This document shows positions 1-64,000 of a DNA stretch of 64,000 nucleotides, in pieces. A model generated the notes under the pieces. The model worked only from the letters and a program-made list of their open reading frames with translations, was not told the DNA's origin and did not search any database. How positions within the stretch are numbered: position 1 is the first letter of the stretch; the number at the start of each line of letters is the position of its first letter. This DNA comes from Dictyostelium discoideum (lineage: Eukaryota): contig CM000152.2 in NCBI GenBank assembly GCA_000004695.1, positions 1,760,001 to 1,824,000 on the forward strand. The letters run 5' to 3'. The position numbers and the translations under genes are program-made.

Positions 1-513
1 TAATAAAATAAAAAAAAAAATATTTTATATGTAATAATATAAAATAAAAATTCAAAATTGTATTCAAAAAAGTGGTAATTTAGAGTGATCAAAAATAAAC
101 AAATTTTTTAAAAAAAAAAACAGAATTGATTAGGGACAGGTTTATAAAAGTGTTTAGATTCAGTTTTATTATATTATAATAATAAAGCATATAATCGAAA
201 ATTAAAATATTGTTGGAATTAGGTTATGCAGATCAAAATTATTTATAGATGGTTACGCGACCAGAATGTCACTCTCTAAAAATTCGTATTTTTTTTTTTT
301 TTTTTTTTCAATTTTTTTTTTTTCGTCTTTCAAATTTTTTTTTTTTTTTTTTTTTTTTTCATTTTGATTGTTATTTTCACTTCATCAACAAATCACCGTA
401 TATATATTTTTTTTCTTTTTTTTCCCCCACTATTTCAATATCATTTTCAAATATAAAAAAAAATTATTCTAACAATTTTCTTTTTTCTTTTTTTTTTTTT
501 TAAAAAAAATTAG

Positions 514-960
514 ATGGCCACCACTGCTGTTACCCTTAAAGACGTCTGCCCACAAGAATTCATTGCTACCTACGCAAGATTCTTAAAGAAAACTGGTCGT
601 GTTCAAATCCCAAAATGGAATGATATCGCCAAAACTGCCACCTACAGAGAACTCCCACCAACCAACCCAGATTGGATTTACTACAGAATTGCCACCCTTG
701 CCCGTAAAGTTTACATCCGTGGTGGTGATGGTGTTGCAACCTACAGAAGAGTTTTCGGTGGTAACCGTAGAAACGGTGTCAGACCAAATCACTTTGCCGA
801 TGTCAATGGTGGAAACATCCGTTATTGTTTAAAACAATTACAAAACTTAAAAGTCATTGAAACCGACGCTGTCAAAGGTGGTCGTACCATCACTGCTACC
901 GGCCGTAGAGATCTCGACAGAATCGCCAAGCAAATCTATGACAAAAAAAACAAAATCTAA
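514..960 (+). CDS. rps19: 40S ribosomal protein S19 (eS19), single exon, 148 aa
   Basis: Complete ORF MATTAVTLKDVCPQEFIATYARFLKK...GRRDLDRIAKQ aligns end to end with the eS19 family (human RPS19: MPGVTVKDVNQQEF...GQRDLDRIAGQ). T-rich promoter-like tracts at 290-360 upstream. Codon usage typical of highly expressed Dictyostelium genes (GGT, CGT, ACC). Confidence 0.93.
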   Translation: MATTAVTLKDVCPQEFIATYARFLKKTGRVQIPKWNDIAKTATYRELPPTNPDWIYYRIATLARKVYIRGGDGVATYRRVFGGNRRNGVRPNHFADVNGGNIRYCLKQLQNLKVIETDAVKGGRTITATGRRDLDRIAKQIYDKKNKI

Positions 961-1271
961 ATAATCACGATTTAAGTATTTAAATGTTTTGCAACAAAGA
1001 TTAACAAAATATAATAAAAACTAAAAAAAAAAAAAAAAAGCAAAAAAAAAAAAAACACCTATTTTAAATTTTTCTTTTTTATTATTATATATATATATGT
1101 ATACATTTATTTGTTTTTTTAAAGTGGGGAAAAAAAACAATGTATTTGTTTTTACAACTAATTAAATTGTATAAACATACATTATTTGGAATTTTTGATT
1201 TTGTTTTTGCGAAAGTAAATCCTATTTTTTTTTTTTTTTTTTTTTTTTTTGTTTCCTTTTGTTTTTTTCTT

Positions 1272-1904
1272 TTAAGTTCTCTTTAATTCATATTCTATTG
1301 CAGATAAATCATTTGAATTGTTTACAACAAAATCAGAAGGAGTTGGTGATAATTTTATATTACCCCAAATGTTTACATATAAACGCATAAACCCATTAAA
1401 TACTTTAATAATTCCATTTCTTAATATAATTGTATTACCTGGCTGTACAACATCATTTTGTTCTGTTGATTTTTTTACAATTAAAAATATATATTAAATA
1501 ATAATAAAAAATAAAGAAAATTGTTAATAATAATAATAATTAATAGTTTTTAACAAAATAAAAAAAATAATTTACCATTTTTAACAGTTAATATAATTGT
1601 ACCAGTTTCATCACCAACAACAGCTTCTGATATCATTTCTTTCTTATCTTTATTCTTTTCAATTACAACTTTTGTACTAACTACTTTTAAAATTAAATTA
1701 TGACCTGTTGACATTGGTTTTAAAGATGATACCTTTGAAACTAAAATAATAATAAAATATAAAAAAAGTTTGTTAGTATACCAATTTTTTTTTTTTTTAT
1801 TTTTTAAAAATAATAATAAAAATATCTCTCATTTTATTTTACTTTATTATAATATACATACAAGTTGGTTGTGTTAAAGGTGGTGCATTATTTTCAGTGG
1901 ACAT
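1272..1904 (-). CDS. OB-fold ssDNA-binding protein, hSSB/NABP (SOSS-B)-like paralog; 3 exons join(1904..1862,1740..1576,1462..1272), ~132 aa
   Basis: Exon 1 ATG TCC ACT GAA...ACT T | GTATGT donor; acceptor ...TTATTTTAG at 1741-1742; exon 2 ends AAAAATG | GTAAAT; acceptor ...ATCAACAG at 1463-1464. Spliced product ...LKPMSTGHNLILKVVSTKVVIEKNKDKKEMISEAVVGDETGTIILTVKNEQNDVVQPGNTIILRNGIIKVFNGFMRLYVNIWGNIKL... follows the hSSB1 pattern (KP..[10 protein letters not shown]...[14 protein letters not shown]...[12 protein letters not shown]...F.G.LTLY). It is not in the ORF track because every exon is below 60 aa. Confidence 0.5.
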
Positions 1905-2683
1905 TATGTTTAATTATATGTTTTAAATAAAGAAGAAAAAAAAAAAAAAAAAAAAAAAAAAATTTAATAAAAAAAAGATGCAAATAGGATCGTATAGATT
2001 TCGATATTTAGAAATAATCTGAAAATAAAAAAAAAAAATAAAAAAAAAAAAATATTGATTAAAAATAAAAAATTAATTTATGAAAATATTAATAAAAAAA
2101 AAAAAAAAAAAACCAGTGCAAATTCAATATAAAAAAAAAAAATTAATTTGTGAAAATAATAAAAAAAAAAATAAAAAAAAAAATTAAAAATAAAAAAAAA
2201 ATTAAAGTAAAAAAAAAAAATAAAAAAAAAATGCAAATATATATGTGTGTGAACATCATCTTATTTTAATATAACTAAATAAAAAAGGTTACCTTTATTT
2301 TATTTATTTTTTTAATTTACAAATTGGGTCAGATTTTTTTTTTTTACTTTAATTTTGGACAACTTAAATTCTTCCAAATTCGAATTATTGAATAAAAACA
2401 TTTGCCAAACTACTGATGAAAATTATTGCTCAAATATATTTTAATAATAATGAAAATAATTTCCAATAATAAATATATAACTCTAAAAAAAAAAAACTTT
2501 GATAATTAAAAAAAGGTTAAAAATTTAATTTTTGTATCCATTTTTATTATTATTATTTATAATGTAAAGTTTTTTTGAGATAAAAAGATAAATAATAATT
2601 AAAAATAAAAAATTAAAAGATTTAAAAATTTAAATAATATATTTTTTTTATTTTTATTTTATTTTATTTATTAGTTTATATTT

Positions 2684-5261
2684 TTATTCTTTATTAGCAT
2701 AAATTTCTCTAAATTGTTTAGCAACTTTAACCATATTAATTAAAGCTAATCTTGTAGTTTCTGGTTCTCTAGTTTTAAGACCACAATCTGGATTAATCCA
2801 TAAGAGATTAGTTGAGAGATATTTAAGCATTTGTTCAACACGATCTTTCATATCTTCAACAGATGGAATTCTTGGAGAGTGAATATCATAGAGACCTGGA
2901 CCAATTTCATTTGTGTAACCATATTTTTCAAAAGCTTTTAAGAGTTTGAGATCAGATTTTGAATTTTCAATAGTTAAAACATCAGTATCCATTCTTTGAA
3001 TTGATTCAAAGATATCATTGAAATCTGAATAACACATATGGGAGTGAATTTGAGTACTATCTTTAACACCAGTGCTTGATAATAAGAAAGAGTCAATTGC
3101 CCATTTAAGATATTGATTCCAATCGGATAAACGCAATGGAAGACCTTCACGAATTGCTGGTTCATCGATTTGAATACAAGCAATACCTTTATTTTCTAAA
3201 TCGGTAACTTCATCACGAATGGCTAAACCAATTTGGAAACAAGTTTCAGAACGTGGTTGGTCATCACGAACAAATGACCATTGAAGGATTGTAACTGGAC
3301 CAGTTAACATACCTTTCATTGGTTTGGTTGTGAGGGTTTGAGCAAATGTGGTATATTCAAGAGTCATTGGAACTGGTCTATTAACATCACCATAGATAAT
3401 TGGTGGTTTAACACAACGACTACCATAACTTTGTACCCAACCATTTTGAGTGAAAACGAAACCAGCTAAATATTCACCAAAATATTCAACCATATCGGTT
3501 CTTTCAAATTCACCATGTACTAAAACATCCAATTCACATTCTTCTTGAACTTTAATACATTTTCTAATTTCATCACGAATGAATTGATCATAAGCTTCTG
3601 GTGTGATTTTCTTTGATTTAAAGTTACTTCTTGCTAAACGGACTTCTTTAGTTTGTGGGAATGAACCAATAGTAGTGGTTGGGAATAATGCTGGAAGAGT
3701 AGTTAATCTTTTTCTTTGGGCTTCACGACGAACTGGGAATGGATTTTCACGTTTTAACATTGATGGAGTAATTTCAGTAACTCTCTTTTTAACGATATCA
3801 TTATGAATTAATTTTGATTCTCTTCTCTTTTGATTTGATTCTTTATTTAATTGATAATATTCTTTAATTTTTGAACAAGTATCTTCTGGGAAAGTAATAG
3901 TATTTTCAGTGGTAAAAGTACATTTATTAAGAGCGTAGGTAAGGAAAGAAATTTCTTTTAATTTCTCTAATGAGAAAGCTAACCAATCTAAGACTTGACT
4001 TTCAACTCTACCAATTTCACGAGTTAATGAATGTGGACAATGTAATAATGAACAAGATGGTGCCAATAAAATTCTATCACTACCAGTTTTGGCGATAATA
4101 TTCTTTAAGGTAACTAATGATTTAGTTAAATCATTCTTCCAAACATTTCTACCATCGATAATACCAATTGAAATTGTCCATGAGGTTGGAATTTTAGTTA
4201 AAACACTTTCAACTTCACTTGATGAACTTCTAATAGTATCAATATGAATACCATTTACTGGTAATGAAGTAATTAAATCAATATTTTCACGAATTTCACC
4301 GAAATAAGTTGCAATTAAAATATTAATATTTGGGGCAGCTTTATGAATTACATTAAAAGCAGTGGTATAAGCATTTTTAATTAATTCAGTTTCAAAGAGA
4401 TCAAAACATAAAACTGGTTCATCGATTTGAACAGATTTAACACCAATCTTTTCAAATTGTTTGAAAAGTTCTTCATAGACACCTAATAAAGCATTGAGGT
4501 GAACTAATGAATCGAATTTACTTGAATATGGTTTTGAACTATCACTTGATTTACCTAATAAAAGGAAAGAGATTGGGCCAAGAACAACTGGACGAGTTTC
4601 AATATCAATTGATTTTGCTTCTAAGAATTCGTGAATTGGTTTTGGTTCACTATAACCACCATAGTTTGTTAATTTGAATTGTTGAGAATCTTCAAATTCT
4701 GGTACAATGTAGTGATAATTTGTATCGAACCATTTCTTCATTTCCATACTACCAACATCGATTGATTTCTCAACTTTTGATGCAAATGCACCTTGAGTAT
4801 TGGTTTCTGAAACTTGGGTGGCTGCTTTTGAAGTTTGATAACCACGACCCATAGCGAAATAAGTACGTAAACCATTTGAACCATCTTCAATTTCAGATTC
4901 AACAACTGGAGTATAACGTTTTGGAATGGCACCAAATAAGTGAATATGATCTAAAACTTGATCATATAATGAAAAATCATTACTTGGAATAATTTCAATA
5001 CCAGCTTCCTTTTGTAATTTCCAATGATTAATTCTAATTTCTTTTAATTCCTTTTGGAATTGGGTTTCTTCAACTTTACCCTATTTTTAAAAAAAAAATT
5101 TTAAAAAATTTTAATTTTAATAAATTTATTTTATATTAAATATTTTATTTTAAAATAAAATTAAATTTTAGAAAACTTACTTGCCAATAGTTTTCAACTA
5201 ATTTCTTTAATTCACGGTTTTCACCCATTCTTGGGAAACCTAAATTTGATGATGAAACCAT
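2684..5261 (-). CDS. 5-methyltetrahydropteroyltriglutamate--homocysteine S-methyltransferase (cobalamin-independent methionine synthase, MetE); 2 exons join(5261..5181,5080..2684), ~825 aa
   Basis: The 722-aa ORF (2684..4852) carries MetE hallmarks throughout both barrel domains. Its in-frame region extends to 5080 and is preceded by the acceptor ...AAAAATAG. An upstream 81-nt exon encodes MVSSSNLGFPRMGENRELKKLVENYWQ, the canonical MetE N-terminus (MV.S..LGFPR.G..RELKK..E.YW), with a GTAAGT donor at 5180-5175. Phase 0 at both junctions. Confidence 0.92.
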
Positions 5262-5363
5262 TTTTTTATTTATTTAAAAATTTACTTATTTTGATAAGGT
5301 TAAATATAAAAAAAAAAAAGAGAATTGATTTGTTTTAAAAAATTATTTTCCAATTTTATAGTT

Positions 5364-5409
<46 letters not shown>

Positions 5410-6421
5410 AAAAAAAAAATAATAATTAAATTAAAAATAAATAAAAAAATAATTACGAAATAATATTACCAAACTGGTAGTATCTTATTGACTGTATATT
5501 CAAAAAAAAAAAAAAACAAAACAAAAAAAAAGGAAAATAAATCACCATAATGACTAATGGTATTGGAAATTATAATAATTTAAATTTAATAACCTAATTT
5601 TTTTTTTTTTTTTCCAAGCTTTTACAAAAACTAAACTTATCCCCATTGACGTGTAAATAATACAAAAATGATTTTTCATATTAGAAAAAGTATTTAAGAT
5701 GAAAATCATTTTGTATACACGTCAATGGGTTTTTTTTTTTTTTTGGTTTAAATTTGCATTTGGTTGGGGAAAAAAAAAAAAAAAAAAAAAAATATCTAAT
5801 GGCACTGAACAAGCACAATTAAATTTCACCCAATCTTATATGTTGTTGACTCAACAACTTCAAGGTTGATATTTGAAAATATTAGAAAATGAAAAAAAAA
5901 AAAAAAAAATAATATTGCAAAAAATTACCTTTACAATTGATTAAAAAAAATTTTTTTTTTTTTTTTTTATTTTATTATTTTTCTTTATTGTTATTACATT
6001 TCCTGAAAATGTAATTTAGAGACAATAATTGATTTTTCTATTAACAATATTTTTAAAATATTTTTATTCTTTTACTATTTTTTTTTTAATTATTATATTT
6101 TTTTTTCTTTATTTTATCATTCTATTATTTCTGTTACTTGAAAAAATAAATTGATATTATTTTTTATTAATTTTTTTTTTTTTTTAATCCAATATATTTA
6201 TTGAGAATGACCAAATTATATTTAAAAGGGAAATTTGAATGGAAAAAAAAAATAATTGAAAAAATTCTTATATTCTTTTAAATTTATTATTACAAAATAA
6301 AATAAAATAAAATAAAAATTATCTCAAATTAAATTTAAACAATATAAAATTTACACTTTAAAGAATGAATGTTTTTTTTTTTTATGAATATAGTTTTTAT
6401 AATTTATGTGTGAACAATTGT

Positions 6422-7386
6422 TTATTTCTTTCCACCAATAACAATACCATCATAAGTGGTTTTGAACCAGTTAACGGCATCTTCTTTACCGATTTTATGT
6501 TGGAAACCAACTTTAGCACCGGCTCTCTTTTTGTGAGCAACACGGAAACCTGGACGTGAAAGTACGACGAAGAAATCCATACCGTAAATACCGATTGATG
6601 GATCGTATTTAATACCTAAATCGATGTGTTCTTGGATACCAAAACCAAATGAACCTTGGGTTGAGAAGTTACGGGCACGGAGTTCGAATTCTCTAACTTT
6701 GAGACCTTTTTCTAAGATTTCAGCAGCTTTTTCACCACGGACAGTGACGTGAGCAGCGATTTGTTCATTACGACGAATGTTGAAAGATCTGACAGTGTAA
6801 CGAGCTATAATTTTTAATATTATGGTTAGTCTATGGTATTATTTTTAGTTATTATTATTTAAATAATTTACCTTTAGAGTAGACTGGGGTTTGACCAGTT
6901 AATTGTTCAAGTACTTTAGCAGCACGAACTAATCTATCACCAGATTCACCAACACAAATGTTGAGAACTAACTTTTCAATTCTGAGACCTCTCATGACAT
7001 TGTCTTTCTTTGATTTTTTGGTTTCAACTGGTGTAGTTGCTTCTGGTGCTTTGACGGCAACCTTAGTAGCGTTTTTGGTGGCAGCTTTGGCAGACTGTCA
7101 TTAAATAAAATGTTAATTTCTTTTTTACTTTCTGTGTAATTGTGAAATATAAGGAGGGTGATAGGTTTTTTTTAATGTTTAAACTTTTTTGACTATCTAT
7201 TTCATATTGTATATCCATTATCGTTATCATACTGTCATTATCAATCCTTGTTAATCTTTAATAATCTTTAATTAATCCACATCAACTATTTAATTTCAAC
7301 CTATAGTCCAAACATTAAACCAAACACCCACCTATATTTTCATACATATAAAATGATATATATAGACATCGCATAATACATACCAT
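6422..7386 (-). CDS. rpl11: 60S ribosomal protein L11 (uL5); 3 exons join(7386..7384,7094..6872,6804..6422), ~202 aa
   Basis: The two larger exons encode ...[46 protein letters not shown] | [82 protein letters not shown]..., about 75 percent identical to human RPL11. Intron 6805..6871 runs GTAAAT...TATAG. The upstream reading frame is closed by TGA just before the acceptor ...AATGACAG (7095-7100). The nearest start is an ATG followed immediately by GTATGT at 7386-7381, giving an ATG-only first exon and a 289-nt intron. The N-terminal extension [33 protein letters not shown] contains the conserved KKDNVMR.LRI motif, so it is coding. Confidence 0.8.
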
Positions 7387-7866
7387 TTTGTGGATGGAAG
7401 ATAAAACGTAAAAATTGAAAAATTGTGAGGATTTTTCTCAACACCAATAAATTTTTTTTTTTTAAAAATTGAAAAAAAAAAATTGAAAAACCTAAAGCCT
7501 AACGTTTTTTTTTTTTTTTTTTTGTTTGAAAAAGGATTAGGGCGAGAATTTTTTTTTTTTTTAATTTATTTATTTATTTTTTTTAGATGACAAATTTTTG
7601 AGATTAAAATAAAGTTAAAAAGGGGAATTATTAAAAAAATAAAAAAAAAAAAATAAATGAATAAAGAAAAAAAAAAAAAAATAATAATAAATAAAAATAA
7701 ATAAAAAAAAAAAAAAAAAAAAAGCACTATTTTTTATAAACAATTATTTTCAAGAAAAATCTTTTTTTTTTTTTAATTTAAATGCAAAGGAAATTATTCA
7801 TTTTTGGTTTGTGGATTATTTATTATTTGCAAATAAGATATCACCTTTGGAAAAAACCAAAAAATA

Positions 7867-7897
<31 letters not shown>

Positions 7898-8230
7898 TGA
7901 TTTATAAAAATTCAAACCCCCTTCAAATAGTTTTTTTGAAATTATTGTTTAGATATTTTAATATAATATTTTGATTTTATAATTTGATATATTAAAATAA
8001 CAGCCTGGTAAACGATTCCATTTATGTATATTTTTAATTTATTTTAATTTTTTTTTTTTAATTTTTTTTTAATTTTTTTTTTTTTTTTTTTTTTTTTTTT
8101 CAATTTTTTATTTTTTTTTTTTTTATAATTATTTTTTTTTTTTTTTGTCAATACACTAAAAGTTAAATTAAATCAATAAATAAAAAGATAATTAAACTAA
8201 ATAGCTTTAGTTTGTATTTATAATTAAAAA

Positions 8231-9370
8231 ATGGATGGATTTGAAGATCAAGAATTGGTTTCAATGGAGTTATTACAGATGGTATTATTAAAAAATTTTT
8301 TTTTTTTTATTAAAAAATTAAATAAATAAATAAATAAATAAATAAAACTAACAGTTATTATTATTATTTTATTATCTTTTATTATTATTATTATTATTTA
8401 ATATTAAATAGCAAAATGAATCATATTGGTTAATTCAAAGAGAAGTACCAACAGTTTGTAAAAGGGTTAGAACCATTGTAAATGTGAGTTTATAATTCAT
8501 TCATTCATTCATTCATTCATTCATTCATTGATTCATTCATTCATTCATTCATTCATTCATTCATTCATTGATTCATTCATTCATTCATTCATTCATTCAT
8601 TCATTGATTCATTCATTCATTCATTCATTCATTCATTCATTCATTGATTCATTCATTCATTCATTCATTCATTCATTCATTCATTCATTCATTCATTCAT
8701 TCATTCATTCATTCATTCATTCATTCATTCATTCATTCATTCATTCATTCATTCATTCATTCATTGATTTATTCATTCATTAATTCATTGATTTATTCAT
8801 TCATTAATTAATTTAAATATACTAATGTTTTTATATTTACTATAATTTTTTTTTTATTTTTTTATTTTTTTTTAGAAATGTTTAGAGTTATTACACCCAA
8901 TCGATCGAACTGAAGAAGATAAGGAAAATATAGATGAAGAAGATAAAAGTAAAAATAAAAAGAATGAGAATTTAAATAAAAATCAAGAGCCAGAGGAAGA
9001 GGATAATGAGGTGAATGAATTATTTGATATATTAAAATTTAATGAGGAAGATTCTAAAAAAGTTGGAACTGAGAAATTTGAAACTCTAGAGTATGTATGA
9101 ACTTTAATAATATTGGATTGGATGCAATAATTTTATTTTTTTTTTTAAAAAAAAAAAAAATAATAATATATACAAAATAATAATTTTGATAAATTTATAC
9201 AGAGGAAGTAGAGGTGTTTTAAAGTTAAATGGTTGGTTAGTAAATTCAAATGATCTACATATTAAAACAAAGAGTAAAACAAATAATCCAGTCATGTATA
9301 AAGATACTATTTCAAAATCATCACCTTGGAGATTAAATCAAGTATGTAATTATTTCTTTTTTTTGTAATC

Positions 9371-9430
<60 letters not shown>

Positions 9431-9707
9431 TTAATAACAAATTTAAATCAAAACATTTTTAGATTCAAAATGCATATAATCATCTTCAATTTGTAGAATC
9501 CGAATTAACAGGTATTATTAACTTTGCTCAAAGATATGTACCCACTTTTGTAAATTTTTCAACCCCACAACAATTAAATAATAATGCTAATAGTGGCATT
9601 GGTACCCTTAATAATAATAATAATAATAATATTGGTAGTAGTTTAGAATCATCATCGTCATTTGTTTCGAATAACAGTAATAATATAGATGGTAACTATC
9701 CTTTTTG

Positions 9708-9738
<31 letters not shown>

Positions 9739-10354
9739 AGATTTTAATTTTTTTATTTTTTCTTCTTCTTCTTCTCAAAAAAAAAAGGTTGTAATACATT
9801 TACAGGTAATAGTGGTAATGGTATAGTACCACCAGAATTATTATCATTATTTGAAATTATAAAATCAATTGGAGAATGGATATCATTAGCAAAGGATGAA
9901 TTATTATTACCAAGTAAAGATGTTTTTCCAATTACATTATTTCAAAGAAATCTATTAAAAAATTTACCACCAGATTTACATATTGATATTACAGTTTCCA
10001 ATTGTGATATTGTTTTTAGTATACACGAATTACAAATTTCATCATCTGATTCTGGTCAAAATTTGGGTGGAATTGGTGGTAGTGGTGGTAGTATTGGCGG
10101 AGGAGGTGGTGGTGGTTTAAGTGGTAGTGGTTCTCATCATCATCATCATAATAATAATAATAATAATAATCATCATCATTCAAGCCCAAGTAAATTTTTA
10201 AAAAAATCTGCAAATAAATTGGTTGGAGGTGGAAGTCCACATCCACAACATATGCAACAACAAATAAATGGTGCATCAAATGGTCATAATAATAATGGTA
10301 ATAATAATGGTTCTCAACCAAATGGCAATAATCAAGGTAATAATAATGGTATTA

Positions 10355-10420
<66 letters not shown>

Positions 10421-10657
10421 GCAATAATAATGGTATTAATAATAATAATAATCAACAACAACCACCAAATAATCAATCACAATCACAACCAACTTCATCA
10501 ACAAGTACACCACAAACTTCTCAACCAACTTTATCAACATCTTCCACTATTCCAAGAAATAATAGTGGTAATAATTTATCAAACTCAACAGGTAATAATA
10601 ATAGTAATAACAACAACAACAATAACAACAATAGCGGTAATAATAGTAATGATAATA

Positions 10658-10751
<94 letters not shown>

Positions 10752-11080
10752 ATCACCAAATATGTCAACTTTAGTGGAAGAAGATTTTAATACCAACCCA
10801 CCTGATCAATATTCAAAGAAAACTTAGTAAGTTTTATTTTTATTTTATTTTTTTTTGTTTTTAAAAATTTTCTATTAACATTTTTTTATTTATTTTTTCA
10901 TTTTCCTTTTTCAGTCAAATGAATAAGCAAGGTAGTGTCCAATGGGTTACAGTAATAGAGCACAGTGAATCTAGAATTCCAGTTAAAAAATTCTCTGATA
11001 CATTTGCATTGATGACAAGCGCATATGATAAATTGGCAGATTTAAGTGAAAAGTTTATGGTCTTATCAAATACAAGCTAA
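8231..11080 (+). CDS. uncharacterised multi-exon protein (~630 aa) with Gly/His/Asn low-complexity core; exons 8231..8281, 8412..8483, 8876..9090, 9203..9341, 9463..9691, 9806..10826, 10915..11080
   Basis: Start MDGFEDQELVSMELLQM then a GTATTA donor. All junctions are canonical GT...AG (GTGAGT, GTATGT, GTATGT, GTAACT, GTAAGT donors; TTTAG, TACAG, TTTAG, TTTACAG, TTTCAG acceptors) and keep phase with the ORF-track frames (9186..9368 and 10063..10827). The last intron removes the TAG stop at 10825-10827 (AAAACTTA | GTAAGT) and appends YQMNKQGSVQWVTVIEHSESRIPVKKFSDTFALMTSAYDKLADLSEKFMVLSNTS*. No family assignment could be made by eye. Confidence 0.5.
8497..8800. repeat. (TCAT)n microsatellite, ~75 units with occasional TGAT/TAAT variants, inside intron 2 of the 8231-11080 gene
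   Basis: Direct reading: tcattcattcattcattcattcattgattcattc... It creates a spurious ORF (HSFIHSFI...) in the ORF track. Confidence 0.9.
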
Positions 11081-11917
11081 AAGAGTTTATGTAAAAAAAA
11101 AATAATAAATAAATAAATAAATAATAAAGCTTTAGCAATCAAAAGGGATGGTTTAATTGTCATTCCAAAATAATTATCCTTTATAGGACCATTAAGTTTT
11201 AAAATTTTAATACCTTTTCTAAACAAATTTTATCTGACAAAAAATCCTTTCTTTTTTTTTTTTTTTTTTTTTTTGAATTAGAGTTTAGAAATTAAAGACA
11301 ATAAAAAATAATTAGCGATTTTTATTTTTTTATTTTAAAAATTTTAAAGTTGTTTATGAAATAGAACAAATAAATTTAAATGTATTGGTCAAATATTTGG
11401 ATTTTTAAAATTGATTGGGTCTTAGGAAATTTTATGATAATATTTTTTTTATGATTATTGAAATAAAATAAAAAATGATTACTTAATAAATTAAATGAGA
11501 AACCTCATTACAATTATAATATCTTAAATATGTGTCAAATTATATTTCAAATAATTTTAAACACCTTTGCTTTCATTACAAATTTAGAATATCTTATTTT
11601 GTGCCAAAGTATTCAAATATTAATTTTATATTGATTGTGTCATATGATATGGTATTAGTATAAACATGAAAATAATTTTCTTTTCAATTCTAATTGTTGA
11701 TCACATTTTCAAGAGTTAAAGCTACAAATAAATAAATTAAAAAATAAATATATTAAATAAATAAAAGAATATTAAATTTAAGCTTTTGTTACATTATAAT
11801 CATTACATAAAATTCATTGCATTAACCTGCGTTGAAATTAGACCACTTTCGTTACAAACTCACATAACAATAAAATTAAAAAAACATACACATGGTTATT
11901 ATTATTATTATAATTAT

Positions 11918-12306
11918 CTATTTATTTATTTTAGGGGTTTTTTCAATATATTCTTGATAAGTTTGAGTTGGTATAATTTCTTTGGATAGTTCATCCAAAC
12001 ATTGCACCATATAGTCAAAAACTGATTGATTCCAATCTTGCTGGCCTTTAATATGCAACTGATTTTTTGATACATCTGTTGAGTTGAATCCCAAACATAC
12101 CAACTCTATATTTTCTTTGATATAACCTTTTTTATTGTCAAGTCTATTCAATGACATTTGGAAAACACGTTCATCATTATCAATTTCACGGCTGTACAAC
12201 ATTATAATACCACTAAGATTACATTTACCTCTTTGAATTTTAATATCGTCGTCATCAATAATTTCTTGACTTTTTATTAATGAAAGTGTTGAAGAAAATA
12301 ATGAAG

Positions 12307-12386
<80 letters not shown>

Positions 12387-12731
12387 GATGATGATGAAGA
12401 TGATGAAGAAGAAGAAGATGCTGGTGATGAAGATGGTGAGGGTGTAATTATTACTATTATCAATTACTTCATTTTTATTTATATAATTATTATTTTTAAT
12501 AAAAGAACTACAACTACTATTATAAATATCTTCAAGTGGTCTTTTATTAAAATAAAAAGAAATACCAACATCATTCATACCTTTCCTCAGAATCTCTTGG
12601 TTTTCTTTTTCAATTTTTTCATTATATTCATCTAATGAACAAGATGTTTCTGGTCCTGAAGGGTAAACAAATTTTGGAGAAGAGTTCTTATTTATTTTTG
12701 TATTTTTATTATTTTTTTTATGATGAAGCAT
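11918..12731 (-). pseudogene. frame-disrupted gene (or gene with an undetected frame correction): upstream part 12731..12464 in one frame, downstream part 12463..11918 in the +1 frame, switching inside a (GAT/ATC)n trinucleotide array; weak cytosolic-sulfotransferase-like motifs; paralog of 48395..48658
   Basis: Frame A encodes ...FVYPSGPETSCSLDEYNEKIEKENQEILRKGMNDVGISFYFNKRPLEDIYNSSCSSF...NEVIDNSNNY. The S-frame opens only after a TAA at about 12460 and runs poly-Ser (~50 residues) then SLIKSQEIIDDDDIKIQRGKCNLSGIIMLYSREIDNDERVFQMSLNRLDNKKGYIKENIELVCLGFNSTDVSKNQLHIKGQQDWNQSVFDYMVQCLDELSKEIIPTQTYQEYIEKTPKINK*. LRKGMNDVGISFYF resembles the SULT 3'-PB motif (ARNAKDVAVSYYHF) and KGQQDWNQSVF resembles the SULT C-terminal RKGxxGDWKxxFT. 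No conventional intron can restore the frame. Confidence 0.35.
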
Positions 12732-13593
12732 TATGTAAATTTTCTATTAAAAAAACCAAAAATATTAATAATGTAACAAGATATGTTATAAAAACTTCAA
12801 ACTATAATAGATTTCGTCATAATAAAATTTAATAATTAAATTAATAAAATTTAATTAAATTAATAAACAGATGCCCAAATTTAAAACAAAAGTACCGATT
12901 CTACTAATTTTTATTATTTTAAACAGATGTCCAAATTTATAAAATTTAATTTATTTTATAATCTAAACCTATCAATTCGAAATCCTTACTAAAAATGATG
13001 TATTCAATTTTATTCTTACATTTTTAAATTTATTTGAAGTTTAATGGATTTAGATACTAAAAGTGTTAATAAAAAAAAAATCAAAAAAAAAAATTACTAA
13101 CATTTTATATAATTAAACTGAGAACTTTTTTGGGGTTACTTTATTTTTTTTTTTTTTTTTTTTTAAAAAAAAAATACAAGTGTCAGGGCTTGAAAAAAAA
13201 AAAAAAGATCTGGATTTTTTTTGGTGCCACTTTATTTTTTTTTTTTTTTTTTCTAAAAATAAATAAAAGTGTCAGAACCTTTTTGAAAAAAAAAAATCTG
13301 GACCTTTCAATTTTTTCAGGGAAATTAATACTAAAAGTTAAAGTTTATTGCTATATGAAATTATTTAAACACTGTGCCAAAACTAAAATAAAAAAAATAA
13401 AAAATATAAAAAATAAAAAATATAAAAAAATAAAAATTAATAAATAATATTAATAATCATTAGAATTTTTTTTTTAAGTTTTTTTAAATTTAAAAAACAT
13501 TAAAAATGAACAAATAGTTTATGGAATAATACTAACAATATTTTTTTAATTGAGTAGATTTCATCGAAATTTCGATACCTTATGACAAAGACA

Positions 13594-13667
13594 TGTGCCT
13601 GAAGGGTTTCGATCCCATGACCTATTGATTCGAAGTCAATCGCTCTTCCGAACTGAGCTACAAGCAC
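13594..13667 (-). tRNA. tRNA-Arg, anticodon TCG (UCG), 74 nt including discriminator
   Basis: Minus strand reads GTGCTTG TA GCTC AGTTCGGAA GAGC G ATTGA CTTCGAA TCAAT AGGTC ATGGG ATCGAAA CCCTT CAGGCAC A. Acceptor stem has 7 bp including one G-U; D stem GCTC/GAGC; anticodon stem ATTGA/TCAAT with U33 and A37; anticodon UCG. T arm has one T-T mismatch and an A54-type loop (ATCGAAA), so a tRNAscan score is needed. It is supported as a real pol III gene by DGLT-A-like and TRE5-A insertions at the family-typical distances upstream (15 and 47 bp). Confidence 0.6.
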
Positions 13668-13682
13668 CTTGGCTTCATGGTG

Positions 13683-13945
13683 TGTAATAAAGCTTGTTAG
13701 CTTTATAAATATATAATTAATAATTATATAATTGAATAATACTTTGTTATCTTTATTTAATATTAGTTTATATTTATAATATTCAATATTGTTTATAAAA
13801 TTATTCTTTAGTATTTATATTATTCATAATGAGTTGACAGTATTATTATTATTATTATTATATTATTTAAATGTGTGTCAACTATAATTAGTAATGTAAT
13901 ATGCATATTTAATATCTATTAATTTTATAGAGTAACTTTATTACA
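13683..13945 (-). repeat. 3' LTR of the DGLT-A-like element (263 bp)
   Basis: Identical to 16071..16333 and terminates TGTAAT.../...ATTACA. The element ORF stop codon TAA is formed by LTR bases 13941-13943 (TG-TAA-T). Confidence 0.85.
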
Positions 13946-14542
13946 TATCCCCCCCTTTTAGTTGAAAAAAATTTTTCAATCTTTTAATATAAAACACATC
14001 ATGATTTTTAATATTATCCAATACTAATTTGAATTTTAAATCGCTAACTCTCTCATGTACTTTGAAAAGACCTTCCCAAGATTTATTGAGCTTTACTGGA
14101 CCAACAGTGGATTGTAAATAGACATAATCTCCTACTTGAATATTTGAACGAGAAACTTTTTTATTAATTTGTGATAATTGGTCTTTACCAAGATTATCCT
14201 TAATGAGACAAGGACGTTTGAGGTTATTATTAACAATTTGAGCGAAATTATGAGCAAAATCTAATCTTGATAAATTTGTACATGGATTTCTTATTAATGG
14301 TTGAATTGAGGTTATTTGTGATTTAATTATTGAATTCTCTGTTTGATTTAATGATATTGATTTTAATGGTAAATTTGATGTTATTGGTGAATCTATTGGT
14401 TCTTGGAATAAGAATTCTGGAATATCGTAATCTATTGGTAGTTGTTCTTCAATAGTTGGATACGATTTGATTGATAGTATATGATGAGAATTAAAATTTT
14501 CAATTAAATGATCAGTATCTGTTAATAATTCTGATTTTGATG

Positions 14543-14594
<52 letters not shown>

Positions 14595-15869
14595 TGAATA
14601 ATCAGATACTGTTTTAAATATAGTTTGTATACATGGTTGGGTTTCTTTAGATATTAATTTGGTACCAACATTGAATTCAAGATTCTTAATGATCATTTCT
14701 TTAAAATCAATGACTAAATTTAATCCAATTATTGTATCAATGCCAAATATACAATCAATTGATGTATCATTATCTTTAACAACATTAACTTTAACTCTAG
14801 CGAATGCTTTACCTAATTTAATTGTTGTGTTACTTATTCCAATGATTTCGATTTGATTATTTGATGCTGATTTAACAGAATATTGTTTATTTTCAATCTT
14901 TAATTTTAACTTTTTAGCAATACTTTCCCAAACAATAGTAAGTGATGAACCAGTATCAATCAAACCTCTAACATTTTTATTATTTATTAATAAAGCTGCA
15001 TTCATACTATCTATTCCAATTGAATTAATTGTACTATTATTGACCATTGTAATTGAATTAGTTCTATTATTGTAATTGTTATTATTATTTTTATCTTTTG
15101 ACCAACACTCTTGAATTACATGACCTTTCTTTTTGCAATATTTACAAAATTTTGTGATTGAATTTACTTGATTTTGTGGTGCTTTATAAGGGGATGATTG
15201 TGGTGACATTTGTGGTGATCGATTATAATATTGATTTTTAAAAATTGGTGTTGAAATTTCTTCAGATTCAATTGATTGTTGTTCGTTTTGAGATGTAACA
15301 TATTGAGGGGATGTTGCAGAATAACCCGAACCCGAACCTAGATATCTTTGATTACCAAATTCTTGCAACGTCTTTGCAACTAATTGACCAGTGTACATTG
15401 ATCTACCTTTGATACGAATTGAACCATCTTCACAAGACTTTGCAATATCTATTGCTCTTTTTAATGATTTTGGTGCACATTTTGTAATTTTAATACCCAA
15501 TTCAGTACCAACAGCTGAATAAAACAATTGTATTTTAAACTTTTCTGAAATATCAACTGCTGAACATTTTGATAGAAATTTACCAATTAATATATCTAAT
15601 GTATTGTATTTATATTCTCCCAACTTTGTTAATTCTGTTAAATCATCACTATCACCAATATCAAAAGCATCTTTAAGATCTTCAATTATCTCCATTGCTG
15701 TTAAGTCTGTATCCAATGTTGCGGCATATTCCAATGCATTGTTTCTTAGTTTTCTAATAATATCAGCTTTCGATATTTCCTCGCCATGAATTAATAAGAG
15801 TAAGTGTTTGAATTTACGAAATGATAAACCTTTTCCATCACCCGAAAAAATTACGTTTTCATTATTACT

Positions 15870-15872
<3 letters not shown>
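13941..15872 (-). CDS. retrotransposon polyprotein remnant (643 aa): Gag-CCHC + aspartic protease fused in frame to integrase C-terminal domain; RT/RNase H/integrase core deleted
   Basis: Continuous ORF from ATG (15872) to a TAA supplied by the 3' LTR. Motifs are listed under the element feature. It reads through the polypurine tract as K-G-G. Confidence 0.8.
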
Positions 15873-15956
<84 letters not shown>

Positions 15957-16070
15957 TATTAAATTAAATTTAATCTAATGTAAAATTTTAATTGATTGAA
16001 TAATTTGATAACTTTATATTTATAGTATATTTTTTTTTTTTTTTTTTTTTTGAAAGACGATGTCGCCAAA

Positions 16071-16333
16071 TGTAATAAAGCTTGTTAGCTTTATAAATAT
16101 ATAATTAATAATTATATAATTGAATAATACTTTGTTATCTTTATTTAATATTAGTTTATATTTATAATATTCAATATTGTTTATAAAATTATTCTTTAGT
16201 ATTTATATTATTCATAATGAGTTGACAGTATTATTATTATTATTATTATATTATTTAAATGTGTGTCAACTATAATTAGTAATGTAATATGCATATTTAA
16301 TATCTATTAATTTTATAGAGTAACTTTATTACA
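16071..16333 (-). repeat. 5' LTR of the DGLT-A-like element (263 bp)
   Basis: Identical copy of 13683..13945. Followed on the minus strand by TT + TGGCGACATCGTC (PBS-like) and a poly(A) stretch before the Gag ATG at 15872. Confidence 0.85.
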
Positions 16334-16369
16334 GGTGTAATGAACGTCGTATTCCAATTCCTATGAAAT

Positions 16370-17255
16370 TAAGTGTGGACACACCACTCACACCTGGAAT
16401 GTGAAGATTTTAAACCATCTACAAATTGCACTAGTAGCCAATTTAATAGCTATTATATTCGAAAAAATTTGGCACAAAAGAAACAAACTCATTCACGATG
16501 AAAAAGAAATAATAATTCACAGACAACAAGTAATACGTGAACTAATTAAAACACAAAGAGCTGCATGGGACAGGACACAAGCGGTTATAAACAAAACATT
16601 AAGAATCAAATCAAAGCAACGGCCAGAAGAACAAAATAAACTAGACTCACTAATCTCGCTAAAGCTATTACAATTTAGCAGACAATGGAACTCACCTCTT
16701 CACGCAATAGAACTTCCTAAACATCTCAAAAAATACAATAATTCACTCAGTACTTTCTATAAATAAATAAAAAAAAAAAAAAAAAAATAAAAAAATAAAA
16801 AAAAAAAAAAAAAAAACTTGGGAACCCAAGTTAATCAGAAAATTTCCAGATTTTTAACTTTTTAAAGAAAAATAAAAAAAATAGAAAGAAAATAAAATGA
16901 AAATCACAAACAACACCACAAATATTAAGCAACACAAATGCCTACAAAAAATAAGCGAAATTGTGGATAAAACTCAATTAAAAAAAAAACAATTCAAATA
17001 CGTCATAAACATCAATCACGAACCAGACGATAAAATAAAAAAAGATATAGAAAAAAGTTTGGACAAAAAAGATGTTTTAATCAAAAGTAATAATATAATT
17101 CAAAATTCGAAACAAAAAAAAAAAAAAAAAAAAAAAAAAAGGTAAACCAACCCCTCTTTTAGAGACCCTGTAAAAAAAAAAAAATAAAATAAAATGAGAT
17201 CTAGCATCTCAAGGAGAAGCAAATAATAATTGCGTTATCCAATTCAAAAAAAAAA
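16370..17255 (+). mobile_element. 5'-truncated TRE5-A (DRE) copy: ORF2 3' end (16370..16766), B-module with ORF1-start duplicate (16897..17145), C-module, oligo(A) 17246..17255; flanked by 15-bp TSD CAATTCCTATGAAAT (16355..16369 and 17256..17270)
   Basis: ORF 16401..16766 is about 99 percent identical to the C-terminus of the 772-aa ORF2 at 39975..42293. 16897..17145 matches 39583..39831 (MKITNNTTNIKQHKC...). The C-module segment aaatgagatctagcatctcaaggagaagcaaataataattgcgttatccaattc matches the 3' end of the full copy. Removing the DGLT-like element and one GGTG places the truncated 5' end 47 bp upstream of tRNA-Arg, the canonical TRE5-A position. Confidence 0.75.
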
Positions 17256-17670
17256 CAATTCCTATGAAATACTTTTGATAATTTGTATATACCTTATATA
17301 CTTGTGTTACCCTTGAACACAGAGAAATAATTAATAATAAATAATAAATAATAAATAATATTATATCTCTTATATAATATTATATGTAATAAAGTATAAG
17401 TTTTGTTTATGCACAATTTGGAATAAAACAACAATGAATTAATTTTTATTTTATTTACTATTTATACTAAAATTAATTTTACTAAAGAAACCGTTGGTTA
17501 AATTTCTGAGAATAAAGTAAGAATCTTGTATTTGACGTCTTTTCAGTAACAGATCTATTTCTATATTTGTATTTTACCAAGGATAAAAACTTTATATGTT
17601 AATTTATGTCGCTTAATTATTCGCGATTATTACACAAGTAAAGGACCTCGTATTTGGACTTCTATGAAAT

Positions 17671-18156
17671 TATGAGGCTTGGCACATATTCTTCAAATGT
17701 AAATCTCACCTCAAAGACACTCAAACCTGCATTGATTACATTCAAGATAAAAGTGGGGGTTCCCAAATCACGTGGGGAGTGGAAATATTTGGGAACAAAC
17801 TGGATATTTCACTAACAGCCAACGCCATAGCTATAATCTGTGAAAGCATTTGGAGAAGAAGAAACAAAAGAATACACGAAGAAATCACTCTCAAAAAACT
17901 AAGAGAAGAAAAACCCAAACATCTATTAAAGAAAACGCAAGAAGCTGCCTTGGAAAGAACCAAAAACAACATATATAAATTAATAAGACAATCAAAAAAA
18001 GCAACAACGATTGAAGCAGCTAAAAAATTCAAATCCATCATCTCCTCTCAATTAGAAAGATTCAGAAAAAACTAGAACTCTCCTCTACACATAGTAACAC
18101 TTCCACCCAACCTAAACAAATATATAACATCACTCAACACACTCTATACCCTCAAC

Positions 18157-18202
<46 letters not shown>

Positions 18203-18363
18203 TATAAATATATAAAACTAATACCACCCGAAAAAAAAAAAAAAAAAAAGGGACCATTTTAAAATTAAAACCTACTATAATAAAATGAGATTAATCTCAA
18301 GAAGAAGCAACTCACAATTGCTTTATTCCATTCAAAAAAAAACTTCTATGAAATACTAATAAT
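17671..18363 (+). mobile_element. divergent TRE5-family 5'-truncated fragment (ORF2 C-terminal region 17779..18075, A-rich tract, C-module-like segment, oligo(A)); flanked by 13-bp TSD ACTTCTATGAAAT (17658..17670 and 18364..18376)
   Basis: ORF MEIFGNKLDISLTANAIAIICESIWRRRNKRIHEEITLKKLREEKPKHLLKKTQEAALERTKNNIYKLIRQSKK... parallels the TRE5-A ORF2 C-terminus (LQIALVANLIAIIFEKIWHKRNKLIHDEKEI...) at about 45 percent identity. The 3' module aataaaatgagattaatctcaagaagaagcaactcacaattgctttattccattc parallels the TRE5-A C-module. The TSD is nearly the same sequence as that of the neighbouring TRE5-A fragment. Confidence 0.6.
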
Positions 18364-18590
18364 ATTTTGTACAAACAGAAATAATTAACAAAAACGCACT
18401 ATTCAGTGAATGCTCAGGGTTATCAAAGGTTTCTTTATAAAATCGTTAACGTCTTTTCGGCTACATATCCATTTCTATATTTGAGTTTATCAAGGATGAA
18501 AACTTTATATGTTAATATATGTCACTTATTCATTCGCGATTATTACATTCTCATTTAATTTATTAAATAATTATTTTTTTTATTTTATTA

Positions 18591-18649
18591 GACCTATTGA
18601 TTCGAAGTCAATCGAGCTTCTGAAATGAGCTACAAGCACCAGGCTTTTC
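18591..18649 (-). pseudogene. tRNA 5'-half fragment (acceptor 5' strand through variable loop) related to tRNA-Arg(TCG); bracketed by ~30-bp direct repeats (18549..18578 and 18650..18679)
   Basis: Minus strand GGTGCTTGTAGCTCATTTCAGAAGCTCGATTGACTTCGAATCAATAGGTC equals the first 50 nt of the 13594..13667 tRNA with D-arm substitutions; the T arm and 3' acceptor are absent. Both flanks carry CTCATTTAATTTATTAAATAATTATTTTT. Confidence 0.5.
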
Positions 18650-19088
18650 TCATTTAATTTATTAAATAATTATTTTTAATTTTATTTCAATAATCATAAA
18701 AAATATCATAAAATTGTTATATTAAAAAAAAATCAAATATAAAACCAATTAAAATTGTTATATTAATTATAAAAAAAATAATAATAAAAAATAATAAATA
18801 ATAAAAAAATTAAAAAATTTAATTACAATTTTCTGTGTGAAAGAAATAAAAAAATTTGTGTCGTAAAATTAATGTAAAAAAAAATGTGCAGAATTAATTC
18901 AACATTTCTGAATTTTATTTTTTAATAAGATTAACAATGATTTTATTTTTTTTTTTTTTTTTTTTTTTTTGGGAATATTAAACCAAACCAATTACAATCA
19001 CTATAAAATAAAATAAAGAAATGAAAAAAAAAAAAAAATAAAATAAAATCATTATTAATCTTATTAATTATATATATTATAAAAAAAA

Positions 19089-20968
19089 ATGTTTAATCAA
19101 ACTAAAATATTTTTATTTTTATTTTTGTTACTATCTTTATTTGTTTTTATTGGTATGGATAAATATTTTTTTTTTTTTTTTTCATTATATTTATTAAAAT
19201 GGTTTTAATATTAACAATGGGTTAATTTTTTATTTTAGATTGTTACCCATGCGATTATAATGTAGGTTGTGATGATGGAGATGAATGTACTGGTGATTCA
19301 TGTTCAATTGATAATTTATGTATAAATATTATTATTTCATGTGATGATAGTAATTTATGTACCAGTGATTCTTGTTCAAGTATAACTGGTTGTTCTAATG
19401 TACCAATTTCATGTGACGATTGTAATGCTTGTACCGTTGATTCTTGTTTGCCATTGATTGGTTGTTGTCATGCTCCAATGGTATGTGATGATTGTAATGC
19501 TTGTACAGTTGATTCATGTTTAAATTCAACTGGTTGCTGTCATACTCCAATAGTATGTGATGATTGTAATGCTTGTACAATTGATTCTTGTTTAAATTCA
19601 ACTGGTTGTTGTCATACTCCAATGGTATGTGATGATGGTAATGCTTGTACAAATGATGGTTGTTCAAGTGAAACTGGTTGCAATCATTTGCCAATTTCAT
19701 GTGATGATTGTAATGCTTGTACATTGGATTCTTGCTCACCAATTACTGGTTGTTGTCATAGTCAAATTTCATGTGATGATTGTAATGCTTGTACATTAGA
19801 TTCTTGTTCACCAATTATTGGTTGTTGTCATACTCAAATGGTCTGTGATGATGGTAATGCTTGTACAAATGATGGTTGCTCTGAAGAAACTGGTTGTTGC
19901 CATACTCCAATTTCATGTGATGATGGCAATTCTTGTACAAATGATGGTTGCTCTGAAGAGACTGGTTGTTGTCATACTCCAATTTCATGTGATGATGGTA
20001 ATGCTTGTACATTAGATTCTTGCTCCTCAACTACTGGTTGTTGTCATACTGCAATGGTATGTGATGATGGTGATGCCTGTACATTAGATTCTTGTTCACA
20101 AACTTCTGGCTGTTGTAGTTCACCAATTTCATGTGATGATGGTAATGCATGCACTAATGATGGTTGTTCAAGTGAAACTGGTTGTATTCATTTACCAATT
20201 TCATGTGATGATGGCAATGCTTGTACAAATGATGGTTGCTCTGAAGAAACTGGTTGTTGTCACACTCCAATTTCATGTGATGATGGTAATGCTTGTACTA
20301 ATGATGGTTGCTCTGAAGAGACTGGTTGTTGTCACACTCAAATTTCATGTGATGATGGTAATGCTTGTACAAATGATGGTTGTTCAAAGGAAGATGGTTG
20401 TATTCATTTACCAATCTCATGTGACGATTGTGATGCCTGTACAGTTGATTCTTGTTCAAATGAAGATGGTTGTATTCATTTACCAATTTCATGTGACGAT
20501 TGTGATGCTTGTACAATTGATTCTTGTTTAAATTCTACTGGTGGTTGTTGTCATACTCCAATTTCATGTGATGATGGTAATGCTTGTACAAATGATGGTT
20601 GTTCAAGTGAAACTGGTTGTAATCATTTACCAATTTCATGTGATGATGGTAATGCTTGTACATTAGATTCTTGCTCACCAACTACTGGTTGTTGTCATAC
20701 TCCAATTTCATGCGATGATGGTGATGCTTGTACATTAGATTCTTGTTCACCAACTTCTGGCTGTTGTAGTTCCCCAATTTCATGTGATGATGGTAATTTA
20801 TGTACAATTGATTCCTGCTCACCTTCAACTGGTTGTTGTCATACTCCAATTTCTTGTAATGATCTCAATATGTGCACCATTGATTTCTGTCTCCCAAATT
20901 TTGGTTGTGTTCATAGATTAAGACCATCATGCCATAACTATAACGAAATTGGTATTAATATAAATTAA
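19089..20968 (+). CDS. secreted cysteine-rich protein built from ~20 tandem 26-28-aa Dicty_CTDC-type repeats (GCCHTPISCDDGNACTNDGCSEET); exons join(19089..19152,19239..20968), ~598 aa
   Basis: Exon 1 MFNQTKIFLFLFLLLSLFVFIG is a signal peptide with a GTATGG donor at 19153. Acceptor TTATTTTAG at 19237-19238; phase 1 is consistent with ORF 19448..20968. The repeat consensus is C-x-D-x-N-x-C-T-x-D-x-C-S-x-x-T-G-C-C-H-x-P-I-S. Antisense His/Tyr-rich ORFs in the track are by-products of the repeat. Confidence 0.7.
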
Positions 20969-21302
20969 ATAAAAATTAATTTTTTTTTTATAATAAATTT
21001 TTTTATTTTATAATTTAAAAATTTATTATTTATTATTATTTATTATTAGGTCATAATGGTCAATAATATTAAATATTATATTATTAATAGTGGAAAAAAA
21101 AAAATCAATTTTATAATCGTTAAGCGATTATCCAAAACATTTAAAATTTAATTTGGTGGATGTAAAAATTTCAGCATTAAAGTAATTTTGTTGCCTCTTT
21201 TTTTTTTTTACTTTTATTTTTTTATTTTCTGCGACTCCCCTTATGGAAAATCTACTTAATTTTAATTAAAATCATTCGTTTTTGATTGAAAGTCGTTAGT
21301 GG

Positions 21303-21333
<31 letters not shown>

Positions 21334-21343
21334 CTCCAACGAT

Positions 21344-21378
<35 letters not shown>

Positions 21379-21443
21379 CCTAATAATTATTCATTGATCA
21401 TTAAACATAATCATTTTATCAAAAAAATAAATAATTAATAGCC

Positions 21444-21813
21444 ATGAATACAAATGCATCTGTTTTTTATGGTTTGTAAGTATCTTTCAAAATAAACCAG
21501 ATTTAAATTTAATATTAATCAGGTTTTTTTTTTTTTTTTATTAATATTATTATTAATTTCAAATTAAATTTTTTAAAAAAGTGTTGGATTAACCATAGCA
21601 TGTATTATTCCATGGTACAATGAACGTAGAAAATTTATGGATGAAAAAAATAAGAAAATTGAAGAATCAGCTGAAAATGTTAAACAAAGACAATTGAAAC
21701 AACAACAACAACAACAACAAAATAATAATAACACTAATGACACTATTGATACATATAAACCATATGATGAAACAAACACAAAAAGAACTATACCCAATAA
21801 CCCGAAGAATTAA
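21444..21813 (+). CDS. small single-pass membrane protein (~87 aa) with C-terminal polyQ/N tail; exons join(21444..21475,21582..21813)
   Basis: ATG AAT ACA AAT GCA TCT GTT TTT TAT GGT TT | GTAAGT; acceptor AAAAAAG at 21580-21581. Product MNTNASVFYGFVGLTIACIIPWYNERRKFMDEKNKKIEESAENVKQRQLKQQQQQQQNNNNTNDTIDTYKPYDETNTKRTIPNNPKN*. Coding periodicity is good, but no family assignment could be made by eye. Confidence 0.4.
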
Positions 21814-21858
21814 AAAATAAAAATAAAAATAAAAAATAAAATAATTATCAACAAAACA

Positions 21859-22008
<150 letters not shown>

Positions 22009-22701
22009 TAATAACAAGAAGTAAAAATAATATAATAATAGAAACAATAAGAGTAATAAATACTCTTAATAAAATATATCAGTTTCATTATTGAGTAAAA
22101 TAAAGAATTATGTAATTATTGATAATTAAGGAAAACTTCAATTACCAAATTCACAAAAAGTGAAAATAAAATATTAATTCAGTTTCAAATATATATAAAT
22201 AAAATATGGATGAAAAAATAAAACAAAAAAAAATAAAAAAAATAAAAATAAAATAATTTAAACTCAAATAAAATTAAACAGTTAACCCAAACCACACACT
22301 AATTTTTTATTTTTTTTCCTAATTTCAAATTTTTTTTTTATTTTTTTATTTTTTATTTTATTTTTTTTTTTTTTTTTTAAATTTTTTTTTTTTTTTTTTT
22401 TTTTTTAAAAATTTCACAATTTTTTTTAATATAAAAATTGAAAAATTTATTTTTCTTTTCATTTCTTTTTATTGCGAACAAAAGGTTAGTTCGAATTAAA
22501 ATATACATTTTTGTTTGAATCAGCATTTTGTTTTTGTTTAAATTAAAAATAAATTACATTGTTGTAAACGATCGGAGACACGAACAACAATGCAATTTAA
22601 GGATGATAGATCGATAAATAAAAAAAATAAATAAAAAAAATAAATAAAAATAAAAAAAAAGAAAAACAAATAATTTTAATATGCGTATAAAATTTTATGT
22701 G

Positions 22702-22742
<41 letters not shown>

Positions 22743-23620
22743 ATAAAAATAATAGAAAATAAAATAAAAATATAAATAAAAAAAATAAATAATTAGAATA
22801 GAATAAAATTGATACACCTATTAGTTTTCTTTTTTTTTTTTTATTCTAAAATTTTTTTTTTCCCTCTTCATTTGAATCTTTTTTTTTTTTTTTTGTTATT
22901 ATTTATTATTATTATTATTATTTATTTATTTATTTTTATTTTAATGTTGTGTAAGTGCAATATCACCTCCATAAAACTTTATTAACCTTTAAAATTTTTT
23001 TTTTTTTATTATTATTATTTTTTTATTTTTTTTATTTTACTACTATAATAAATTCAGGTTTATTAAATTTTTTTTGAATCTGATCAGTAGCAAACAATAT
23101 ACCATATTGTCAAATTGTTCAATATTTTGAAATATAAAAGCAAAAATATTCTTCAATTTACAATTCAATTAGGAATCAAAAAAAAACAAACGAAAACGAA
23201 TAATAATAATTAATAGTAGTAATAATAATAACAATAATAACTAAATCATATAATCCAAAAAAAGAGAGTTAACAGTTCTCATTTTTCTTTGTTCGATCAC
23301 TTTATATTTTATAACATTATAGTTCAACTTTTATTTGTATAACAAAAAAAAGAACATCAAAAAAAAAAAAACATAAAAAAAAAAAAAAAAAAAATCAAAA
23401 AATCAAAAAAAAAAAAAAAATCAAAAAAAACTAAAAAAAAATAATTATTTCTTTTTTTTTTTCAAAACTTATAAATAGTATTTATTCATTCATTTGTTAA
23501 TATTTTATTATTTTCACACTCACTTTTAAATTTTTTTTTTTTTTTTTTTTTTGGAAATAACAGTAAAATTAAATAAAATCACAAAAAAAAAAAAATAAAA
23601 AAGAAATAAAAAAAAACAAA

Positions 23621-23758
23621 TCACTCACATATACATACACACAATTAATAACACACACACACACATACACAAACACACACCACACATACACAAACACACA
23701 CAAACACACACACACACACACACACATACACAAAAATACACAACAACCACACATAAAA
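23621..23758 (+). promoter_or_regulatory. CA-rich (ACACAC / CAAACACACA) tract in the rpb1 5' leader/promoter, ending 20 nt before the ATG
   Basis: About 140 nt almost devoid of G/T on the top strand: tcactcacatatacatacacacaattaataacacacacacacacatacacaaacacacacc... C/A-rich elements are known cis-regulatory motifs in Dictyostelium promoters; whether this is leader or promoter cannot be told from sequence alone. Confidence 0.3.
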
Positions 23759-23777
23759 TACATATATAATTTTAAAA

Positions 23778-26700
23778 ATGGCAGCTTTTTTTCCACCATC
23801 ATCAGCAGAACTAAGAAAAGTTAAAAGAGTTCAATTTGGTATTCTTAGTCCAGATGAAATTAGAAATATGTCAGTTGCTCGTGTTGAACATCCAGAAACC
23901 TATGAAAATGGTAAACCAAAAGCTGGTGGTTTATTAGATCCAGCAATGGGTACCATTGATAAAACACAAAGATGTCAAACATGTTCAGGTACAATGGCAG
24001 AATGTCCAGGTCATTTTGGTCATATAGAATTAGCAAAACCAGTATTTCATATTGGTTTCATTGATACAGTATTAAAAATTTTAAGATGTGTTTGTTATCA
24101 TTGTTCAAAATTATTAACGGATACAGTAAGTTTATTTATATATATATTTAAAAATATATATATTATATATATTTTATATTAATTTTTTTTTTTTTTTGTT
24201 TTTAATTTTTTAATTTTTTTTTTTAAAAAAAAAAAAAAAGAATGAACACTCATTTAGACAAGCATTAAAAATTAGAAATCAAAAACATAGATTAAATGCA
24301 GTAGTAGATTGTTGTAAAAACAAAAAAGTATGTGCAATTGGAGGAGAAGAAGAGGAAGAACATGATTTATCAAAAACCGATGAAGAATTGGATAAACCAG
24401 TTAAACATGGTGGATGTGGTAATGTTTTACCAAAGATAACAAAAGAAGATTTAAAGATTATAGTAGAGTTTAAAGATGTAACCGATGAAAGTATTGAAAA
24501 GAAATCGGTACTATCGGCAGAACGTGTTTTAAATATTTTAAAGAGAATTAAAGATGAAGATTCGCGTGCAATGGGTATTAACCCAGATTGGGCAAGAGCA
24601 GATTGGATGATTGCAACAGTATTACCAGTACCACCACCACCAGTTAGACCATCGATTATGATGGATACCTCAACGAGGGGTGAGGATGATTTAACACATA
24701 AATTAGCCGATATTGTAAAGGCAAATAGAGAATTACAACGTCAAGAAAAGAATGGTGCACCAGCACATATCATTGCAGAGGCAACTCAATTCTTACAATT
24801 CCACGTTGCAACCTATGTAGACAATGAAATACCCGGTTTACCACAAGCTCAACAACGTTCAGGTAGACCATTGAAATCGATTCGTCAACGTTTAAAAGGT
24901 AAAGAAGGTAGAATCAGAGGTAATCTTATGGGTAAACGTGTTGATTTCTCTGCTCGTACAGTCATTACTGCCGATCCAAATCTTTCGATCGATCAAGTTG
25001 GTGTACCACGTTCAATTGCGCTCAATCTCACCTATCCAGAGACAGTAACACCTTTCAATATCGATAAAATGAGAGAGTTAATTAGAAATGGTCCATCCGA
25101 GCATCCAGGTGCAAAATATATCATTCGTGAGGATGGTACACGTTTCGATTTACGTTTTGTCAAAAAAGTTAGTGATACCCATTTAGAGTGTGGCTATAAA
25201 GTTGAAAGACATATCAACGATGGTGATGTGGTTATTTTCAATCGTCAACCATCACTTCATAAAATGTCTATGATGGGTCATCGTATTAAAGTTATGCCAT
25301 ACAGTACTTTTCGTTTGAATCTTTCTGTAACCTCTCCATACAATGCAGATTTCGATGGTGATGAAATGAATCTTCATGTACCACAAACTTTGGAAACCCG
25401 TGCTGAAGTCATTGAAATTATGATGGTACCACGTCAAATCGTTTCACCACAATCAAATCGTCCTGTAATGGGTATTGTACAAGATACTCTATTGGGTAGT
25501 CGTCTCTTTACAAAACGTGATTGCTTTATGGAAAAAGATTTAGTAATGAACATATTAATGTGGTTACCATCTTGGGATGGTAAAGTACCACCACCAGCAA
25601 TCTTAAAACCAAAACAACTTTGGACAGGTAAACAACTTTTCTCACTCATCATTCCCGATATAAATTTAATTCGTTTCACATCGACTCACAATGATAAAGA
25701 ACCAAATGAATGTTCGGCCGGTGATACTCGTGTCATCATTGAAAGAGGTGAACTATTGGCAGGTATTCTTTGTAAACGTTCATTAGGTGCAGCAAATGGT
25801 TCAATCATTCATGTGGTCATGAATGAACATGGTCATGATACTTGTCGTCTTTTCATTGATCAAACTCAAACCGTTGTCAATCATTGGTTAATTAATCGTG
25901 GTTTCACTATGGGTATTGGTGATACCATTGCAGATTCTGCAACAATGGCAAAGGTTACTCTTACCATTTCCTCTGCAAAGAATCAAGTAAAAGAATTGAT
26001 TATCAAAGCTCAAAATAAACAATTTGAATGTCAACCAGGTAAATCTGTAATTGAAACTTTTGAACAAAAAGTAAATCAAGTATTAAATAAGGCTCGTGAT
26101 ACCGCTGGTAGTAGTGCACAAGATTCCCTCTCTGAGGATAACAATTTAAAGGCGATGGTAACTGCAGGTTCAAAAGGTTCTTTCATCAATATCTCACAGA
26201 TGATGGCTTGTGTAGGTCAACAAAATGTCGAAGGTAAACGTATTCCATTTGGTTTCCAAAGTAGAACATTACCACATTTCACCAAGGATGATTATGGTCC
26301 AGAGAGTCGTGGTTTCGTAGAGAATTCATATCTTCGTGGTTTAACTCCTCAAGAATTCTTTTTCCATGCTATGGGTGGTAGAGAAGGTTTAATTGATACT
26401 GCCGTAAAAACATCTGAAACCGGTTATATTCAACGTCGTCTTGTAAAAGCAATGGAGGATGTCTCAATTAAATATGATGCCACAGTTAGAAATTCATTGG
26501 GTGATGTTATTCAATTTGCCTATGGTGAAGATGGTATAGATGGTTGTTTTGTTGAGAATCAATCCATTGATTCCCTTAGAAAAGATAATACCGAATTGGA
26601 ACGTATGTATCGTCATCAAGTTGATAAACCAGACTATGGTGATGGTTGGATGGATCCATTGGTAATTGAACATGTTAGAAACGATTCATTAACTCGTGAT

Positions 26701-29076
26701 ACATTGGAGAAAGAATTTGAACGTATTAAATCGGATCGTTCATTATTAAGAAATGAAATTATACCATCTGGTGAGGCAAATTGGCCATTACCAGTGAATT
26801 TACGTCGTTTAATTAATAATGCACAAAAACTTTTCAATATTGATATTCGTAGAGTTAGTGATTTAAATCCGGCAGTTGTTGTTTTAGAAATTGAAAAATT
26901 GGTAGCACGTTTAAAGATTATTGCAACCGCTGATACAACCGAAGATGATGAAAACTTTAATCGTGCTTGGGCTGAAGTTTACTTTAATGCCACAATGTTA
27001 TTCTCGATTTTAGTACGTTCAACATTTGCAAGTAAACGTGTTTTAACCGAATTTAGATTAACAGAGAAAGCATTCCTTTGGGTTTGTGGTGAAATCGAAA
27101 GTAAATTCCTTCAAGCATTGGCCCATCCAGGTGAAATGGTAGGTGCATTGGCAGCACAATCAATTGGTGAACCAGCAACACAAATGACACTTAATACTTT
27201 CCATTATGCTGGTGTAAGTAGTAAGAATGTAACATTGGGTGTACCACGTCTAAAGGAAATCATTAACATTGCCAAACAAGTGAAAACACCATCCCTCACC
27301 ATCTATTTGAAACCACATATGGCTCGTGATATGGATCGTGCAAAGATTGTAAAATCACAACTCGAATATACTACACTTGCAAATGTAACCTCTGCAACCG
27401 AAATCTACTATGATCCTGATCCACAAAATACCATCATCAGTGAAGATGCTGAATTTGTAAATAGTTATTTCGAACTTCCAGATGAAGAGATCGATGTTCA
27501 TAGTATGTCACCTTGGTTACTTCGTATCGAATTGGATAGAGGTATGGTTACCGATAAAAAGTTAACAATGGCCGATATCACTCAATGTGTCGTTAGAGAT
27601 TTTGGTCTAAGTTTAAATTGTATTTTTAGTGATGATAATGCCGAGAAACTCATTCTTCGTATTCGTATGGTAGAGAGTCAAGAAACAAAAGGTACCGACA
27701 ATGATGATGATGATCAATTCCTTCGTCGTATCGAATCAAATATGCTCAGTGAAATGGTTTTACGTGGTATCAAAGGTATAAAGAAAGTGTTTATGAGAAC
27801 CGATGATAAGATTCCAAAGGTCACTGAAAATGGTGGTTTTGGTGTTCGTGAAGAATGGATTCTCGATACTGATGGTGTTTCCCTCTTAGAGGTAATGAGC
27901 CATCCAGACGTTGATCATACTCGTACCACCTCTAATGATATCGTTGAAATCATTCAGGTTTTAGGTATTGAGGCCGTAAGAAATGCTCTCCTCAAAGAAC
28001 TTCGTGCCGTTATTTCCTTTGATGGTTCCTATGTAAATTATCGTCATTTGGCAATTTTAGCCGATGTTATGACTTATCGTGGTCATCTTATGGCCATCAC
28101 TCGTCATGGTATCAATAGAGTTGAAACTGGTCCACTCATGAGATGTTCTTTCGAAGAAACTGTCGAAATTCTTATGGATGCCGCCATGTTCTCTGAAACT
28201 GATGATGTCAAAGGTGTAACTGAAAATATTATTTTAGGTCAACTCCCACCATTGGGTACTGGTAGTTTCGAAGTTTTCCTCAATCAAGATATGATCAAAA
28301 ATGCTCATTCCATCGCTTTACCAGAACCTTCCAATGTTTCTTATCCAGATACTCCAGGTAGTCAAACACCTTCCTATTCCTATGGTGATGGTAGTACAAC
28401 TCCTTTCCATAATCCTTATGATGCTCCATTGTCACCATTCAATGAAACTTTCCGTGGTGATTTCTCACCTTCTGCTATGAATTCACCAGGTTATAATGCA
28501 AATAAATCCTATGGTAGTAGTTATCAATACTTCCCACAATCACCAACTTATTCTCCAACTTCACCATCCTATTCTCCAACTTCACCATCTTATTCACCAA
28601 CTTCTCCATCTTATTCACCAACTTCACCATCTTATTCACCAACTTCTCCATCTTATTCACCAACCTCACCATCTTATTCTCCAACTTCACCATTTTATTC
28701 TCCAACTTCACCTTCCTACTCACCAACTTCACCATCATACTCCCCAACCTCACCATCATATTCACCAACCTCACCATCTTACTCACCAACCTCACCCTCC
28801 TATTCACCAACTTCACCATCATATTCACCAACTTCACCATCATATTCACCAACTTCACCATCATACTCTCCAACTTCACCATCATATTCACCAACCTCTC
28901 CTTCATACTCACCAACCTCACCATCTTATTCACCAACCTCACCATCATATTCACCATCATCCCCATCTTATTCACCAAGTTCGCCATCATATTCACCAAG
29001 TTCACCATCATACTCACCATCATCACCAACCTTTACAAACAAATATAACTATCAACCAAATAATAAAAAGAAATAG
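23778..29076 (+). CDS. rpb1: DNA-directed RNA polymerase II largest subunit (RPB1) with C-terminal heptad-repeat domain; exons join(23778..24125,24241..29076), 1727 aa
   Basis: Exon 1 [94 protein letters not shown]... is the clamp core with zinc ligands. Donor GTAAGT at 24126; acceptor (A)nAG at 24239-24240. Exon 2 contains all conserved RPB1 regions ([10 protein letters not shown] catalytic loop, bridge helix, trigger loop) and ends with tandem YSPTSPS heptads. Confidence 0.95.
28540..29030 (+). repeat. RPB1 CTD array: ~23 tandem 21-nt units encoding YSPTSPS, followed by degenerate YSPSSPS units
   Basis: Direct reading of tattctccaacttcaccatct... units. One unit reads FSPTSPS (F for Y) and the last four units carry S at position 4. 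Alternative-frame ORFs 28475..29029(-) and 28496..29107(+) are artefacts of the array. Confidence 0.9.
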
Positions 29077-29208
29077 ATCAACATTAAGATACCATTTCCT
29101 ATTTTAAATATTTAATTTGTATATAAATAAATTTAAACTTAACAAATTAACAAAATATAAAAAAAAAAATAAACAAAAAAAAAAAAAAAAATAATAAATT
29201 TATTTATA

Positions 29209-29242
<34 letters not shown>

Positions 29243-30125
29243 CTTTTTTGGCTTAATTATTTTAAAATAATATTTTTCAAGATTTAAATTGTTTTAATAA
29301 ATTTTAAATCAAAAATAAATCTAATTATTGATTCCTAAAATAGTCTTATTATACCAATTTATTTAAACTTCAAATATGTTATTATTTTTATAATTTTACT
29401 AAAAAAAATAATAATAATAATCTATTAAAAATTAGAATTTTTTATTTGAAGTCTAAATTTAAAATTAATAATAAAAGTTCATAAATAACTATTAAATATT
29501 ATTTATTTCCTTTATTTCCAATCAATTTTATAAAAAAAAAAAAATTAGAGTTCTCTTCGATTATTATTATTTTTTAAATAATAATCTCCCAACTAATTAG
29601 AAAGAGTATCTCTAATTTAATTTTTAAATTTTCTTTTTATGACCATTGATGTGTTAAAACATTTTTTTTAGTAAAAACTCATCTATTATTTTCTTTTTTT
29701 TTTTTGAGTATATTGATAGCTTCCAACACTTTTTAATATTATATATTTTCATTGCCATATATTTTAAATAAAATATATGTTTTAAACAATTTTTTTCTCT
29801 TTTTTATTATTAATATTTTTTTTTTTTGGCAATAAAATCAATTTTGTATTTTAAAATAAACTGCCATTACAATATCAACATCATCATCATCATCATAATC
29901 TTCATCATCATTTCTTTTTTATTTATTTTGTATATATAATAAAAGTTGCGCAAATAACAAAATAAAAATAAAATTAAAAAAAAAAATAAAATAAATATTT
30001 CTTTTTTTTCCTTGTTTTTAATTTTTTTGGAAAAAAAAAAAAAAAAAAAAATTTTTAATTTTTTAAAAAATGAAATTACATGCAATTAAATACAAACACA
30101 AATAATTAGCACACATTAAAAATAA

Positions 30126-30711
30126 ATGAATTTAATAAAAGTAAATGAAATTAAACCATACTCAAAGAATATAAATTGTGTTTTCATAGTATTGGATAAA
30201 GGACCACCAACAAAGAAAAAAGAAGGAACAATATATCAAGTTTTAGTTGCAGATTCTACAGCGTCTATTAATATGACCGTTTGGGATGCATTAGGAGAAC
30301 AAATTCAACCTGGTGATATTTTAAGATTAAAAGGTGGTTATTCAAATATTTACATAGAGTTGTTAAATCTTTATGTTGGTAAAACTGGTATAATTGAAAA
30401 GATTGGAGAGTATGTAATAAATTTTTATTTTTTTTCTTTTTTATATATTAATTATTTTCTTTCTAACAATTAACCTAATACATATATGTATATATTTTGT
30501 ATATATAAAGATTTACATTTCCATTTGTTGAAGCACCAAATTTAAGTTCAACACTTTGGAATGTTCATCAAGATCCAAATAATCCTAAAAATATGGTTGC
30601 AACACCAAAACCTTCACCCCATAAACAACAACAACCAATGCAACAGCCCACTCCACCTATGACTCATCAAATGAAACAACCACCAATGCAACAAATGAAA
30701 CAATTACCTTT

Positions 30712-30776
<65 letters not shown>

Positions 30777-30778
30777 AA
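30126..30778 (+). CDS. SOSS complex subunit B / hSSB1 (NABP)-like OB-fold ssDNA-binding protein with C-terminal polyQ; exons join(30126..30409,30511..30778), ~183 aa
   Basis: [95 protein letters not shown] aligns residue by residue with human SSB1 ([95 protein letters not shown]). Donor GA | GTATGT at 30410; acceptor TATATAAAG at 30509-30510. Exon 2 ([13 protein letters not shown]... then (CAA)n polyQ) is in phase with ORF 30593..30778. Confidence 0.75.
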
Positions 30779-31009
30779 TTATAATAGTAATAATTTATTA
30801 AAAAAATAAATCTCCCCAACACCAATTGTACATAGTAATATAATAATTTTAATATTTATTTGATTTTTTTTTTTTTTTTAAAAAAATATATACACAGAAC
30901 AAAGGAGTTCTTTTTTTTTTTGTTTTTTTTTTTGTTTTTCTAAAAATAAATAAGATAGAATATTATTAGAAATAGATTTAAAGCTTGATTTTTTTTTTTT
31001 TTTTTTTTT

Positions 31010-31392
31010 TTACATCCCAATTGAATCGTTTACTAAGGTTGTTAAATTTGAAACAGTGTTATATAAAGCACCACCAACATATAAACCAGCACCAATTGGT
31101 CTAGTACCAACAGTTTTACCTTTATTTCCACTTGTTAGAGTATCATAAAATTTATCAGCATAAAGGTAAGTTTCAGAGCTAATTGGTAAATAAACTAATA
31201 TATATCGTTCGCTATCAACTCCTGGGTCAACCATTTGTAACTCTACACTCTTTACATTATATTTTTGTTGTACAAATTCTGTACATTTCTTTTGTTCACT
31301 CTCTAGAATATATGGTTTAACTTTCTATAAAATATAAATAATAAAAAAAAAAAACAATAATAACAATATAAATAATAATAATAATTAATTAA

Positions 31393-31481
<89 letters not shown>

Positions 31482-33012
31482 TCCCAAATTTCTTGTTTTG
31501 AAATATCAATTGTTAAAACTTTTTCAGATAAAATCATTTCACCAGAATAAGTTGATAATTCATCGGTTGAAGGTAATAAATGAGTTGATCTATTTGAATA
31601 AGTATTTTTTCTAATTAATTTATCTACTAAATTGGGATCAAAAGAATTTGAAGCACAAAATATGATTTCATCATGATTAGTAGTTATTCTTTGATTATTG
31701 ATTGTCTCTGTGACATCATTGATTGTAAAAGTTGCACTAAATGAAGTGGATGTAGTCAAAGTGAAAACATAAACTGGAAAATAGAATCTATTTGGTTTAC
31801 TCCATTTAATATCCTTAAAATTGGCTGGTAAAAACCATCTACCTTCTAACCATTTCCTTGCTTCATTACTACACATCTCTAATGATTGATAAAATTGAAT
31901 ATAATATTGTTGACAATTTGTTGAAGTCTAAATATGTAATTAATAAATAAATAATAAATAATAAATAAAAAAATTAATAATTTAATAATTTAATAAATTA
32001 AGAATTAATAAATTAAAAATAAATAAATAAGAAAATGAAAATAATACTCTTACATTTTCTTCCTTAATTTCAAAAAAATCATCAAATTCACTTGGATCTT
32101 CATCAAAATCTGATATTTTTTTATTTGATTTAGATTTATTTCTAGTATTAATCAAACTATTACTACCACCACCACCACTACTACTACTATTTTGTAGTTT
32201 TGAAGGTTGTTTTTGTATAACTGGTGATGAAATTTCTAACTCTTCAAAACTATTAATATTATTATTATTATTATTATAATTAGTATTATTACCATTGAAA
32301 TTTGTATTACTGTTTAAATTTGTCTTTTTTTGAATATTAGAATTACTATTATTATTATTATTAATATCATTATTATTATTATTATTATTATTGTTGTTGC
32401 TGTTAATGTTGTTATTACCAATATTGGTTTGATTTTTTAAAGCTTGTGGTGTTGCTGGCAAAGGTTTTGATTTTGTACCACTATAATTATCAGCCACTGG
32501 AATATTATTAGTATTCTTTTTAAATGAAATACCACCACCACTAGCACTATTGTTAATAATATTGTTATTATATAAAGAATTACTTCCATATGTTGGTTGA
32601 ATATAACTATTATCACCATATGTATTATAGTTTATAGAGTTTTCATAGTCATCGGAATATAGATTCTTATTATTTTTACCATTACCTGAAGATATTGATG
32701 TGGTAGTTGTTGTTGTTGTAGTTAGGAATGAAGTTGGTGAAATTGATGATGATGGTGGTGGTGGTGGTAGTAGTGGTGATTCTCTACTATTAATATTCTT
32801 GTTATTGATATTATTATTTGTTTTTATTTTTTGTGTTGTTGTTGTTGTTGTTGTTGTTGTTGGATTGAATGATTGGTTAATATACTCTTCACTATCAATA
32901 TTTGGATAATTTATTGGTTGTTGACTGATTTGTGACGATCTATTGCTTTTAGATTTAGATATAATTGGAACATACTCGTCATTGTCAATTTGGAAGTTAT
33001 TATTATTATTAA

Positions 33013-33082
<70 letters not shown>

Positions 33083-33454
33083 ACTATAATTATTATTACT
33101 ATTGTTTATATTATTATTATTATTATTGGTTGACTTTGATACTTGATATGGTGGAACAATTTTATTTGATTTTTCACTTCTTTCTTCGATTTGGTCTTGA
33201 AGATCATTTTTTCCTATCATTTTTTTATTACCATTACCACTATTATTATTATTATTATTTATATTATTATTTATATTATTATTATTTATATTATTATTTA
33301 TATTATTATTTATATTACTATTATTATTATTGCTGTTATTGTTATTATTATTATTACTACTACTACTATTGTTATTACTTTTATTACCACTATTTAATGA
33401 GCTTTTCATTTGTGAGTAAATATTTTGAATCGGGGTGAATAAATTTTTAGGCAT
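31010..33454 (-). CDS. Asn/Ser-rich low-complexity protein with conserved C-terminal ~250-aa domain; exons join(33454..32054,31927..31478,31324..31010), ~720 aa
   Basis: The 490-aa ORF ends ...FFEIKEEN at a GTAAGA donor (32053). Acceptor ATATTTAG (31928-31929) opens TSTNCQQYYIQFYQSLEMCSNEARKWLEGRWFLPANFKDIKWSKPNRFYFPVYVF.... The second intron is tentative (donor AGG | GTTTGT at 31477, acceptor TTTTATAG at 31325) and carries the (AAATAAAT)n array at 31385..31470. The last exon is KVKPYILESEQKK...RYILVYLPISSETYLYADKFYDTLTSGNKGKTVGTRPIGAGLYVGG...*. The C-terminal fold could not be recognised. Confidence 0.45.
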
Positions 33455-33839
33455 GTAAAAAAAAAAAAATAAAAAATAAAAAAAAAAATAAAAATAAAAT
33501 AAATTAAATTAAAATTAATTAAAGTGGAGGTAAAAGTTGTAAAAACACAAGAAAATAAAAATAAAAATAAAAAAATAAATTAAAATTAAAAATAAATTTC
33601 TATGGAAAAACAACAAAAAAAAAAAAAAGTAATGAAAAAATAAAAGTATAGAAATTTACAGACAAACAATAATATAAAAAAAAAATAAAAAAAAATAAAA
33701 AAATAATTAAATATTGAGATTTTTGTTAAAAAATAAATAAAAAAAAAAAAAATAAAAAAAAATAAAAAAAAATAAAAATAAAAATAAATAAAAATAAAAA
33801 TAGAAGTGGTTTTGATTTATATGAAAGATTCACAAATAA

Positions 33840-33880
<41 letters not shown>

Positions 33881-34405
33881 TAAATCATTTAAATGATAAA
33901 AAAAAATAATTAGAATTAATAAAAAATTTTTTAATCATTTAATAAAAAAAAAATAAAAAAAAAAAGAAGTTATTTCTGAAAACATTTGAAACATAAATCT
34001 ATAATATCGAGTTTTATTGCTTAATTGAAAAAAATCATTATTATTTATTTTTTTTTCTTTATTTTTTTATTTTAATTTTTTTTTTTTTTTATTTGTTTTA
34101 GGAAAAGAGAAAATAAAAATAAAAATAAAAATAAAAAAATAAAATGAAATAAAACAAAAAAAAAAAAAAAAAATTAAAAAAAAAATTTTTTTGTGATGGT
34201 GTTTCGTTTTTTAGAATATTTTTTTTTTTTTTAATTTTTTTTATTTTTTTTTATTTTTTAATTTTTATTTTTTTGATGATTTTGTCATATTACATTCACA
34301 CAAAAATAATAAAAACACAATTCCATAATTTGTAGATCATTAAACAAAAAAATCAAAAAAAAAAAATCAATAAAACTCATATATATACCACATTAATAAA
34401 ATAGA

Positions 34406-35711
<1,306 letters not shown>

Positions 35712-35742
35712 ATTGATTAAATTTAAATTAAATAAAAAGAAA

Positions 35743-35783
<41 letters not shown>

Positions 35784-36020
35784 ATACAAATTGATTTTAT
35801 TTATTTATTCATTTATTTATTTAAATTCAATTTCAAAAGTCTTTTCTTAAAAATTAAATTTAATTTTATTTTAGTAACATTATTCAATTTTTCAATCAAA
35901 TAATAAATAATTATTTAAATAAAAAAAATTATAAATAATAATTATGTAATTTTAAAAAATAAAAATAAAGGATATATATATATATATTTTTTTTTTTTTT
36001 AAAAATGTTTATTAATTTAT

Positions 36021-36873
36021 TTATTTATTACAAACATTTATATATTTTTCTGCAGACCCAGTACAGTCACCCCAAATATCGGTGTAAATCAAATCTTTAT
36101 AAACTAAGCAATTGAATTTATCAGATTGAGTAATTTCAAGCATTGTTGTATTACAATTTAATGAATATGAACTTGATAAACCATTAGCAAAACATTGATT
36201 TAATGGTGTGAATTTTATATAATCAAAATTTTGTTTCCAGCCATTGTTATTGCAATCACCATGGTATTGAATTTCAACATAGGTATCTTTTGGAATTTCA
36301 ATATCATCCATTTCAATAACTGTATACATATATGGACTTGATAAACAATCATTAACACATTCATATGGTTTAAACCATTGAATTATTCCTTCTCTATATT
36401 TTATTTGAAAAAAAGTTTAGGTTAATATAATTTTTTTTTTTTTTTTATTTTTTTTTTTTATTTTTTTTTATTTTAATTAAAATCAATTAATACTCTCCAC
36501 ATTGAGCAGCAGAAGTTTTTTTAATTGTTCCATTATCAAAGTCAATTGAATAGGTTTCTCCAGTTGAAACAATACATGTATCTAAACGAATATAAGTTTC
36601 TGTTACCAATTCACCATTATCACATAAACTTTCAAATGAACTTTCAGAACCTGGTAAAACACCACCACCATCAACACTTCCTAATCTTTTATTTTCTTCT
36701 AATAAACTAAAACTACCACTACCTGTCAAACTACCTTGTGAGTCACTACTGCTATGTGGTTTGTTGCACCCAACAACATCATATTGGAAAGTCTTTAGTG
36801 AAAGTAAACTTTCACTATAAACAATGTTTACAAATAAAAAAATTAATGCAATTAATGAAAATAATAATTTCAT
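36021..36873 (-). CDS. secreted cysteine-rich protein (~249 aa, 16 Cys); exons join(36873..36494,36393..36021)
   Basis: Exon 1 MKLLFSLIALIFLFVNIVYS ESLLSLKTFQYDVVGCNKPH... is a signal peptide. Donor GA | GTATTA at 36493; acceptor AAAATATAG at 36394-36395. Exon 2 EGIIQWFKPYECVNDCLSSPYMYTVIEMDD...GDCTGSAEKYINVCNK*. Unspliced, the second ORF would lack a signal peptide despite being Cys-rich, which favours the joined model. Confidence 0.5.
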
Positions 36874-36952
36874 TTTATTTTTTCAGATATATATATATTT
36901 TTTTTTAGAAAAATAATAATTAAAAAAAAAAAAAAAAAATTTTATTATTATT

Positions 36953-37008
<56 letters not shown>

Positions 37009-37742
37009 ATGATTAAAATATCTTTTGATTTTTCTTCACCTATAAATTTTTTTTTTTAACCACAAAAATTTTAAGAAAACGTTAACCAAACATCATAATT
37101 TATTGGGTTTTGGGAAAGTGACAAGAATTGTATAAAAATAAAATATCAACTAAAATATTAAAATTAGAAAAGTCAACAGAAAATAAATATCTTTTAAATG
37201 ACGTAAGAAAATAAATTATACTAAAACTAAATAGAAAAAATAAAAAAATAAAAAATTGAGATAAAATTAAAATATTAAAATTGGAAATATCAATTGAAAA
37301 ATAAAAAAAAAAAAAAAAGAAAAAATCTCTTTAATATGACGTGCCAATATAAATTTTATTGAAAAAAAAAAAATATCTATTAGTTGACGTGCAAATATAA
37401 ATTTGGTTGAAATAAAAAAAAAAAAAGGAAAAGGAAAAAATGATCGCAATAACTTTTTTTTTTTTTTTTTTTTTTGTAATAAAATTCATACTTACTTATT
37501 CGATTTTTTAAATATAATTTGTAATTTTTATTTTGAAGAGAGAAATGAGTGGGGAATAAAAGAAAGAATTGATTCAATTTTTTTTTTTTTTAAGTTTTTT
37601 AAAATTATTTTTATTTTAATATTTAATTGTTTTTTTTTAAAAAAAGATAAATGGTGGCAGAATAAAAAATCTATATTTTTATATAAATATATTCCCTTAT
37701 CATTGTTTTATTTTTTTTATTTTTTATTTTTATTTTTATTTT

Positions 37743-37776
<34 letters not shown>

Positions 37777-37886
37777 CAACACGCGAAAAATTTTGAAAAT
37801 AATCCAACTATTATTAAATTTAAAAATAAATATATATATATATTTTTTTTTTTTATAATTGTGCATATACATTGATATAAATATAA

Positions 37887-38899
37887 ATGAGTAGAAGATC
37901 ACAACCACAACAAAATTCTCAATCACAAAGACCACAACCACCTTCACAATCAAGGAGTAATAATAATAGTAATAATAATTATAATAATAGATATGAACCA
38001 ACAGATGGTGATGATGATGAAATTGAATATAATGCACAACATAGATTATTATTAGATCAATTTACAAAACGTAGAATTATTAGTACAGAAACATTAAAGA
38101 AACTAGTGATGACAGTTAATAGAATAACACAAGTAAACATTTCATTAGATGATTATATCAATTCATTAAATTCAAAAATTATGGAAGTTGGCTTACAAAT
38201 TAAAATTTTAAATACTGATGGTATAAATGATTATATTTTAACAAATCTCAAACCAGATGAATGTGCAAGATATGCTACTCATTATTCTGGTGATGAATTG
38301 AAATTCTTTAAATTAATTGTAAAATTTTTCATTATTAATTAATAATATAATAATAATAAATAATAATAAATAATAATAATAATAATAATATTAATTAAAA
38401 ATATAATCTATATTTGAATTTAAAATTTAGTTAAAAATGTTTATAGAATCAAGAGTTGGATTAAAAAAAAATGATATTTTAACATTAGGTAGAGATGAGC
38501 TTAAAATTAAATTGTCAGATGCAGATAATTTGTTTAGAAAATTTGCAGAGGATGGTTGGTTAAGATTATCAGCATCCAAATCATTCACAACATTAACAAA
38601 TAGAGCTTTATCAGATATGGCACCATTACTTGATGGTATTCCAAACTGTGCATTATGTCATACAATTTGTGTTTTATTAGAAGTAAGTATTGATTATATC
38701 TATACTATAAAATTTTTTTTTTTAAAAATAATTTATTAATTTTTTTTTTTTTTTTTGTTTTTTAATTTTTTCCCTTTAGGATGAAAGTGTTCAATGTCCA
38801 AATGAAGATTGTGCTGTAATGCACTCTCATTGTGCAGAAGGATGGTTTAAAGCAAATAAAAATAAATGTCCATCTTGTTCGACAAGAATGGATTTTTAA
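37887..38899 (+). CDS. nse1: Nse1 (non-SMC element 1 of the SMC5/6 complex) with C-terminal RING-like zinc finger; exons join(37887..38318,38431..38682,38780..38899), 267 aa
   Basis: The C-terminus GIPNCALCHTICVLLEDESVQCPNEDCAVMHSHCAEGWFKANKNKCPSCSTRMDF matches the NSMCE1 RING-like signature (C.IC......C..C....H..C...WF......CP.C). The middle region DADNLFRKFAEDGWL matches the Nse1 winged helix (EAEQVLQKFVQNKWL). Donors GTAAAA (38319) and GTAAGT (38683); acceptors AAAATTTAG (38429-38430) and CCCTTTAG (38778-38779); all phase 0. Length is close to human NSMCE1 (266 aa). Confidence 0.75.
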
Positions 38900-39446
38900 A
38901 AATGTAATTTCTTTCTTTTTAAAAATGTAATTTTTTTTTAATTTTAATTAATAATTGTGTTGCCTTTGGGTTATGTTAAATGATGGAATGAAAAGGAAAT
39001 TATCACCATTTTGGATCTTTCGACTTTCTTAATGAATGGTCAAAAATTGAGTCCAATTTATTTTGAAATTTCAAAGTTTATTAATAATCAACTCTATGAT
39101 AACAATCGGTGATGTAAGGACTGGCATTCTGGTTAATGGTAGTTATATGAACACCTTTCTCTCCAAGAATTCATCGAAAAAAAAATAAAAGATATTAAAT
39201 GAATTAAAATATCATTTTCTAGTTTTTTTTTTCTTTTTTTTTTTTTTTATTATTATTATAATTAATATTTTGTGTGTTTGTTTTTATATTCTGGTCAAAA
39301 TAGTAGGATGGTGTATATAGTAATCACCCTTAAAGATACTCAAAATAGAGAAATGAAATTTAAATTTCATGAAACTTTTTTAAATTTTCATTACAATATT
39401 AGGATTCGAAACTTTTTCTCTGGAATTATCTAAATCTTTTTTTATT

Positions 39447-39461
39447 TTATCGTCGGATTGG
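39447..39461. repeat. 15-bp target-site-duplication copy ATTGGTGATTAATCT (3' flank of the first TRE5-A)
   Basis: Identical 15-mer also at 45334..45348 and 47950..47964, i.e. at all three element/flank boundaries of the tandem pair. Confidence 0.7.
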
Positions 39462-39907
39462 TGATTAATCTTTTTTTTTTTTGAATTGGATAACGCAATT
39501 ATTATTTGCTTCTCCTTGAGATGCTAGATCTCATTTTATTTTATTTTTTTTTTTTTTTTTTACAGGGTCTCTAAAAGAGGGGTTAGTTTACTTTTTTTTT
39601 TTTTTTTTTTTTTTGTTTCGAATTTTGAATTGTATTATTACTTTTGATTAAAACATCTTTTTTGTCCAAACTTTTTTCTAAATCTTTTTTTATTTTATCG
39701 TCTGGTTCGTGATTGATGTTTATGACGTATTTGAATTGTTTTTTTTTTAATTGAGTTTTATCCACAATTTCGCTTATTTTTTGTAGGCATTTGTGTTGCT
39801 TAATATTTGTGGGGTTGTTTGTGATTTTCATTTTATTTTCTTTCTATTTTTTATATTTTTCTTTAAAAAGTTAAAAATCTGGAAATTTTCTGATTAACTT
39901 GGGTTCC

Positions 39908-39974
<67 letters not shown>

Positions 39975-42293
39975 TTATTTATAGAAAGTACTGAGTGAAT
40001 TATTGTATTTTTTGAGATGTTTAGGAAGTTCTATTGCGTGAAGAGGTGAGTTCCATTGTCTGCTAAATTGTAATAGCTTTAGCGAGATTAGTGAGTCTAA
40101 TTTATTTTGTTCTTCTGGCCGTTGCTTTGATTTGATTCTTAATGTTTTGTTTATAACCGCTTGTGTCCTGTCCCATGCAGCTCTTTGTGTTTTAATTAGT
40201 TCACGTATGACTTGTTGTCTGTGAATTATTATTTCTTTTTCATCGTGAATGAGTTTATTTCTTTTGTGCCAGATTTTATCGAATATAATAGCTATTAAAT
40301 TGGCTACTAGTGCAATTTGTAGATGGTTTAAAATCTTCACATTCCAGGTGTGAGTGGTGTGTCCACACTTAGTTAGGGTGTAGTTGAAGATTTCTTGTGT
40401 GTTTTTGATGTGGGCTTTGCAGTTGAAGAATATATGTTCTGAGGTCTCATCTTCCCCACACTGTTGGCATGGCATGTTGTATATTTTTGGTAGTGCTTTC
40501 AGTGTGTATCTCCATAATAGATCTCTACCTTTCATGTTTATTATTTTTTTGATTTCTTTAAATGGAAGGTGTTTGCTATTAATTTTGGTCATTATTTCTT
40601 TTTGGCCAGGAGTTGGTATGAATTTGTTGTGTTCAGGAGATTGAGTTGTCATCATATCCTCGTATATTTTTTTTAATTTTGGGAGGTGTTCGTAGTGTGT
40701 TTGTTTATTTTGTGGAGTTTTTAATTGGGTCCATGCTTGCTTGCATTGCCAGTGTAGTTGTAGTTGATTTTGTTTTGTTGTTGTTTTGTTGTTGTTGTTG
40801 TTTTTGAGTTCCTCTTCCCACAGTTTTATATATGAACTAGGAGTGTTACTTACTCTTTGGTGGAGGTATCTTTCGAATAACCATGCTTTCTGTGCTAGTT
40901 CTCTTGTCTTCAGGTTCCATAAGTTTAGGCCACCATTGATATAGTTGTTTTGTCTTCTTTGTAGTGAAAGAGAGTTTTTAGATTTTGTGTTGAAAACGAA
41001 TTTTACGATGTTATTTTCAATACTATTGTGTTGTGGTGTGGTGTTGATGTAAGTGTGGAACGTTAACTGAGATAGTGCATATGTTTTTGCCATTATGAGT
41101 CTGCCCATATAGGTTGATGAAGTTGAGTTCCATGTTACTAGTTTAGCTCTGATGTTGTCTGAGATTGTATTGATTTTGGATTTGATACCCTTATTGTTGA
41201 AGTCAAAGCCGAGGTACCTTTCGTTTGATTTTATGACGGTGTATAGCGTTCTGGTGTTCCATTTGAAAGTGATACACGAGCATTTGGTTTGGTTTATTTT
41301 TGCGCTGGTTGCTTGGCAAAACTTCTTGATCCATTCATTCATGAGGAAATGGTCCATAAAGTTGTATGCTATTGTTGCTGTATCATCGGCGAACTGTAGT
41401 ATTTTAATGGTTTCTTTGGTTACACCATTGATGCAGCGGTCATTTATTATAGTAGTTGCCATGCATTCAACCACTAATGCGAAGATAGTGGGAGAGATAG
41501 GATCCCCTTGTTTGGTTCCTCTTTTTGATGTAAAGCTTTTAGATAATGAGTTATTGATGTACCCTGATGTTTCTGATTCATTGAGTAAGTTCATTATTGT
41601 GAGGACCATTTTGAGTGGTAGTTTTAGATGTGCAAGAGTACGTAGAATGGCGTTATGTGAGATTGAATCGAATGCTTTTTCAAAATCATAAAATGTTATG
41701 ATTGGTTCCATATCCTCTTTTGTGTTAATCTCTCGTTTTATTATTTCTATTGTTGAGTTTAAGGTGATGATGTTATCGTGCAGTAGTCTTCTTGGTACGA
41801 ATCCAGTTTGGAATGGTGAGATTATTTTGTTTAAGAACTTCAGGATCCTATTGTTGATTATTTTCGAATAGATTTTGTAATCGACATTTAGAAGTGTTAT
41901 TGGTCTATAGTTATCCAGGTTGTTTGGGTCTCCTTTGTTTTTATATATAGTAATCAATATCCCTTGTTTGAAGTCCTTTGGGATTGTTGTGTTCCAGAAG
42001 TGATTGTATAGTTTTGATATTATTGGTAGAATTTCATTAATGTGGTTTTTGTAAAATGTTGGAAGGAGTCCATCTTTACCAGGTGCTTTTCCTTCTTGTA
42101 TTTTTTCAATGCCTAGTCTGATTTCGTATTCTTCTATTGGTTGATTAATTTCGTCCAATATCTTTTGATCAATCCTTTTATTGAATGTTTTTAGGAGTTC
42201 GTGGTGAGTGTCTTCGTTGCATTCTCTCTTCTGGTACAGGTTCTCGTAATATCTTCTTGCTACTTCGAGGATATCCTCGTTTTTTGTTACCAA
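39975..42293 (-). CDS. TRE5-A ORF2 reverse-transcriptase and C-terminal segment (772 aa as listed; in frame with 42351..43196)
   Basis: RT motifs are present (...ISPFQTGFVPRRLLHDNI..., QFADDTATIA). The C-terminal 120 aa are duplicated almost exactly in the truncated copy at 16401..16766. Confidence 0.85.
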   Translation of the reverse strand: MVTKNEDILEVARRYYENLYQKRECNEDTHHELLKTFNKRIDQKILDEINQPIEEYEIRLGIEKIQEGKAPGKDGLLPTFYKNHINEILPIISKLYNHFWNTTIPKDFKQGILITIYKNKGDPNNLDNYRPITLLNVDYKIYSKIINNRILKFLNKIISPFQTGFVPRRLLHDNIITLNSTIEIIKREINTKEDMEPIITFYDFEKAFDSISHNAILRTLAHLKLPLKMVLTIMNLLNESETSGYINNSLSKSFTSKRGTKQGDPISPTIFALVVECMATTIINDRCINGVTKETIKILQFADDTATIAYNFMDHFLMNEWIKKFCQATSAKINQTKCSCITFKWNTRTLYTVIKSNERYLGFDFNNKGIKSKINTISDNIRAKLVTWNSTSSTYMGRLIMAKTYALSQLTFHTYINTTPQHNSIENNIVKFVFNTKSKNSLSLQRRQNNYINGGLNLWNLKTRELAQKAWLFERYLHQRVSNTPSSYIKLWEEELKNNNNNKTTTKQNQLQLHWQCKQAWTQLKTPQNKQTHYEHLPKLKKIYEDMMTTQSPEHNKFIPTPGQKEIMTKINSKHLPFKEIKKIINMKGRDLLWRYTLKALPKIYNMPCQQCGEDETSEHIFFNCKAHIKNTQEIFNYTLTKCGHTTHTWNVKILNHLQIALVANLIAIIFDKIWHKRNKLIHDEKEIIIHRQQVIRELIKTQRAAWDRTQAVINKTLRIKSKQRPEEQNKLDSLISLKLLQFSRQWNSPLHAIELPKHLKKYNNSLSTFYK

Positions 42294-42350
42294 ACAATTG
42301 TTGCTTGGATCTAGAATTTGAGGGATTTCATTTGTCTTTCTTTGGACTTT

Positions 42351-43196
42351 TCACCTTCTGGTTAAGTATTTTGATGGTGTTTCTTTGTTGTTGATGTGGG
42401 TGTTGGTTTGGTTTGCTTGTTTTATTCTTACTTGTTCCTTTAGAATATTGTTGATCTCTTCTTTAAGGAAGATTGCTCTTGAATCTTTGGCTGTTTCGAG
42501 TTTTTCTGCGAGTTCTTTTAGTTTGTTTTTGGTTTTATTGCTTTCTCTAATTTCTATATTAATTGACAGTTTCTTTATTTCATCTTTTAGTTTCAACCAT
42601 TGTTCGCAAATGTTTAATTTGTACCATTTGCTGGTGTTCTCTTCGAATTTTTTATTGTAGTATTTAATTGTTTTATTAATTTTGAGGCTGGTTGAATTCA
42701 TTTTGAGAGTTTCTAGGTTTTGTCTCCATAGTCTTTCTCCTTTCTTTTGTTGCTCGTATTCTGGTATTTTTAATTCAATGATTACCATGTTGTGATCAGA
42801 TTTTAATTTGATTTCCTTAGTAGTAACTATTGGGTTTAGATGGAGTATCTTCTTTGAGACAAAGACCCTATCGATGGTTGATTTGTTTCTTGGAAATGTG
42901 ATTCCATTCTTAATTTCTGTAAATTCGAATTCGTCGAAGATTGTTTTAATATATTTGTTAAGGTTATTATCCACTGAACAGTCTACATTGAAGTCTCCAG
43001 TTATAATATCGCTGTGTAGTATTTCTTCTGTGAGATTTTCCTTATACCATTCATGTCTTTCGTTTGACTTTGCTGGGGCATAAATGGTTGTGCATTTGAT
43101 CTGTGTTTTTGCAATCATCCATTCGGAAGATATAATTCTTTCGTTTATTGTTTTTGTTGTTGTTTTTATTTGGGTGTTGATGATGATTTGTGACAC
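42351..43196 (-). CDS. TRE5-A ORF2 N-terminal segment (apurinic/apyrimidinic-endonuclease-like domain), terminated by an in-frame TGA at 42353..42351
   Basis: 281-aa ORF ...DHNMVIIELK... ending ...ETPSKYLTRR*. The same reading frame continues after the TGA for 19 codons (KVQRKTNEIPQILDPSNNC) into the 772-aa RT ORF, so ORF2 is interrupted by a single nonsense codon, not a frameshift. Confidence 0.75.
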   Translation of the reverse strand: MSQIIINTQIKTTTKTINERIISSEWMIAKTQIKCTTIYAPAKSNERHEWYKENLTEEILHSDIITGDFNVDCSVDNNLNKYIKTIFDEFEFTEIKNGITFPRNKSTIDRVFVSKKILHLNPIVTTKEIKLKSDHNMVIIELKIPEYEQQKKGERLWRQNLETLKMNSTSLKINKTIKYYNKKFEENTSKWYKLNICEQWLKLKDEIKKLSINIEIRESNKTKNKLKELAEKLETAKDSRAIFLKEEINNILKEQVRIKQANQTNTHINNKETPSKYLTRR

Positions 43197-43408
43197 CCCT
43201 TGTCCTGTTTTATCAATTGGTGCGTGGTGTGTTATTTTGTTTTTATATTGTTGATTTATTGAGTAAATTTTATTTGTTTTTATATTTGTTTCAGTTAGAA
43301 GTGCTGCGTCCAGCTTGTTGTTGTCTAATACGGTGTTTATTATGCTGGCAGATTGGATGGTGTTGGATCCTTGGACGTTCCAAACACCTATTCTTATTGT
43401 GTTTTTCT

Positions 43409-44743
43409 TTATAGTTTTATTTGGGGTAGATTTTTATCTACCTTTTGAAGTTTCTGGTTTATTTTGTCTTCTAACTGATCTTTACTTTGTTCGTTGTGTT
43501 GTTGGTCTTGTGTGTTTGTGGGGTTTTTTGATTTACTGATTTGTTTTAGAATTTCCTTGTTGAAGTTGTCTATATCTTCATCCATTTTTGTTTTTATGCT
43601 TTTTTGTCCATATTCACCCAATTTTGGTTTGACTGGTGTTTTGTTGGTCCTGTTTGTTTTGTCTTGTTGTTTGTTTTTTGGTGTGTTTAACAATTTACTT
43701 GGTGAATCGATAATTTTCGATGGTGTACCATAGGTTGGGCTGAAACTCATGATATGTTTTATTGGAGAGGAGAAGAACCATTGATTTGAAGGGATTGAAA
43801 GTGGGAATTCTATTTTTCTTATTGCATCAGTGTTTGGGCTGGTGAAGTCGAAGATATCATTTACCTCTCTAAGTTTTTCTTCCGTTGTTAGTCTCTTTGT
43901 TTCGCCGTGTTGTTTTATTGGTGTATTGTATGGAGATGGTGGTTCAATAGGTTTTTCTGATTTTGTTTTAATTTCTTGATTGTTTATCGATTGGGTATTG
44001 ATCTCATTCTCTATTCTTGTTAGTTCATCTACGTTTTCTAGTGATGCATCTATTACCTTTTGAGCTGTATCATCTAGGGCCATAAATGTTTTATCATTAG
44101 ATGAGGAGGTGATTGGTGGGATAATGATTGTTCTTTTTCCTTGTTTTGGTATTTGTTCTGATGTAGATTGTGGTTGTTGTTCATCTGATTGTTTTTTATT
44201 TTTGTTTTCTTCTTGATTTTCTGGTAATGAGGTTTGATCTCTCCATCCTTTGTTGGAGTGACCAATTAATGTTAGATTGTCTAGTTCAATGATAGTGTCA
44301 TATTCTTCTACGACTCTTTTCACTGTTTTGATAATTAGAGTTTCGCCTTTAATTTCAGATTTAATTAGTTTACATCCTTCATTTTCTATTACCCATTCTA
44401 TTTCTGTGAGTGATTTATACCAATCGAAATCCGTATACATATTTTTTGGTCTTAGAGTGGTTATAAATTGTCCTTTTAATTCTGCATCGAACATATTTAC
44501 AAAATAGATTACTGTACTAATACTGTCTGTGAGAATTTTGAATGTATTATTACTTTTGATTAAAACATCTTTTTTGTCCAAACTTTTTTCTAAATCTTTT
44601 TTTATTTTATCGTCTGGTTCGTGATTGATGTTTATGACGTATTTGAATTGTTTTTTTTTTAATTGAGTTTTATCCACAATTTCGCTTATTTTTTGTAGGC
44701 ATTTGTGTTGCTTAATATTTGTGGTGTTGTTTGTGATTTTCAT
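43409..44743 (-). CDS. TRE5-A ORF1 protein (444 aa)
   Basis: Long ORF MKITNNTTNIKQHKCLQKISEIVDKTQLKKKQFKYVININHEPDDKIKKDLEKSL.... It is 98-99 percent identical to the second copy at 46047..47381, and its N-terminus is duplicated in the 3' B-modules. Confidence 0.85.
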   Translation of the reverse strand: MKITNNTTNIKQHKCLQKISEIVDKTQLKKKQFKYVININHEPDDKIKKDLEKSLDKKDVLIKSNNTFKILTDSISTVIYFVNMFDAELKGQFITTLRPKNMYTDFDWYKSLTEIEWVIENEGCKLIKSEIKGETLIIKTVKRVVEEYDTIIELDNLTLIGHSNKGWRDQTSLPENQEENKNKKQSDEQQPQSTSEQIPKQGKRTIIIPPITSSSNDKTFMALDDTAQKVIDASLENVDELTRIENEINTQSINNQEIKTKSEKPIEPPSPYNTPIKQHGETKRLTTEEKLREVNDIFDFTSPNTDAIRKIEFPLSIPSNQWFFSSPIKHIMSFSPTYGTPSKIIDSPSKLLNTPKNKQQDKTNRTNKTPVKPKLGEYGQKSIKTKMDEDIDNFNKEILKQISKSKNPTNTQDQQHNEQSKDQLEDKINQKLQKVDKNLPQIKL

Positions 44744-44819
44744 TTTATTTTCTTTCTATCTTTTATATTTTTCTTTAAAAAGTTAAAAATCTGGAAATTT
44801 TCTGATTAACTTGGGTTCC

Positions 44820-44862
<43 letters not shown>

Positions 44863-44865
<3 letters not shown>

Positions 44866-45332
44866 TCTTTTTTATATGAAAAATGAAATAATCAAAAAAA
44901 GAGATTGTTGTTGTTGTTTGTTTTTTTTCGATCTGATTATTTTTTGCTTTTTTTTGAAAATTTTGCTACGCAAAATTCTCAAAACGAAACAAATAATAAA
45001 TTACAATAAAGTAAAAAGATGGCTTTTTAAGATAGTTTATTTATTTATTTATTTGTTTTTTAAGTCTTTTTTATATGAAAAATGAAATAATCAAAAAAAG
45101 AGATTGTTGTTGTTGTTTGTTTTTTTTCGATCTGATTATTTTTTGCTTTTTTTTGAAAATTTTGCTACGCAAAATTCTCAAAACGAAACAAATAATAAAT
45201 TACAATAAAGTAAAAAGATGGCTTTTTAAGATAGTTTATTTATTTATTTATTTGTTTTTTAAGTCTTTTTTATATGAAAAATGAAATAATCAAAAAAAGA
45301 GATTGTTGTTGTTGTTTGTTTTTTTTCGATCT
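44863..45332 (-). repeat. TRE5-A A-module tandem array: 199-bp unit x ~2.4 at the 5' end of the first TRE5-A copy
   Basis: Units start at 44863, 45062 and 45261 (aagtcttttttatatgaaaaatgaaataatcaaaaaaagagattgttgttgttgtttg...). The last unit is truncated at CGATCT where it meets the target-site copy at 45333. Confidence 0.7.
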
Positions 45333-45333
45333 C

Positions 45334-45348
45334 ATTGGTGATTAATCT
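45334..45348. repeat. 15-bp copy ATTGGTGATTAATCT at the junction between the first TRE5-A 5' end and the second copy's oligo(A)
   Basis: See 39447..39461. Confidence 0.7.
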
Positions 45349-45689
45349 TTTTTTTTTTTTTTTTTTTTTTTTTTGAATTGGATAACGCAATTATTATTTG
45401 CTTCTCCTTGAGATGCTAGATCTCATTTTATTTTTTTTTTTTTTTTACAGGGTCTTTTTGATTAAAACATCTTTTTTGTCCAAACTTTTTTCTAAATCTT
45501 TTTTTATTTTATCGTCTGGTTCGTGATTGATGTTTATGACGTATTTGAATTGTTTTTTTTTTTTTAATTGAGTTTTATCCACAATTTCGCTTATTTTTTG
45601 TAGGCATTTGTGTTGCTTAATATTTGTGGTGTTGTTTGTGATTTTCATTTTATTTTCTTTCTATCTTTTTTATTTTTCTGATTAACTTG

Positions 45690-45750
<61 letters not shown>

Positions 45751-46046
45751 TTATAGAAAGTACTGAGTGAATTATTGTATTTTTTGAGATGTTTAGGAAG
45801 TTCTATTGCGGGTGTTGATGATGATTTGTGACACCCCTTGTCCTGTTTTATCAATTGGTGCGTGGTGTGTTATTTTGTTTTTATATTGTTGATTTATTGA
45901 GTAAATTTTATTTGTTTTTATATTTGTTTCAGTTAGAAGTGCTGCGTCCAGCTTGTTGTTGTCTAAAACGGTGTTTATTATGCTGGCAGATTGGATGGTG
46001 TTGGATCCTTGGACGTTCCAAACACCTATTCTTATTGTGTTTTTCT

Positions 46047-47381
46047 TTATAGTTTTATTTGGGGTAGATTTTTATCTACCTTTTGAAGTTTCTGGTTTAT
46101 TTTGTCTTCTAACTGATCTTTACTTTGTTCGTTGTGTTGTTGGTCTTGTGTGTTTGTGGGGTTTTTTGATTTATTGATTTGTTTTAGAATTTCCTTGTTG
46201 AAGTTGTCTATATCTTCATCCATTTTTGTTTTTATGCTTTTTTGTCCATATTCACCCAATTTTGGTTTGACTGGTGTTTTGTTGGTCTTGTTTGTTTTGT
46301 CTTGTTGTTTCTTTTTTGGTGTGTTTAACAATTTACTTGGTGAATCGATAATTTTCGATGGTGTACCATAAGTTGGGCTGAAACTCATGATATGTTTTAT
46401 TGGAGAGGAGAAGAACCATTGATTTGAAGGGATTGAAAGTGGGAATTCTATTTTTCTTATTGCATCAGTGTTTGGGCTGGTGAAGTCGAAGATATCATTT
46501 GCCTCTCTAAGTTTTTCTTCCGTTGTTAGTCCCTTTGTTTCGCCGTGTTGTTTTATTGGTGTATTGTATGGAGATGGTGGTTCAATAGGTTTTTCTGATT
46601 TTGTTTTAATTTCTTGATTGTTTATCGATTGTGTATTGATCTCATTCTCTATTCTTGTTAGTTCATCTACGTTTTCTAGTGATGCTTCTATTACCTTTTG
46701 AGCTGTATCATCTAGGGCCATAAATGTTTTATCATTAGATGAGGATGTGATTGGTGGGATAATGATTGTTCTTTTTCCTTGTTTTGGTATTTGTTCTGAT
46801 GTAGATTGTGGTTGTTGTTCATCTGATTGTTTTTTATTTTTGTTTTCTTCTTGATTTTCTGGTAATGAGGTTTGATCTCTCCATCCTTTGTTGGAGTGTC
46901 CAATTAATGTTAGATTGTCTAGTTCAATGATAGTGTCAAATTCTTCTACGACTCTTTTCACTGTTTTGATAATTAGAGTTTCGCCTTTAATTTCTGATTT
47001 AATTAGTTTACATCCTTCATTTTCTATTACCCATTCTATTTCTGTGAGTGATTTATACCAATCAAAATCTGTATACATATTTTTTGGTCTTATAGTGGTT
47101 ATAAATTGTCCTTTTAATTCTGCATCAAACATATTTACAAAATAGATTACTGTACTAATACTGTCTGTGAGAATTTTGAATGTATTATTACTTTTGATTA
47201 AAACATCTTTTTTGTCCAAACTTTTTTCTAAATCTTTTTTTATTTTATCGTCTGGTTCGTGATTGATGTTTATGACGTATTTGAATTGTTTTTTTTTTAA
47301 TTGAGTTTTATCCACAATTTCGCTTATTTTTTGTAGGCATTTGTGTTGCTTAATATTTGTGGTGTTGTTTGTGATTTTCAT
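46047..47381 (-). CDS. TRE5-A ORF1 protein (444 aa), second copy
   Basis: Near-identical to 43409..44743, with a few substitutions (for example RPKNMYT/IRPKNMYT, EEYD/EEFD). Confidence 0.85.
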   Translation of the reverse strand: MKITNNTTNIKQHKCLQKISEIVDKTQLKKKQFKYVININHEPDDKIKKDLEKSLDKKDVLIKSNNTFKILTDSISTVIYFVNMFDAELKGQFITTIRPKNMYTDFDWYKSLTEIEWVIENEGCKLIKSEIKGETLIIKTVKRVVEEFDTIIELDNLTLIGHSNKGWRDQTSLPENQEENKNKKQSDEQQPQSTSEQIPKQGKRTIIIPPITSSSNDKTFMALDDTAQKVIEASLENVDELTRIENEINTQSINNQEIKTKSEKPIEPPSPYNTPIKQHGETKGLTTEEKLREANDIFDFTSPNTDAIRKIEFPLSIPSNQWFFSSPIKHIMSFSPTYGTPSKIIDSPSKLLNTPKKKQQDKTNKTNKTPVKPKLGEYGQKSIKTKMDEDIDNFNKEILKQINKSKNPTNTQDQQHNEQSKDQLEDKINQKLQKVDKNLPQIKL

Positions 47382-47457
47382 TTTATTTTCTTTCTATTTT
47401 TTTTATTTTTCTTTAAAAAGTTAAAAATCTGGAAATTTTCTAATTAACTTGGGTTCC

Positions 47458-47500
<43 letters not shown>

Positions 47501-47503
<3 letters not shown>

Positions 47504-47949
47504 TCTTTTTTATATGAAAAATGAAATAATCAAAAAAAGAGATTGTTGTTGTTGTTTGTTTTTTTCGATCTGATTATTTTTTGCTTTTTTTTTGAAAATT
47601 TTGCTACGCAAAATTCTCAAAACGAAACAAATAATAAATTACAATAAAGTAAAAAGATGGCTTTTTAAAATAGTTTATTTATTTATTTATTTGTTTTTTA
47701 AGTCTTTTTTATATGAAAAATGAAATAATCAAAAAAAGAGATTGTTGTTGTTGTTTGTTTTTTTCGATCTGATTATTTTTTGCTTTTTTTTTGAAAATTT
47801 TGCTACGCAAAATTCTCAAAACGAAACAAATAATAAATTACAATAAAGTAAAAAGATGGCTTTTTAAAATAGTTTATTTATTTATTTATTTGTTTTTTAA
47901 GTCTTTTTTATATGAAAAATGAAATAATCAAAAAAAGAGATTGTTGTTG
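47501..47949 (-). repeat. TRE5-A A-module tandem array (199-bp unit x ~2.3) at the 5' end of the second copy
   Basis: Units start at 47501, 47700 and 47899. The last unit is truncated at GAGATTGTTGTTG where it meets the flank copy at 47950. Confidence 0.7.
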
Positions 47950-47964
47950 ATTGGTGATTAATCT
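47950..47964. repeat. 15-bp copy ATTGGTGATTAATCT at the 5' boundary of the second TRE5-A, 31 nt upstream of tRNA-Val
   Basis: See 39447..39461. This copy lies in native tRNA-upstream context. Confidence 0.7.
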
Positions 47965-47995
47965 TAATGACATTCATAACAAAAAAATCATGTTT

Positions 47996-48069
47996 GGTTT
48001 GATGGTGTAGTTGGTTATCACGGTTGCTTTACACGCAACAGGTCTCGAGTTCGATCCTCGGTCGGATCA
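47996..48069 (+). tRNA. tRNA-Val, anticodon TAC (UAC), 74 nt including discriminator; T5 terminator at 48075..48079
   Basis: GGTTTGA TG GTGT AGTTGGTTA TCAC G GTTGC TTTACAC GCAAC AGGTC TCGAG TTCGATC CTCGG TCGGATC A. The anticodon arm GCTTTACACGC is the tRNA-Val(TAC) signature; T loop is TTCGATC; acceptor stem has 3 G-U pairs; followed by atatattttt. The TRE5-A pair ends 46 bp upstream, the canonical integration distance. Confidence 0.85.
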
Positions 48070-48394
48070 TATATTTTTAAAATTTTACGGAAAATACTAA
48101 TTAAACTTTCCTTTAAAGGATAAGCTATGATTAATCATTATTAAAAACTAAATAAACAATAAGCAAAAAGTAATCAACCTTGCATTAAAAAAAAAAATTT
48201 TTTTTTTTTTTTTTTTTTTTGTAATTATAAATCCCCGACATTCAATTTCCCATGGCCAGATGGTGTAGTCCCTTATAACACTATCACAAACAGAATTACA
48301 CATATAATCCCACGAAACATCAAAAAGGATCATAAGGTTAACATAGACTACGTAAATCTTCCAAGTTTTATTACCAAAATCCACATAGAAATCA

Positions 48395-48658
48395 TCAAAC
48401 TCCTGTTTTATTTAGTAGGCTTTGAATTGGTAGTATATCTCTAGATAATTCATCTAAACATTCTATCATATAATTAAATACCATAGGATTCCAATCCTGT
48501 TGACCTTTACTATAGAGTTGATTCCTTGATAAATCCATTGAATTAAAGCCAAGGCATACCAATTCATTATTTTTGATATACCCCTTGCTATTGTTGATTC
48601 TATTAAGAGACATTTTAAATACACGATCTTCTTTTTTAATATTTTTTTTGACCAACAT
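48395..48658 (-). CDS. 87-aa ORF paralogous to the C-terminal domain of the 11918..12463 ORF (about 55 percent aa identity); possibly a gene fragment
   Basis: MLVKKNIKKEDRVFKMSLNRINNSKGYIKNNELVCLGFNSMDLSRNQLYSKGQQDWNPMVFNYMIECLDELSRDILPIQSLLNKTGV* versus ...MLYSREIDNDERVFQMSLNRLDNKKGYIKENIELVCLGFNSTDVSKNQLHIKGQQDWNQSVFDYMVQCLDELSKEIIPTQTYQ.... Stop codons lie immediately upstream and there is no acceptor, so it is stand-alone as written. Confidence 0.4.
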   Translation of the reverse strand: MLVKKNIKKEDRVFKMSLNRINNSKGYIKNNELVCLGFNSMDLSRNQLYSKGQQDWNPMVFNYMIECLDELSRDILPIQSLLNKTGV

Positions 48659-48896
48659 TATTTATTTAGCGAATTTTTCATTTTGCTATGACATTATATT
48701 TAAAAAATAAAAATAAAATAATAAAAAAAAAAAATTAAATAATTATTTTCATTTGATTTTACATTTTAAATATTGTTCAGGGCAGATTTTTTCCAATTTC
48801 TTACTACACCATTTTATTTTTTCAAATAATAAATTCCCAAAAATTAATTAATTAAAACAAACATAAATTTATTTTTAAAAAATTATTATATTAGTT

Positions 48897-48935
<39 letters not shown>

Positions 48936-48943
48936 AATTGGAA

Positions 48944-48979
<36 letters not shown>

Positions 48980-49064
48980 ACTTAACCGAAATCTTTTTCG
49001 TTTTTCATTTTTTTTTTTTTTTTTTATCCATTTTTTTTTTTTTTTAATATATCCAAACCAATAA

Positions 49065-51425
49065 ATGAGTAATAATATAAAGTTTTTACAATGTTTTAAA
49101 TTTGTCAAAAATTTAAATTTAATAAATAATGTGAAACCAAGTTATAATATCAATAAAAACCAATTTAAAACTACACCAATACCCACAATTAAAACTTTAT
49201 CAACAAATATCAATATTTTAAATAATTTTGAATTTGAGAAAAATGAAAATATAAAATTTTTTTCAACATTTAATAAATTTAGTAGAGGTGGTGGTGTTTC
49301 ACTAAAGAAATCTGGAACTACTACTAATAATAATAAAACAAAAGAATTAACAGAATCAACATCAGATTCAACAAATGAAAATGGATATAAATTTAATTTT
49401 ATAAATCCAGATTCAATTGCACCATTTAAACCAAGACATTTACCATATGAAACTACAACTGATTTAGATTTTTTAGTACCACCAGGGTTAACACCAATTG
49501 AATCAAGTGAAACATTAAATAAATATTTAAAATTGGCAAAAGCATTATCAGCAATTGGTTTTGAACATCAAGAGAATGAAAAATGGGAAGAAGCATTGGA
49601 ATCCTATAATAAAGCATTATTTTATATTAGAAATATATTTGCATCTGAAAAAACTAGAGATAAAATTGATTTACGTGATTTTGCATTGTTATTAAGTAAT
49701 TCAGCAGAATCCTATTCAAGGGTTGATAAAATGACAGATGCAATGACACGTTCAAAACAATCGATTGATTTATTGGAAGTTTATTGGAAAAATCAAGTTT
49801 TACAATTTTCAAGTTCAAAACCATCAATAAGATCAATGTGGAAAAAAGATGAAATGTTGGGAGTTTTTTGTAGTAATTATTCAGAGTATTTAATTTTCGA
49901 TAATAAATTTGAAGAGGCAGAACCATATCTAGTTAGAGCACATGAAATTTTAGAGAAAATTTATCCACTCAATCATCCAGTTAATATTGAAATTGGTATT
50001 TCATTAGTAAAAGTTTTAAATGAAATGGGTAGATCAAAAGAGGTTGAAAAAATCTTTGAAAAGTATGGTGATACAATAACTGATGCAATGGGCAAAACTG
50101 AAGAATTTAAACATATCTCTGAAAAGGTTGAAACTGATATTAAACATCAAATGATTGAACAAATTAAAGATCAATATCCTGAATTAGGTTTAGATCATAA
50201 AGATTTTGAAGATGATGATGGTCAAGAAGATATTGAAAGAGATAAATATTTAGATGATAAAGAAAAACTTAATCAATATATTGAAAATAATAATGGTGAT
50301 TTAATTGAATATGATGAAAATGGTAATTTAACTTTTAAAAATAATAAAAATAGAAAAGATGATCAAGATGATGATGAAGATAATAATATAAAAGTAAAAT
50401 CAAAATATAGTGAATTAGAATTTGATATAAATGATTTATTATTATTAGAACAAGATAAAATTGAATCAAAGCAACAAGAAATGGAAATAAGAAAACAAAA
50501 AAGAAATAATGGTGAATTATTATTAGATCAAGAAGATGATGATAATGATGAAGATTTACAATTTAAAGAAAGAGATTTTGATGAATTAAATAATGAAGAT
50601 GATGATGACGATTTTGATTTAGATTTTGGTGATGAAGGTGATGAAGATGAAGGTGATCGTGAAGATTTAGGTAGAGAAGAAATTCATCCAAGAGAAGAGA
50701 TGTTAAATATAAAATTAGAACAAGATGAAGATTTAATGAAACAAAAAGGTATTAAAGTATTTTCAACACGTAAACCATTGGGAAATGTTTTAAATGAATT
50801 TGATTCACTATTTGATGAAGCCACTGAAAAGTATACAGAAATTCAAAATGAGAGAGTCATTGATCGTGAAGAACGTTTAATTAATAAACATTCAGGTATA
50901 CCAGAGAAAGTAATCTATAAAGATGGTAAAATCATTACACCAACCGATAAACACGGTGAACCAATTTCACAAGGTGCCATTGATAAATGGGGTAAATTCT
51001 ATGCTGAGGATTTAATTCAAGAAGATATCAATGAGGAGGAGGATGTATTAAATGATTACATTGGTAAAATGGGTAATCTAATGGAATCAATGTCAAAAAA
51101 AGAGTCAAATCAATTGGATAAAGAATTTAAATTAATGTATCCAAAATTTAAAAAATTATTATCTCAACCAAATCCTGAAAGATATTTAAATACTTCATTA
51201 ATGGATGTTGAAGAGGATGAAAAACAAAGAAAAGAATTAATAATTCAAGAAATTAAAGAAATTAAACAATATTTACAAGAATTAAAAGATGAAGGTTATG
51301 ATGATAATGGTATTAATGATGAATCAATTGACGATGATGATGATAATTCTTTTTTAGAAAATGATTATGATTTTATTAATGAAGAAAATGATGATAAAGA
51401 AATAAATAATAATAAAAATATTATT

Positions 51426-51483
<58 letters not shown>

Positions 51484-51995
51484 GTAATAATAATAATATT
51501 TCAGAAACAAATTATATAGATTTTATAAATACAGCTAGAGAACTCAATTTTGATGAAGATAAAATTATTAAAAAAATTGGTGAAAGAGAATTTGAAAATT
51601 TACAAAATCGTTTTAATATTAATCAAGAAAATGATGATGATGAAGAAAAATTAATAAGTGATATTTTTAATAATAATAATAGTAATTCAAATCCAAATAA
51701 AAAACAACAAAAACAAAATCAAATTCAAGAAGATGATGAAACAGAATCTTTTGATGATGATAATGATGATGATTCTTTAAGAGGCTTATTAAAAGAACTT
51801 GAAGAATTAGATGGAGATCAATCATATGATGATGATGAAACTATTGATTTAGAAGGATTTGAAGATTTGGATGATTTGGATGATGACCAAGTTGTCGATG
51901 AGAGTAATCCAGAAAAAGATTTGGAAAAATATTTGAAAAAAGTTTCAAAAACTAATTCATTTAAAGAATTTATTGATGATATTAAAAAGAAATAA
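49065..51995 (+). CDS. 976-aa protein: basic N-terminus, TPR-like helical region (~aa 150-330), then long acidic D/E- and Asn-rich low-complexity C-terminal half
   Basis: Single long ORF with good coding periodicity in the N-terminal third (...LKLAKALSAIGFEHQENEKWEEALESYNKALFYIRNIFASEKTRDKIDLRDFALLLSNSAESYSRVDKMTDAMTRSKQSIDLLEVYWKNQ...EEAEPYLVRAHEILEKIYPLNHPVNIEIGISLVKVLNEMGRSKEVEKIFEKYG). The N-terminal 60 aa are K/N-rich without acidic residues. Confidence 0.65.
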
Positions 51996-52862
51996 AATAA
52001 TATATTTCTTTTTTTGTTCAAAAAAAAAAAAAATAATAATAATAATAATTATAATAATAATAATAATAATATTTTCAATCAGAATTAATTATTAATTATT
52101 ATTTTATTTTTTATTTTTTTTTTTTTTATTTTGATTAAGGTTTATAAAAGTATCCATTATTATTTATAAATAAAATTCTAAATTTATCATTATTGGACAC
52201 AGTTATCTCTAATACATTTTGAAATGGTTGTTCTTTTCTAATAAAATCTTTTTGATATTGATTTTTTAAATTTAATTTTGATCCTAATACTTTAGAGTTT
52301 TTTTTTCTTTTAACACATTTAAATGAATTCAATGGGGGAGCTAAAATTATAAATAATAAAAAAAAAAAAAAAAAGAAAAAAAAAAAAAATGGAGTTTAGT
52401 AAGGTTTTTTTTTATTTTTAAAAAAAATTTTAATTATTCTAATAGTACTTAGGAAGTCCATATTGAAGATATTTTTTATAGAAAAAAAAAAAATAGGGAT
52501 AAAATATTATTTTTAAGTTTGGCCGTATATAAAAATATCAGCTGAATATTAATCTTTAAAGTGCTGAAAATTAATTTTATTCAGCTCTGGTTTGGCTTTT
52601 TTTTTTTCTGTACGAATCCTCTTAAATAAATGGGAATGTGTTTTTTTTTTTTTGGGTGTTTGGGAAAAAAAAAAAAAAAAAAAAAATTTATATTAAAAAA
52701 ATATACTGATTAAAATTCTTTTTTTTTTTCTATTAATCAGCACAAAGATAAGTAAAAAAATATTATTTCGTTATTGTGTAATGGTTTTTTTAAACTTTTA
52801 AACTTTTTTAAATTTAAAGAGGTGTTCTGTTTTGTGCATCCTAGAGAAACGAAAATATATCG

Positions 52863-52897
<35 letters not shown>

Positions 52898-53412
52898 AGG
52901 TTAAAAATATCATGAAACCATTTATGATTTTATTAAATTATTTTGGGGGTTGATTTTTGTGTTTTAAATTTAAGAAAATAATATATAGTAATAATAATAA
53001 AAAAAAAAATAAAAAAAATATTATTATTTAAAATATAAAAATAAAATATTCTTATTTAATTTTCTAAAAAAACAATATGAATTGATCATTCCTAGATTTC
53101 CAATTAATTTTTTTTATTTTTTTTATTTCAGTTTTTGGTTGGCCAAATTAAAATTTAATGGGCTGGAAAAAAAAAAAATGGTTTGATTATTTTAAAATTT
53201 TTTTTTATTAAAAAAATCTCAATACTTCGAAATATTTTATTTCCCATGCTTTTTCTTAAAAAAAAAAGTTTGCAAAGATTTTTTCTGTTTCAATCACACA
53301 AACAATGGTTTTTAATTATTTTTTTTTTTGTAATATTTTTTTTTTTTTTTTTTTTATATATTTTTTTTCTCATTTTTAATTAAAAAAAAAAAAAAAAAAA
53401 TAATTAATCAAT

Positions 53413-53462
<50 letters not shown>

Positions 53463-53504
53463 TAATAATAATAAAAATTAATATAAATAATAAAATTTCC
53501 AACA

Positions 53505-53921
53505 ATGAATTTTGATAATAAAAATAAAAATGATAATTATCAAGAATCAATTCAAAGAATAGTAAATCAAAGAAATAATCTTTTAAAAGAGGTAAATTTA
53601 AATAATAATAATTTTTATTTTTATAATTTTTTAACAAATACTAATTTTTTAAAATATTATTATTATTTATACATTCCAGATAGAAAATAAAATCAATCAA
53701 CAATTTGGAAATGGTAACTATGAAACATTAATAAAATCAATTGAACTAATCTATGAAATTGAAGAGAAAATTAAAAGAATTAAAGAATTAAATAGTCTTC
53801 AATGTGACCTATTAGAATATATAAACCCAACTAATTCAATGGTACCAACTTCACCATTCTCTTCTCCTAATTTTCCTAATTCTAATATTGAAATTATTGA
53901 TCAAAAACAACATCATCAACA

Positions 53922-54012
<91 letters not shown>

Positions 54013-54489
54013 AAACAACAACAAAAACAACAGCAACAACAACTACAACAATCTCATACCAAACAATCACCTAAAAAACAAGGTCACAATTCAAAACAAC
54101 AATTTTTAACATCATTGGAAAAACATAAAGATCAAAAAGAAGAAAATGAAGAAAATGAAGAAAATGAAGAAAATGAAGAAAATGAAGAAAATGAAGAAAA
54201 TAAGGAAAAAGATGTAGAAGTTGCAAAATCAAATAAACCAAAAAGAGGTAGACCATCAAAACCAAAACCAGAATATTGCTTTCGTTATGGAACAAGATCT
54301 TGTCCATATTGGAGAAAAAATGTAATTAAAGGTGAGCTCGTTGATGTTTGTAATGCATGTGGTTTACATTTAATGAAAAAAGAAAAAAAAGACTTGATGG
54401 AGAAACAAAAAAACAGCATTAAAAATTTATTAAACAATGATGAAATTATAACAAACTATGATGACCTAGGTTTTGTATTATATAATTAA
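53505..54489 (+). CDS. GATA-type zinc-finger protein with long polyQ; exons join(53505..53591,53680..54489), ~298 aa
   Basis: Exon 1 MNFDNKNKNDNYQESIQRIVNQRNNLLKE | GTAAAT; acceptor ACATTCCAG at 53678-53679; phase 0 into IENKINQQFGNGNYETLIK...MVPTSPF... The (CAA)n polyQ spans 53920..54050 and the (GAAAAT)n encoding ENEENEEN spans 54130..54200. The C-terminal finger CFRYGTRSCPYWRKNVIKGELVDVCNACGLHLMKK has the GATA core WR....G....CNACGL but non-canonical spacing of the first Cys pair. Confidence 0.6.
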
Positions 54490-54828
54490 AAAAAAAAAAA
54501 AATGTAATAATAAAAAATAAAAAGAAATAAATCTGTAATATTAAAAATAAAACAAATAAATCTTAAATAGTTTTTTTTTAATAGACCCATGCCAATTTGG
54601 ATGTATTAATTTTTTATTTAAATATTTATAATTATACTGATCGAGATCTAAATTTATTAGATTTTATTTATCATTATTAAATAAAATAAATATATAAAAA
54701 ACAAAATACAAAAAATGAAAATATTAAAAATGTGTCTGAAAGGTTTCAGAATTAAATTTTAAAAAAAAAAACTAATATTTACAAATTTTTTTATTAATAT
54801 ATAAGGTTAAATAAGGATTAAAGAAGAG

Positions 54829-58189
<3,361 letters not shown>

Positions 58190-58573
58190 TTTTTTTTTTT
58201 TTTTTTTTTTTTTTTAGGAATATTTTTTTTTTTTTTTTTTTTTTTTGGTCTCCAATTTATATATAAGTATTTTTAAATTGTTTTAATGTTTCACATGTAA
58301 TTATATAATTTTATTAAGTGGATAAACGTATATTTTGTTTTTTTTTTGAATTGGGATGTGGTTTTTTTTTTTTTTTTGTTTTTTTATTTTTTTTTTTTTT
58401 TTTTTTGAAATAATAAAATTTTATAGGAATAAATAAAATATATTTTTTTTATTTAACCAAAAACAGGGATACTGAAATTCTGTATTTGATTTTAAAAAAT
58501 TAAATAAAAGAAATCCCATTTTTTTTATTTTTTTTTTTTTTAAAATTTGTGATCACCTGTATAAAATTAAATG

Positions 58574-58605
<32 letters not shown>

Positions 58606-59883
58606 ATATTGATTTATTGTAATTTTTGATTGTTAGTATCCAATAAATTAATTAATTATAAAATTTAAATTTAAAAAATAAATAAAAAATAATAAAAAAA
58701 AAAAAAAAAAAAAAAAAAAAAGAAAGAAAGATAAAAAAGAAGAAAAAATTTTTTTTAAAATCTTTTAATTTTTTTTTTAAAAAAACTTTAAATTTAACCT
58801 AATGAATGTGTGAGTTGAGTGGGTGGTAATCAAATAAAATATAAAAATGGTGAATTAAAAAAAAAAAATTTTAAAAAATTAAAAAATTAAAAAATTAAAT
58901 AATTATTAAAAAAAAAAAATTAAATTCCAAAAAAAAAAAAAAAAACACAAAATACACACAGTGTTAAATATGATAATGTGTATAATTATATAATAATTTA
59001 AAATTACAACAGTACTTAACAATTTACTCTATTGTATTTTAATGAAAATAATAACAGTATAAAAAAAAAAAATAAAAATAAAAAAAAAGTATTAAAATTA
59101 AAAAAAAAAAAAAATTATAATAAAAAAAAAAATAAAAATAAAAATAAAATAAGGAAAAATAATATTGAAAATAAAAAAAATAAAAAAAAACACCACTACC
59201 CCAAATTCTATATATAGATATATAATTTATTGTGTTTTTTTTTTTTTTTTTTGAGTTTTTGGATGTGATGTGATTATGATTTTAATTATATTTTGTTGAT
59301 ATTTGAAGTTTAAAATTAGAGCTACAACGTATTATGTGTGTGATAAAATGATGAAGGGGTGATGATATTTATTTATTTATTTATTTAATTATAATTTACT
59401 TGTTGATTGACTGATTGATTGATAGATTGATTGATTGATTGATTAAGTGATTTATTAATTCAATTAACTATTGATTTCAATGTCTATTATTATTATTAAT
59501 CATTCTATGAATAAAAAAAATAATAAAAAAATAAATGAAAAAAAGACTATAAAAAAAATTTTATTTTAATTGAGATATTTTATTATTTTTAAAATGGATA
59601 AAAAAAAAATAAAAAAAAAAAATAAAAAACAAAAAAATATAATGGATTGAAAAAAAAAAAATATATATATTAAGTGTGATAAAATATTTATAAATATTAC
59701 TATGAGGTATTACAATTTTGTGGTGGTTTTTAAAAAAAAAAAAAAAAATAAAAAAAATAAATATATTAAATAAATAAAAAAATTAAATTTTGAAAAAAAA
59801 AAAAAAAAAATATCTTGAGGATATGAATTTTTTTTTTAACTGCGTTATAAGAACTAGATTTTTATTAATATTTTTTTTAAAAT

Positions 59884-59918
<35 letters not shown>

Positions 59919-60686
59919 TGAAAGTACTAAAAAAGTATTATGCAATGTTTTCAACAATTACTTTTTTTAGATAGATATTGTTCCAATTATTTTGAAATAT
60001 AAAACTTTAAATAAAATAAAAATAAAAATAAATATTAAAAATAAAAAATAAAATAAAAATAAAAATAAATGAATATAATAAAAGTAATTTTTTGATATCC
60101 GTACATAGAAAAGAGTTTTTAATACTACTTTGTAATATTACAATGAATTTTTTATTTTTTTATTTTTTTATTTTTTTCTTTTATTTTTTTTTTATTTTTT
60201 TTTAGATTATTTGATATAAAAAATAAAATACAAATAAACTATTCAAACAAAGAATTAAAGTTAAATATTTACCACAAAAAAAAAATAAAAAAATAAAATA
60301 ATAATAATAATATTTTAATTAAAATAAATAAAAAAAATAAAAAAATAAATTAATAATGTTTGTGGTATGGGGGTTGAAAATTTTTTATTTAAAATTCGAA
60401 GGAGTTTATATATCTACCCTATTGTAATTAATTATTTGAATTAAAAAAAAAAAAATTTTAAAGAATAAAATAAAAAATTAAATAAATAAAAAAAAAATAA
60501 AAATTTTAAATCAAAAAGTATAACTATATTTAATTTTATTTTTAATTTTTTATTTAAATTTTAATTTTAATTTTAATATTTGATTTCATTTTTTTTTAAA
60601 TCTATTTACAAAAAGTTTTTTTTTTTTTTTTTTTTTTTTAAAATCTATTTACAATATTTGCTATGTTTGTTTTTTTTTTTTTAGAT

Positions 60687-61234
60687 TTAATTTTTATCAC
60701 AAAGTAAAAAATTAATATTTGGTTTTGATTGTTCATTGCAATCAATAATTTCCATTGGAACTAATGGTGAGGTATTTCTACTACTATTTAAACTAGTTGA
60801 GGAACTCTGGCCAATATTAAAAGTACCATCAAATGATGAATTTAACTTTAATCTCTTTTTTTCAGTGTAAGATTTTAAAACATCAATTGAAAAAAGGCTA
60901 AAAAACTTTGGAGAACTATCAATTGAGGAAGCCAATGAACTACATTGATAATTTTGAATTGGACTTGTAACATTTGATAAACATGGATTATATGAATATA
61001 CAATATTAACTGGATCTCCAAGTTGTGTATTATTATTATTAAAATTATTAATAGTATTATTATTATTATTAAAATTATTATTAATAATATTATTATTATT
61101 ATTAAAATTATTAATAGTATTATTATTATTTTTATTACTATTACTATTATTATTATTATTAATATTATTATTATTAATATTATTATTATTATCTTTATAA
61201 TTGAGTTTAGAATCTATTATAAAATTATCACCAA

Positions 61235-61286
<52 letters not shown>

Positions 61287-61294
61287 ATTTAAAA

Positions 61295-61325
<31 letters not shown>

Positions 61326-61405
61326 TAAAATGTTATTATTATTTAAAATATTATTATTATTATTTTTATTATTATTATTATTATTTTTATTATTATTATT
61401 ATTAC

Positions 61406-61484
<79 letters not shown>

Positions 61485-62408
61485 GTTATTTAATTTTTTT
61501 TTTTTTGAGTTTTGTGATTGTATTAAATCAATTTTTTGAGAAATAAAACGTGGTTTAAAAGATTGATTTAATTGATTCATAGTTAAGAATAATTCAAAAA
61601 TGACTTTTGAACTATTGATGTTAATTGATTTATGATGTGGATAAACGATGGAAGTACTATTTGGAAATTTAGGAATTGCAACTATGGAACTAATAGGTAG
61701 CATTACATATTTGATTGAAGTTGTAATGGTTGGATCATCATTTAAATAGTGACGTAAAAGAATTTCATTTGCATTGAAAATATTTGGAGCCAATTGGATT
61801 GAAAATTCCCAGAGTTTGAAAATATTACCGGTATTAGTATTATTATTACTATTATCTTGATAAGTTAAAGTTCTTTTAGTAACTTGGAAATTTTCAGTAA
61901 TTTCTTGGAACAAATTAACATATGGACTATTACTTTGAGTAATACCTTGATCTTTAGTAATGGAATCTCTAATTGGCTTCTCTTCACCATTTTGTTTCCA
62001 ATTTCCAGTTGAATTGTCTAGTTTTCTCTTTTTCTTTTTATCTTTAACCAAGATACATTGGAGAGCACCACCTGATAAAAAAAAAATAAAAAAATAAAAA
62101 TAAAAAAAATAAAAAAAATGAAAAAAGAAAAAATGAAAAAAGAAAAAAAAGAAATTGTATGTTATTAATAAAAGGTGTGGGTGGTGAACATTTTTTTTTT
62201 TTTTTCAATTATATTTTTTTTTATTATTTTTTTTTTTTTTATACATACTTTTACTTTTTAATAATGATTCATCCTCAGTCATTTCTTCTATTTCTATTCC
62301 ATTTACACTTAGATCATAAAAATGGCCAAGTAAAAAAATGAAAAAAATTAATTTTAAATAATCTTCATCAGAAGTTCTGTGATTTAAACTTTTTTGTAGT
62401 TTTTTCAT
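60687..62408 (-). CDS. uncharacterised protein (~494 aa) with long Asn-rich tract; exons join(62408..62309,62071..60687)
   Basis: The 454-aa ORF stays open upstream to the acceptor TTTTTATCAG (62072-62073). Upstream exon MKKLQKSLNHRTSDEDYLKLIFFIFLLGHFYDL with donor A | GTGTAA at 62308 gives phase 1, matching the acceptor phase (...YDLSGGALQCILVKDKKKKRKLD...). The donor is non-consensus, so the first exon is tentative. Confidence 0.4.
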
Positions 62409-63594
62409 TTTGATTTTATAAAATTATTTTTTTATAAAAAAAAGTTTTTTTTTTATTTATTAAACAATTAATTTAATTTAATATTTATAAATATTTCTAT
62501 TTCCTTTTTTTTTTTGTTTTTTGGTATTTTTTTTTTTTTTTTTTTGAAATGGAAAAATAAATTAGTAAAATTGAAATGGTTAAATATGAAAAAAAAAAAA
62601 AAATTTTTTATGGAAAAAAAAAATTGTATAAATAAATTTAAATTTTAATCAAATAAATTTTTTTATTTTTTTTATATTTTTTATTTAAAAAAAAAGTATT
62701 TTTTTTTTTTTTTTTAATTCTATTTTTGGACCTTGGTTTTTTTTTTCTATTTTTTTTTTCTATTTTTTTTTTTTTTTCTATTTTTTACTGTATCAATTAG
62801 ACTTATATAAACCACTTGAAAAAAAAAACAAAAATAAAAAATAAAAAAATAAAAAACAAATATTATTACAATGGTGGTAGTGGTAATGATAGTGTGTGTG
62901 TGTTACTCATGGGTGTTAACCATAAAAAATTAATTTTGCCTTTTGGCATCCGAAGAATCAAAAAAACAAATTGACTTACAGTCTTCATATTAATAATAAC
63001 CATTTTCATATTATTATATCTGAAAAAAAAAACATCACAGTGTGGGTTGGTGTAATTCAAAAAAAAAACATTTTTATTATTATAAAGTGGTGTGGTAATG
63101 ATTAAATTGTTTTTTTTTTTTTTTTTAACACATTGGCTGAGAAAAAAAAAAAAACAATTATAATATTATTTTTTTTTTTTTTTTTTTGGTTTTGTTTTTT
63201 TGTAGTAACTTAAAAATGGATAGGGTTAAAGAGCAATAAACTACACACTGAATCTACCCCATCCATTATATATTCACTAAATTAATATTATTATTATTAT
63301 TTTTTTTTTTCACACCATTATATATTCACTAAATTAATATTATTATTATTATTATTTGTTTATGAAAAGTAAAATACTATTCAATATTTTAGTTTATATA
63401 AAATTTTAATTAACTGATCCTTTTTTTTTTATTTTTAGAATTAAGATTTCTTTAAATCTTTAAATATTTTTGTTCCAATTTTATTTTTTTTTTTTTTTTT
63501 TCAAAAATTTTTAAAAAAAAATAAAAATTGTGGTAATATTGAATAAAAACAAAAAAAACTAATGTAATAATAAAAAAAAATTTAAAAATTAAGT

Positions 63595-63633
<39 letters not shown>

Positions 63634-64000
63634 ATACCATAGTTTTTATAAAAAAAAAAATACTGCTTTTTTATTCTTTTGTTTATTTTCTTCATTATAT
63701 TATTATTTAAATTTTTTCAATCTTAAATTTTTATTTTATCATTTTTTAATTTTTTTTATTTAGATCCATTACTAAGAAAATAAAGATTAAAAATATTTTA
63801 AGTATAAAAACATTGATTCTATTTGTTTTTATTTTTTTTATTTATTTTTTTTTAGATTCAAGCGTTTTTAAACTTCCTGTCCATAGATCATTTTTTAATT
63901 ACCTATTTATTTTTTTTTTAATTTTTTAGTTACCTATTTTTTTTATTTTTTTTTTTTTAATTTTTTTTATTTTTTTTTTTATTAGATCCAAATGGAACAA

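Follow-up and report, generated by a model that had tools for sequence, protein, structure and literature searches.

Successive retroelement insertions upstream of one tRNA-Arg(UCG) gene in Dictyostelium discoideum

How many retroelements have inserted immediately upstream of the tRNA-Arg(UCG) gene at 13594..13667 (minus strand) of the D. discoideum window analysed here (a stretch of 64,000 nucleotides), and in what order did they arrive? A first-pass annotation had proposed two, a TRE5-A element 47 bp from the gene and then a DGLT-A-like element 15 bp from it, and all of its coordinates were borne out. The gene, for which rejection by a tRNA caller had been named as a test, is called by ARAGORN (tRNA-Arg, anticodon tcg, minus strand) and is matched over its full length by Rfam RF00005 (62.9 bits, E = 2.9e-12); its upstream side is rightward on the plus strand. 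In the reading preferred here it is the target of all the insertions, and 13676-18547 is probably the product of about five successive insertions measured from this one tRNA.

The element nearest to the gene is an internally deleted, 2651-bp form of DGLT-A (13683..16333, minus strand, the orientation of the tRNA), flanked by 263-bp LTRs (3' LTR, 13683-13945; 5' LTR, 16071-16333) that are identical at 263/263 bases. It is a true DGLT-A, beyond merely DGLT-A-like, and resembles this Ty3/gypsy LTR retrotransposon of D. discoideum (Glockner et al. 2001; Spaller et al. 2016, PMC5006619) in LTR length (265 bp in the consensus), in the published primer-binding site TGGCGACATCGTCTTTC (16052-16068, minus strand) 2 bp from the 5' LTR, in a polypurine tract (13946-13959, minus strand) adjoining the 3' LTR, in a single ORF that encodes a CX2CX4HX4C zinc knuckle, and in its position 15 bp (13668-13682) upstream of the tRNA, the mean of a reported preference for 13-33 bp (PMC5006619). 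The ORF (15872..13941, minus strand, 643 aa) comprises the gag zinc knuckle, protease, a poly-Asn stretch and the integrase C-terminus, and is 97% identical to DDB_G0279931; Pfam recognizes the protease and, weakly, a Tf2-1 SH3 domain, and nothing else. The element differs from the 5054-bp consensus by an in-frame deletion beside an (ATT)n run, with loss of the reverse transcriptase (RT), RNase H and integrase core; homology with an RT-containing copy ends at element position 1721 (about 14613 in the window), and the short form is common to several copies. GGTG is found on both sides, at 13679-13682 and at 16334..16337, as a 4-bp target site duplication (TSD); this tetranucleotide occurs 180 times in the window, or at about 0.3% per position. 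Further DGLT-A copies, found 12-14 bp away from tRNA-Leu genes, have 4-bp TSDs; the duplications of three other copies are CTAA (L002), TCCG (L003) and CATA (L004).

Beyond DGLT-A lie the 3'-terminal 886 bp of a 5'-truncated TRE5-A (16370..17255, plus strand, 5' junction checked), with the 5' end toward the tRNA. TRE5-A (DRE; Marschalek et al. 1992; Siol et al. 2011, PMC3159450) is a tRNA-targeted non-LTR retrotransposon of D. discoideum of about 5.65 kb, of which only this last part is present: the C-terminus of ORF2 (up to a stop at 16766, then an A-run), the B-module (about 16816-17112), the C-module (about 17141-17245) and the oligo(A) (17246-17255). The fragment shares 95.9% identity with the 3' end of a long TRE5-A copy elsewhere in the window (40374-39473), and 65 of the first 70 residues of its B-module ORF match the ORF1 N-terminus. 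With DGLT-A removed, it lies 47 bp from the tRNA (15 bp, 13668-13682, plus 32 bp, 16338-16369), opposite to the tRNA in orientation, in keeping with a preference that is reported as 46-49 bp upstream, orientation-specific and often 5'-truncated (PMC3159450). Its 15-bp TSD, CAATTCCTATGAAAT, has exactly two exact occurrences in the window, 16355-16369 and 17256-17270, and none on the opposite strand; because the bases flanking the two copies differ, the exact pair represents a TSD rather than the core of some longer exact repeat. A diverged (about 75%) homologue of the target region at 17635-17670 and 18342-18371 is a second, older layer and does not refute this TSD. TRE5-A arrived first and DGLT-A second, the order originally proposed, and both elements, both TSDs and both distances match published preferences.

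Compared with TRE5-A as described, this copy differs in having landed inside an older repeat rather than in native flank. The 47 bp restored by joining the sequences on either side of DGLT-A had been taken for the native flank of the tRNA, but are native for the first 8 bp only; from about -9 to -14 outward they belong to an LTR-like repeat, E1, and this is why the joined sequence fails to align with tRNA-Arg upstream regions beyond -8. E1 comprises a proximal 34 bp (TGTAATGAACG..., 16336..16369, plus strand), which includes the left copy of the TRE5-A TSD and whose initial TG is overlapped by the last two bases of the right-hand GGTG, and a distal 364 bp (17271..17634, plus strand), which includes a 247-bp LTR-like block (TGTAATAAAG...GATTATTACA, 17388-17634). 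An older, more distal copy, E2, likewise on the plus strand, consists of a proximal 34 bp (17637..17670) and a distal part (18355..18547, ending ...GATTATTACA) that is internally deleted relative to E1. Homology between the two runs from one end to the other (82.6% identity in an alignment of 219 columns, z = 17), with 86% identity between 18446-18547 and 17532-17634 and, for the proximal repeat family, 76% over 46 nt without gaps.

The proximal part of E1 is homologous not only to 17637-17670 but also to L002 4695-4725, upstream of a tRNA-Ser gene, and to L010 from 6867 onward, where the copy is uninterrupted (E = 2e-20) and the first part of distal E1 runs on directly from the proximal 34 bp (6867-6964). 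Repeats of this type thus occur in the upstream stacks of other tRNA genes, and in L002 and L013 they carry a TRE5-A insertion at the matching internal position. A junction of an LTR end, 2-4 bp and the start of an E repeat is found three times, as DGLT-A|E1, E1|E2 and L010 6864|6867, and the first of these is proven by its TSD to be an integration. Two observations count against the reading of successive insertions. No TSDs of E1 and E2 themselves are recognisable (E1 is flanked by CATGG/ATGG and CAAG, E2 by CA and TTCT). Nor is the repeat a simple solo LTR: the 247-bp block has no significant similarity to the DGLT-A LTRs beyond the termini and one segment, 17336-17398 of E1, is matched in inverted orientation in L013 (10584-10643, 58/60 identical).

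E2 is interrupted by a second TRE5 fragment (17671..18341, plus strand), of a non-A subfamily (B- or C-type), which is 5'-truncated with its 5' end toward the tRNA. It is similar to TRE5-B and TRE5-C (Spaller et al. 2016, Table 1) in its TRE5-type ORF2 and C-module homology, and in the logic of its orientation and target distance; a copy with 87% identity is found in L002 (5373-5942) and a relative with 73% in L012. The fragment has its own 13-bp TSD, ACTTCTATGAAAT, at 17658-17670 within proximal E2 and at 18342..18354, where the first A could also belong to the oligo(A) tail. Both TRE5 elements are inserted at the equal position, 34 bp into E1 and E2. To judge from their sequences they are independent insertion events, because they belong to different subfamilies (65% identity), the second reaches 77 nt further 5' than the first, only the first has a B-module, and their TSDs are perfect within each pair and unlike between pairs. 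As the TSD pairs are perfect (15/15 and 13/13), whereas 8 of 32 positions are unlike between the two target sites, both insertions post-date the divergence of the E1 and E2 units.

An empty-site comparison, suggested in the first-pass annotation, defines the inserted material. The syntenic tRNA-Arg(tcg) gene is present in L016, L017, L018 and L019 (two other D. discoideum assemblies, one D. cf. discoideum and D. citrinum), in none of which are elements found upstream of it. From these orthologous loci and a tRNA-Arg fragment in the window, the native flank can be reconstructed as C(T)TGGCTT followed by TTCTCATTTAATTT.... The sequence CTTGGCTT at 13668..13675 (positions -1 to -8), whose homologues are CTGACTT (L016 and L017) and CAGGCTT beside the tRNA fragment (18640-18646), is the last stretch on the tRNA-proximal side with homology to the orthologues. 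Homology to L016, a D. discoideum assembly, restarts exactly at 18548 with U (18548..18590), the native flank from -9 outward, which directly abuts the tRNA in L016 and L017 and is now displaced 4.9 kb from tRNA-Arg; the intervening 13676-18547 is therefore inserted material, and the whole 4.9-kb block is absent at the orthologous tRNA in relatives. Further outward, a tRNA-Arg 5' fragment (18591..18640, minus strand; about nucleotides 1-50, with no B box), 92% identical to 13619-13668 and also present in L016, receives no tRNA call from ARAGORN or Rfam; together with U and a second flank copy upstream of the fragment, U' (18647..18689; U is 93% identical to 18647-18686), it makes up an old tandem duplication, about 100 bp in length. 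In L016 and L017, about 1.1 kb of unrelated sequence separates U from a proximal 18-bp copy of it; the last 23 or so nucleotides of this block loosely resemble the end of E2, and the stacking model gives no explanation for it. Also outside what the model explains are the bases CATGG (13676-13680) of CATGGTG (13676..13682), which predate the DGLT-A insertion. No intermediate allele, such as TRE5-A without DGLT-A, was found among the loci compared.

In the sequence of events that these observations suggest, a single tRNA-Arg gene transcribed by RNA polymerase III would have served repeatedly as a landing beacon, each newcomer inserting between the gene and earlier arrivals and displacing those outward. 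E2 would have arrived first beside the tRNA; the non-A TRE5 would then have inserted about 47 bp from the tRNA and 34 bp inside E2; E1 would have arrived next at about -13, as E2 presumably had; TRE5-A would have inserted at -47, 34 bp inside what was by then the proximal repeat; and the RT-less 2.65-kb DGLT-A would have integrated last, at -15, its LTRs being still identical. The non-A TRE5, TRE5-A and DGLT-A are integration events with TSDs. The mechanism, as the literature has it, may be tethering to the TFIIIB/TFIIIC complex.

Two events only, TRE5-A into a native 47-bp flank and then DGLT-A, with ordinary flanking DNA to the right of 17270, would account correctly for both TSDs and both distances, but are very improbable as a full history: the sequence from about -9 outward is missing at the four orthologous loci and recurs from 17637 onward and at other tRNA loci, and a second TRE5 with its own TSD occupies 17671-18341. 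This account, refuted as complete, still holds for the two youngest layers, and the first-pass interpretation fared likewise: its layers, distances and order stand, whereas its native flank does not, nor does its clean two-family example, the range concerned also holding a second repeat copy, a TRE5 of another subfamily with a TSD, and the tRNA-Arg 5' fragment. The repeated architecture (LTR end, 36 bp, TRE5, TSD, flank) could instead reflect two tandem paralogous tRNA-Arg genes with similar flanks, each independently the target of a TRE5 (-47) and of an LTR element (-15), with later deletion of the distal gene; the fragment at 18591-18640 is indeed nearby, but it is in the wrong orientation and on the wrong side of the second unit. 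This history is unlikely, as 17271-17670 contains no tRNA remnant by Rfam (E <= 10) or local alignment, the orthologous loci have one tRNA-Arg and the 5' fragment only, and just 2-4 bp separate the end of E1 from the start of E2, so a deletion must have removed tRNA and spacer exactly; moreover, the shared "flank" is also found at tRNA-Ser and tRNA-Val loci and is therefore a dispersed repeat rather than the flank of a paralogue.

Equally hard to credit as the two-event history is one old tandem segmental duplication of an LTR, 36 bp, TRE5 and flank, followed by divergence, in which the apparent TSDs would be parts of the duplicated segment: the two units are collinear and locally about 70-86% identical, but their TRE5 elements are unlike in subfamily, truncation point and B-module, and the TSD pairs are perfect although the target sites differ. 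A transfer of the E1-E2 block, with or without its TRE5s, from another tRNA locus by ectopic recombination or gene conversion, leaving only TRE5-A and/or DGLT-A to insert in situ, would fit the lack of TSDs around E1 and E2, the lack of a duplication at the left boundary of the block (-8), and the potential donors among E-type repeats at several tRNA loci. It is nevertheless improbable, for no donor locus came to light, divergence from L016 is the same in the tRNA and its 3' flank as in their surroundings (about 88%), so that nothing points to a conversion tract, and stepwise stacking would still be needed at the donor locus.

Stepwise stacking at this one tRNA therefore stays the preferred reading. 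In yeast, solo LTRs pile up upstream of tRNA genes (Ty3 sigma and Ty1 delta elements), and the present locus is similar in that position-specific integration from a Pol III gene would yield layered, nested remnants upstream of one tRNA; it differs in host and element families, and in the alternation of LTR and non-LTR families, which prefer two distinct distances. Stacking at one tRNA has been acknowledged before (PMC5006619, Table 1, footnote c). With the DGLT-A and TRE5-A families, their distances and such stacking already described, the locus is a well-preserved yet ordinary case of known behaviour.

The tRNA gene at 13594-13667 on the minus strand, as placed by the first-pass annotation, was identified by ARAGORN as a tRNA-Arg with anticodon tcg and scores 62.9 bits (E = 2.9e-12) against Rfam RF00005, well above the gathering threshold of 29 for this cloverleaf family. 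Because the gene is on the minus strand, its upstream side lies rightward on the plus strand. That annotation had read this side as a TRE5-A at -47 bp followed by a DGLT-A-like element at -15 bp, and its coordinates for the tRNA, the LTR element, GGTG, the 15-bp repeat and the sum of 15 + 32 = 47 bp are all correct. The window is AT-rich DNA and was compared with itself by BLAST with a low-complexity filter, the unfiltered run being drowned in AT-rich noise. D. discoideum assembly GCA_054883475.1 (chromosome CM142509.1) has the same stack structure, at 99.6% identity. The locus is flanked by the methionine synthase gene DDB_G0279211; directly past the stack is a Dicty_CTDC ORF (19448-20968) of about 20 cysteine-rich repeats (Pfam E = 2e-195), the number of which varies among assemblies.

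The element nearest to the tRNA (13683-16333, minus strand, 2651 bp) has a pair of direct LTRs (13683-13945 and 16071-16333) that are identical at 263 of 263 positions, with ends TGTAATAAAG...TTATTACA of the TG...CA type, close to the 265-bp LTR of the DGLT-A consensus (PMC5006619 Table 1), and is bordered by GGTG on both sides (13679-13682 and 16334-16337). Its primer-binding site TGGCGACATCGTCTTTC, the reverse complement of 16052-16068, is separated from the LTR by 2 bp (16069-16070), exactly as published for D. discoideum DGLT-A, in which this site is 2 bp downstream of the 5' LTR (PMC5006619), and the polypurine tract AAAAGGGGGGGATA is likewise in its proper position, adjoining the 3' LTR. 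On these sequence features the element, previously only likened to DGLT-A, is a genuine minus-strand member of the family. Its distance of 15 bp from the tRNA coding sequence is within the 13-33 bp upstream reported for DGLT-A integration in either orientation (PMC5006619, PMC5911963). GGTG at -12 to -15 is typical of the family, since three other DGLT-A copies (comparison loci L002, L003 and L004) are 12-14 bp from tRNA-Leu and have target site duplications (TSDs) of the same fixed length of 4 bp (CTAA, TCCG and CATA, respectively).

The DGLT-A ORF of 643 aa (15872..13941, minus strand) encodes a CX2CX4HX4C knuckle, an aspartyl protease and a weak Tf2-1-type SH3 domain, which corresponds to the integrase C-terminus. 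A domain search of this ORF found no reverse transcriptase (RT), RNase H or integrase core, that is, not the single ORF in which gag (CX2CX4HX4C), RT, RNase H and integrase are joined. The match to an RT-containing copy (locus L005) stops at aa 418, equivalent to element position 1721 (approximately 14613 in the window), where it adjoins an (ATT)n run. The missing domains and the abrupt end of homology show that the element, at 2651 bp, derives by deletion from the 5054-bp consensus (PMC5006619 Table 1) and is not autonomous; no full-length DGLT-A copy has been reported in D. discoideum (PMC5006619). The DGLT-A ORF shares 97% identity with DDB_G0279931; the cluster in which it falls numbers at least six ORFs of this kind.

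The TRE5-A is represented by its 3'-terminal 886 bp (16370-17255, plus strand, opposite to the tRNA), which match the 3' end of a long copy (39473-40374) at 95.9% identity. It consists of the last 131 codons of ORF2, with neither ORF1 nor the full APE-RT-ZF sequence of ORF2, then a B-module, which in the TRE5 scheme is a duplicate of the 5' UTR and the start of ORF1 (PMC5911963) and of which the ORF matches the N-terminus of ORF1 at 65 of the first 70 residues, and closes with a C-module and oligo(A). Such 5' truncation is typical of the family (PMC3159450). The truncated 5' end faces the tRNA at a junction at 16370, and the fragment is bounded by an exact 15-bp TSD, CAATTCCTATGAAAT, found in the whole window only at 16355-16369 and 17256-17270 and flanked by different neighboring bases, so that the repeat was rightly taken for a TSD. 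Removal of DGLT-A and one GGTG leaves 47 bp (15 + 32) between TRE5-A and the tRNA, in accordance with authentic TRE5-A integrations, which are orientation-specific, frequently 5'-truncated and 46-49 bp upstream (PMC3159450, PMC5911963). Because this distance returns only with that excision, TRE5-A must have preceded DGLT-A, the order originally proposed; that its LTRs are identical is consistent with DGLT-A as the youngest layer. A second TRE5-A cluster (39473-47990) is located upstream of tRNA-Val(UAC) (47995-48070) and contains two intact 444-aa ORF1 copies (43409-44743 and 46047-47381) and tandem A-module repeats at approximately 47500-47950, with its 5' end about 45 bp from the tRNA.

The proposal of a clean locus of two families did not hold, as the stack also contains two copies of an older LTR-like repeat (E1 and E2) and a second TRE5 with a TSD of its own. 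The sequence between the DGLT-A LTR end and the TRE5-A start (16326-16371) aligns without gaps to 17627-17672 at 76% identity. With TRE5-A removed in silico, E1 (16336-16369 + 17271-17634, plus strand) is 398 bp; with the second TRE5 removed likewise, E2 (17637-17670 + 18355-18547, plus strand) is 227 bp, and the two align over 219 columns with 82.6% identity (z = 17), both starting with (T/A)GTAA and ending with GATTATTACA. The second TRE5 (17671-18341, plus strand) has the exact TSD ACTTCTATGAAAT at 17658-17670 and 18342-18354. It is 87% identical to L002 5373-5942 and 73% to a copy in locus L012. Since it is only 65% identical to TRE5-A, extends 77 nt further in the 5' direction and is without a B-module, it is an independent insertion of another subfamily, a candidate TRE5-B or TRE5-C.

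E resembles the solo LTR of a DGLT-A-like family in its termini (TGTAAT...TTATTACA), its start at -14 here and its dispersed copies (loci L010, L002 and L013), but no TSDs of E1 or E2 are recognizable at their flanks. It is composite, with a 247-bp block that is like the DGLT-A LTRs at the termini only and one segment that is inverted in L013. Three narrower assignments were rejected. As a solo DGLT-A LTR, 17388-17634 has similarity at the termini alone (z of about 0.3-0.7 in both orientations, with other subfamilies likewise); the start of E, 14 of 19 bases of which look by eye like the primer-binding region of a DGLT-A leader, gives z of about 0 upon shuffling; and the 99-bp proximal part and the 247-bp block of E1, considered as LTRs of one miniature element, have no similarity to each other. 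A 60-bp segment (AT-rich plus TGTAATAAAGT) at 17336-17398 is identical at 58 of 60 positions to L013 10584-10643 and is inverted relative to the adjoining E sequence; the old layers therefore hold a further, fairly young, unclassified repeat.

A profile of the first ~100 bp of E recovered three further copies. One (L010 6868-6964, E = 2e-20), in a stack upstream of tRNA-Val(AAC), is uninterrupted, so the halves of E1 parted here by TRE5-A are contiguous elsewhere; another LTR-like end (...CTTTATTACA) comes just before it, 2 bp away. The L002 copy starts about 12 bp upstream of tRNA-Ser(AGA), and two TRE5-A there have the TSD TTGTATGAAATTTAA in common, at the same point inside E. The L013 copy comes directly after a TRE5-A 3' end, where the TSD CTTCTGTGAAAT occurs twice because two TRE5-A are stacked. 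E is therefore a dispersed repeat tied to tRNA upstream regions. The succession of an LTR end, 2-4 bp and an E start occurs at three junctions (DGLT-A/E1, E1/E2 and L010), of which DGLT-A/E1 is proven by its TSD to be an integration, and is the hallmark of recurrent integration at a set distance from the gene. L002 5373-9276 is a second instance of such nesting, in which a short DGLT-A 14 bp upstream of tRNA-Leu(UAA) is followed by TRE5-A C-module fragments and the 87% relative of the second TRE5; the 5' ends of all of these point toward the tRNA.

The first-pass annotation had suggested comparison with empty sites in other strains or species, and the syntenic region was reached in five other assemblies via the methionine synthase cluster. 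A tRNA-Arg(tcg) occupies the corresponding position in D. discoideum GCA_054859385.1 and GCA_054859355.1 (loci L016 and L017), D. citrinum (L018) and D. cf. discoideum (L019), and upstream of it in these four there is no DGLT-A, TRE5 or E. Next to the tRNA in L016 and L017 comes C TGACTT TTCTCATTTTATTTATAA, which matches the window from 18548 (copy U of the native flank) and from 18647 (copy U') onward. As the L016 sequence matches the window up to 13669 and then again from exactly 18548, 13676-18547 (4872 bp) is inserted material. DGLT-A and TRE5-A are absent from these sites, as is E, and most of the 47-bp flank is not native: its length stands, but only its first 8 bp belong to the original tRNA flank.

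In the fifth assembly (L015, D. cf. discoideum GCA_054859205.1; 779-949 and leftward), homology ends about 54 bp downstream of the expected tRNA-Arg and a search of the 780 bp left over gave no tRNA; this lineage may lack the gene or carry it elsewhere. L016 (reverse complement, 20203-21389) and L017 (1464-2526) share a block of about 1.1 kb at approximately -26 of tRNA-Arg, bordered by an 18-bp proximal copy of U on one side and by U itself on the other. It matches no window element, and its comparison with E1 and E2 gave nothing significant; its last ~23 nt are loosely like the E2 end. Window 18548-18689 and L016 (reverse complement, approximately 21390-21540) contain a 5' fragment of tRNA-Arg (about nt 1-50, without the B box) and 7 bp of leader, on either side of which is a 43-bp copy of the native flank. 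This is a tandem duplication of about 100 bp, with breakpoints near tRNA nt 50 and near -50, close to the TRE5 insertion distance, and being common to L016 it predates the stack. Similar tandem tRNA-Leu(CAA) 5' fragments with ~30 bp of flank occur in L003 (9180-9300 and 11160-11276) upstream of two tRNA-Leu genes, and such duplication may be recurrent at Dictyostelium tRNA genes.

In both E1 and E2 a TRE5 interrupts the repeat exactly 34 bp in from the end nearest the tRNA. This arrangement cannot have come from a simple segmental duplication, since the TRE5 subfamilies and 5' ends differ between the units, and the TSD pairs are perfect within units and different between them. It is also unlikely that each unit was measured from a tRNA-Arg of its own, the second having since been lost: no tRNA remnant was detected between E1 and E2 by Rfam or local alignment, the two adjoin directly, the orthologous loci have one gene, and the supposed flank recurs at unrelated tRNAs. 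That a pre-assembled block was moved in by ectopic recombination is improbable.

The preferred model is of five successive arrivals measured from one tRNA, putatively E2, the non-A TRE5, E1, TRE5-A and DGLT-A. With E about 13 bp from the tRNA, a TRE5 landing at -47 would hit it 34 bp inside. The three insertions with TSDs and the relative order of the last two, TRE5-A and DGLT-A, are demonstrated; we infer that E1 and E2 also arrived by integration. Counted against this model are the lack of TSDs for E1 and E2, the composite nature of E, the leftover CATGG at 13676-13680 and the 1.1-kb block of L016 and L017. The putative mechanism, carried over from the literature, would be tethering to TFIIIB/TFIIIC (PMC5911963).

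That DGLT-A integrates 13-33 bp and TRE5 about 48 bp upstream of tRNA genes is established (PMC5006619, PMC5911963), later elements are stated to insert between the tRNA and an earlier element (PMC5006619, Table 1 footnote c), and L002, L010 and L013 show the same stacking; the locus is a well-preserved instance of known behavior and introduces no new principle. It is a textbook-quality record of position-specific retrotransposons coexisting in a gene-dense genome, in which two preferred distances (about -15 and about -47), both taken from one Pol III gene, have produced a readable layered archive, with related strains and species preserving the empty state. It can serve as a worked example and should make annotators cautious, as an apparent flank between elements can be an older element itself.

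The 2.6-kb RT-less DGLT-A is present in multiple copies (window 13683-16333, L002 6562-9179, L003 6509-9179 and L004 6513-9179). LTR pairs of this short form are fully identical (263/263 in the window and 268/268 in L002), the L003 and L004 copies of 2.67 kb each (GCA_054859385.1) differ by 0 mismatches and 5 indels while located at different tRNA-Leu genes with different TSDs (TCCG and CATA), and the window stack is missing from the other strains examined. These observations point to recent mobilization of the RT-less form. It is tentatively suggested, as a reading slightly on the doubtful side of even, that the short DGLT-A, with gag, protease and an integrase tail, is a non-autonomous element mobilized in trans very recently in D. 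discoideum, and that the unclassified LTR-like repeat E used the same landing site at about -13. Published work concludes, from the lack of full-length copies, that DGLT-A may have ceased to amplify in D. discoideum (PMC5006619); trans-mobilization of the short form, if true, would run counter to that inference, and the apparent recent mobility of an RT-less DGLT-A may interest specialists in Dictyostelium transposons.

Follow-up and report, generated by a model that had tools for sequence, protein, structure and literature searches.

The window analysed here, a 64,000-nt stretch of Dictyostelium discoideum DNA, includes a 2.6-kb element that has the ends of an LTR retrotransposon and only part of its coding capacity. 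The question that it raises is whether the element is the decayed remnant of a longer retrotransposon or a unit that was itself copied and transposed. An earlier note, made from the sequence alone, had regarded it as a DGLT-A-like, non-autonomous element mobilised in trans rather than as a product of simple decay. The evidence presented below indicates that it very probably belongs, as one of several copies, to a self-propagating lineage of the DGLT-A family (Ty3/gypsy) that is internally deleted and non-autonomous. The coordinates of its features are collected in Table 1.

Table 1. Features of the DGLT-A derivative and its target site; positions are those of the window, and 3' and 5' refer to the sense of the element.
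Feature	Position	Strand	Basis or remark
DGLT-A derivative, window copy	13683-16333	minus	2.6 kb, LTR to LTR
3' LTR	13683..13945	-	263 bp; LTR-pair comparison
5' LTR	16071..16333	-	263 bp; LTR-pair comparison
Primer-binding site (PBS) TGGCGACATCGTCTTTC	16052..16068	-	2 nt past the 5' LTR; sequence reading
Polypurine tract (PPT) AAAAGGGGGGG	13949..13959	-	3 nt ahead of the 3' LTR
Target-site duplication (TSD) GGTG, left copy	13679..13682	.	Direct sequence reading
TSD GGTG, right copy	16334..16337	.	Direct sequence reading
tRNA-Arg(TCG) gene, integration target	13594..13667	-	ARAGORN; Rfam tRNA 62.9 bits
Single 643-aa ORF (Gag, PR, RT stub, RNH/IN spacer, IN C-terminal domain)	13941..15872	-	ORF list, Pfam, alignment
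Gag region	15063..15872	-	ORF reading and alignment
CX2CX4HX4C zinc knuckle in Gag	15105-15146	-	Motif; fits the published DGLT-A Gag description (PMC5006619)
Retropepsin domain	14736..14990	-	Pfam Asp_protease_2, aa 295-379, E=1e-10
Protease active site D306-T-G	14949-14957	-	DTG unchanged across all copies
Poly-Asn tract (AAT)16	14547..14594	-	8 to 16 Asn, depending on the copy
RT-region N-terminal stub, aa 443-466 (~24 aa)	14475..14546	-	Alignment to P0004 and P0155
Deletion junction 1	14474..14475	-	~1,200 bp gone (RT core and RNase H); placed within ~15 nt
RNase H C-terminal end and low-complexity RNH-IN spacer, aa 467-532 (~66 aa)	14277..14474	-	BLASTP to P0007 aa 835-907
Deletion junction 2, between ...LIRNPCT and NLSRLDF...	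14276..14277	-	~1,050 bp gone; codon-level comparison with L007
Integrase C-terminal domain remnant, aa 533-636	13965..14276	-	47% identity to P0007 aa 1309-1422
A/T run with +1-nt change	13965..13976	-	Five-copy alignment; sense A5T7 vs ancestral A7T4

The outer frame of the element was found just as it had been described, with two LTRs, a PPT and a PBS around some 2.1 kb. The two LTRs (263 nt each; the published DGLT-A length is 265 bp) are 100% identical, are of the TG...CA type with the termini TGTAATAA...TTATTACA, and enclose an internal region of 2,125 bp (13946-16070). The PBS matches exactly the published PBS of D. discoideum DGLT-A, TGGCGACATCGTCTTTC (PMC5006619); its core, TGGCGACATCG, is kept in all copies compared, and the PPT AAAAGGGGGGG is kept in every derivative copy as well as in the full-length element. 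The element is located upstream of the tRNA-Arg(TCG) gene, with 15 bp between it and the 5' end of that gene, in agreement with the tRNA gene already pointed out next to it. The GGTG duplication that flanks it had not been mentioned, and neither had the RT stub and the RNase H/spacer remnant listed in Table 1. A match to 'TTATTACA' at position 17627, considered as a second LTR end, is a chance one; a BLAST search of the window with the LTR revealed no further LTR.

The family is DGLT-A, as judged from the PBS, the identity of the Gag-PR region (79% at the amino acid level to the full-length polyprotein P0007), the site upstream of a tRNA gene and the absence of a chromodomain, and the assignment made beforehand thus stands. 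The element has in common with DGLT-A the size and termini of the LTRs, a PBS placed 2 nt past the LTR, a PPT abutting the 3' LTR, insertion, in either orientation, at a distance of about 15 bp upstream from tRNA genes, a CX2CX4HX4C knuckle in Gag, a protease in frame and a short integrase C-terminus of the GPY/F type. Skipper-1 and Skipper-2 (DGLT-P), which the same genome harbors, are likewise Ty3/gypsy LTR elements and encode Gag and PR, but they are characterized by a chromodomain, two ORFs, a polypyrimidine stretch where the PBS would be, and a location either downstream of tRNA genes or in clusters at centromeres. Membership in Skipper/DGLT-P was ruled out on account of the missing chromodomain, the canonical PBS and the position upstream of the tRNA gene. 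A domesticated single-copy gene was also ruled out, on membership features.

The internal region encodes the single 643-aa ORF that had been predicted, with a CCHC-type Gag followed by a retropepsin. The protease matches Asp_protease_2 with 42.5 bits (cut-off, 24.3), and the Pfam match of the CCHC knuckle is sub-threshold. RVT_1, RT_RNaseH, Integrase_H2C2 and rve have no Pfam match in this ORF, whereas all four are found in the full-length ORF P0155. The absence of RT, RNase H and the integrase core claimed in the earlier note hence holds for the domains, but not for the two short remnants: the RT stub, which is without catalytic motifs, and the segment comprising the end of RNase H and the spacer. 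The integrase tail, termed SH3/chromo-like at that time, corresponds to an SH3-like GPY/F module in which GPF has degenerated to GLF; its match to SH3_Tf2-1 is sub-threshold, while the homologue in another copy, L003, matches Integrase_p58_C above the threshold. The term chromo-like has to be dropped, as Pfam finds no chromodomain (PF00385) in the 643-aa ORF. An AlphaFold2 model of the ORF, based on a six-sequence alignment, reached a mean pLDDT of 31.7 and was left unused.

To define what is missing, we used as references L007, a 5,055-bp full-length DGLT-A from 'D. cf. discoideum', and the 1,455-aa P0155. The alignment to full-length DGLT-A, which had been proposed as a check, gave gaps at element nucleotides 1824-3023 and 3362-4408, plus two small gaps. 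The reading frame does remain open, as had been noticed, but across two deletions with the RNH-IN spacer retained between them and not across a single one. Junction 1 is placed with a precision of about 15 nt, the alignment of the low-complexity spacer being uncertain; its ancestral form, DKEF followed by D(A)L, is retained in P0012 and P0156. Junction 2 removes the N-terminal extension (NED), the HHCC zinc finger and the DDE core of the integrase. It is the same at the codon level in the window copy and in copies L002, L003 and L004, and the gap blocks are common to all compared copies. Short similarities occur at the junctions (KEF/KENF, CA-A). Compared with DGLT-A, the element lacks about 2.4 kb (RT core, RNase H, integrase N-terminal extension, zinc finger and DDE core). 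The modules reported to bind Tfc4 (TFIIIC), RNH aa 733-879 and IN-NED aa 994-1067 (PMC6101501), both fall within the deleted blocks. The derivative can thus provide neither these two modules nor the enzymes for reverse transcription and integration.

The stop codon requires a separate comment. It had been claimed that the LTR supplies it, and the TAA of the window ORF does consist of bases 3-5 of the 3' LTR. This is no design feature of the element but results from a frameshift of 1 nt that one sublineage acquired. The native ORF ends in ...RLKKIFN, and its stop, a TAA, overlaps the beginning of the PPT; the full-length P0155 and P0007 terminate in KKIFN. In the sublineage of the window copy, the +1-nt change abolishes the native stop and makes the ORF eight codons longer, into the LTR. 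The integrase tail of this sublineage is also strongly diverged from that of DGLT-A.

We looked next at the other copies. In the AX4-lineage assembly GCA_054883475.1, six loci were obtained: the window copy (recovered as L001), L002, L003, L008, L009 and L010. They are colinear from LTR to LTR, with 91-98% identity. Two copies from strain ACTFIR, L004 and L005 (further copies, P0164 and P0163), belong to a subfamily that is about 76% identical and exhibits the same gap blocks, and L011 and P0012 are copies from D. cf. discoideum. The breakpoints are therefore common to other copies and not random, as the non-autonomous reading had anticipated. Each of the seven insertions that were checked has its own 4-bp TSD and a different tRNA gene at 12-28 bp: GGTG/Arg(TCG), TTTC/Ile(AAT), CTAA/Leu(TAA), ACGG/Val(AAC), TCCG/Leu(CAA), CATA/Leu(AAG), and ATAA with one further tRNA gene. 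Segmental duplication is ruled out by these distinct flanks and TSDs.

The LTRs are identical within the window copy, L002, L003 and L008, the four AX4-lineage copies with two complete LTRs; the pairs of L004 and L005 differ by one indel each and by no substitutions, so that six insertions have substitution-free pairs. Between copies, LTRs differ by 2-25%. LTRs that are the same within copies and different between them argue that the divergence predates insertion and arose in replicating lineages. The identity of the window LTRs had been taken as a sign of recent transposition; the identity is confirmed, yet it is a weak clock, because the substitution rate of D. discoideum is as low as 2.47e-11 per site per generation (PMC7466956).

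Published surveys report no intact full-length DGLT-A in AX4 (PMC5006619), and at least six of roughly nine non-solo AX4 copies turn out to be the same doubly deleted form. An intact helper-type ORF, P0155, is present in D. cf. discoideum. When the RT-IN core was used as query in a word-indexed protein search, the sole AX4 match listed was the integrase fragment DDB_G0286503, the others being generic Ty3/gypsy sequences; in the same type of search, a query with the C-terminal 204 aa gave no match at all, known copies included. The gene models P0002, P0003, P0007 and P0161 include predicted introns that lead to false C-termini or skip a frameshift, and uninterrupted genomic ORFs were used in place of such models.

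Of the six AX4-lineage copies, five have an ORF without interruption, as have L004 and L005, whose ORFs are identical. The Gag-PR region is under purifying selection (dN/dS about 0.2, with dS about 0.6). The RNH-IN spacer, with dN/dS of about 1.2, evolves neutrally, and yet it stays in frame. When random substitutions were simulated at the observed divergence, which this procedure may overstate, linker and tail were free of stops in 0 of 5,000 runs. In an indel-phase test of the spacer, non-triplet gaps compensated each other, probably as artefacts of low-complexity alignment, and the test was set aside.

Exchange with autonomous elements is suggested by L003, which is 99-100% identical to the window copy except in nucleotides 2001-2300, where the identity is 72% to the window copy and 90-98% to the full-length element. 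The integrase tail of L003 points to recombination with autonomous elements. P0157 has an autonomous-type Gag-PR linker. The Gag of window-type copies is 84-87% identical to that of autonomous elements vs 76-77% to that of the L004-type derivative; from these values, it would seem that either Gag-PR was refreshed by recombination or the derivative had more than one origin. Through recombination, the low dN/dS of Gag-PR could in part be inherited from the autonomous partners.

The sequence of events that we favor is the following. An ancestral DGLT-A would have lost, in frame, the RT/RNase H block and the block with the N-terminal extension, zinc finger and core of the integrase, leaving the unit LTR-PBS-[Gag-PR-RT stub-spacer-IN C-terminal domain]-PPT-LTR, and the 2.6-kb RNA itself would be the replicating unit. 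All the cis signals of the full-length element, i.e., LTR ends, PBS, PPT and presumably the packaging signal, are kept; the PBS core, PPT and LTR termini of the derivative recur in its autonomous partners L007 and P0155. The derivative would make its own Gag and protease, whereas RT, RNase H and integrase would be supplied in trans by autonomous DGLT-A. Its RNA would then be packaged with the helper proteins, reverse transcribed and integrated by them. As the Tfc4-binding modules are deleted, the precise targeting of sites 12-28 bp upstream from tRNA genes would have to come from the integrase complex of the helper. On comparative evidence, we infer mobilisation in trans from this tRNA targeting without the Tfc4-binding modules, together with the recombinant copies. 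The AX4 copies may be left over from past activity.

The simplest alternative, that a full-length DGLT-A was inserted here and lost pol in place by random deletion, the look-alikes elsewhere being coincidental, would fit the published description of all nine non-solo AX4 copies simply as 'not full-length' (PMC5006619), and the short similarities at the junctions could favor deletion. It is extremely unlikely when six colinear copies have in common both the junctions and secondary small deletions, when TSD and tRNA target are different for each of them, and when LTR pairs agree within copies and differ between them. Non-autonomy rather than decay, as proposed in the earlier note, is thus supported. 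The microhomology at both junctions can also be read as a hot spot at which the same two template-switch deletions recurred while autonomous DGLT-A RNAs were reverse transcribed, giving 2.6-kb copies that were defective by-products of a full-length master, dead on arrival and never themselves copied; that window-type Gag is nearer to autonomous than to L004-type sequences, as with separate masters, is in line with this. Such an origin needs the precise recurrence of both junctions. Furthermore, the spacer of window-type copies is identical to 99-100% and bears additional small deletions, their integrase tail is strongly diverged and one sublineage has the +1 frameshift; these features, found in no autonomous sequence, must descend from a deleted template. 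L004-type copies, in turn, are near-identical to each other and differ by 25% from all autonomous sequences that were found. We consider dead-on-arrival copying very unlikely.

Two further readings have to be considered. The truncated Gag-PR-IN tail product might be kept for interference with autonomous DGLT-A, as a dominant-negative copy-number control similar to Ty1 p22 or Fv1. This could explain the extinction of full-length elements in AX4, where none is reported, beside an intact derivative ORF, and the purifying selection on Gag-PR and the frame kept open through a neutrally evolving spacer are in its favor. The copies, however, are multiple, LTR- and TSD-flanked and tRNA-targeted, that is, transposing units and not a fixed host gene, and an intact ORF is equally expected of a parasite dependent in cis on its own Gag; a role in interference appears quite unlikely. 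It is unlikely, too, that the derivative is a long-lived parasite of DGLT-A, older than the split between D. discoideum and 'D. cf. discoideum', with a frame kept open by selection and repeated recombination with helpers that it replaced in the AX4 lineage. In the strongest form of that proposal, the truncated polyprotein interferes with autonomous DGLT-A, which, if true, would account for full-length copies being extinct in the reference strain and intact in sister lineages.

The self-propagating DGLT-A derivative that we favor can be compared with systems already described. An autonomous DGLT-A has one ORF with RT, RNase H and an HHCC and DDE integrase, which the 643-aa ORF is not. The LTR-PBS-PPT-LTR frame with a Gag-PR ORF and no polymerase or integrase catalytic domains corresponds to GAG/PROT (TR-GAG-like) elements, a kind already well documented in plants, e.g., Arabidopsis AT5TE33540 of ATCOPIA63 and the GAG/PROT families of sugar beet. 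Those elements are likewise multicopy, with two LTRs, PBS, PPT and one Gag (with or without protease) ORF devoid of RT/IN catalytic domains, and they have a related autonomous partner with common LTR and internal sequences, the presumed source of enzymes; recombination with partners is on record for them (PMC8704663, PMC13570524). The Dictyostelium derivative differs from them in being Amoebozoan, Ty3/gypsy-derived and tRNA-gene-targeted, in retaining the integrase C-terminal domain and the RNH-IN spacer in a frame open to the native stop, and in making up, apparently, the majority of its family in AX4. In D. purpureum, Dp_DGLT-A.4/A.5 are 3.4-kb LTR elements with 30-32 copies and 'no ORFs', placed in DGLT-A by their position upstream of tRNA genes only (Spaller 2016 Table 1). 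They are similarly short, evidently non-autonomous and more numerous than autonomous DGLT-A copies; compared by description only, the derivative differs in keeping an intact, constrained Gag-PR ORF. No GAG/protease-only element from Amoebozoa is described in the accessible literature, although Glöckner et al. 2001 and Winckler et al. 2005 may already have the 2.6-kb form; a literature search with five AX4 gene identifiers retrieved no paper.

DGLT-A is usually viewed as probably dead in D. discoideum, as there is no full-length copy there. This view can be refined: most non-solo AX4 copies represent one doubly deleted form, mostly with intact Gag-protease ORFs, that appears to have recombined with autonomous elements which remain intact in close relatives. 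No active DGLT-A element has been available so far. The 2.6-kb element as substrate and the P0155-type 1,455-aa ORF as helper would form the basis for a DGLT-A retrotransposition assay. The derivative would also provide a natural separation-of-function case for tRNA-targeted integration, in which the transposed RNA encodes neither of the Tfc4-binding modules.

The 2.6-kb element on the minus strand of the window has LTRs that start with TGTAATAA and end with TTATTACA; its features and those of its surroundings are listed in the table. The identical LTRs, the PBS-like site, the PPT and the neighboring tRNA gene described in the earlier note were all recovered, and the primer-binding site is that published for D. 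discoideum DGLT-A, both in sequence and in position (PMC5006619). Its spacing from the tRNA gene also conforms to that usual for DGLT-A, 13–33 bp with a mean of 15 (PMC5006619). The encoded protein includes a CX2CX4HX4C knuckle and a DTG aspartyl protease (Pfam E=1e-10), and its tail matches the Tf2-type integrase SH3 domain below the Pfam threshold. As had been described, RT, RNase H and integrase core were not detected with Pfam; neither was a chromodomain, and the chromo-like character ascribed to the tail was not upheld. The locus corresponds to CM142509.1, 1.855–1.869 Mb, in D. discoideum assembly GCA_054883475.1 (99.5% identity).

Features of the DGLT-A derivative and of neighboring DNA (window nucleotides, or residues of the window ORF)
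Feature	Position	Strand	Remarks
5′/3′ LTRs	16071-16333 / 13683-13945	minus (element sense)	direct repeats, 263 nt each, identical
Primer-binding site TGGCGACATCGTCTTTC	16052-16068	minus (reverse complement)	2 nt past 5′ LTR
PPT AAAAGGGGGGG	13949-13959	minus (reverse complement)	3 nt ahead of 3′ LTR
Target-site duplication GGTG	13679-13682 and 16334-16337		4 bp, flanks the element
tRNA-Arg(TCG)	13594-13667		element lies 15 bp upstream
Sole long ORF of the element	13941-15872	minus	643 aa
Gag-PR	aa 1-402		79% identity to full-length references
Short stretch after protease	aa 403-426
Poly-Asn run	aa 427-442
Opening residues of RT region	aa 443-466
RNase H end and start of low-complexity RNH-IN spacer	aa 467-532		SRYPDRNQQPIDCDIPE matches SYPTIEEQLPIDYDIPE
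Integrase C-terminal GPY/F domain	aa 533-636		47% identity to full-length references
Poly-Asn (AAT)n in ORF	14547-14594	minus	8 to 16 units depending on copy
LTR (ATT)n microsatellite	~13839-13862		differs between copies, same within each LTR pair
3′ end of ORF2, poly(A)-tailed non-LTR retrotransposon	16338-16816	plus	99% identical to 39981-40374
Related non-LTR fragment	~17627-18100		~70% similar, 1.3 kb further along
506-aa ORF, tandem Cys-rich modules	19448-20968	plus	…CDDGNACTNDGCS.ETGCCHTPIS…
Nearly full-length non-LTR retrotransposon	39975-44743 and 46047-47381	minus	772-aa ORF (Pfam RVT_1), 281-aa ORF, 444-aa ORF1
tRNA-Val(TAC)	47995-48070	plus	second 444-aa ORF1 copy upstream, head-to-head

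An exhaustive HMMER search recovered a 1,423-aa relative. In the same cluster is P0155, a Gag-PR-RT-RNH-IN polyprotein of 'Dictyostelium cf. discoideum' that is intact at 1,455 aa and has all the expected Pfam domains. The genomic DGLT-A locus L007 (D. cf. discoideum, GCA_054859235.1, 2605-7659) is 5,055 bp long, in agreement with the published 5,054-bp consensus. L007 itself has a frameshift at the PR-RT junction, giving overlapping ORFs (2989-4263 and 4188-7367), while the sister copy coding for P0155 is intact; the 5′ LTR of L007 lacks its first 4 nt, an inverted partial LTR adjoins it, and no tRNA gene was found within 3 kb. Upon mapping the window ORF segments on these references, element nucleotides 1824-3023 and 3362-4408 of the full-length element, plus two small spacer gaps, turned out to be absent. 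The in-frame fusion of Gag-protease to the integrase C-terminus proposed earlier is hence present, but it results from two missing blocks and not from one. On the published domain map, RNH (733-879) and IN-NED (994-1067) both bind the TFIIIC subunit Tfc4 (PMC6101501); the deleted blocks comprise the RT core, RNH, IN-NED, zinc finger and catalytic core, both Tfc4-binding modules included. The assignment to DGLT-A is borne out by the exact primer-binding site, the Gag-PR identity and the position upstream of a tRNA gene, and by sequence the element classes as a descendant of DGLT-A that is not itself autonomous.

A protein search returned AX4 gene DDB_G0279931 (636 aa, 97% identity) and relatives; DDB_G0271456, DDB_G0277283, DDB_G0276009 and DDB_G0287455 were added from cluster listings. 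Over their LTR-to-LTR length, six sites of the AX4-lineage assembly GCA_054883475.1 (the window copy, recovered also as L001, with L002, L003, L008, L009 and L010) are colinear with and 91-98% identical to the window element; in L009 and in L010 one LTR end is cut off by a later insertion. Strain ACTFIR holds at least four copies (L004, L005, P0164, P0163) of a subfamily of similar size, ~76% identical in DNA. Decayed derivatives occur in D. cf. discoideum, among them P0012 and P0156 (locus L011), which keep what is likely the ancestral RT/RNase H deletion border (…SPSDKEF/DVL…); P0156 has lost PR as well.

The other deletion border, that of the integrase NED, zinc finger and core, is shared to the codon by the window type, L003 and the L004 type (…NP.T/N(S)L.LDF), and gap blocks in the joint alignment are common to all three. 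Seven insertions each have their own 4-bp target-site duplication and a different tRNA gene at 12-28 bp, in either orientation. LTR pairs are without any difference in the window copy, L002, L003 and L008 and show one indel each in L004 and L005, as against 2-25% divergence between copies. Decay in place is ruled out by the shared borders and gap blocks, the separate duplications and tRNA genes, and LTRs that are alike within but not between copies, which sustains the earlier judgment that this is not simple decay; segmental duplication is ruled out by the distinct duplications and tRNA targets. From common junctions, separate insertions and matching LTR pairs it is clear that copying and integration, many times over, were of the element in its deleted form.

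Other deleted forms were also found. L011 (1083-3402) is an L004-type derivative without protease, 2,320 bp long and old, with an LTR pair that is 87% identical; in the 1,176-aa copy P0165 (ACTFIR) the losses are confined to part of RT and RNase H and to the spacer, the integrase being retained. The DGLT-A family yields a series of internally deleted forms.

L003 matches the window copy at 99-100% identity over LTRs, PR, spacer and the greater part of Gag. In the integrase tail its identity to the window copy drops to 72%, against 90-98% to the full-length element, and a second patch is found at its Gag C-terminus. DDB_G0271456 has a Gag-PR linker of autonomous type. With 84-87% against 76-77%, window-type Gag lies closer to autonomous than to L004-type Gag, as would be expected if the two derivative subfamilies had arisen independently, but the junctions common to both make that reading less parsimonious. 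These sequences are most simply read as the outcome of repeated template switches in which a derivative RNA and an autonomous RNA had been packaged together, as trans-mobilization predicts.

Uninterrupted ORFs are present in five of six AX4-lineage copies and in both fetched ACTFIR copies. Between window and L004 types dS is ~0.6, and dN/dS is ~0.2 in Gag-PR, ~0.5 in the integrase tail and ~1.2 in the spacer. No copy has a stop in spacer or tail; under simulated random substitution at the observed divergence, linker and tail together stayed stop-free in 0 of 5,000 trials and either part alone in 0.3-1%, figures that are indicative only because the spacer alignment is uncertain. The pattern fits a need for own Gag and protease and a cost of premature termination; it does not prove a function of the tail.

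The native ORF end is …RLKKIFN* in L003, L004, L005 and full-length elements, with a TAA that overlaps the beginning of the PPT (CTAAAAGGGGGGG). Where these have A7T4, A5T7 is found in the window copy and L002; this one-nucleotide gain shifts the frame, and translation therefore runs on through the PPT to a TAA at LTR bases 3-5. The LTR-supplied stop noticed earlier is real, but a trivial secondary change of one sublineage. NCBI gene models of P0002, P0003, P0007 and P0161 (GCA_054883475.1, GCA_054859385.1, GCA_054859235.1) carry predicted introns, resulting in false C-termini (…GGDM) or a bridged frameshift; in the genomic sequence, L003, L004 and L005 have unbroken ORFs that terminate in KKIFN.

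TRE5 elements typically lie ~45 nt upstream of a tRNA gene. Once the derivative is subtracted, the adjoining ORF2 fragment starts ~45 nt upstream of tRNA-Arg; because it then stands at the TRE5 position, the derivative went into the gap that separated an older, 5′-truncated TRE5-type element from the tRNA gene. At tRNA-Val(TAC), TRE5-type insertions look stacked. The 506-aa ORF self-aligns in many registers and is presumably a host repeat protein.

LTR ends, PBS core and PPT of the 2.6-kb element are those of the full-length element. Its RNA codes for its own Gag and PR, without RT, RNH, IN or the Tfc4-binding modules. Since derivatives without these nevertheless keep the canonical DGLT-A spacing to tRNA genes, we infer that autonomous DGLT-A provided reverse transcription, integration and targeting. 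Of the candidate non-autonomous, trans-mobilized element put forward in the earlier note, non-autonomy and propagation as a deleted form hold, and supply in trans is the part so deduced. Published surveys report no intact full-length DGLT-A in AX4 (PMC5006619), and our protein search with the RT-IN core, in which generic Ty3/gypsy matches predominated, showed for AX4 only an IN fragment, DDB_G0286503; present-day activity in the laboratory strain is therefore doubtful. The substitution rate of D. discoideum is 2.47e-11 per site per generation and its slippage mutation rate is high (PMC7466956), with which the (AAT)n/(ATT)n variation agrees. At that rate no difference is expected to arise within a 263-bp LTR pair over tens of millions of generations, so that the LTR identity, correctly noted, does not decide for recent transposition; the LTR-internal microsatellite too is identical within pairs.

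In their way of working, these elements resemble the plant GAG-only or GAG/PROT-only non-autonomous LTR retrotransposons (TR-GAG; PMC8704663, PMC13570524), and the principle of such elements is already established. The Dictyostelium literature, as far as accessible, gives these copies only as 'not full-length' (PMC5006619). The DGLT-A copies of the model strain are thereby to be read differently, and experiments now have both a substrate and its helper to draw on.

Follow-up and report, generated by a model that had tools for sequence, protein, structure and literature searches.

A tandem of TRE5-A.1 and TRE5-A.2 upstream of a tRNA-Val(UAC) gene of Dictyostelium discoideum, with the same 15-bp duplication at all three boundaries

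The TRE5-A elements of Dictyostelium discoideum insert upstream of tRNA genes under the guidance of the RNA polymerase III (Pol III) machinery. According to the literature, the A and B boxes inside the tRNA gene are bound by TFIIIC, which sets TFIIIB just upstream; the TRE5-A ORF1 protein binds TFIIIB subunits, and the endonuclease and reverse transcriptase of ORF2 insert the element so that its 5' end points toward the tRNA. Among 1003 events, 80% of insertions lie 47 ± 3 bp upstream of the tRNA gene (PMC5391098); an interval of 44–54 bp upstream, in opposite orientation, has also been reported (PMC5911963), and the target-site duplication (TSD) is variable in length, from 10 to 16 bp (PMC9012585). 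At a tRNA gene that is already occupied, a newly arriving TRE usually gives rise to a tandem, and de novo TRE5-A(bsr) insertions reached 91 of 98 occupied tRNA genes, often at exactly the same position (PMC5391098). At LysCUU-2, for example, TRE5-A(bsr) came to adjoin the endogenous TRE5-A.1 (Spaller et al. 2017, PMC5391098), and Nanopore reads place a new copy beside an existing TRE5-A.2 (PMC9012585). Here we describe a natural tandem of this kind in a 64,000-nt stretch of D. discoideum DNA (hereafter the window).

Architecture of the tRNA-Val(UAC) locus

The 15-mer ATTGGTGATTAATCT occurs three times on the + strand of the window, each time exactly and each time at an element boundary, as the original prediction had proposed. 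The sole further match at ≤2 mismatches is an unrelated two-mismatch site at 4433; shuffled sequence gave 0.75 matches at this threshold, and four were reached in 0 of 100 shuffles. The structure can be read directly from the window and comprises the following features, where el1 and el2 denote the two elements.

39378..39456, - strand: left portion of an older, B-module-like relic of TRE5-A (alignment to B-modules)
39457..39471, unstranded: TSD, distal copy; exact 15-mer, then poly(T)
39472..45333, - strand: el1, full-length TRE5-A.1, 5862 nt (layout, module comparison)
39472–39482, - strand: el1 poly(A), 11 nt
about 39483–39623, - strand: el1 C-module
39624–39923, - strand: el1 3' B-module, 300 nt
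39975–43412, - strand: el1 ORF2 frame, with RVT_1 domain
42351..42353, - strand: in-frame TGA in el1 ORF2, in the window only; the second assembly reads TTA (Leu)
43409–44743, - strand: el1 ORF1
44536–44835, - strand: el1 5' B-module, 300 nt
44837–45333, - strand: el1 A-modules, 2.5 copies of a 199-nt repeat
45334..45348, unstranded: TSD, middle copy, el1/el2 junction; exact 15-mer, then poly(T)
45349..47949, - strand: el2, non-autonomous TRE5-A.2, 2601 nt (layout, deletions, subfamily sites)
45349–45374, - strand: el2 poly(A), 26 nt
about 45375–45455, - strand: el2 shortened C-module
from 45456, - strand: el2 3' B-module
45810, - strand: el2 deletion junction, equivalent to the join of el1 40038 and 43172; 3133 bp of ORF2 missing
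46047–47381, - strand: el2 ORF1
47174–47473, - strand: el2 5' B-module
47475–47949, - strand: el2 A-modules, about 2.4 copies
47950..47964, unstranded: TSD, tRNA-proximal copy; exact 15-mer with the A-module end adjoining
47965..47994, unstranded: 30-nt spacer between TSD and tRNA; its first 7 nt (taatgac) extend the B-module-like relic
47995..48070 (start 47995/47996), + strand: tRNA-Val(UAC) gene, the Pol III-transcribed target; el2 lies upstream in opposite orientation

A-modules end at the two right 15-mers, and poly(T) comes after the two left ones, so both elements lie on the minus strand with their 5' A-modules facing the tRNA gene, the orientation given in the original prediction. Each element is complete for its own subfamily and carries the exact 15-bp duplication on both sides. 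Together they form a TRE-TRE tandem in which the orientation is the same, the first element is uninterrupted and the 15-mer is all that separates el1 from el2. The tRNA gene (anticodon TAC in DNA) starts 30 nt past the proximal 15-mer, and the 5' end of el2 (47949, minus strand) lies 45–46 bp upstream of this start (plus strand); the distance, the opposite orientation and the 15-bp TSD fit the published TRE5-A ranges. The original prediction recognized el1 as near-full-length, although its coordinates (39462..45332) and those of the distal 15-mer (about 39447–39461) were displaced, the latter by about 10 nt; its description of el2 as an internally deleted TRE5-A at 45349..47949 agrees with our annotation.

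The layout of el1, A-B-ORF1-ORF2-B-C-oligo(A), is the modular layout of TRE5-A (PMC5391098, PMC5911963), and its two B-modules are 98–99% identical to each other. ORF2 occupies the -1 frame with respect to ORF1; open from 43412, it overlaps the ORF1 stop codon at 43409–43411. In the second assembly (L002, see below) ORF2 is intact, encoding 1047 aa, and this version gave the RVT_1 match in Pfam (E=2.5e-33). No Pfam endonuclease family matched ORF2 at E≤0.01, and ORF1 matched no Pfam family, in line with the literature. The name TRE5-A rests on the layout, the position, the Dictyostelium discoideum label of related records, and an ORF1 without a Pfam family. By eye, the N-terminal translation of ORF2 (IGVWNVQG, LLTETN, GDFNVD, SDHNMV) resembles the AP-endonuclease fold.

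The same dimer was observed in a second assembly, GCA_054883475.1 (CM142509.1), which is possibly not fully independent of the source genome of the window, with the same order, junctions, and three 15-mers. Window positions 38000–49500 align with it end to end at 99.4%, and the two assemblies differ mostly in homopolymer lengths. All 11 base substitutions between them (11/11) fall inside el1 or el2 and none in the approximately 3 kb of unique flank, indicating that at least one assembly has consensus noise in the repeats. The presence of the same dimer in both means that it is not a single-assembly artefact, which speaks against the assembly error that the original prediction had named as a possible refutation. 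Other alleles were sought through the right-hand neighbour protein (976 aa) by exact look-up and homology; neither an empty allele nor an el1-only intermediate was found, and the only other genomes with the syntenic interval were L011 and L012, both of which have an inverted tRNA-Val and a spacer that has diverged too far to be used as an empty site.

Subfamilies of the two elements and origin of the tandem

el2 lacks ORF2 (el1-equivalent 40039–43171) and retains ORF1, the A-, B- and C-modules, and oligo(A). The 2146 nt shared by el1 and el2 show 98.74% identity, and the two ORF1 proteins have different residues at 8 of 444 positions. Where unfiltered BLAST output was dominated by poly(T) and poly(A) matches, as in two comparisons, the analysis relied on the leading high-complexity hits alone. 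Subfamilies were compared over 1602 nt of B-module plus ORF1, where pairs of TRE5-A.1 copies differ at 2–5 sites, pairs of TRE5-A.2 copies at 0–5, and TRE5-A.1 and TRE5-A.2 copies at 18–25. el1 and el2 differ at 19 of the 1602 sites, the same sites that separate the two subfamilies genome-wide. el2 shows 0–5 differences from eight dispersed TRE5-A.2 copies and 18–25 from TRE5-A.1 copies; checked against both lineages, its diagnostic sites agree with TRE5-A.2 and not with el1. At least eight dispersed TRE5-A.2 copies also have in common with el2 the ORF2 deletion, whose breakpoint is found in nine copies, and a deletion of approximately 72 nt at the B/C boundary, and the exact el2 ORF1 protein occurs at no fewer than 11 places in another assembly. 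Moreover, el2 starts about 20 nt deeper into the A-module than el1, and its poly(A) tail is 26 nt long vs 11 nt in el1. Judged by these diagnostic sites, shared deletions, ORF1 protein, 5' end, and tail, el2 is a member of the TRE5-A.2 lineage and not a derivative of el1. The 1.2% difference between the elements, from which the original prediction hoped to date the events, is a difference between subfamilies; as it reflects subfamily and not age, it is unusable for dating the insertions.

We consider it very probable (roughly 0.93) that the tandem results from two independent, successive events of target-primed reverse transcription at the same tRNA-Val(UAC) gene. In the first, a full-length TRE5-A.1 (el1) would have been inserted through a nick about 30 nt from the tRNA, following ...AATCT on the tRNA-sense strand, where the poly(T) cDNA would be joined directly, and a second nick 15 nt further upstream, yielding the 15-bp TSD. 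The 45 bp between insertion point and tRNA would have been left unaltered, and the same TFIIIB-defined complex may later have steered a TRE5-A.2 RNA, mobilised in trans by the ORF2 protein of a TRE5-A.1, to the two phosphodiester bonds already used by el1. This would have re-duplicated the proximal 15-mer and displaced el1 2.6 kb from the tRNA, with the outcome TSD-el1-TSD-el2-TSD-30 nt-tRNA and the youngest element nearest the tRNA. We infer the nick positions, the role of TFIIIB at this locus and, from the targeting rule, the order of insertion (el1 first). The subfamily sites and shared deletions bear out the proposal, already made from the window alone, that the TSD was duplicated anew when another TRE5-A inserted at exactly the same nucleotides.

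Identical 15-mers at three boundaries of two elements in one orientation would also be produced if a single TRE5-A had been duplicated by unequal crossing-over between its 15-bp TSDs, with ORF2 later lost from one copy. This route, which the original prediction had offered as its second option, is contradicted by the TRE5-A.2 identity of el2: neither genome-wide subfamily sites (19/1602) nor 3133-bp and approximately 72-nt deletions common to dispersed copies are expected of it, nor are 5' ends about 20 nt apart and tails of 11 vs 26 nt. Furthermore, arrays elsewhere mix differently truncated elements, even from a related non-TRE5-A family, between identical TSDs, and a 15-bp TSD offers homologous recombination very little sequence to act on. 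We regard such a duplication as highly improbable, and no more credit is due to an assembly artefact in which repeat reads were mis-stacked at one tRNA gene. The confinement of substitutions to el1 and el2 is what noise in repeat consensus would give, but the second assembly agrees in order, junctions, and 15-mers, comparable arrays exist at other loci, and at the middle junction the 15-mer stands between a full A-module 5' end of el1 type and a poly(A) of el2 type, an arrangement that neither collapse nor mis-joining would produce.

Two further routes, a single insertion of a dimeric read-through transcript from a tandem elsewhere and insertion of el1 after el2 at the distal TSD, are together only marginally less improbable, and both were rejected. 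Read-through transcription of tandems is conceivable, with no direct evidence for it found here, but a dimer so formed should carry the internal TSD of its donor locus, whereas the middle 15-mer is the local flanking duplication. A late el1 would have inserted 2.6 kb from the tRNA, far beyond the published 23–181 bp (PMC5391098).

A B-module-like relic at the target

A 25-nt perfect match to TRE5-A, ctaaatctttttttattttatcgtc, lies at 39430–39454 and falls inside the B-module, 51–75 nt from the C-module end; the original prediction had noticed it, while placing it at 39419..39445 and at the end of the B-module. Positions 39426–39473 match four B-module copies at 88% identity. When the empty site is reconstructed, its alignment to the B-module spans 39378 to 47971, such that the homology crosses the 15-mer and then 7 nt of the tRNA-side flank (47965–47971). 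The relic scores 93–111 vs 55–60 (sd 8) for shuffles; its homology is clear in a core some 50 nt long (44/50 identical), with the extent past the core uncertain, and a 20-mer of the core is found solely in TRE5-A B-modules and relics. Since it spans the 15-mer into the tRNA-side flank, the relic is part of the pre-insertion target and older than both insertions. The third copy suspected just beyond the distal TSD is thus real as a TRE5-A-derived patch, though one that runs through the 15-mer toward the tRNA. The 15-mer, previously taken as native tRNA-Val upstream sequence, is by this homology itself TRE5-A-derived and not purely native flank.

We rejected the relic as a simple 5'-truncated TRE5-A 3' end (B-part, C-module, poly(A)), as only the core of about 50 nt is clearly homologous; the stretch expected to be C-module has no significant similarity to the TRE5-A C-module, the older TRE5-A lineage (L005, L006), or the related-family fragment of L007. 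A further candidate relic, on the right-hand side of the tRNA (48071–49064), was also discarded, its score of 150 vs 97 (sd 16) for shuffles being not significant; the L012 alignment there represents the promoter-proximal region of the neighbouring gene.

In D. cf. discoideum (L012), a degraded A/B relic of TRE5-A, containing the same 20-nt core, lies upstream of the syntenic tRNA-Val; relic, tRNA, and downstream flank are inverted as one block with respect to the neighbouring genes. In the window, the 15-bp target may lie inside a much older B-module relic starting about 24 nt from the tRNA. On a tentative and rather unlikely reading, this relic and that of D. cf. discoideum are orthologous; TRE5-A hits on this tRNA gene would then predate the lineage split, with inversion and trimming of the block as a later step, perhaps through inter-element recombination. 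If this is true, the newest copies would have inserted into the remains of a relative, against the usual no-nesting rule.

Comparison with other arrays, published tandems and Ty3

A TSD at every boundary is common at other tRNA genes of GCA_054883475.1, where we observed it at a tRNA-Thr, a tRNA-Gly, and one further array. The tRNA-Thr(CGT) array (L003) contains six pieces and seven TSD copies, and the tRNA-Gly(GCC) array (L007) has four TSD copies and includes a member of a related family. As in the window, the same TSD stands at each boundary and the elements share one orientation; unlike the window, with its two essentially full-length elements, these arrays have more pieces, including strongly 5'-truncated fragments.

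Published TRE5-A tandems resemble the window in insertion about 46 bp upstream with the 5' end toward the tRNA, a TSD of 10–16 bp, a new copy placed between the tRNA and an uninterrupted resident, re-use of the same position, and mobilisation of TRE5-A.2-type elements in trans. The window differs in having a natural, fixed pair of TRE5-A.1 and TRE5-A.2 at Val(UAC) rather than an experimentally tagged copy, which is not a difference in kind. Stacked insertion at one site is ordinary, already documented TRE5-A behaviour that is not special to this locus, and no new principle is added, as experiments have already demonstrated both tandems and integration at the same position (PMC5391098, PMC9012585). 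A threefold identical TSD follows from the published behaviour and was not found set out explicitly in the accounts of TRE5-A tandems consulted. This locus is a clear natural illustration of the precision with which the Pol III complex fixes the TRE5-A insertion point. With both nicks re-used to the nucleotide, the youngest element comes to lie adjacent to the tRNA, its predecessors being displaced outward, so that arrays would record insertion order, which helps in annotating such loci and reading array histories.

Outside Dictyostelium, Ty3 of Saccharomyces cerevisiae is comparable in that a Pol III transcription factor (TFIIIB) sets its insertion point within a few nucleotides (PMC5911963). 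Ty3 differs from TRE5-A in being an LTR element with an integrase, and its insertions lie 1–4 bp from the transcription start.

Architecture of the TRE5-A dimer upstream of tRNA-Val(UAC)

There are exactly three copies of the target site duplication ATTGGTGATTAATCT on the + strand of the window, and a search allowing up to two mismatches returns only one extra, unrelated site. The first and second copies are followed directly by poly(T) and then the reverse-complemented TRE5-A 3' end, while the end of an A-module array immediately precedes the second and third copies; both elements are thus on the minus strand, their 5' ends facing the tRNA. The locus contains the following features.

39457-39471, + strand: first copy of the 15-mer
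39472-45333, - strand: distal element, a full-length TRE5-A.1 (5862 nt)
39624-39923, - strand: second B-module of the distal element
43412 down to 39975, - strand: its ORF2, open, in the -1 frame
42351-42353, - strand: in-frame TGA in ORF2, the single such stop in the window version
44743..43409, - strand: its ORF1, intact, 444 aa
44536-44835, - strand: its 5' B-module, including the ORF1 start
44837-45333, - strand: its A-modules, 2.5 units with a period of 199 nt
45334-45348, + strand: second copy of the 15-mer
45349-47949, - strand: proximal element, a TRE5-A.2 (2601 nt)
47381..46047, - strand: its ORF1, intact, 444 aa
47950-47964, + strand: third copy of the 15-mer
47995-48070, + strand: tRNA-Val(TAC), by ARAGORN, 30 nt past the third copy

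The structure given in the original prediction stands, with distal-end coordinates that were about 10 nt too low.

The distal element ends in a C-module followed by 11 A residues. In the second assembly, GCA_054883475.1, its TGA codon reads TTA (Leu), giving an intact ORF2 product of 1047 aa in which a reverse transcriptase domain is clearly recognised (RVT_1, E=2.5e-33); Pfam returns no endonuclease domain for the ORF2 product at E<=0.01. If codon 42351-42353 is truly TTA, the distal element is a potentially autonomous copy. The proximal element retains its A-modules, B-module, ORF1, second B-module, a shortened C-module, and 26 A residues, and has lost ORF2 (the equivalent of 40039-43171 in the distal element). 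These layouts agree with published TRE5-A.1 and its non-autonomous derivative TRE5-A.2 (PMC5391098; PMC5911963). The A-module array of the proximal element comprises about 2.4 units; those of other TRE5-A.2 copies in GCA_054883475.1 reach about 21 units (L006, 5627-9909) and about 8.5 units (L001, 8225-9909; L007, 8214-9905), lengths that may reflect genuine expansion or an effect of long-read assembly.

Origin of the dimer

At least 11 places in GCA_054883475.1 encode the exact ORF1 protein of the proximal element, and one of them is the same locus. Because this counterpart aligns end to end with window positions 38000-49500 (99.4%) and carries the same three 15-mers, the dimer is no artefact of a single assembly. 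The two versions differ in homopolymer lengths and by 11 substitutions over 11.5 kb, nine in the distal and two in the proximal element (generally within 39813-46584) and none in the unique flanks, a confinement suggestive of repeat-related consensus noise or gene conversion.

The dimer could in principle have formed by in-place duplication through unequal crossing-over, followed by deletion in one copy. However, across 1602 nt (B-module, ORF1, and the start of ORF2) compared among 13 copies, members of TRE5-A.1 differ from one another at 2-5 positions and those of TRE5-A.2 at 0-5, whereas the two subfamilies differ at 18-25. The two elements of the dimer differ at 19 (1.2%), and since this falls within the range between subfamilies, their divergence represents the gap between two master lineages, not time elapsed at the locus. 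Moreover, both the ORF2 deletion breakpoint of the proximal element and its deletion of about 72 nt at the B/C boundary are common to dispersed TRE5-A.2 copies. The ends differ as well: the distal element has the canonical 5' end GAGATCGAAAA, while the proximal one begins about 20 nt further in, and their poly(A) tails measure 11 and 26 nt, respectively. Together these observations exclude unequal crossing-over. A read-through dimer transcript copied from another locus is likewise excluded, since the internal 15-mer is identical to the duplication that flanks the dimer here. What remains is that target-primed reverse transcription took place twice, as separate events at the same pair of nicks; the subfamily differences, shared deletions, and differing ends support the first of the two options in the original prediction, that a second TRE5-A integrated at exactly the same site.

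Because the poly(T) follows ...AATCT on the + strand without a gap, the first nick would lie some 30 nt from the tRNA, with the second 15 nt further upstream. The first insertion would have left the 45 bp adjoining the tRNA intact, after which only the proximal copy of the duplication would sit at the TFIIIB-set distance; for this reason we infer that the proximal element is the younger.

An older relic at the target and the interval in related genomes

A third, almost completely deleted copy had been suspected just beyond the distal duplication, based on a 25-nt perfect match whose actual position is 39430-39454. The surrounding stretch, 39426-39473, matches an internal part of each of the four B-modules at 88% identity (repeat family D11). 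When the empty site is rebuilt by joining the two flanks through a single 15-mer (...cgtcggATTGGTGATTAATCTtaatgac...), B-module homology runs from about 39378 across the 15-mer (11/15 matches) into taatgac at 47965-47971, scoring 93-111 where shuffled sequence gives 55-60 (sd 8). Across about 300 kb of retrieved sequence, the 20-nt core AAAATAAAAAAAGATTTAGA is found only in TRE5-A B-modules, this patch, and one other relic. As the homology crosses the 15-mer and the core is confined to B-modules and relics, the patch appears to be TRE5-A-derived and to predate both insertions, with the duplicated 15-mer belonging to it. The suspected TRE5-A origin would thus hold; a simple remnant beyond the distal duplication does not, because the homology spans the 15-mer. 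A simple truncated TRE5-A was also rejected, as the core is not followed by anything resembling a C-module.

The TRE5-A dimer is absent from the syntenic interval in two related genomes, D. discoideum (L011; neighbour protein, the right-hand gene product, 92% identical) and D. cf. discoideum (L012; 86%). Both keep the flanking genes; taking the Nse1 gene and the 97x-aa gene as reference, tRNA-Val(UAC) (L011 8108-8181; L012 9391-9466) is on the other strand, and the L012 inversion also takes in the flank downstream of the tRNA. Directly upstream of the L012 tRNA is a degraded TRE5-A A/B relic (score 200; shuffles 107, sd 11), which on these data may or may not be orthologous to the window patch. 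Downstream lie 418-aa and 104-aa ORFs with no Pfam family, whose position suggests a TRE3-type element. In L011, a tandem array of about three units, each roughly 50 nt long, occupies 8182-8330 directly upstream of the tRNA; every unit closes with 14 nt resembling the tRNA's own 5' end (caccatccgacc / caccattcgtcc / cacatccaacc). Only two features of the locus are mildly unusual: the older relic spanning the target site, and the tRNA block being inverted compared with these related genomes.

Stacked insertions at other tRNA genes

Among nine loci retrieved via the TRE5-A.2 ORF1 protein, three further arrays repeat one target site duplication at their boundaries.

L003, tRNA-Thr(CGT): GTTTTGTAATT at seven boundaries of six stacked pieces (3792-13425: TRE5-A.1, TRE5-A.2, a fragment of about 970 nt, and three very short 3'-end fragments)
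L007, tRNA-Gly(GCC): TATATATAATTTT at four boundaries, one piece being from a related family
L008, no tRNA gene detected: CTTCTGTGAAAT at two boundaries seen

The seven boundaries in L003 imply six insertions at one nucleotide position. L007 also has a 5'-truncated element with a aattgcgttattctattc-poly(A) end (12003-12573), flanked on either side by a TRE5-A piece and sharing the duplication of the array. Although related to the 3' end of TRE5-A (score 283; shuffles 109), it is distinct and probably belongs to another TRE5 family.

The window holds another tRNA-targeted pile-up at 13594-17270.

13594-13667, - strand: tRNA-Arg(TCG)
13941..15872, - strand: next after the tRNA, a 643-aa ORF of an LTR-type retroelement remnant, with a CCHC knuckle, an aspartyl protease (E=1e-10), and a weak Tf2-type SH3
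16370-17255, + strand: 5'-truncated TRE5-A with its own 15-bp duplication CAATTCCTATGAAAT (16355-16369 and 17256-17270)

The TRE5-A fragment would be the older of the two retroelements, with the LTR element apparently entering later on its tRNA side.

[quoted passage not shown] Target site duplications measure 10-16 bp, and nanopore reads have captured a new copy adjoining a resident TRE5-A.2 (PMC9012585). Because similar arrays recur at other loci and both tandem and same-position integration are published, the dimer is a clean natural example of an already known behaviour.
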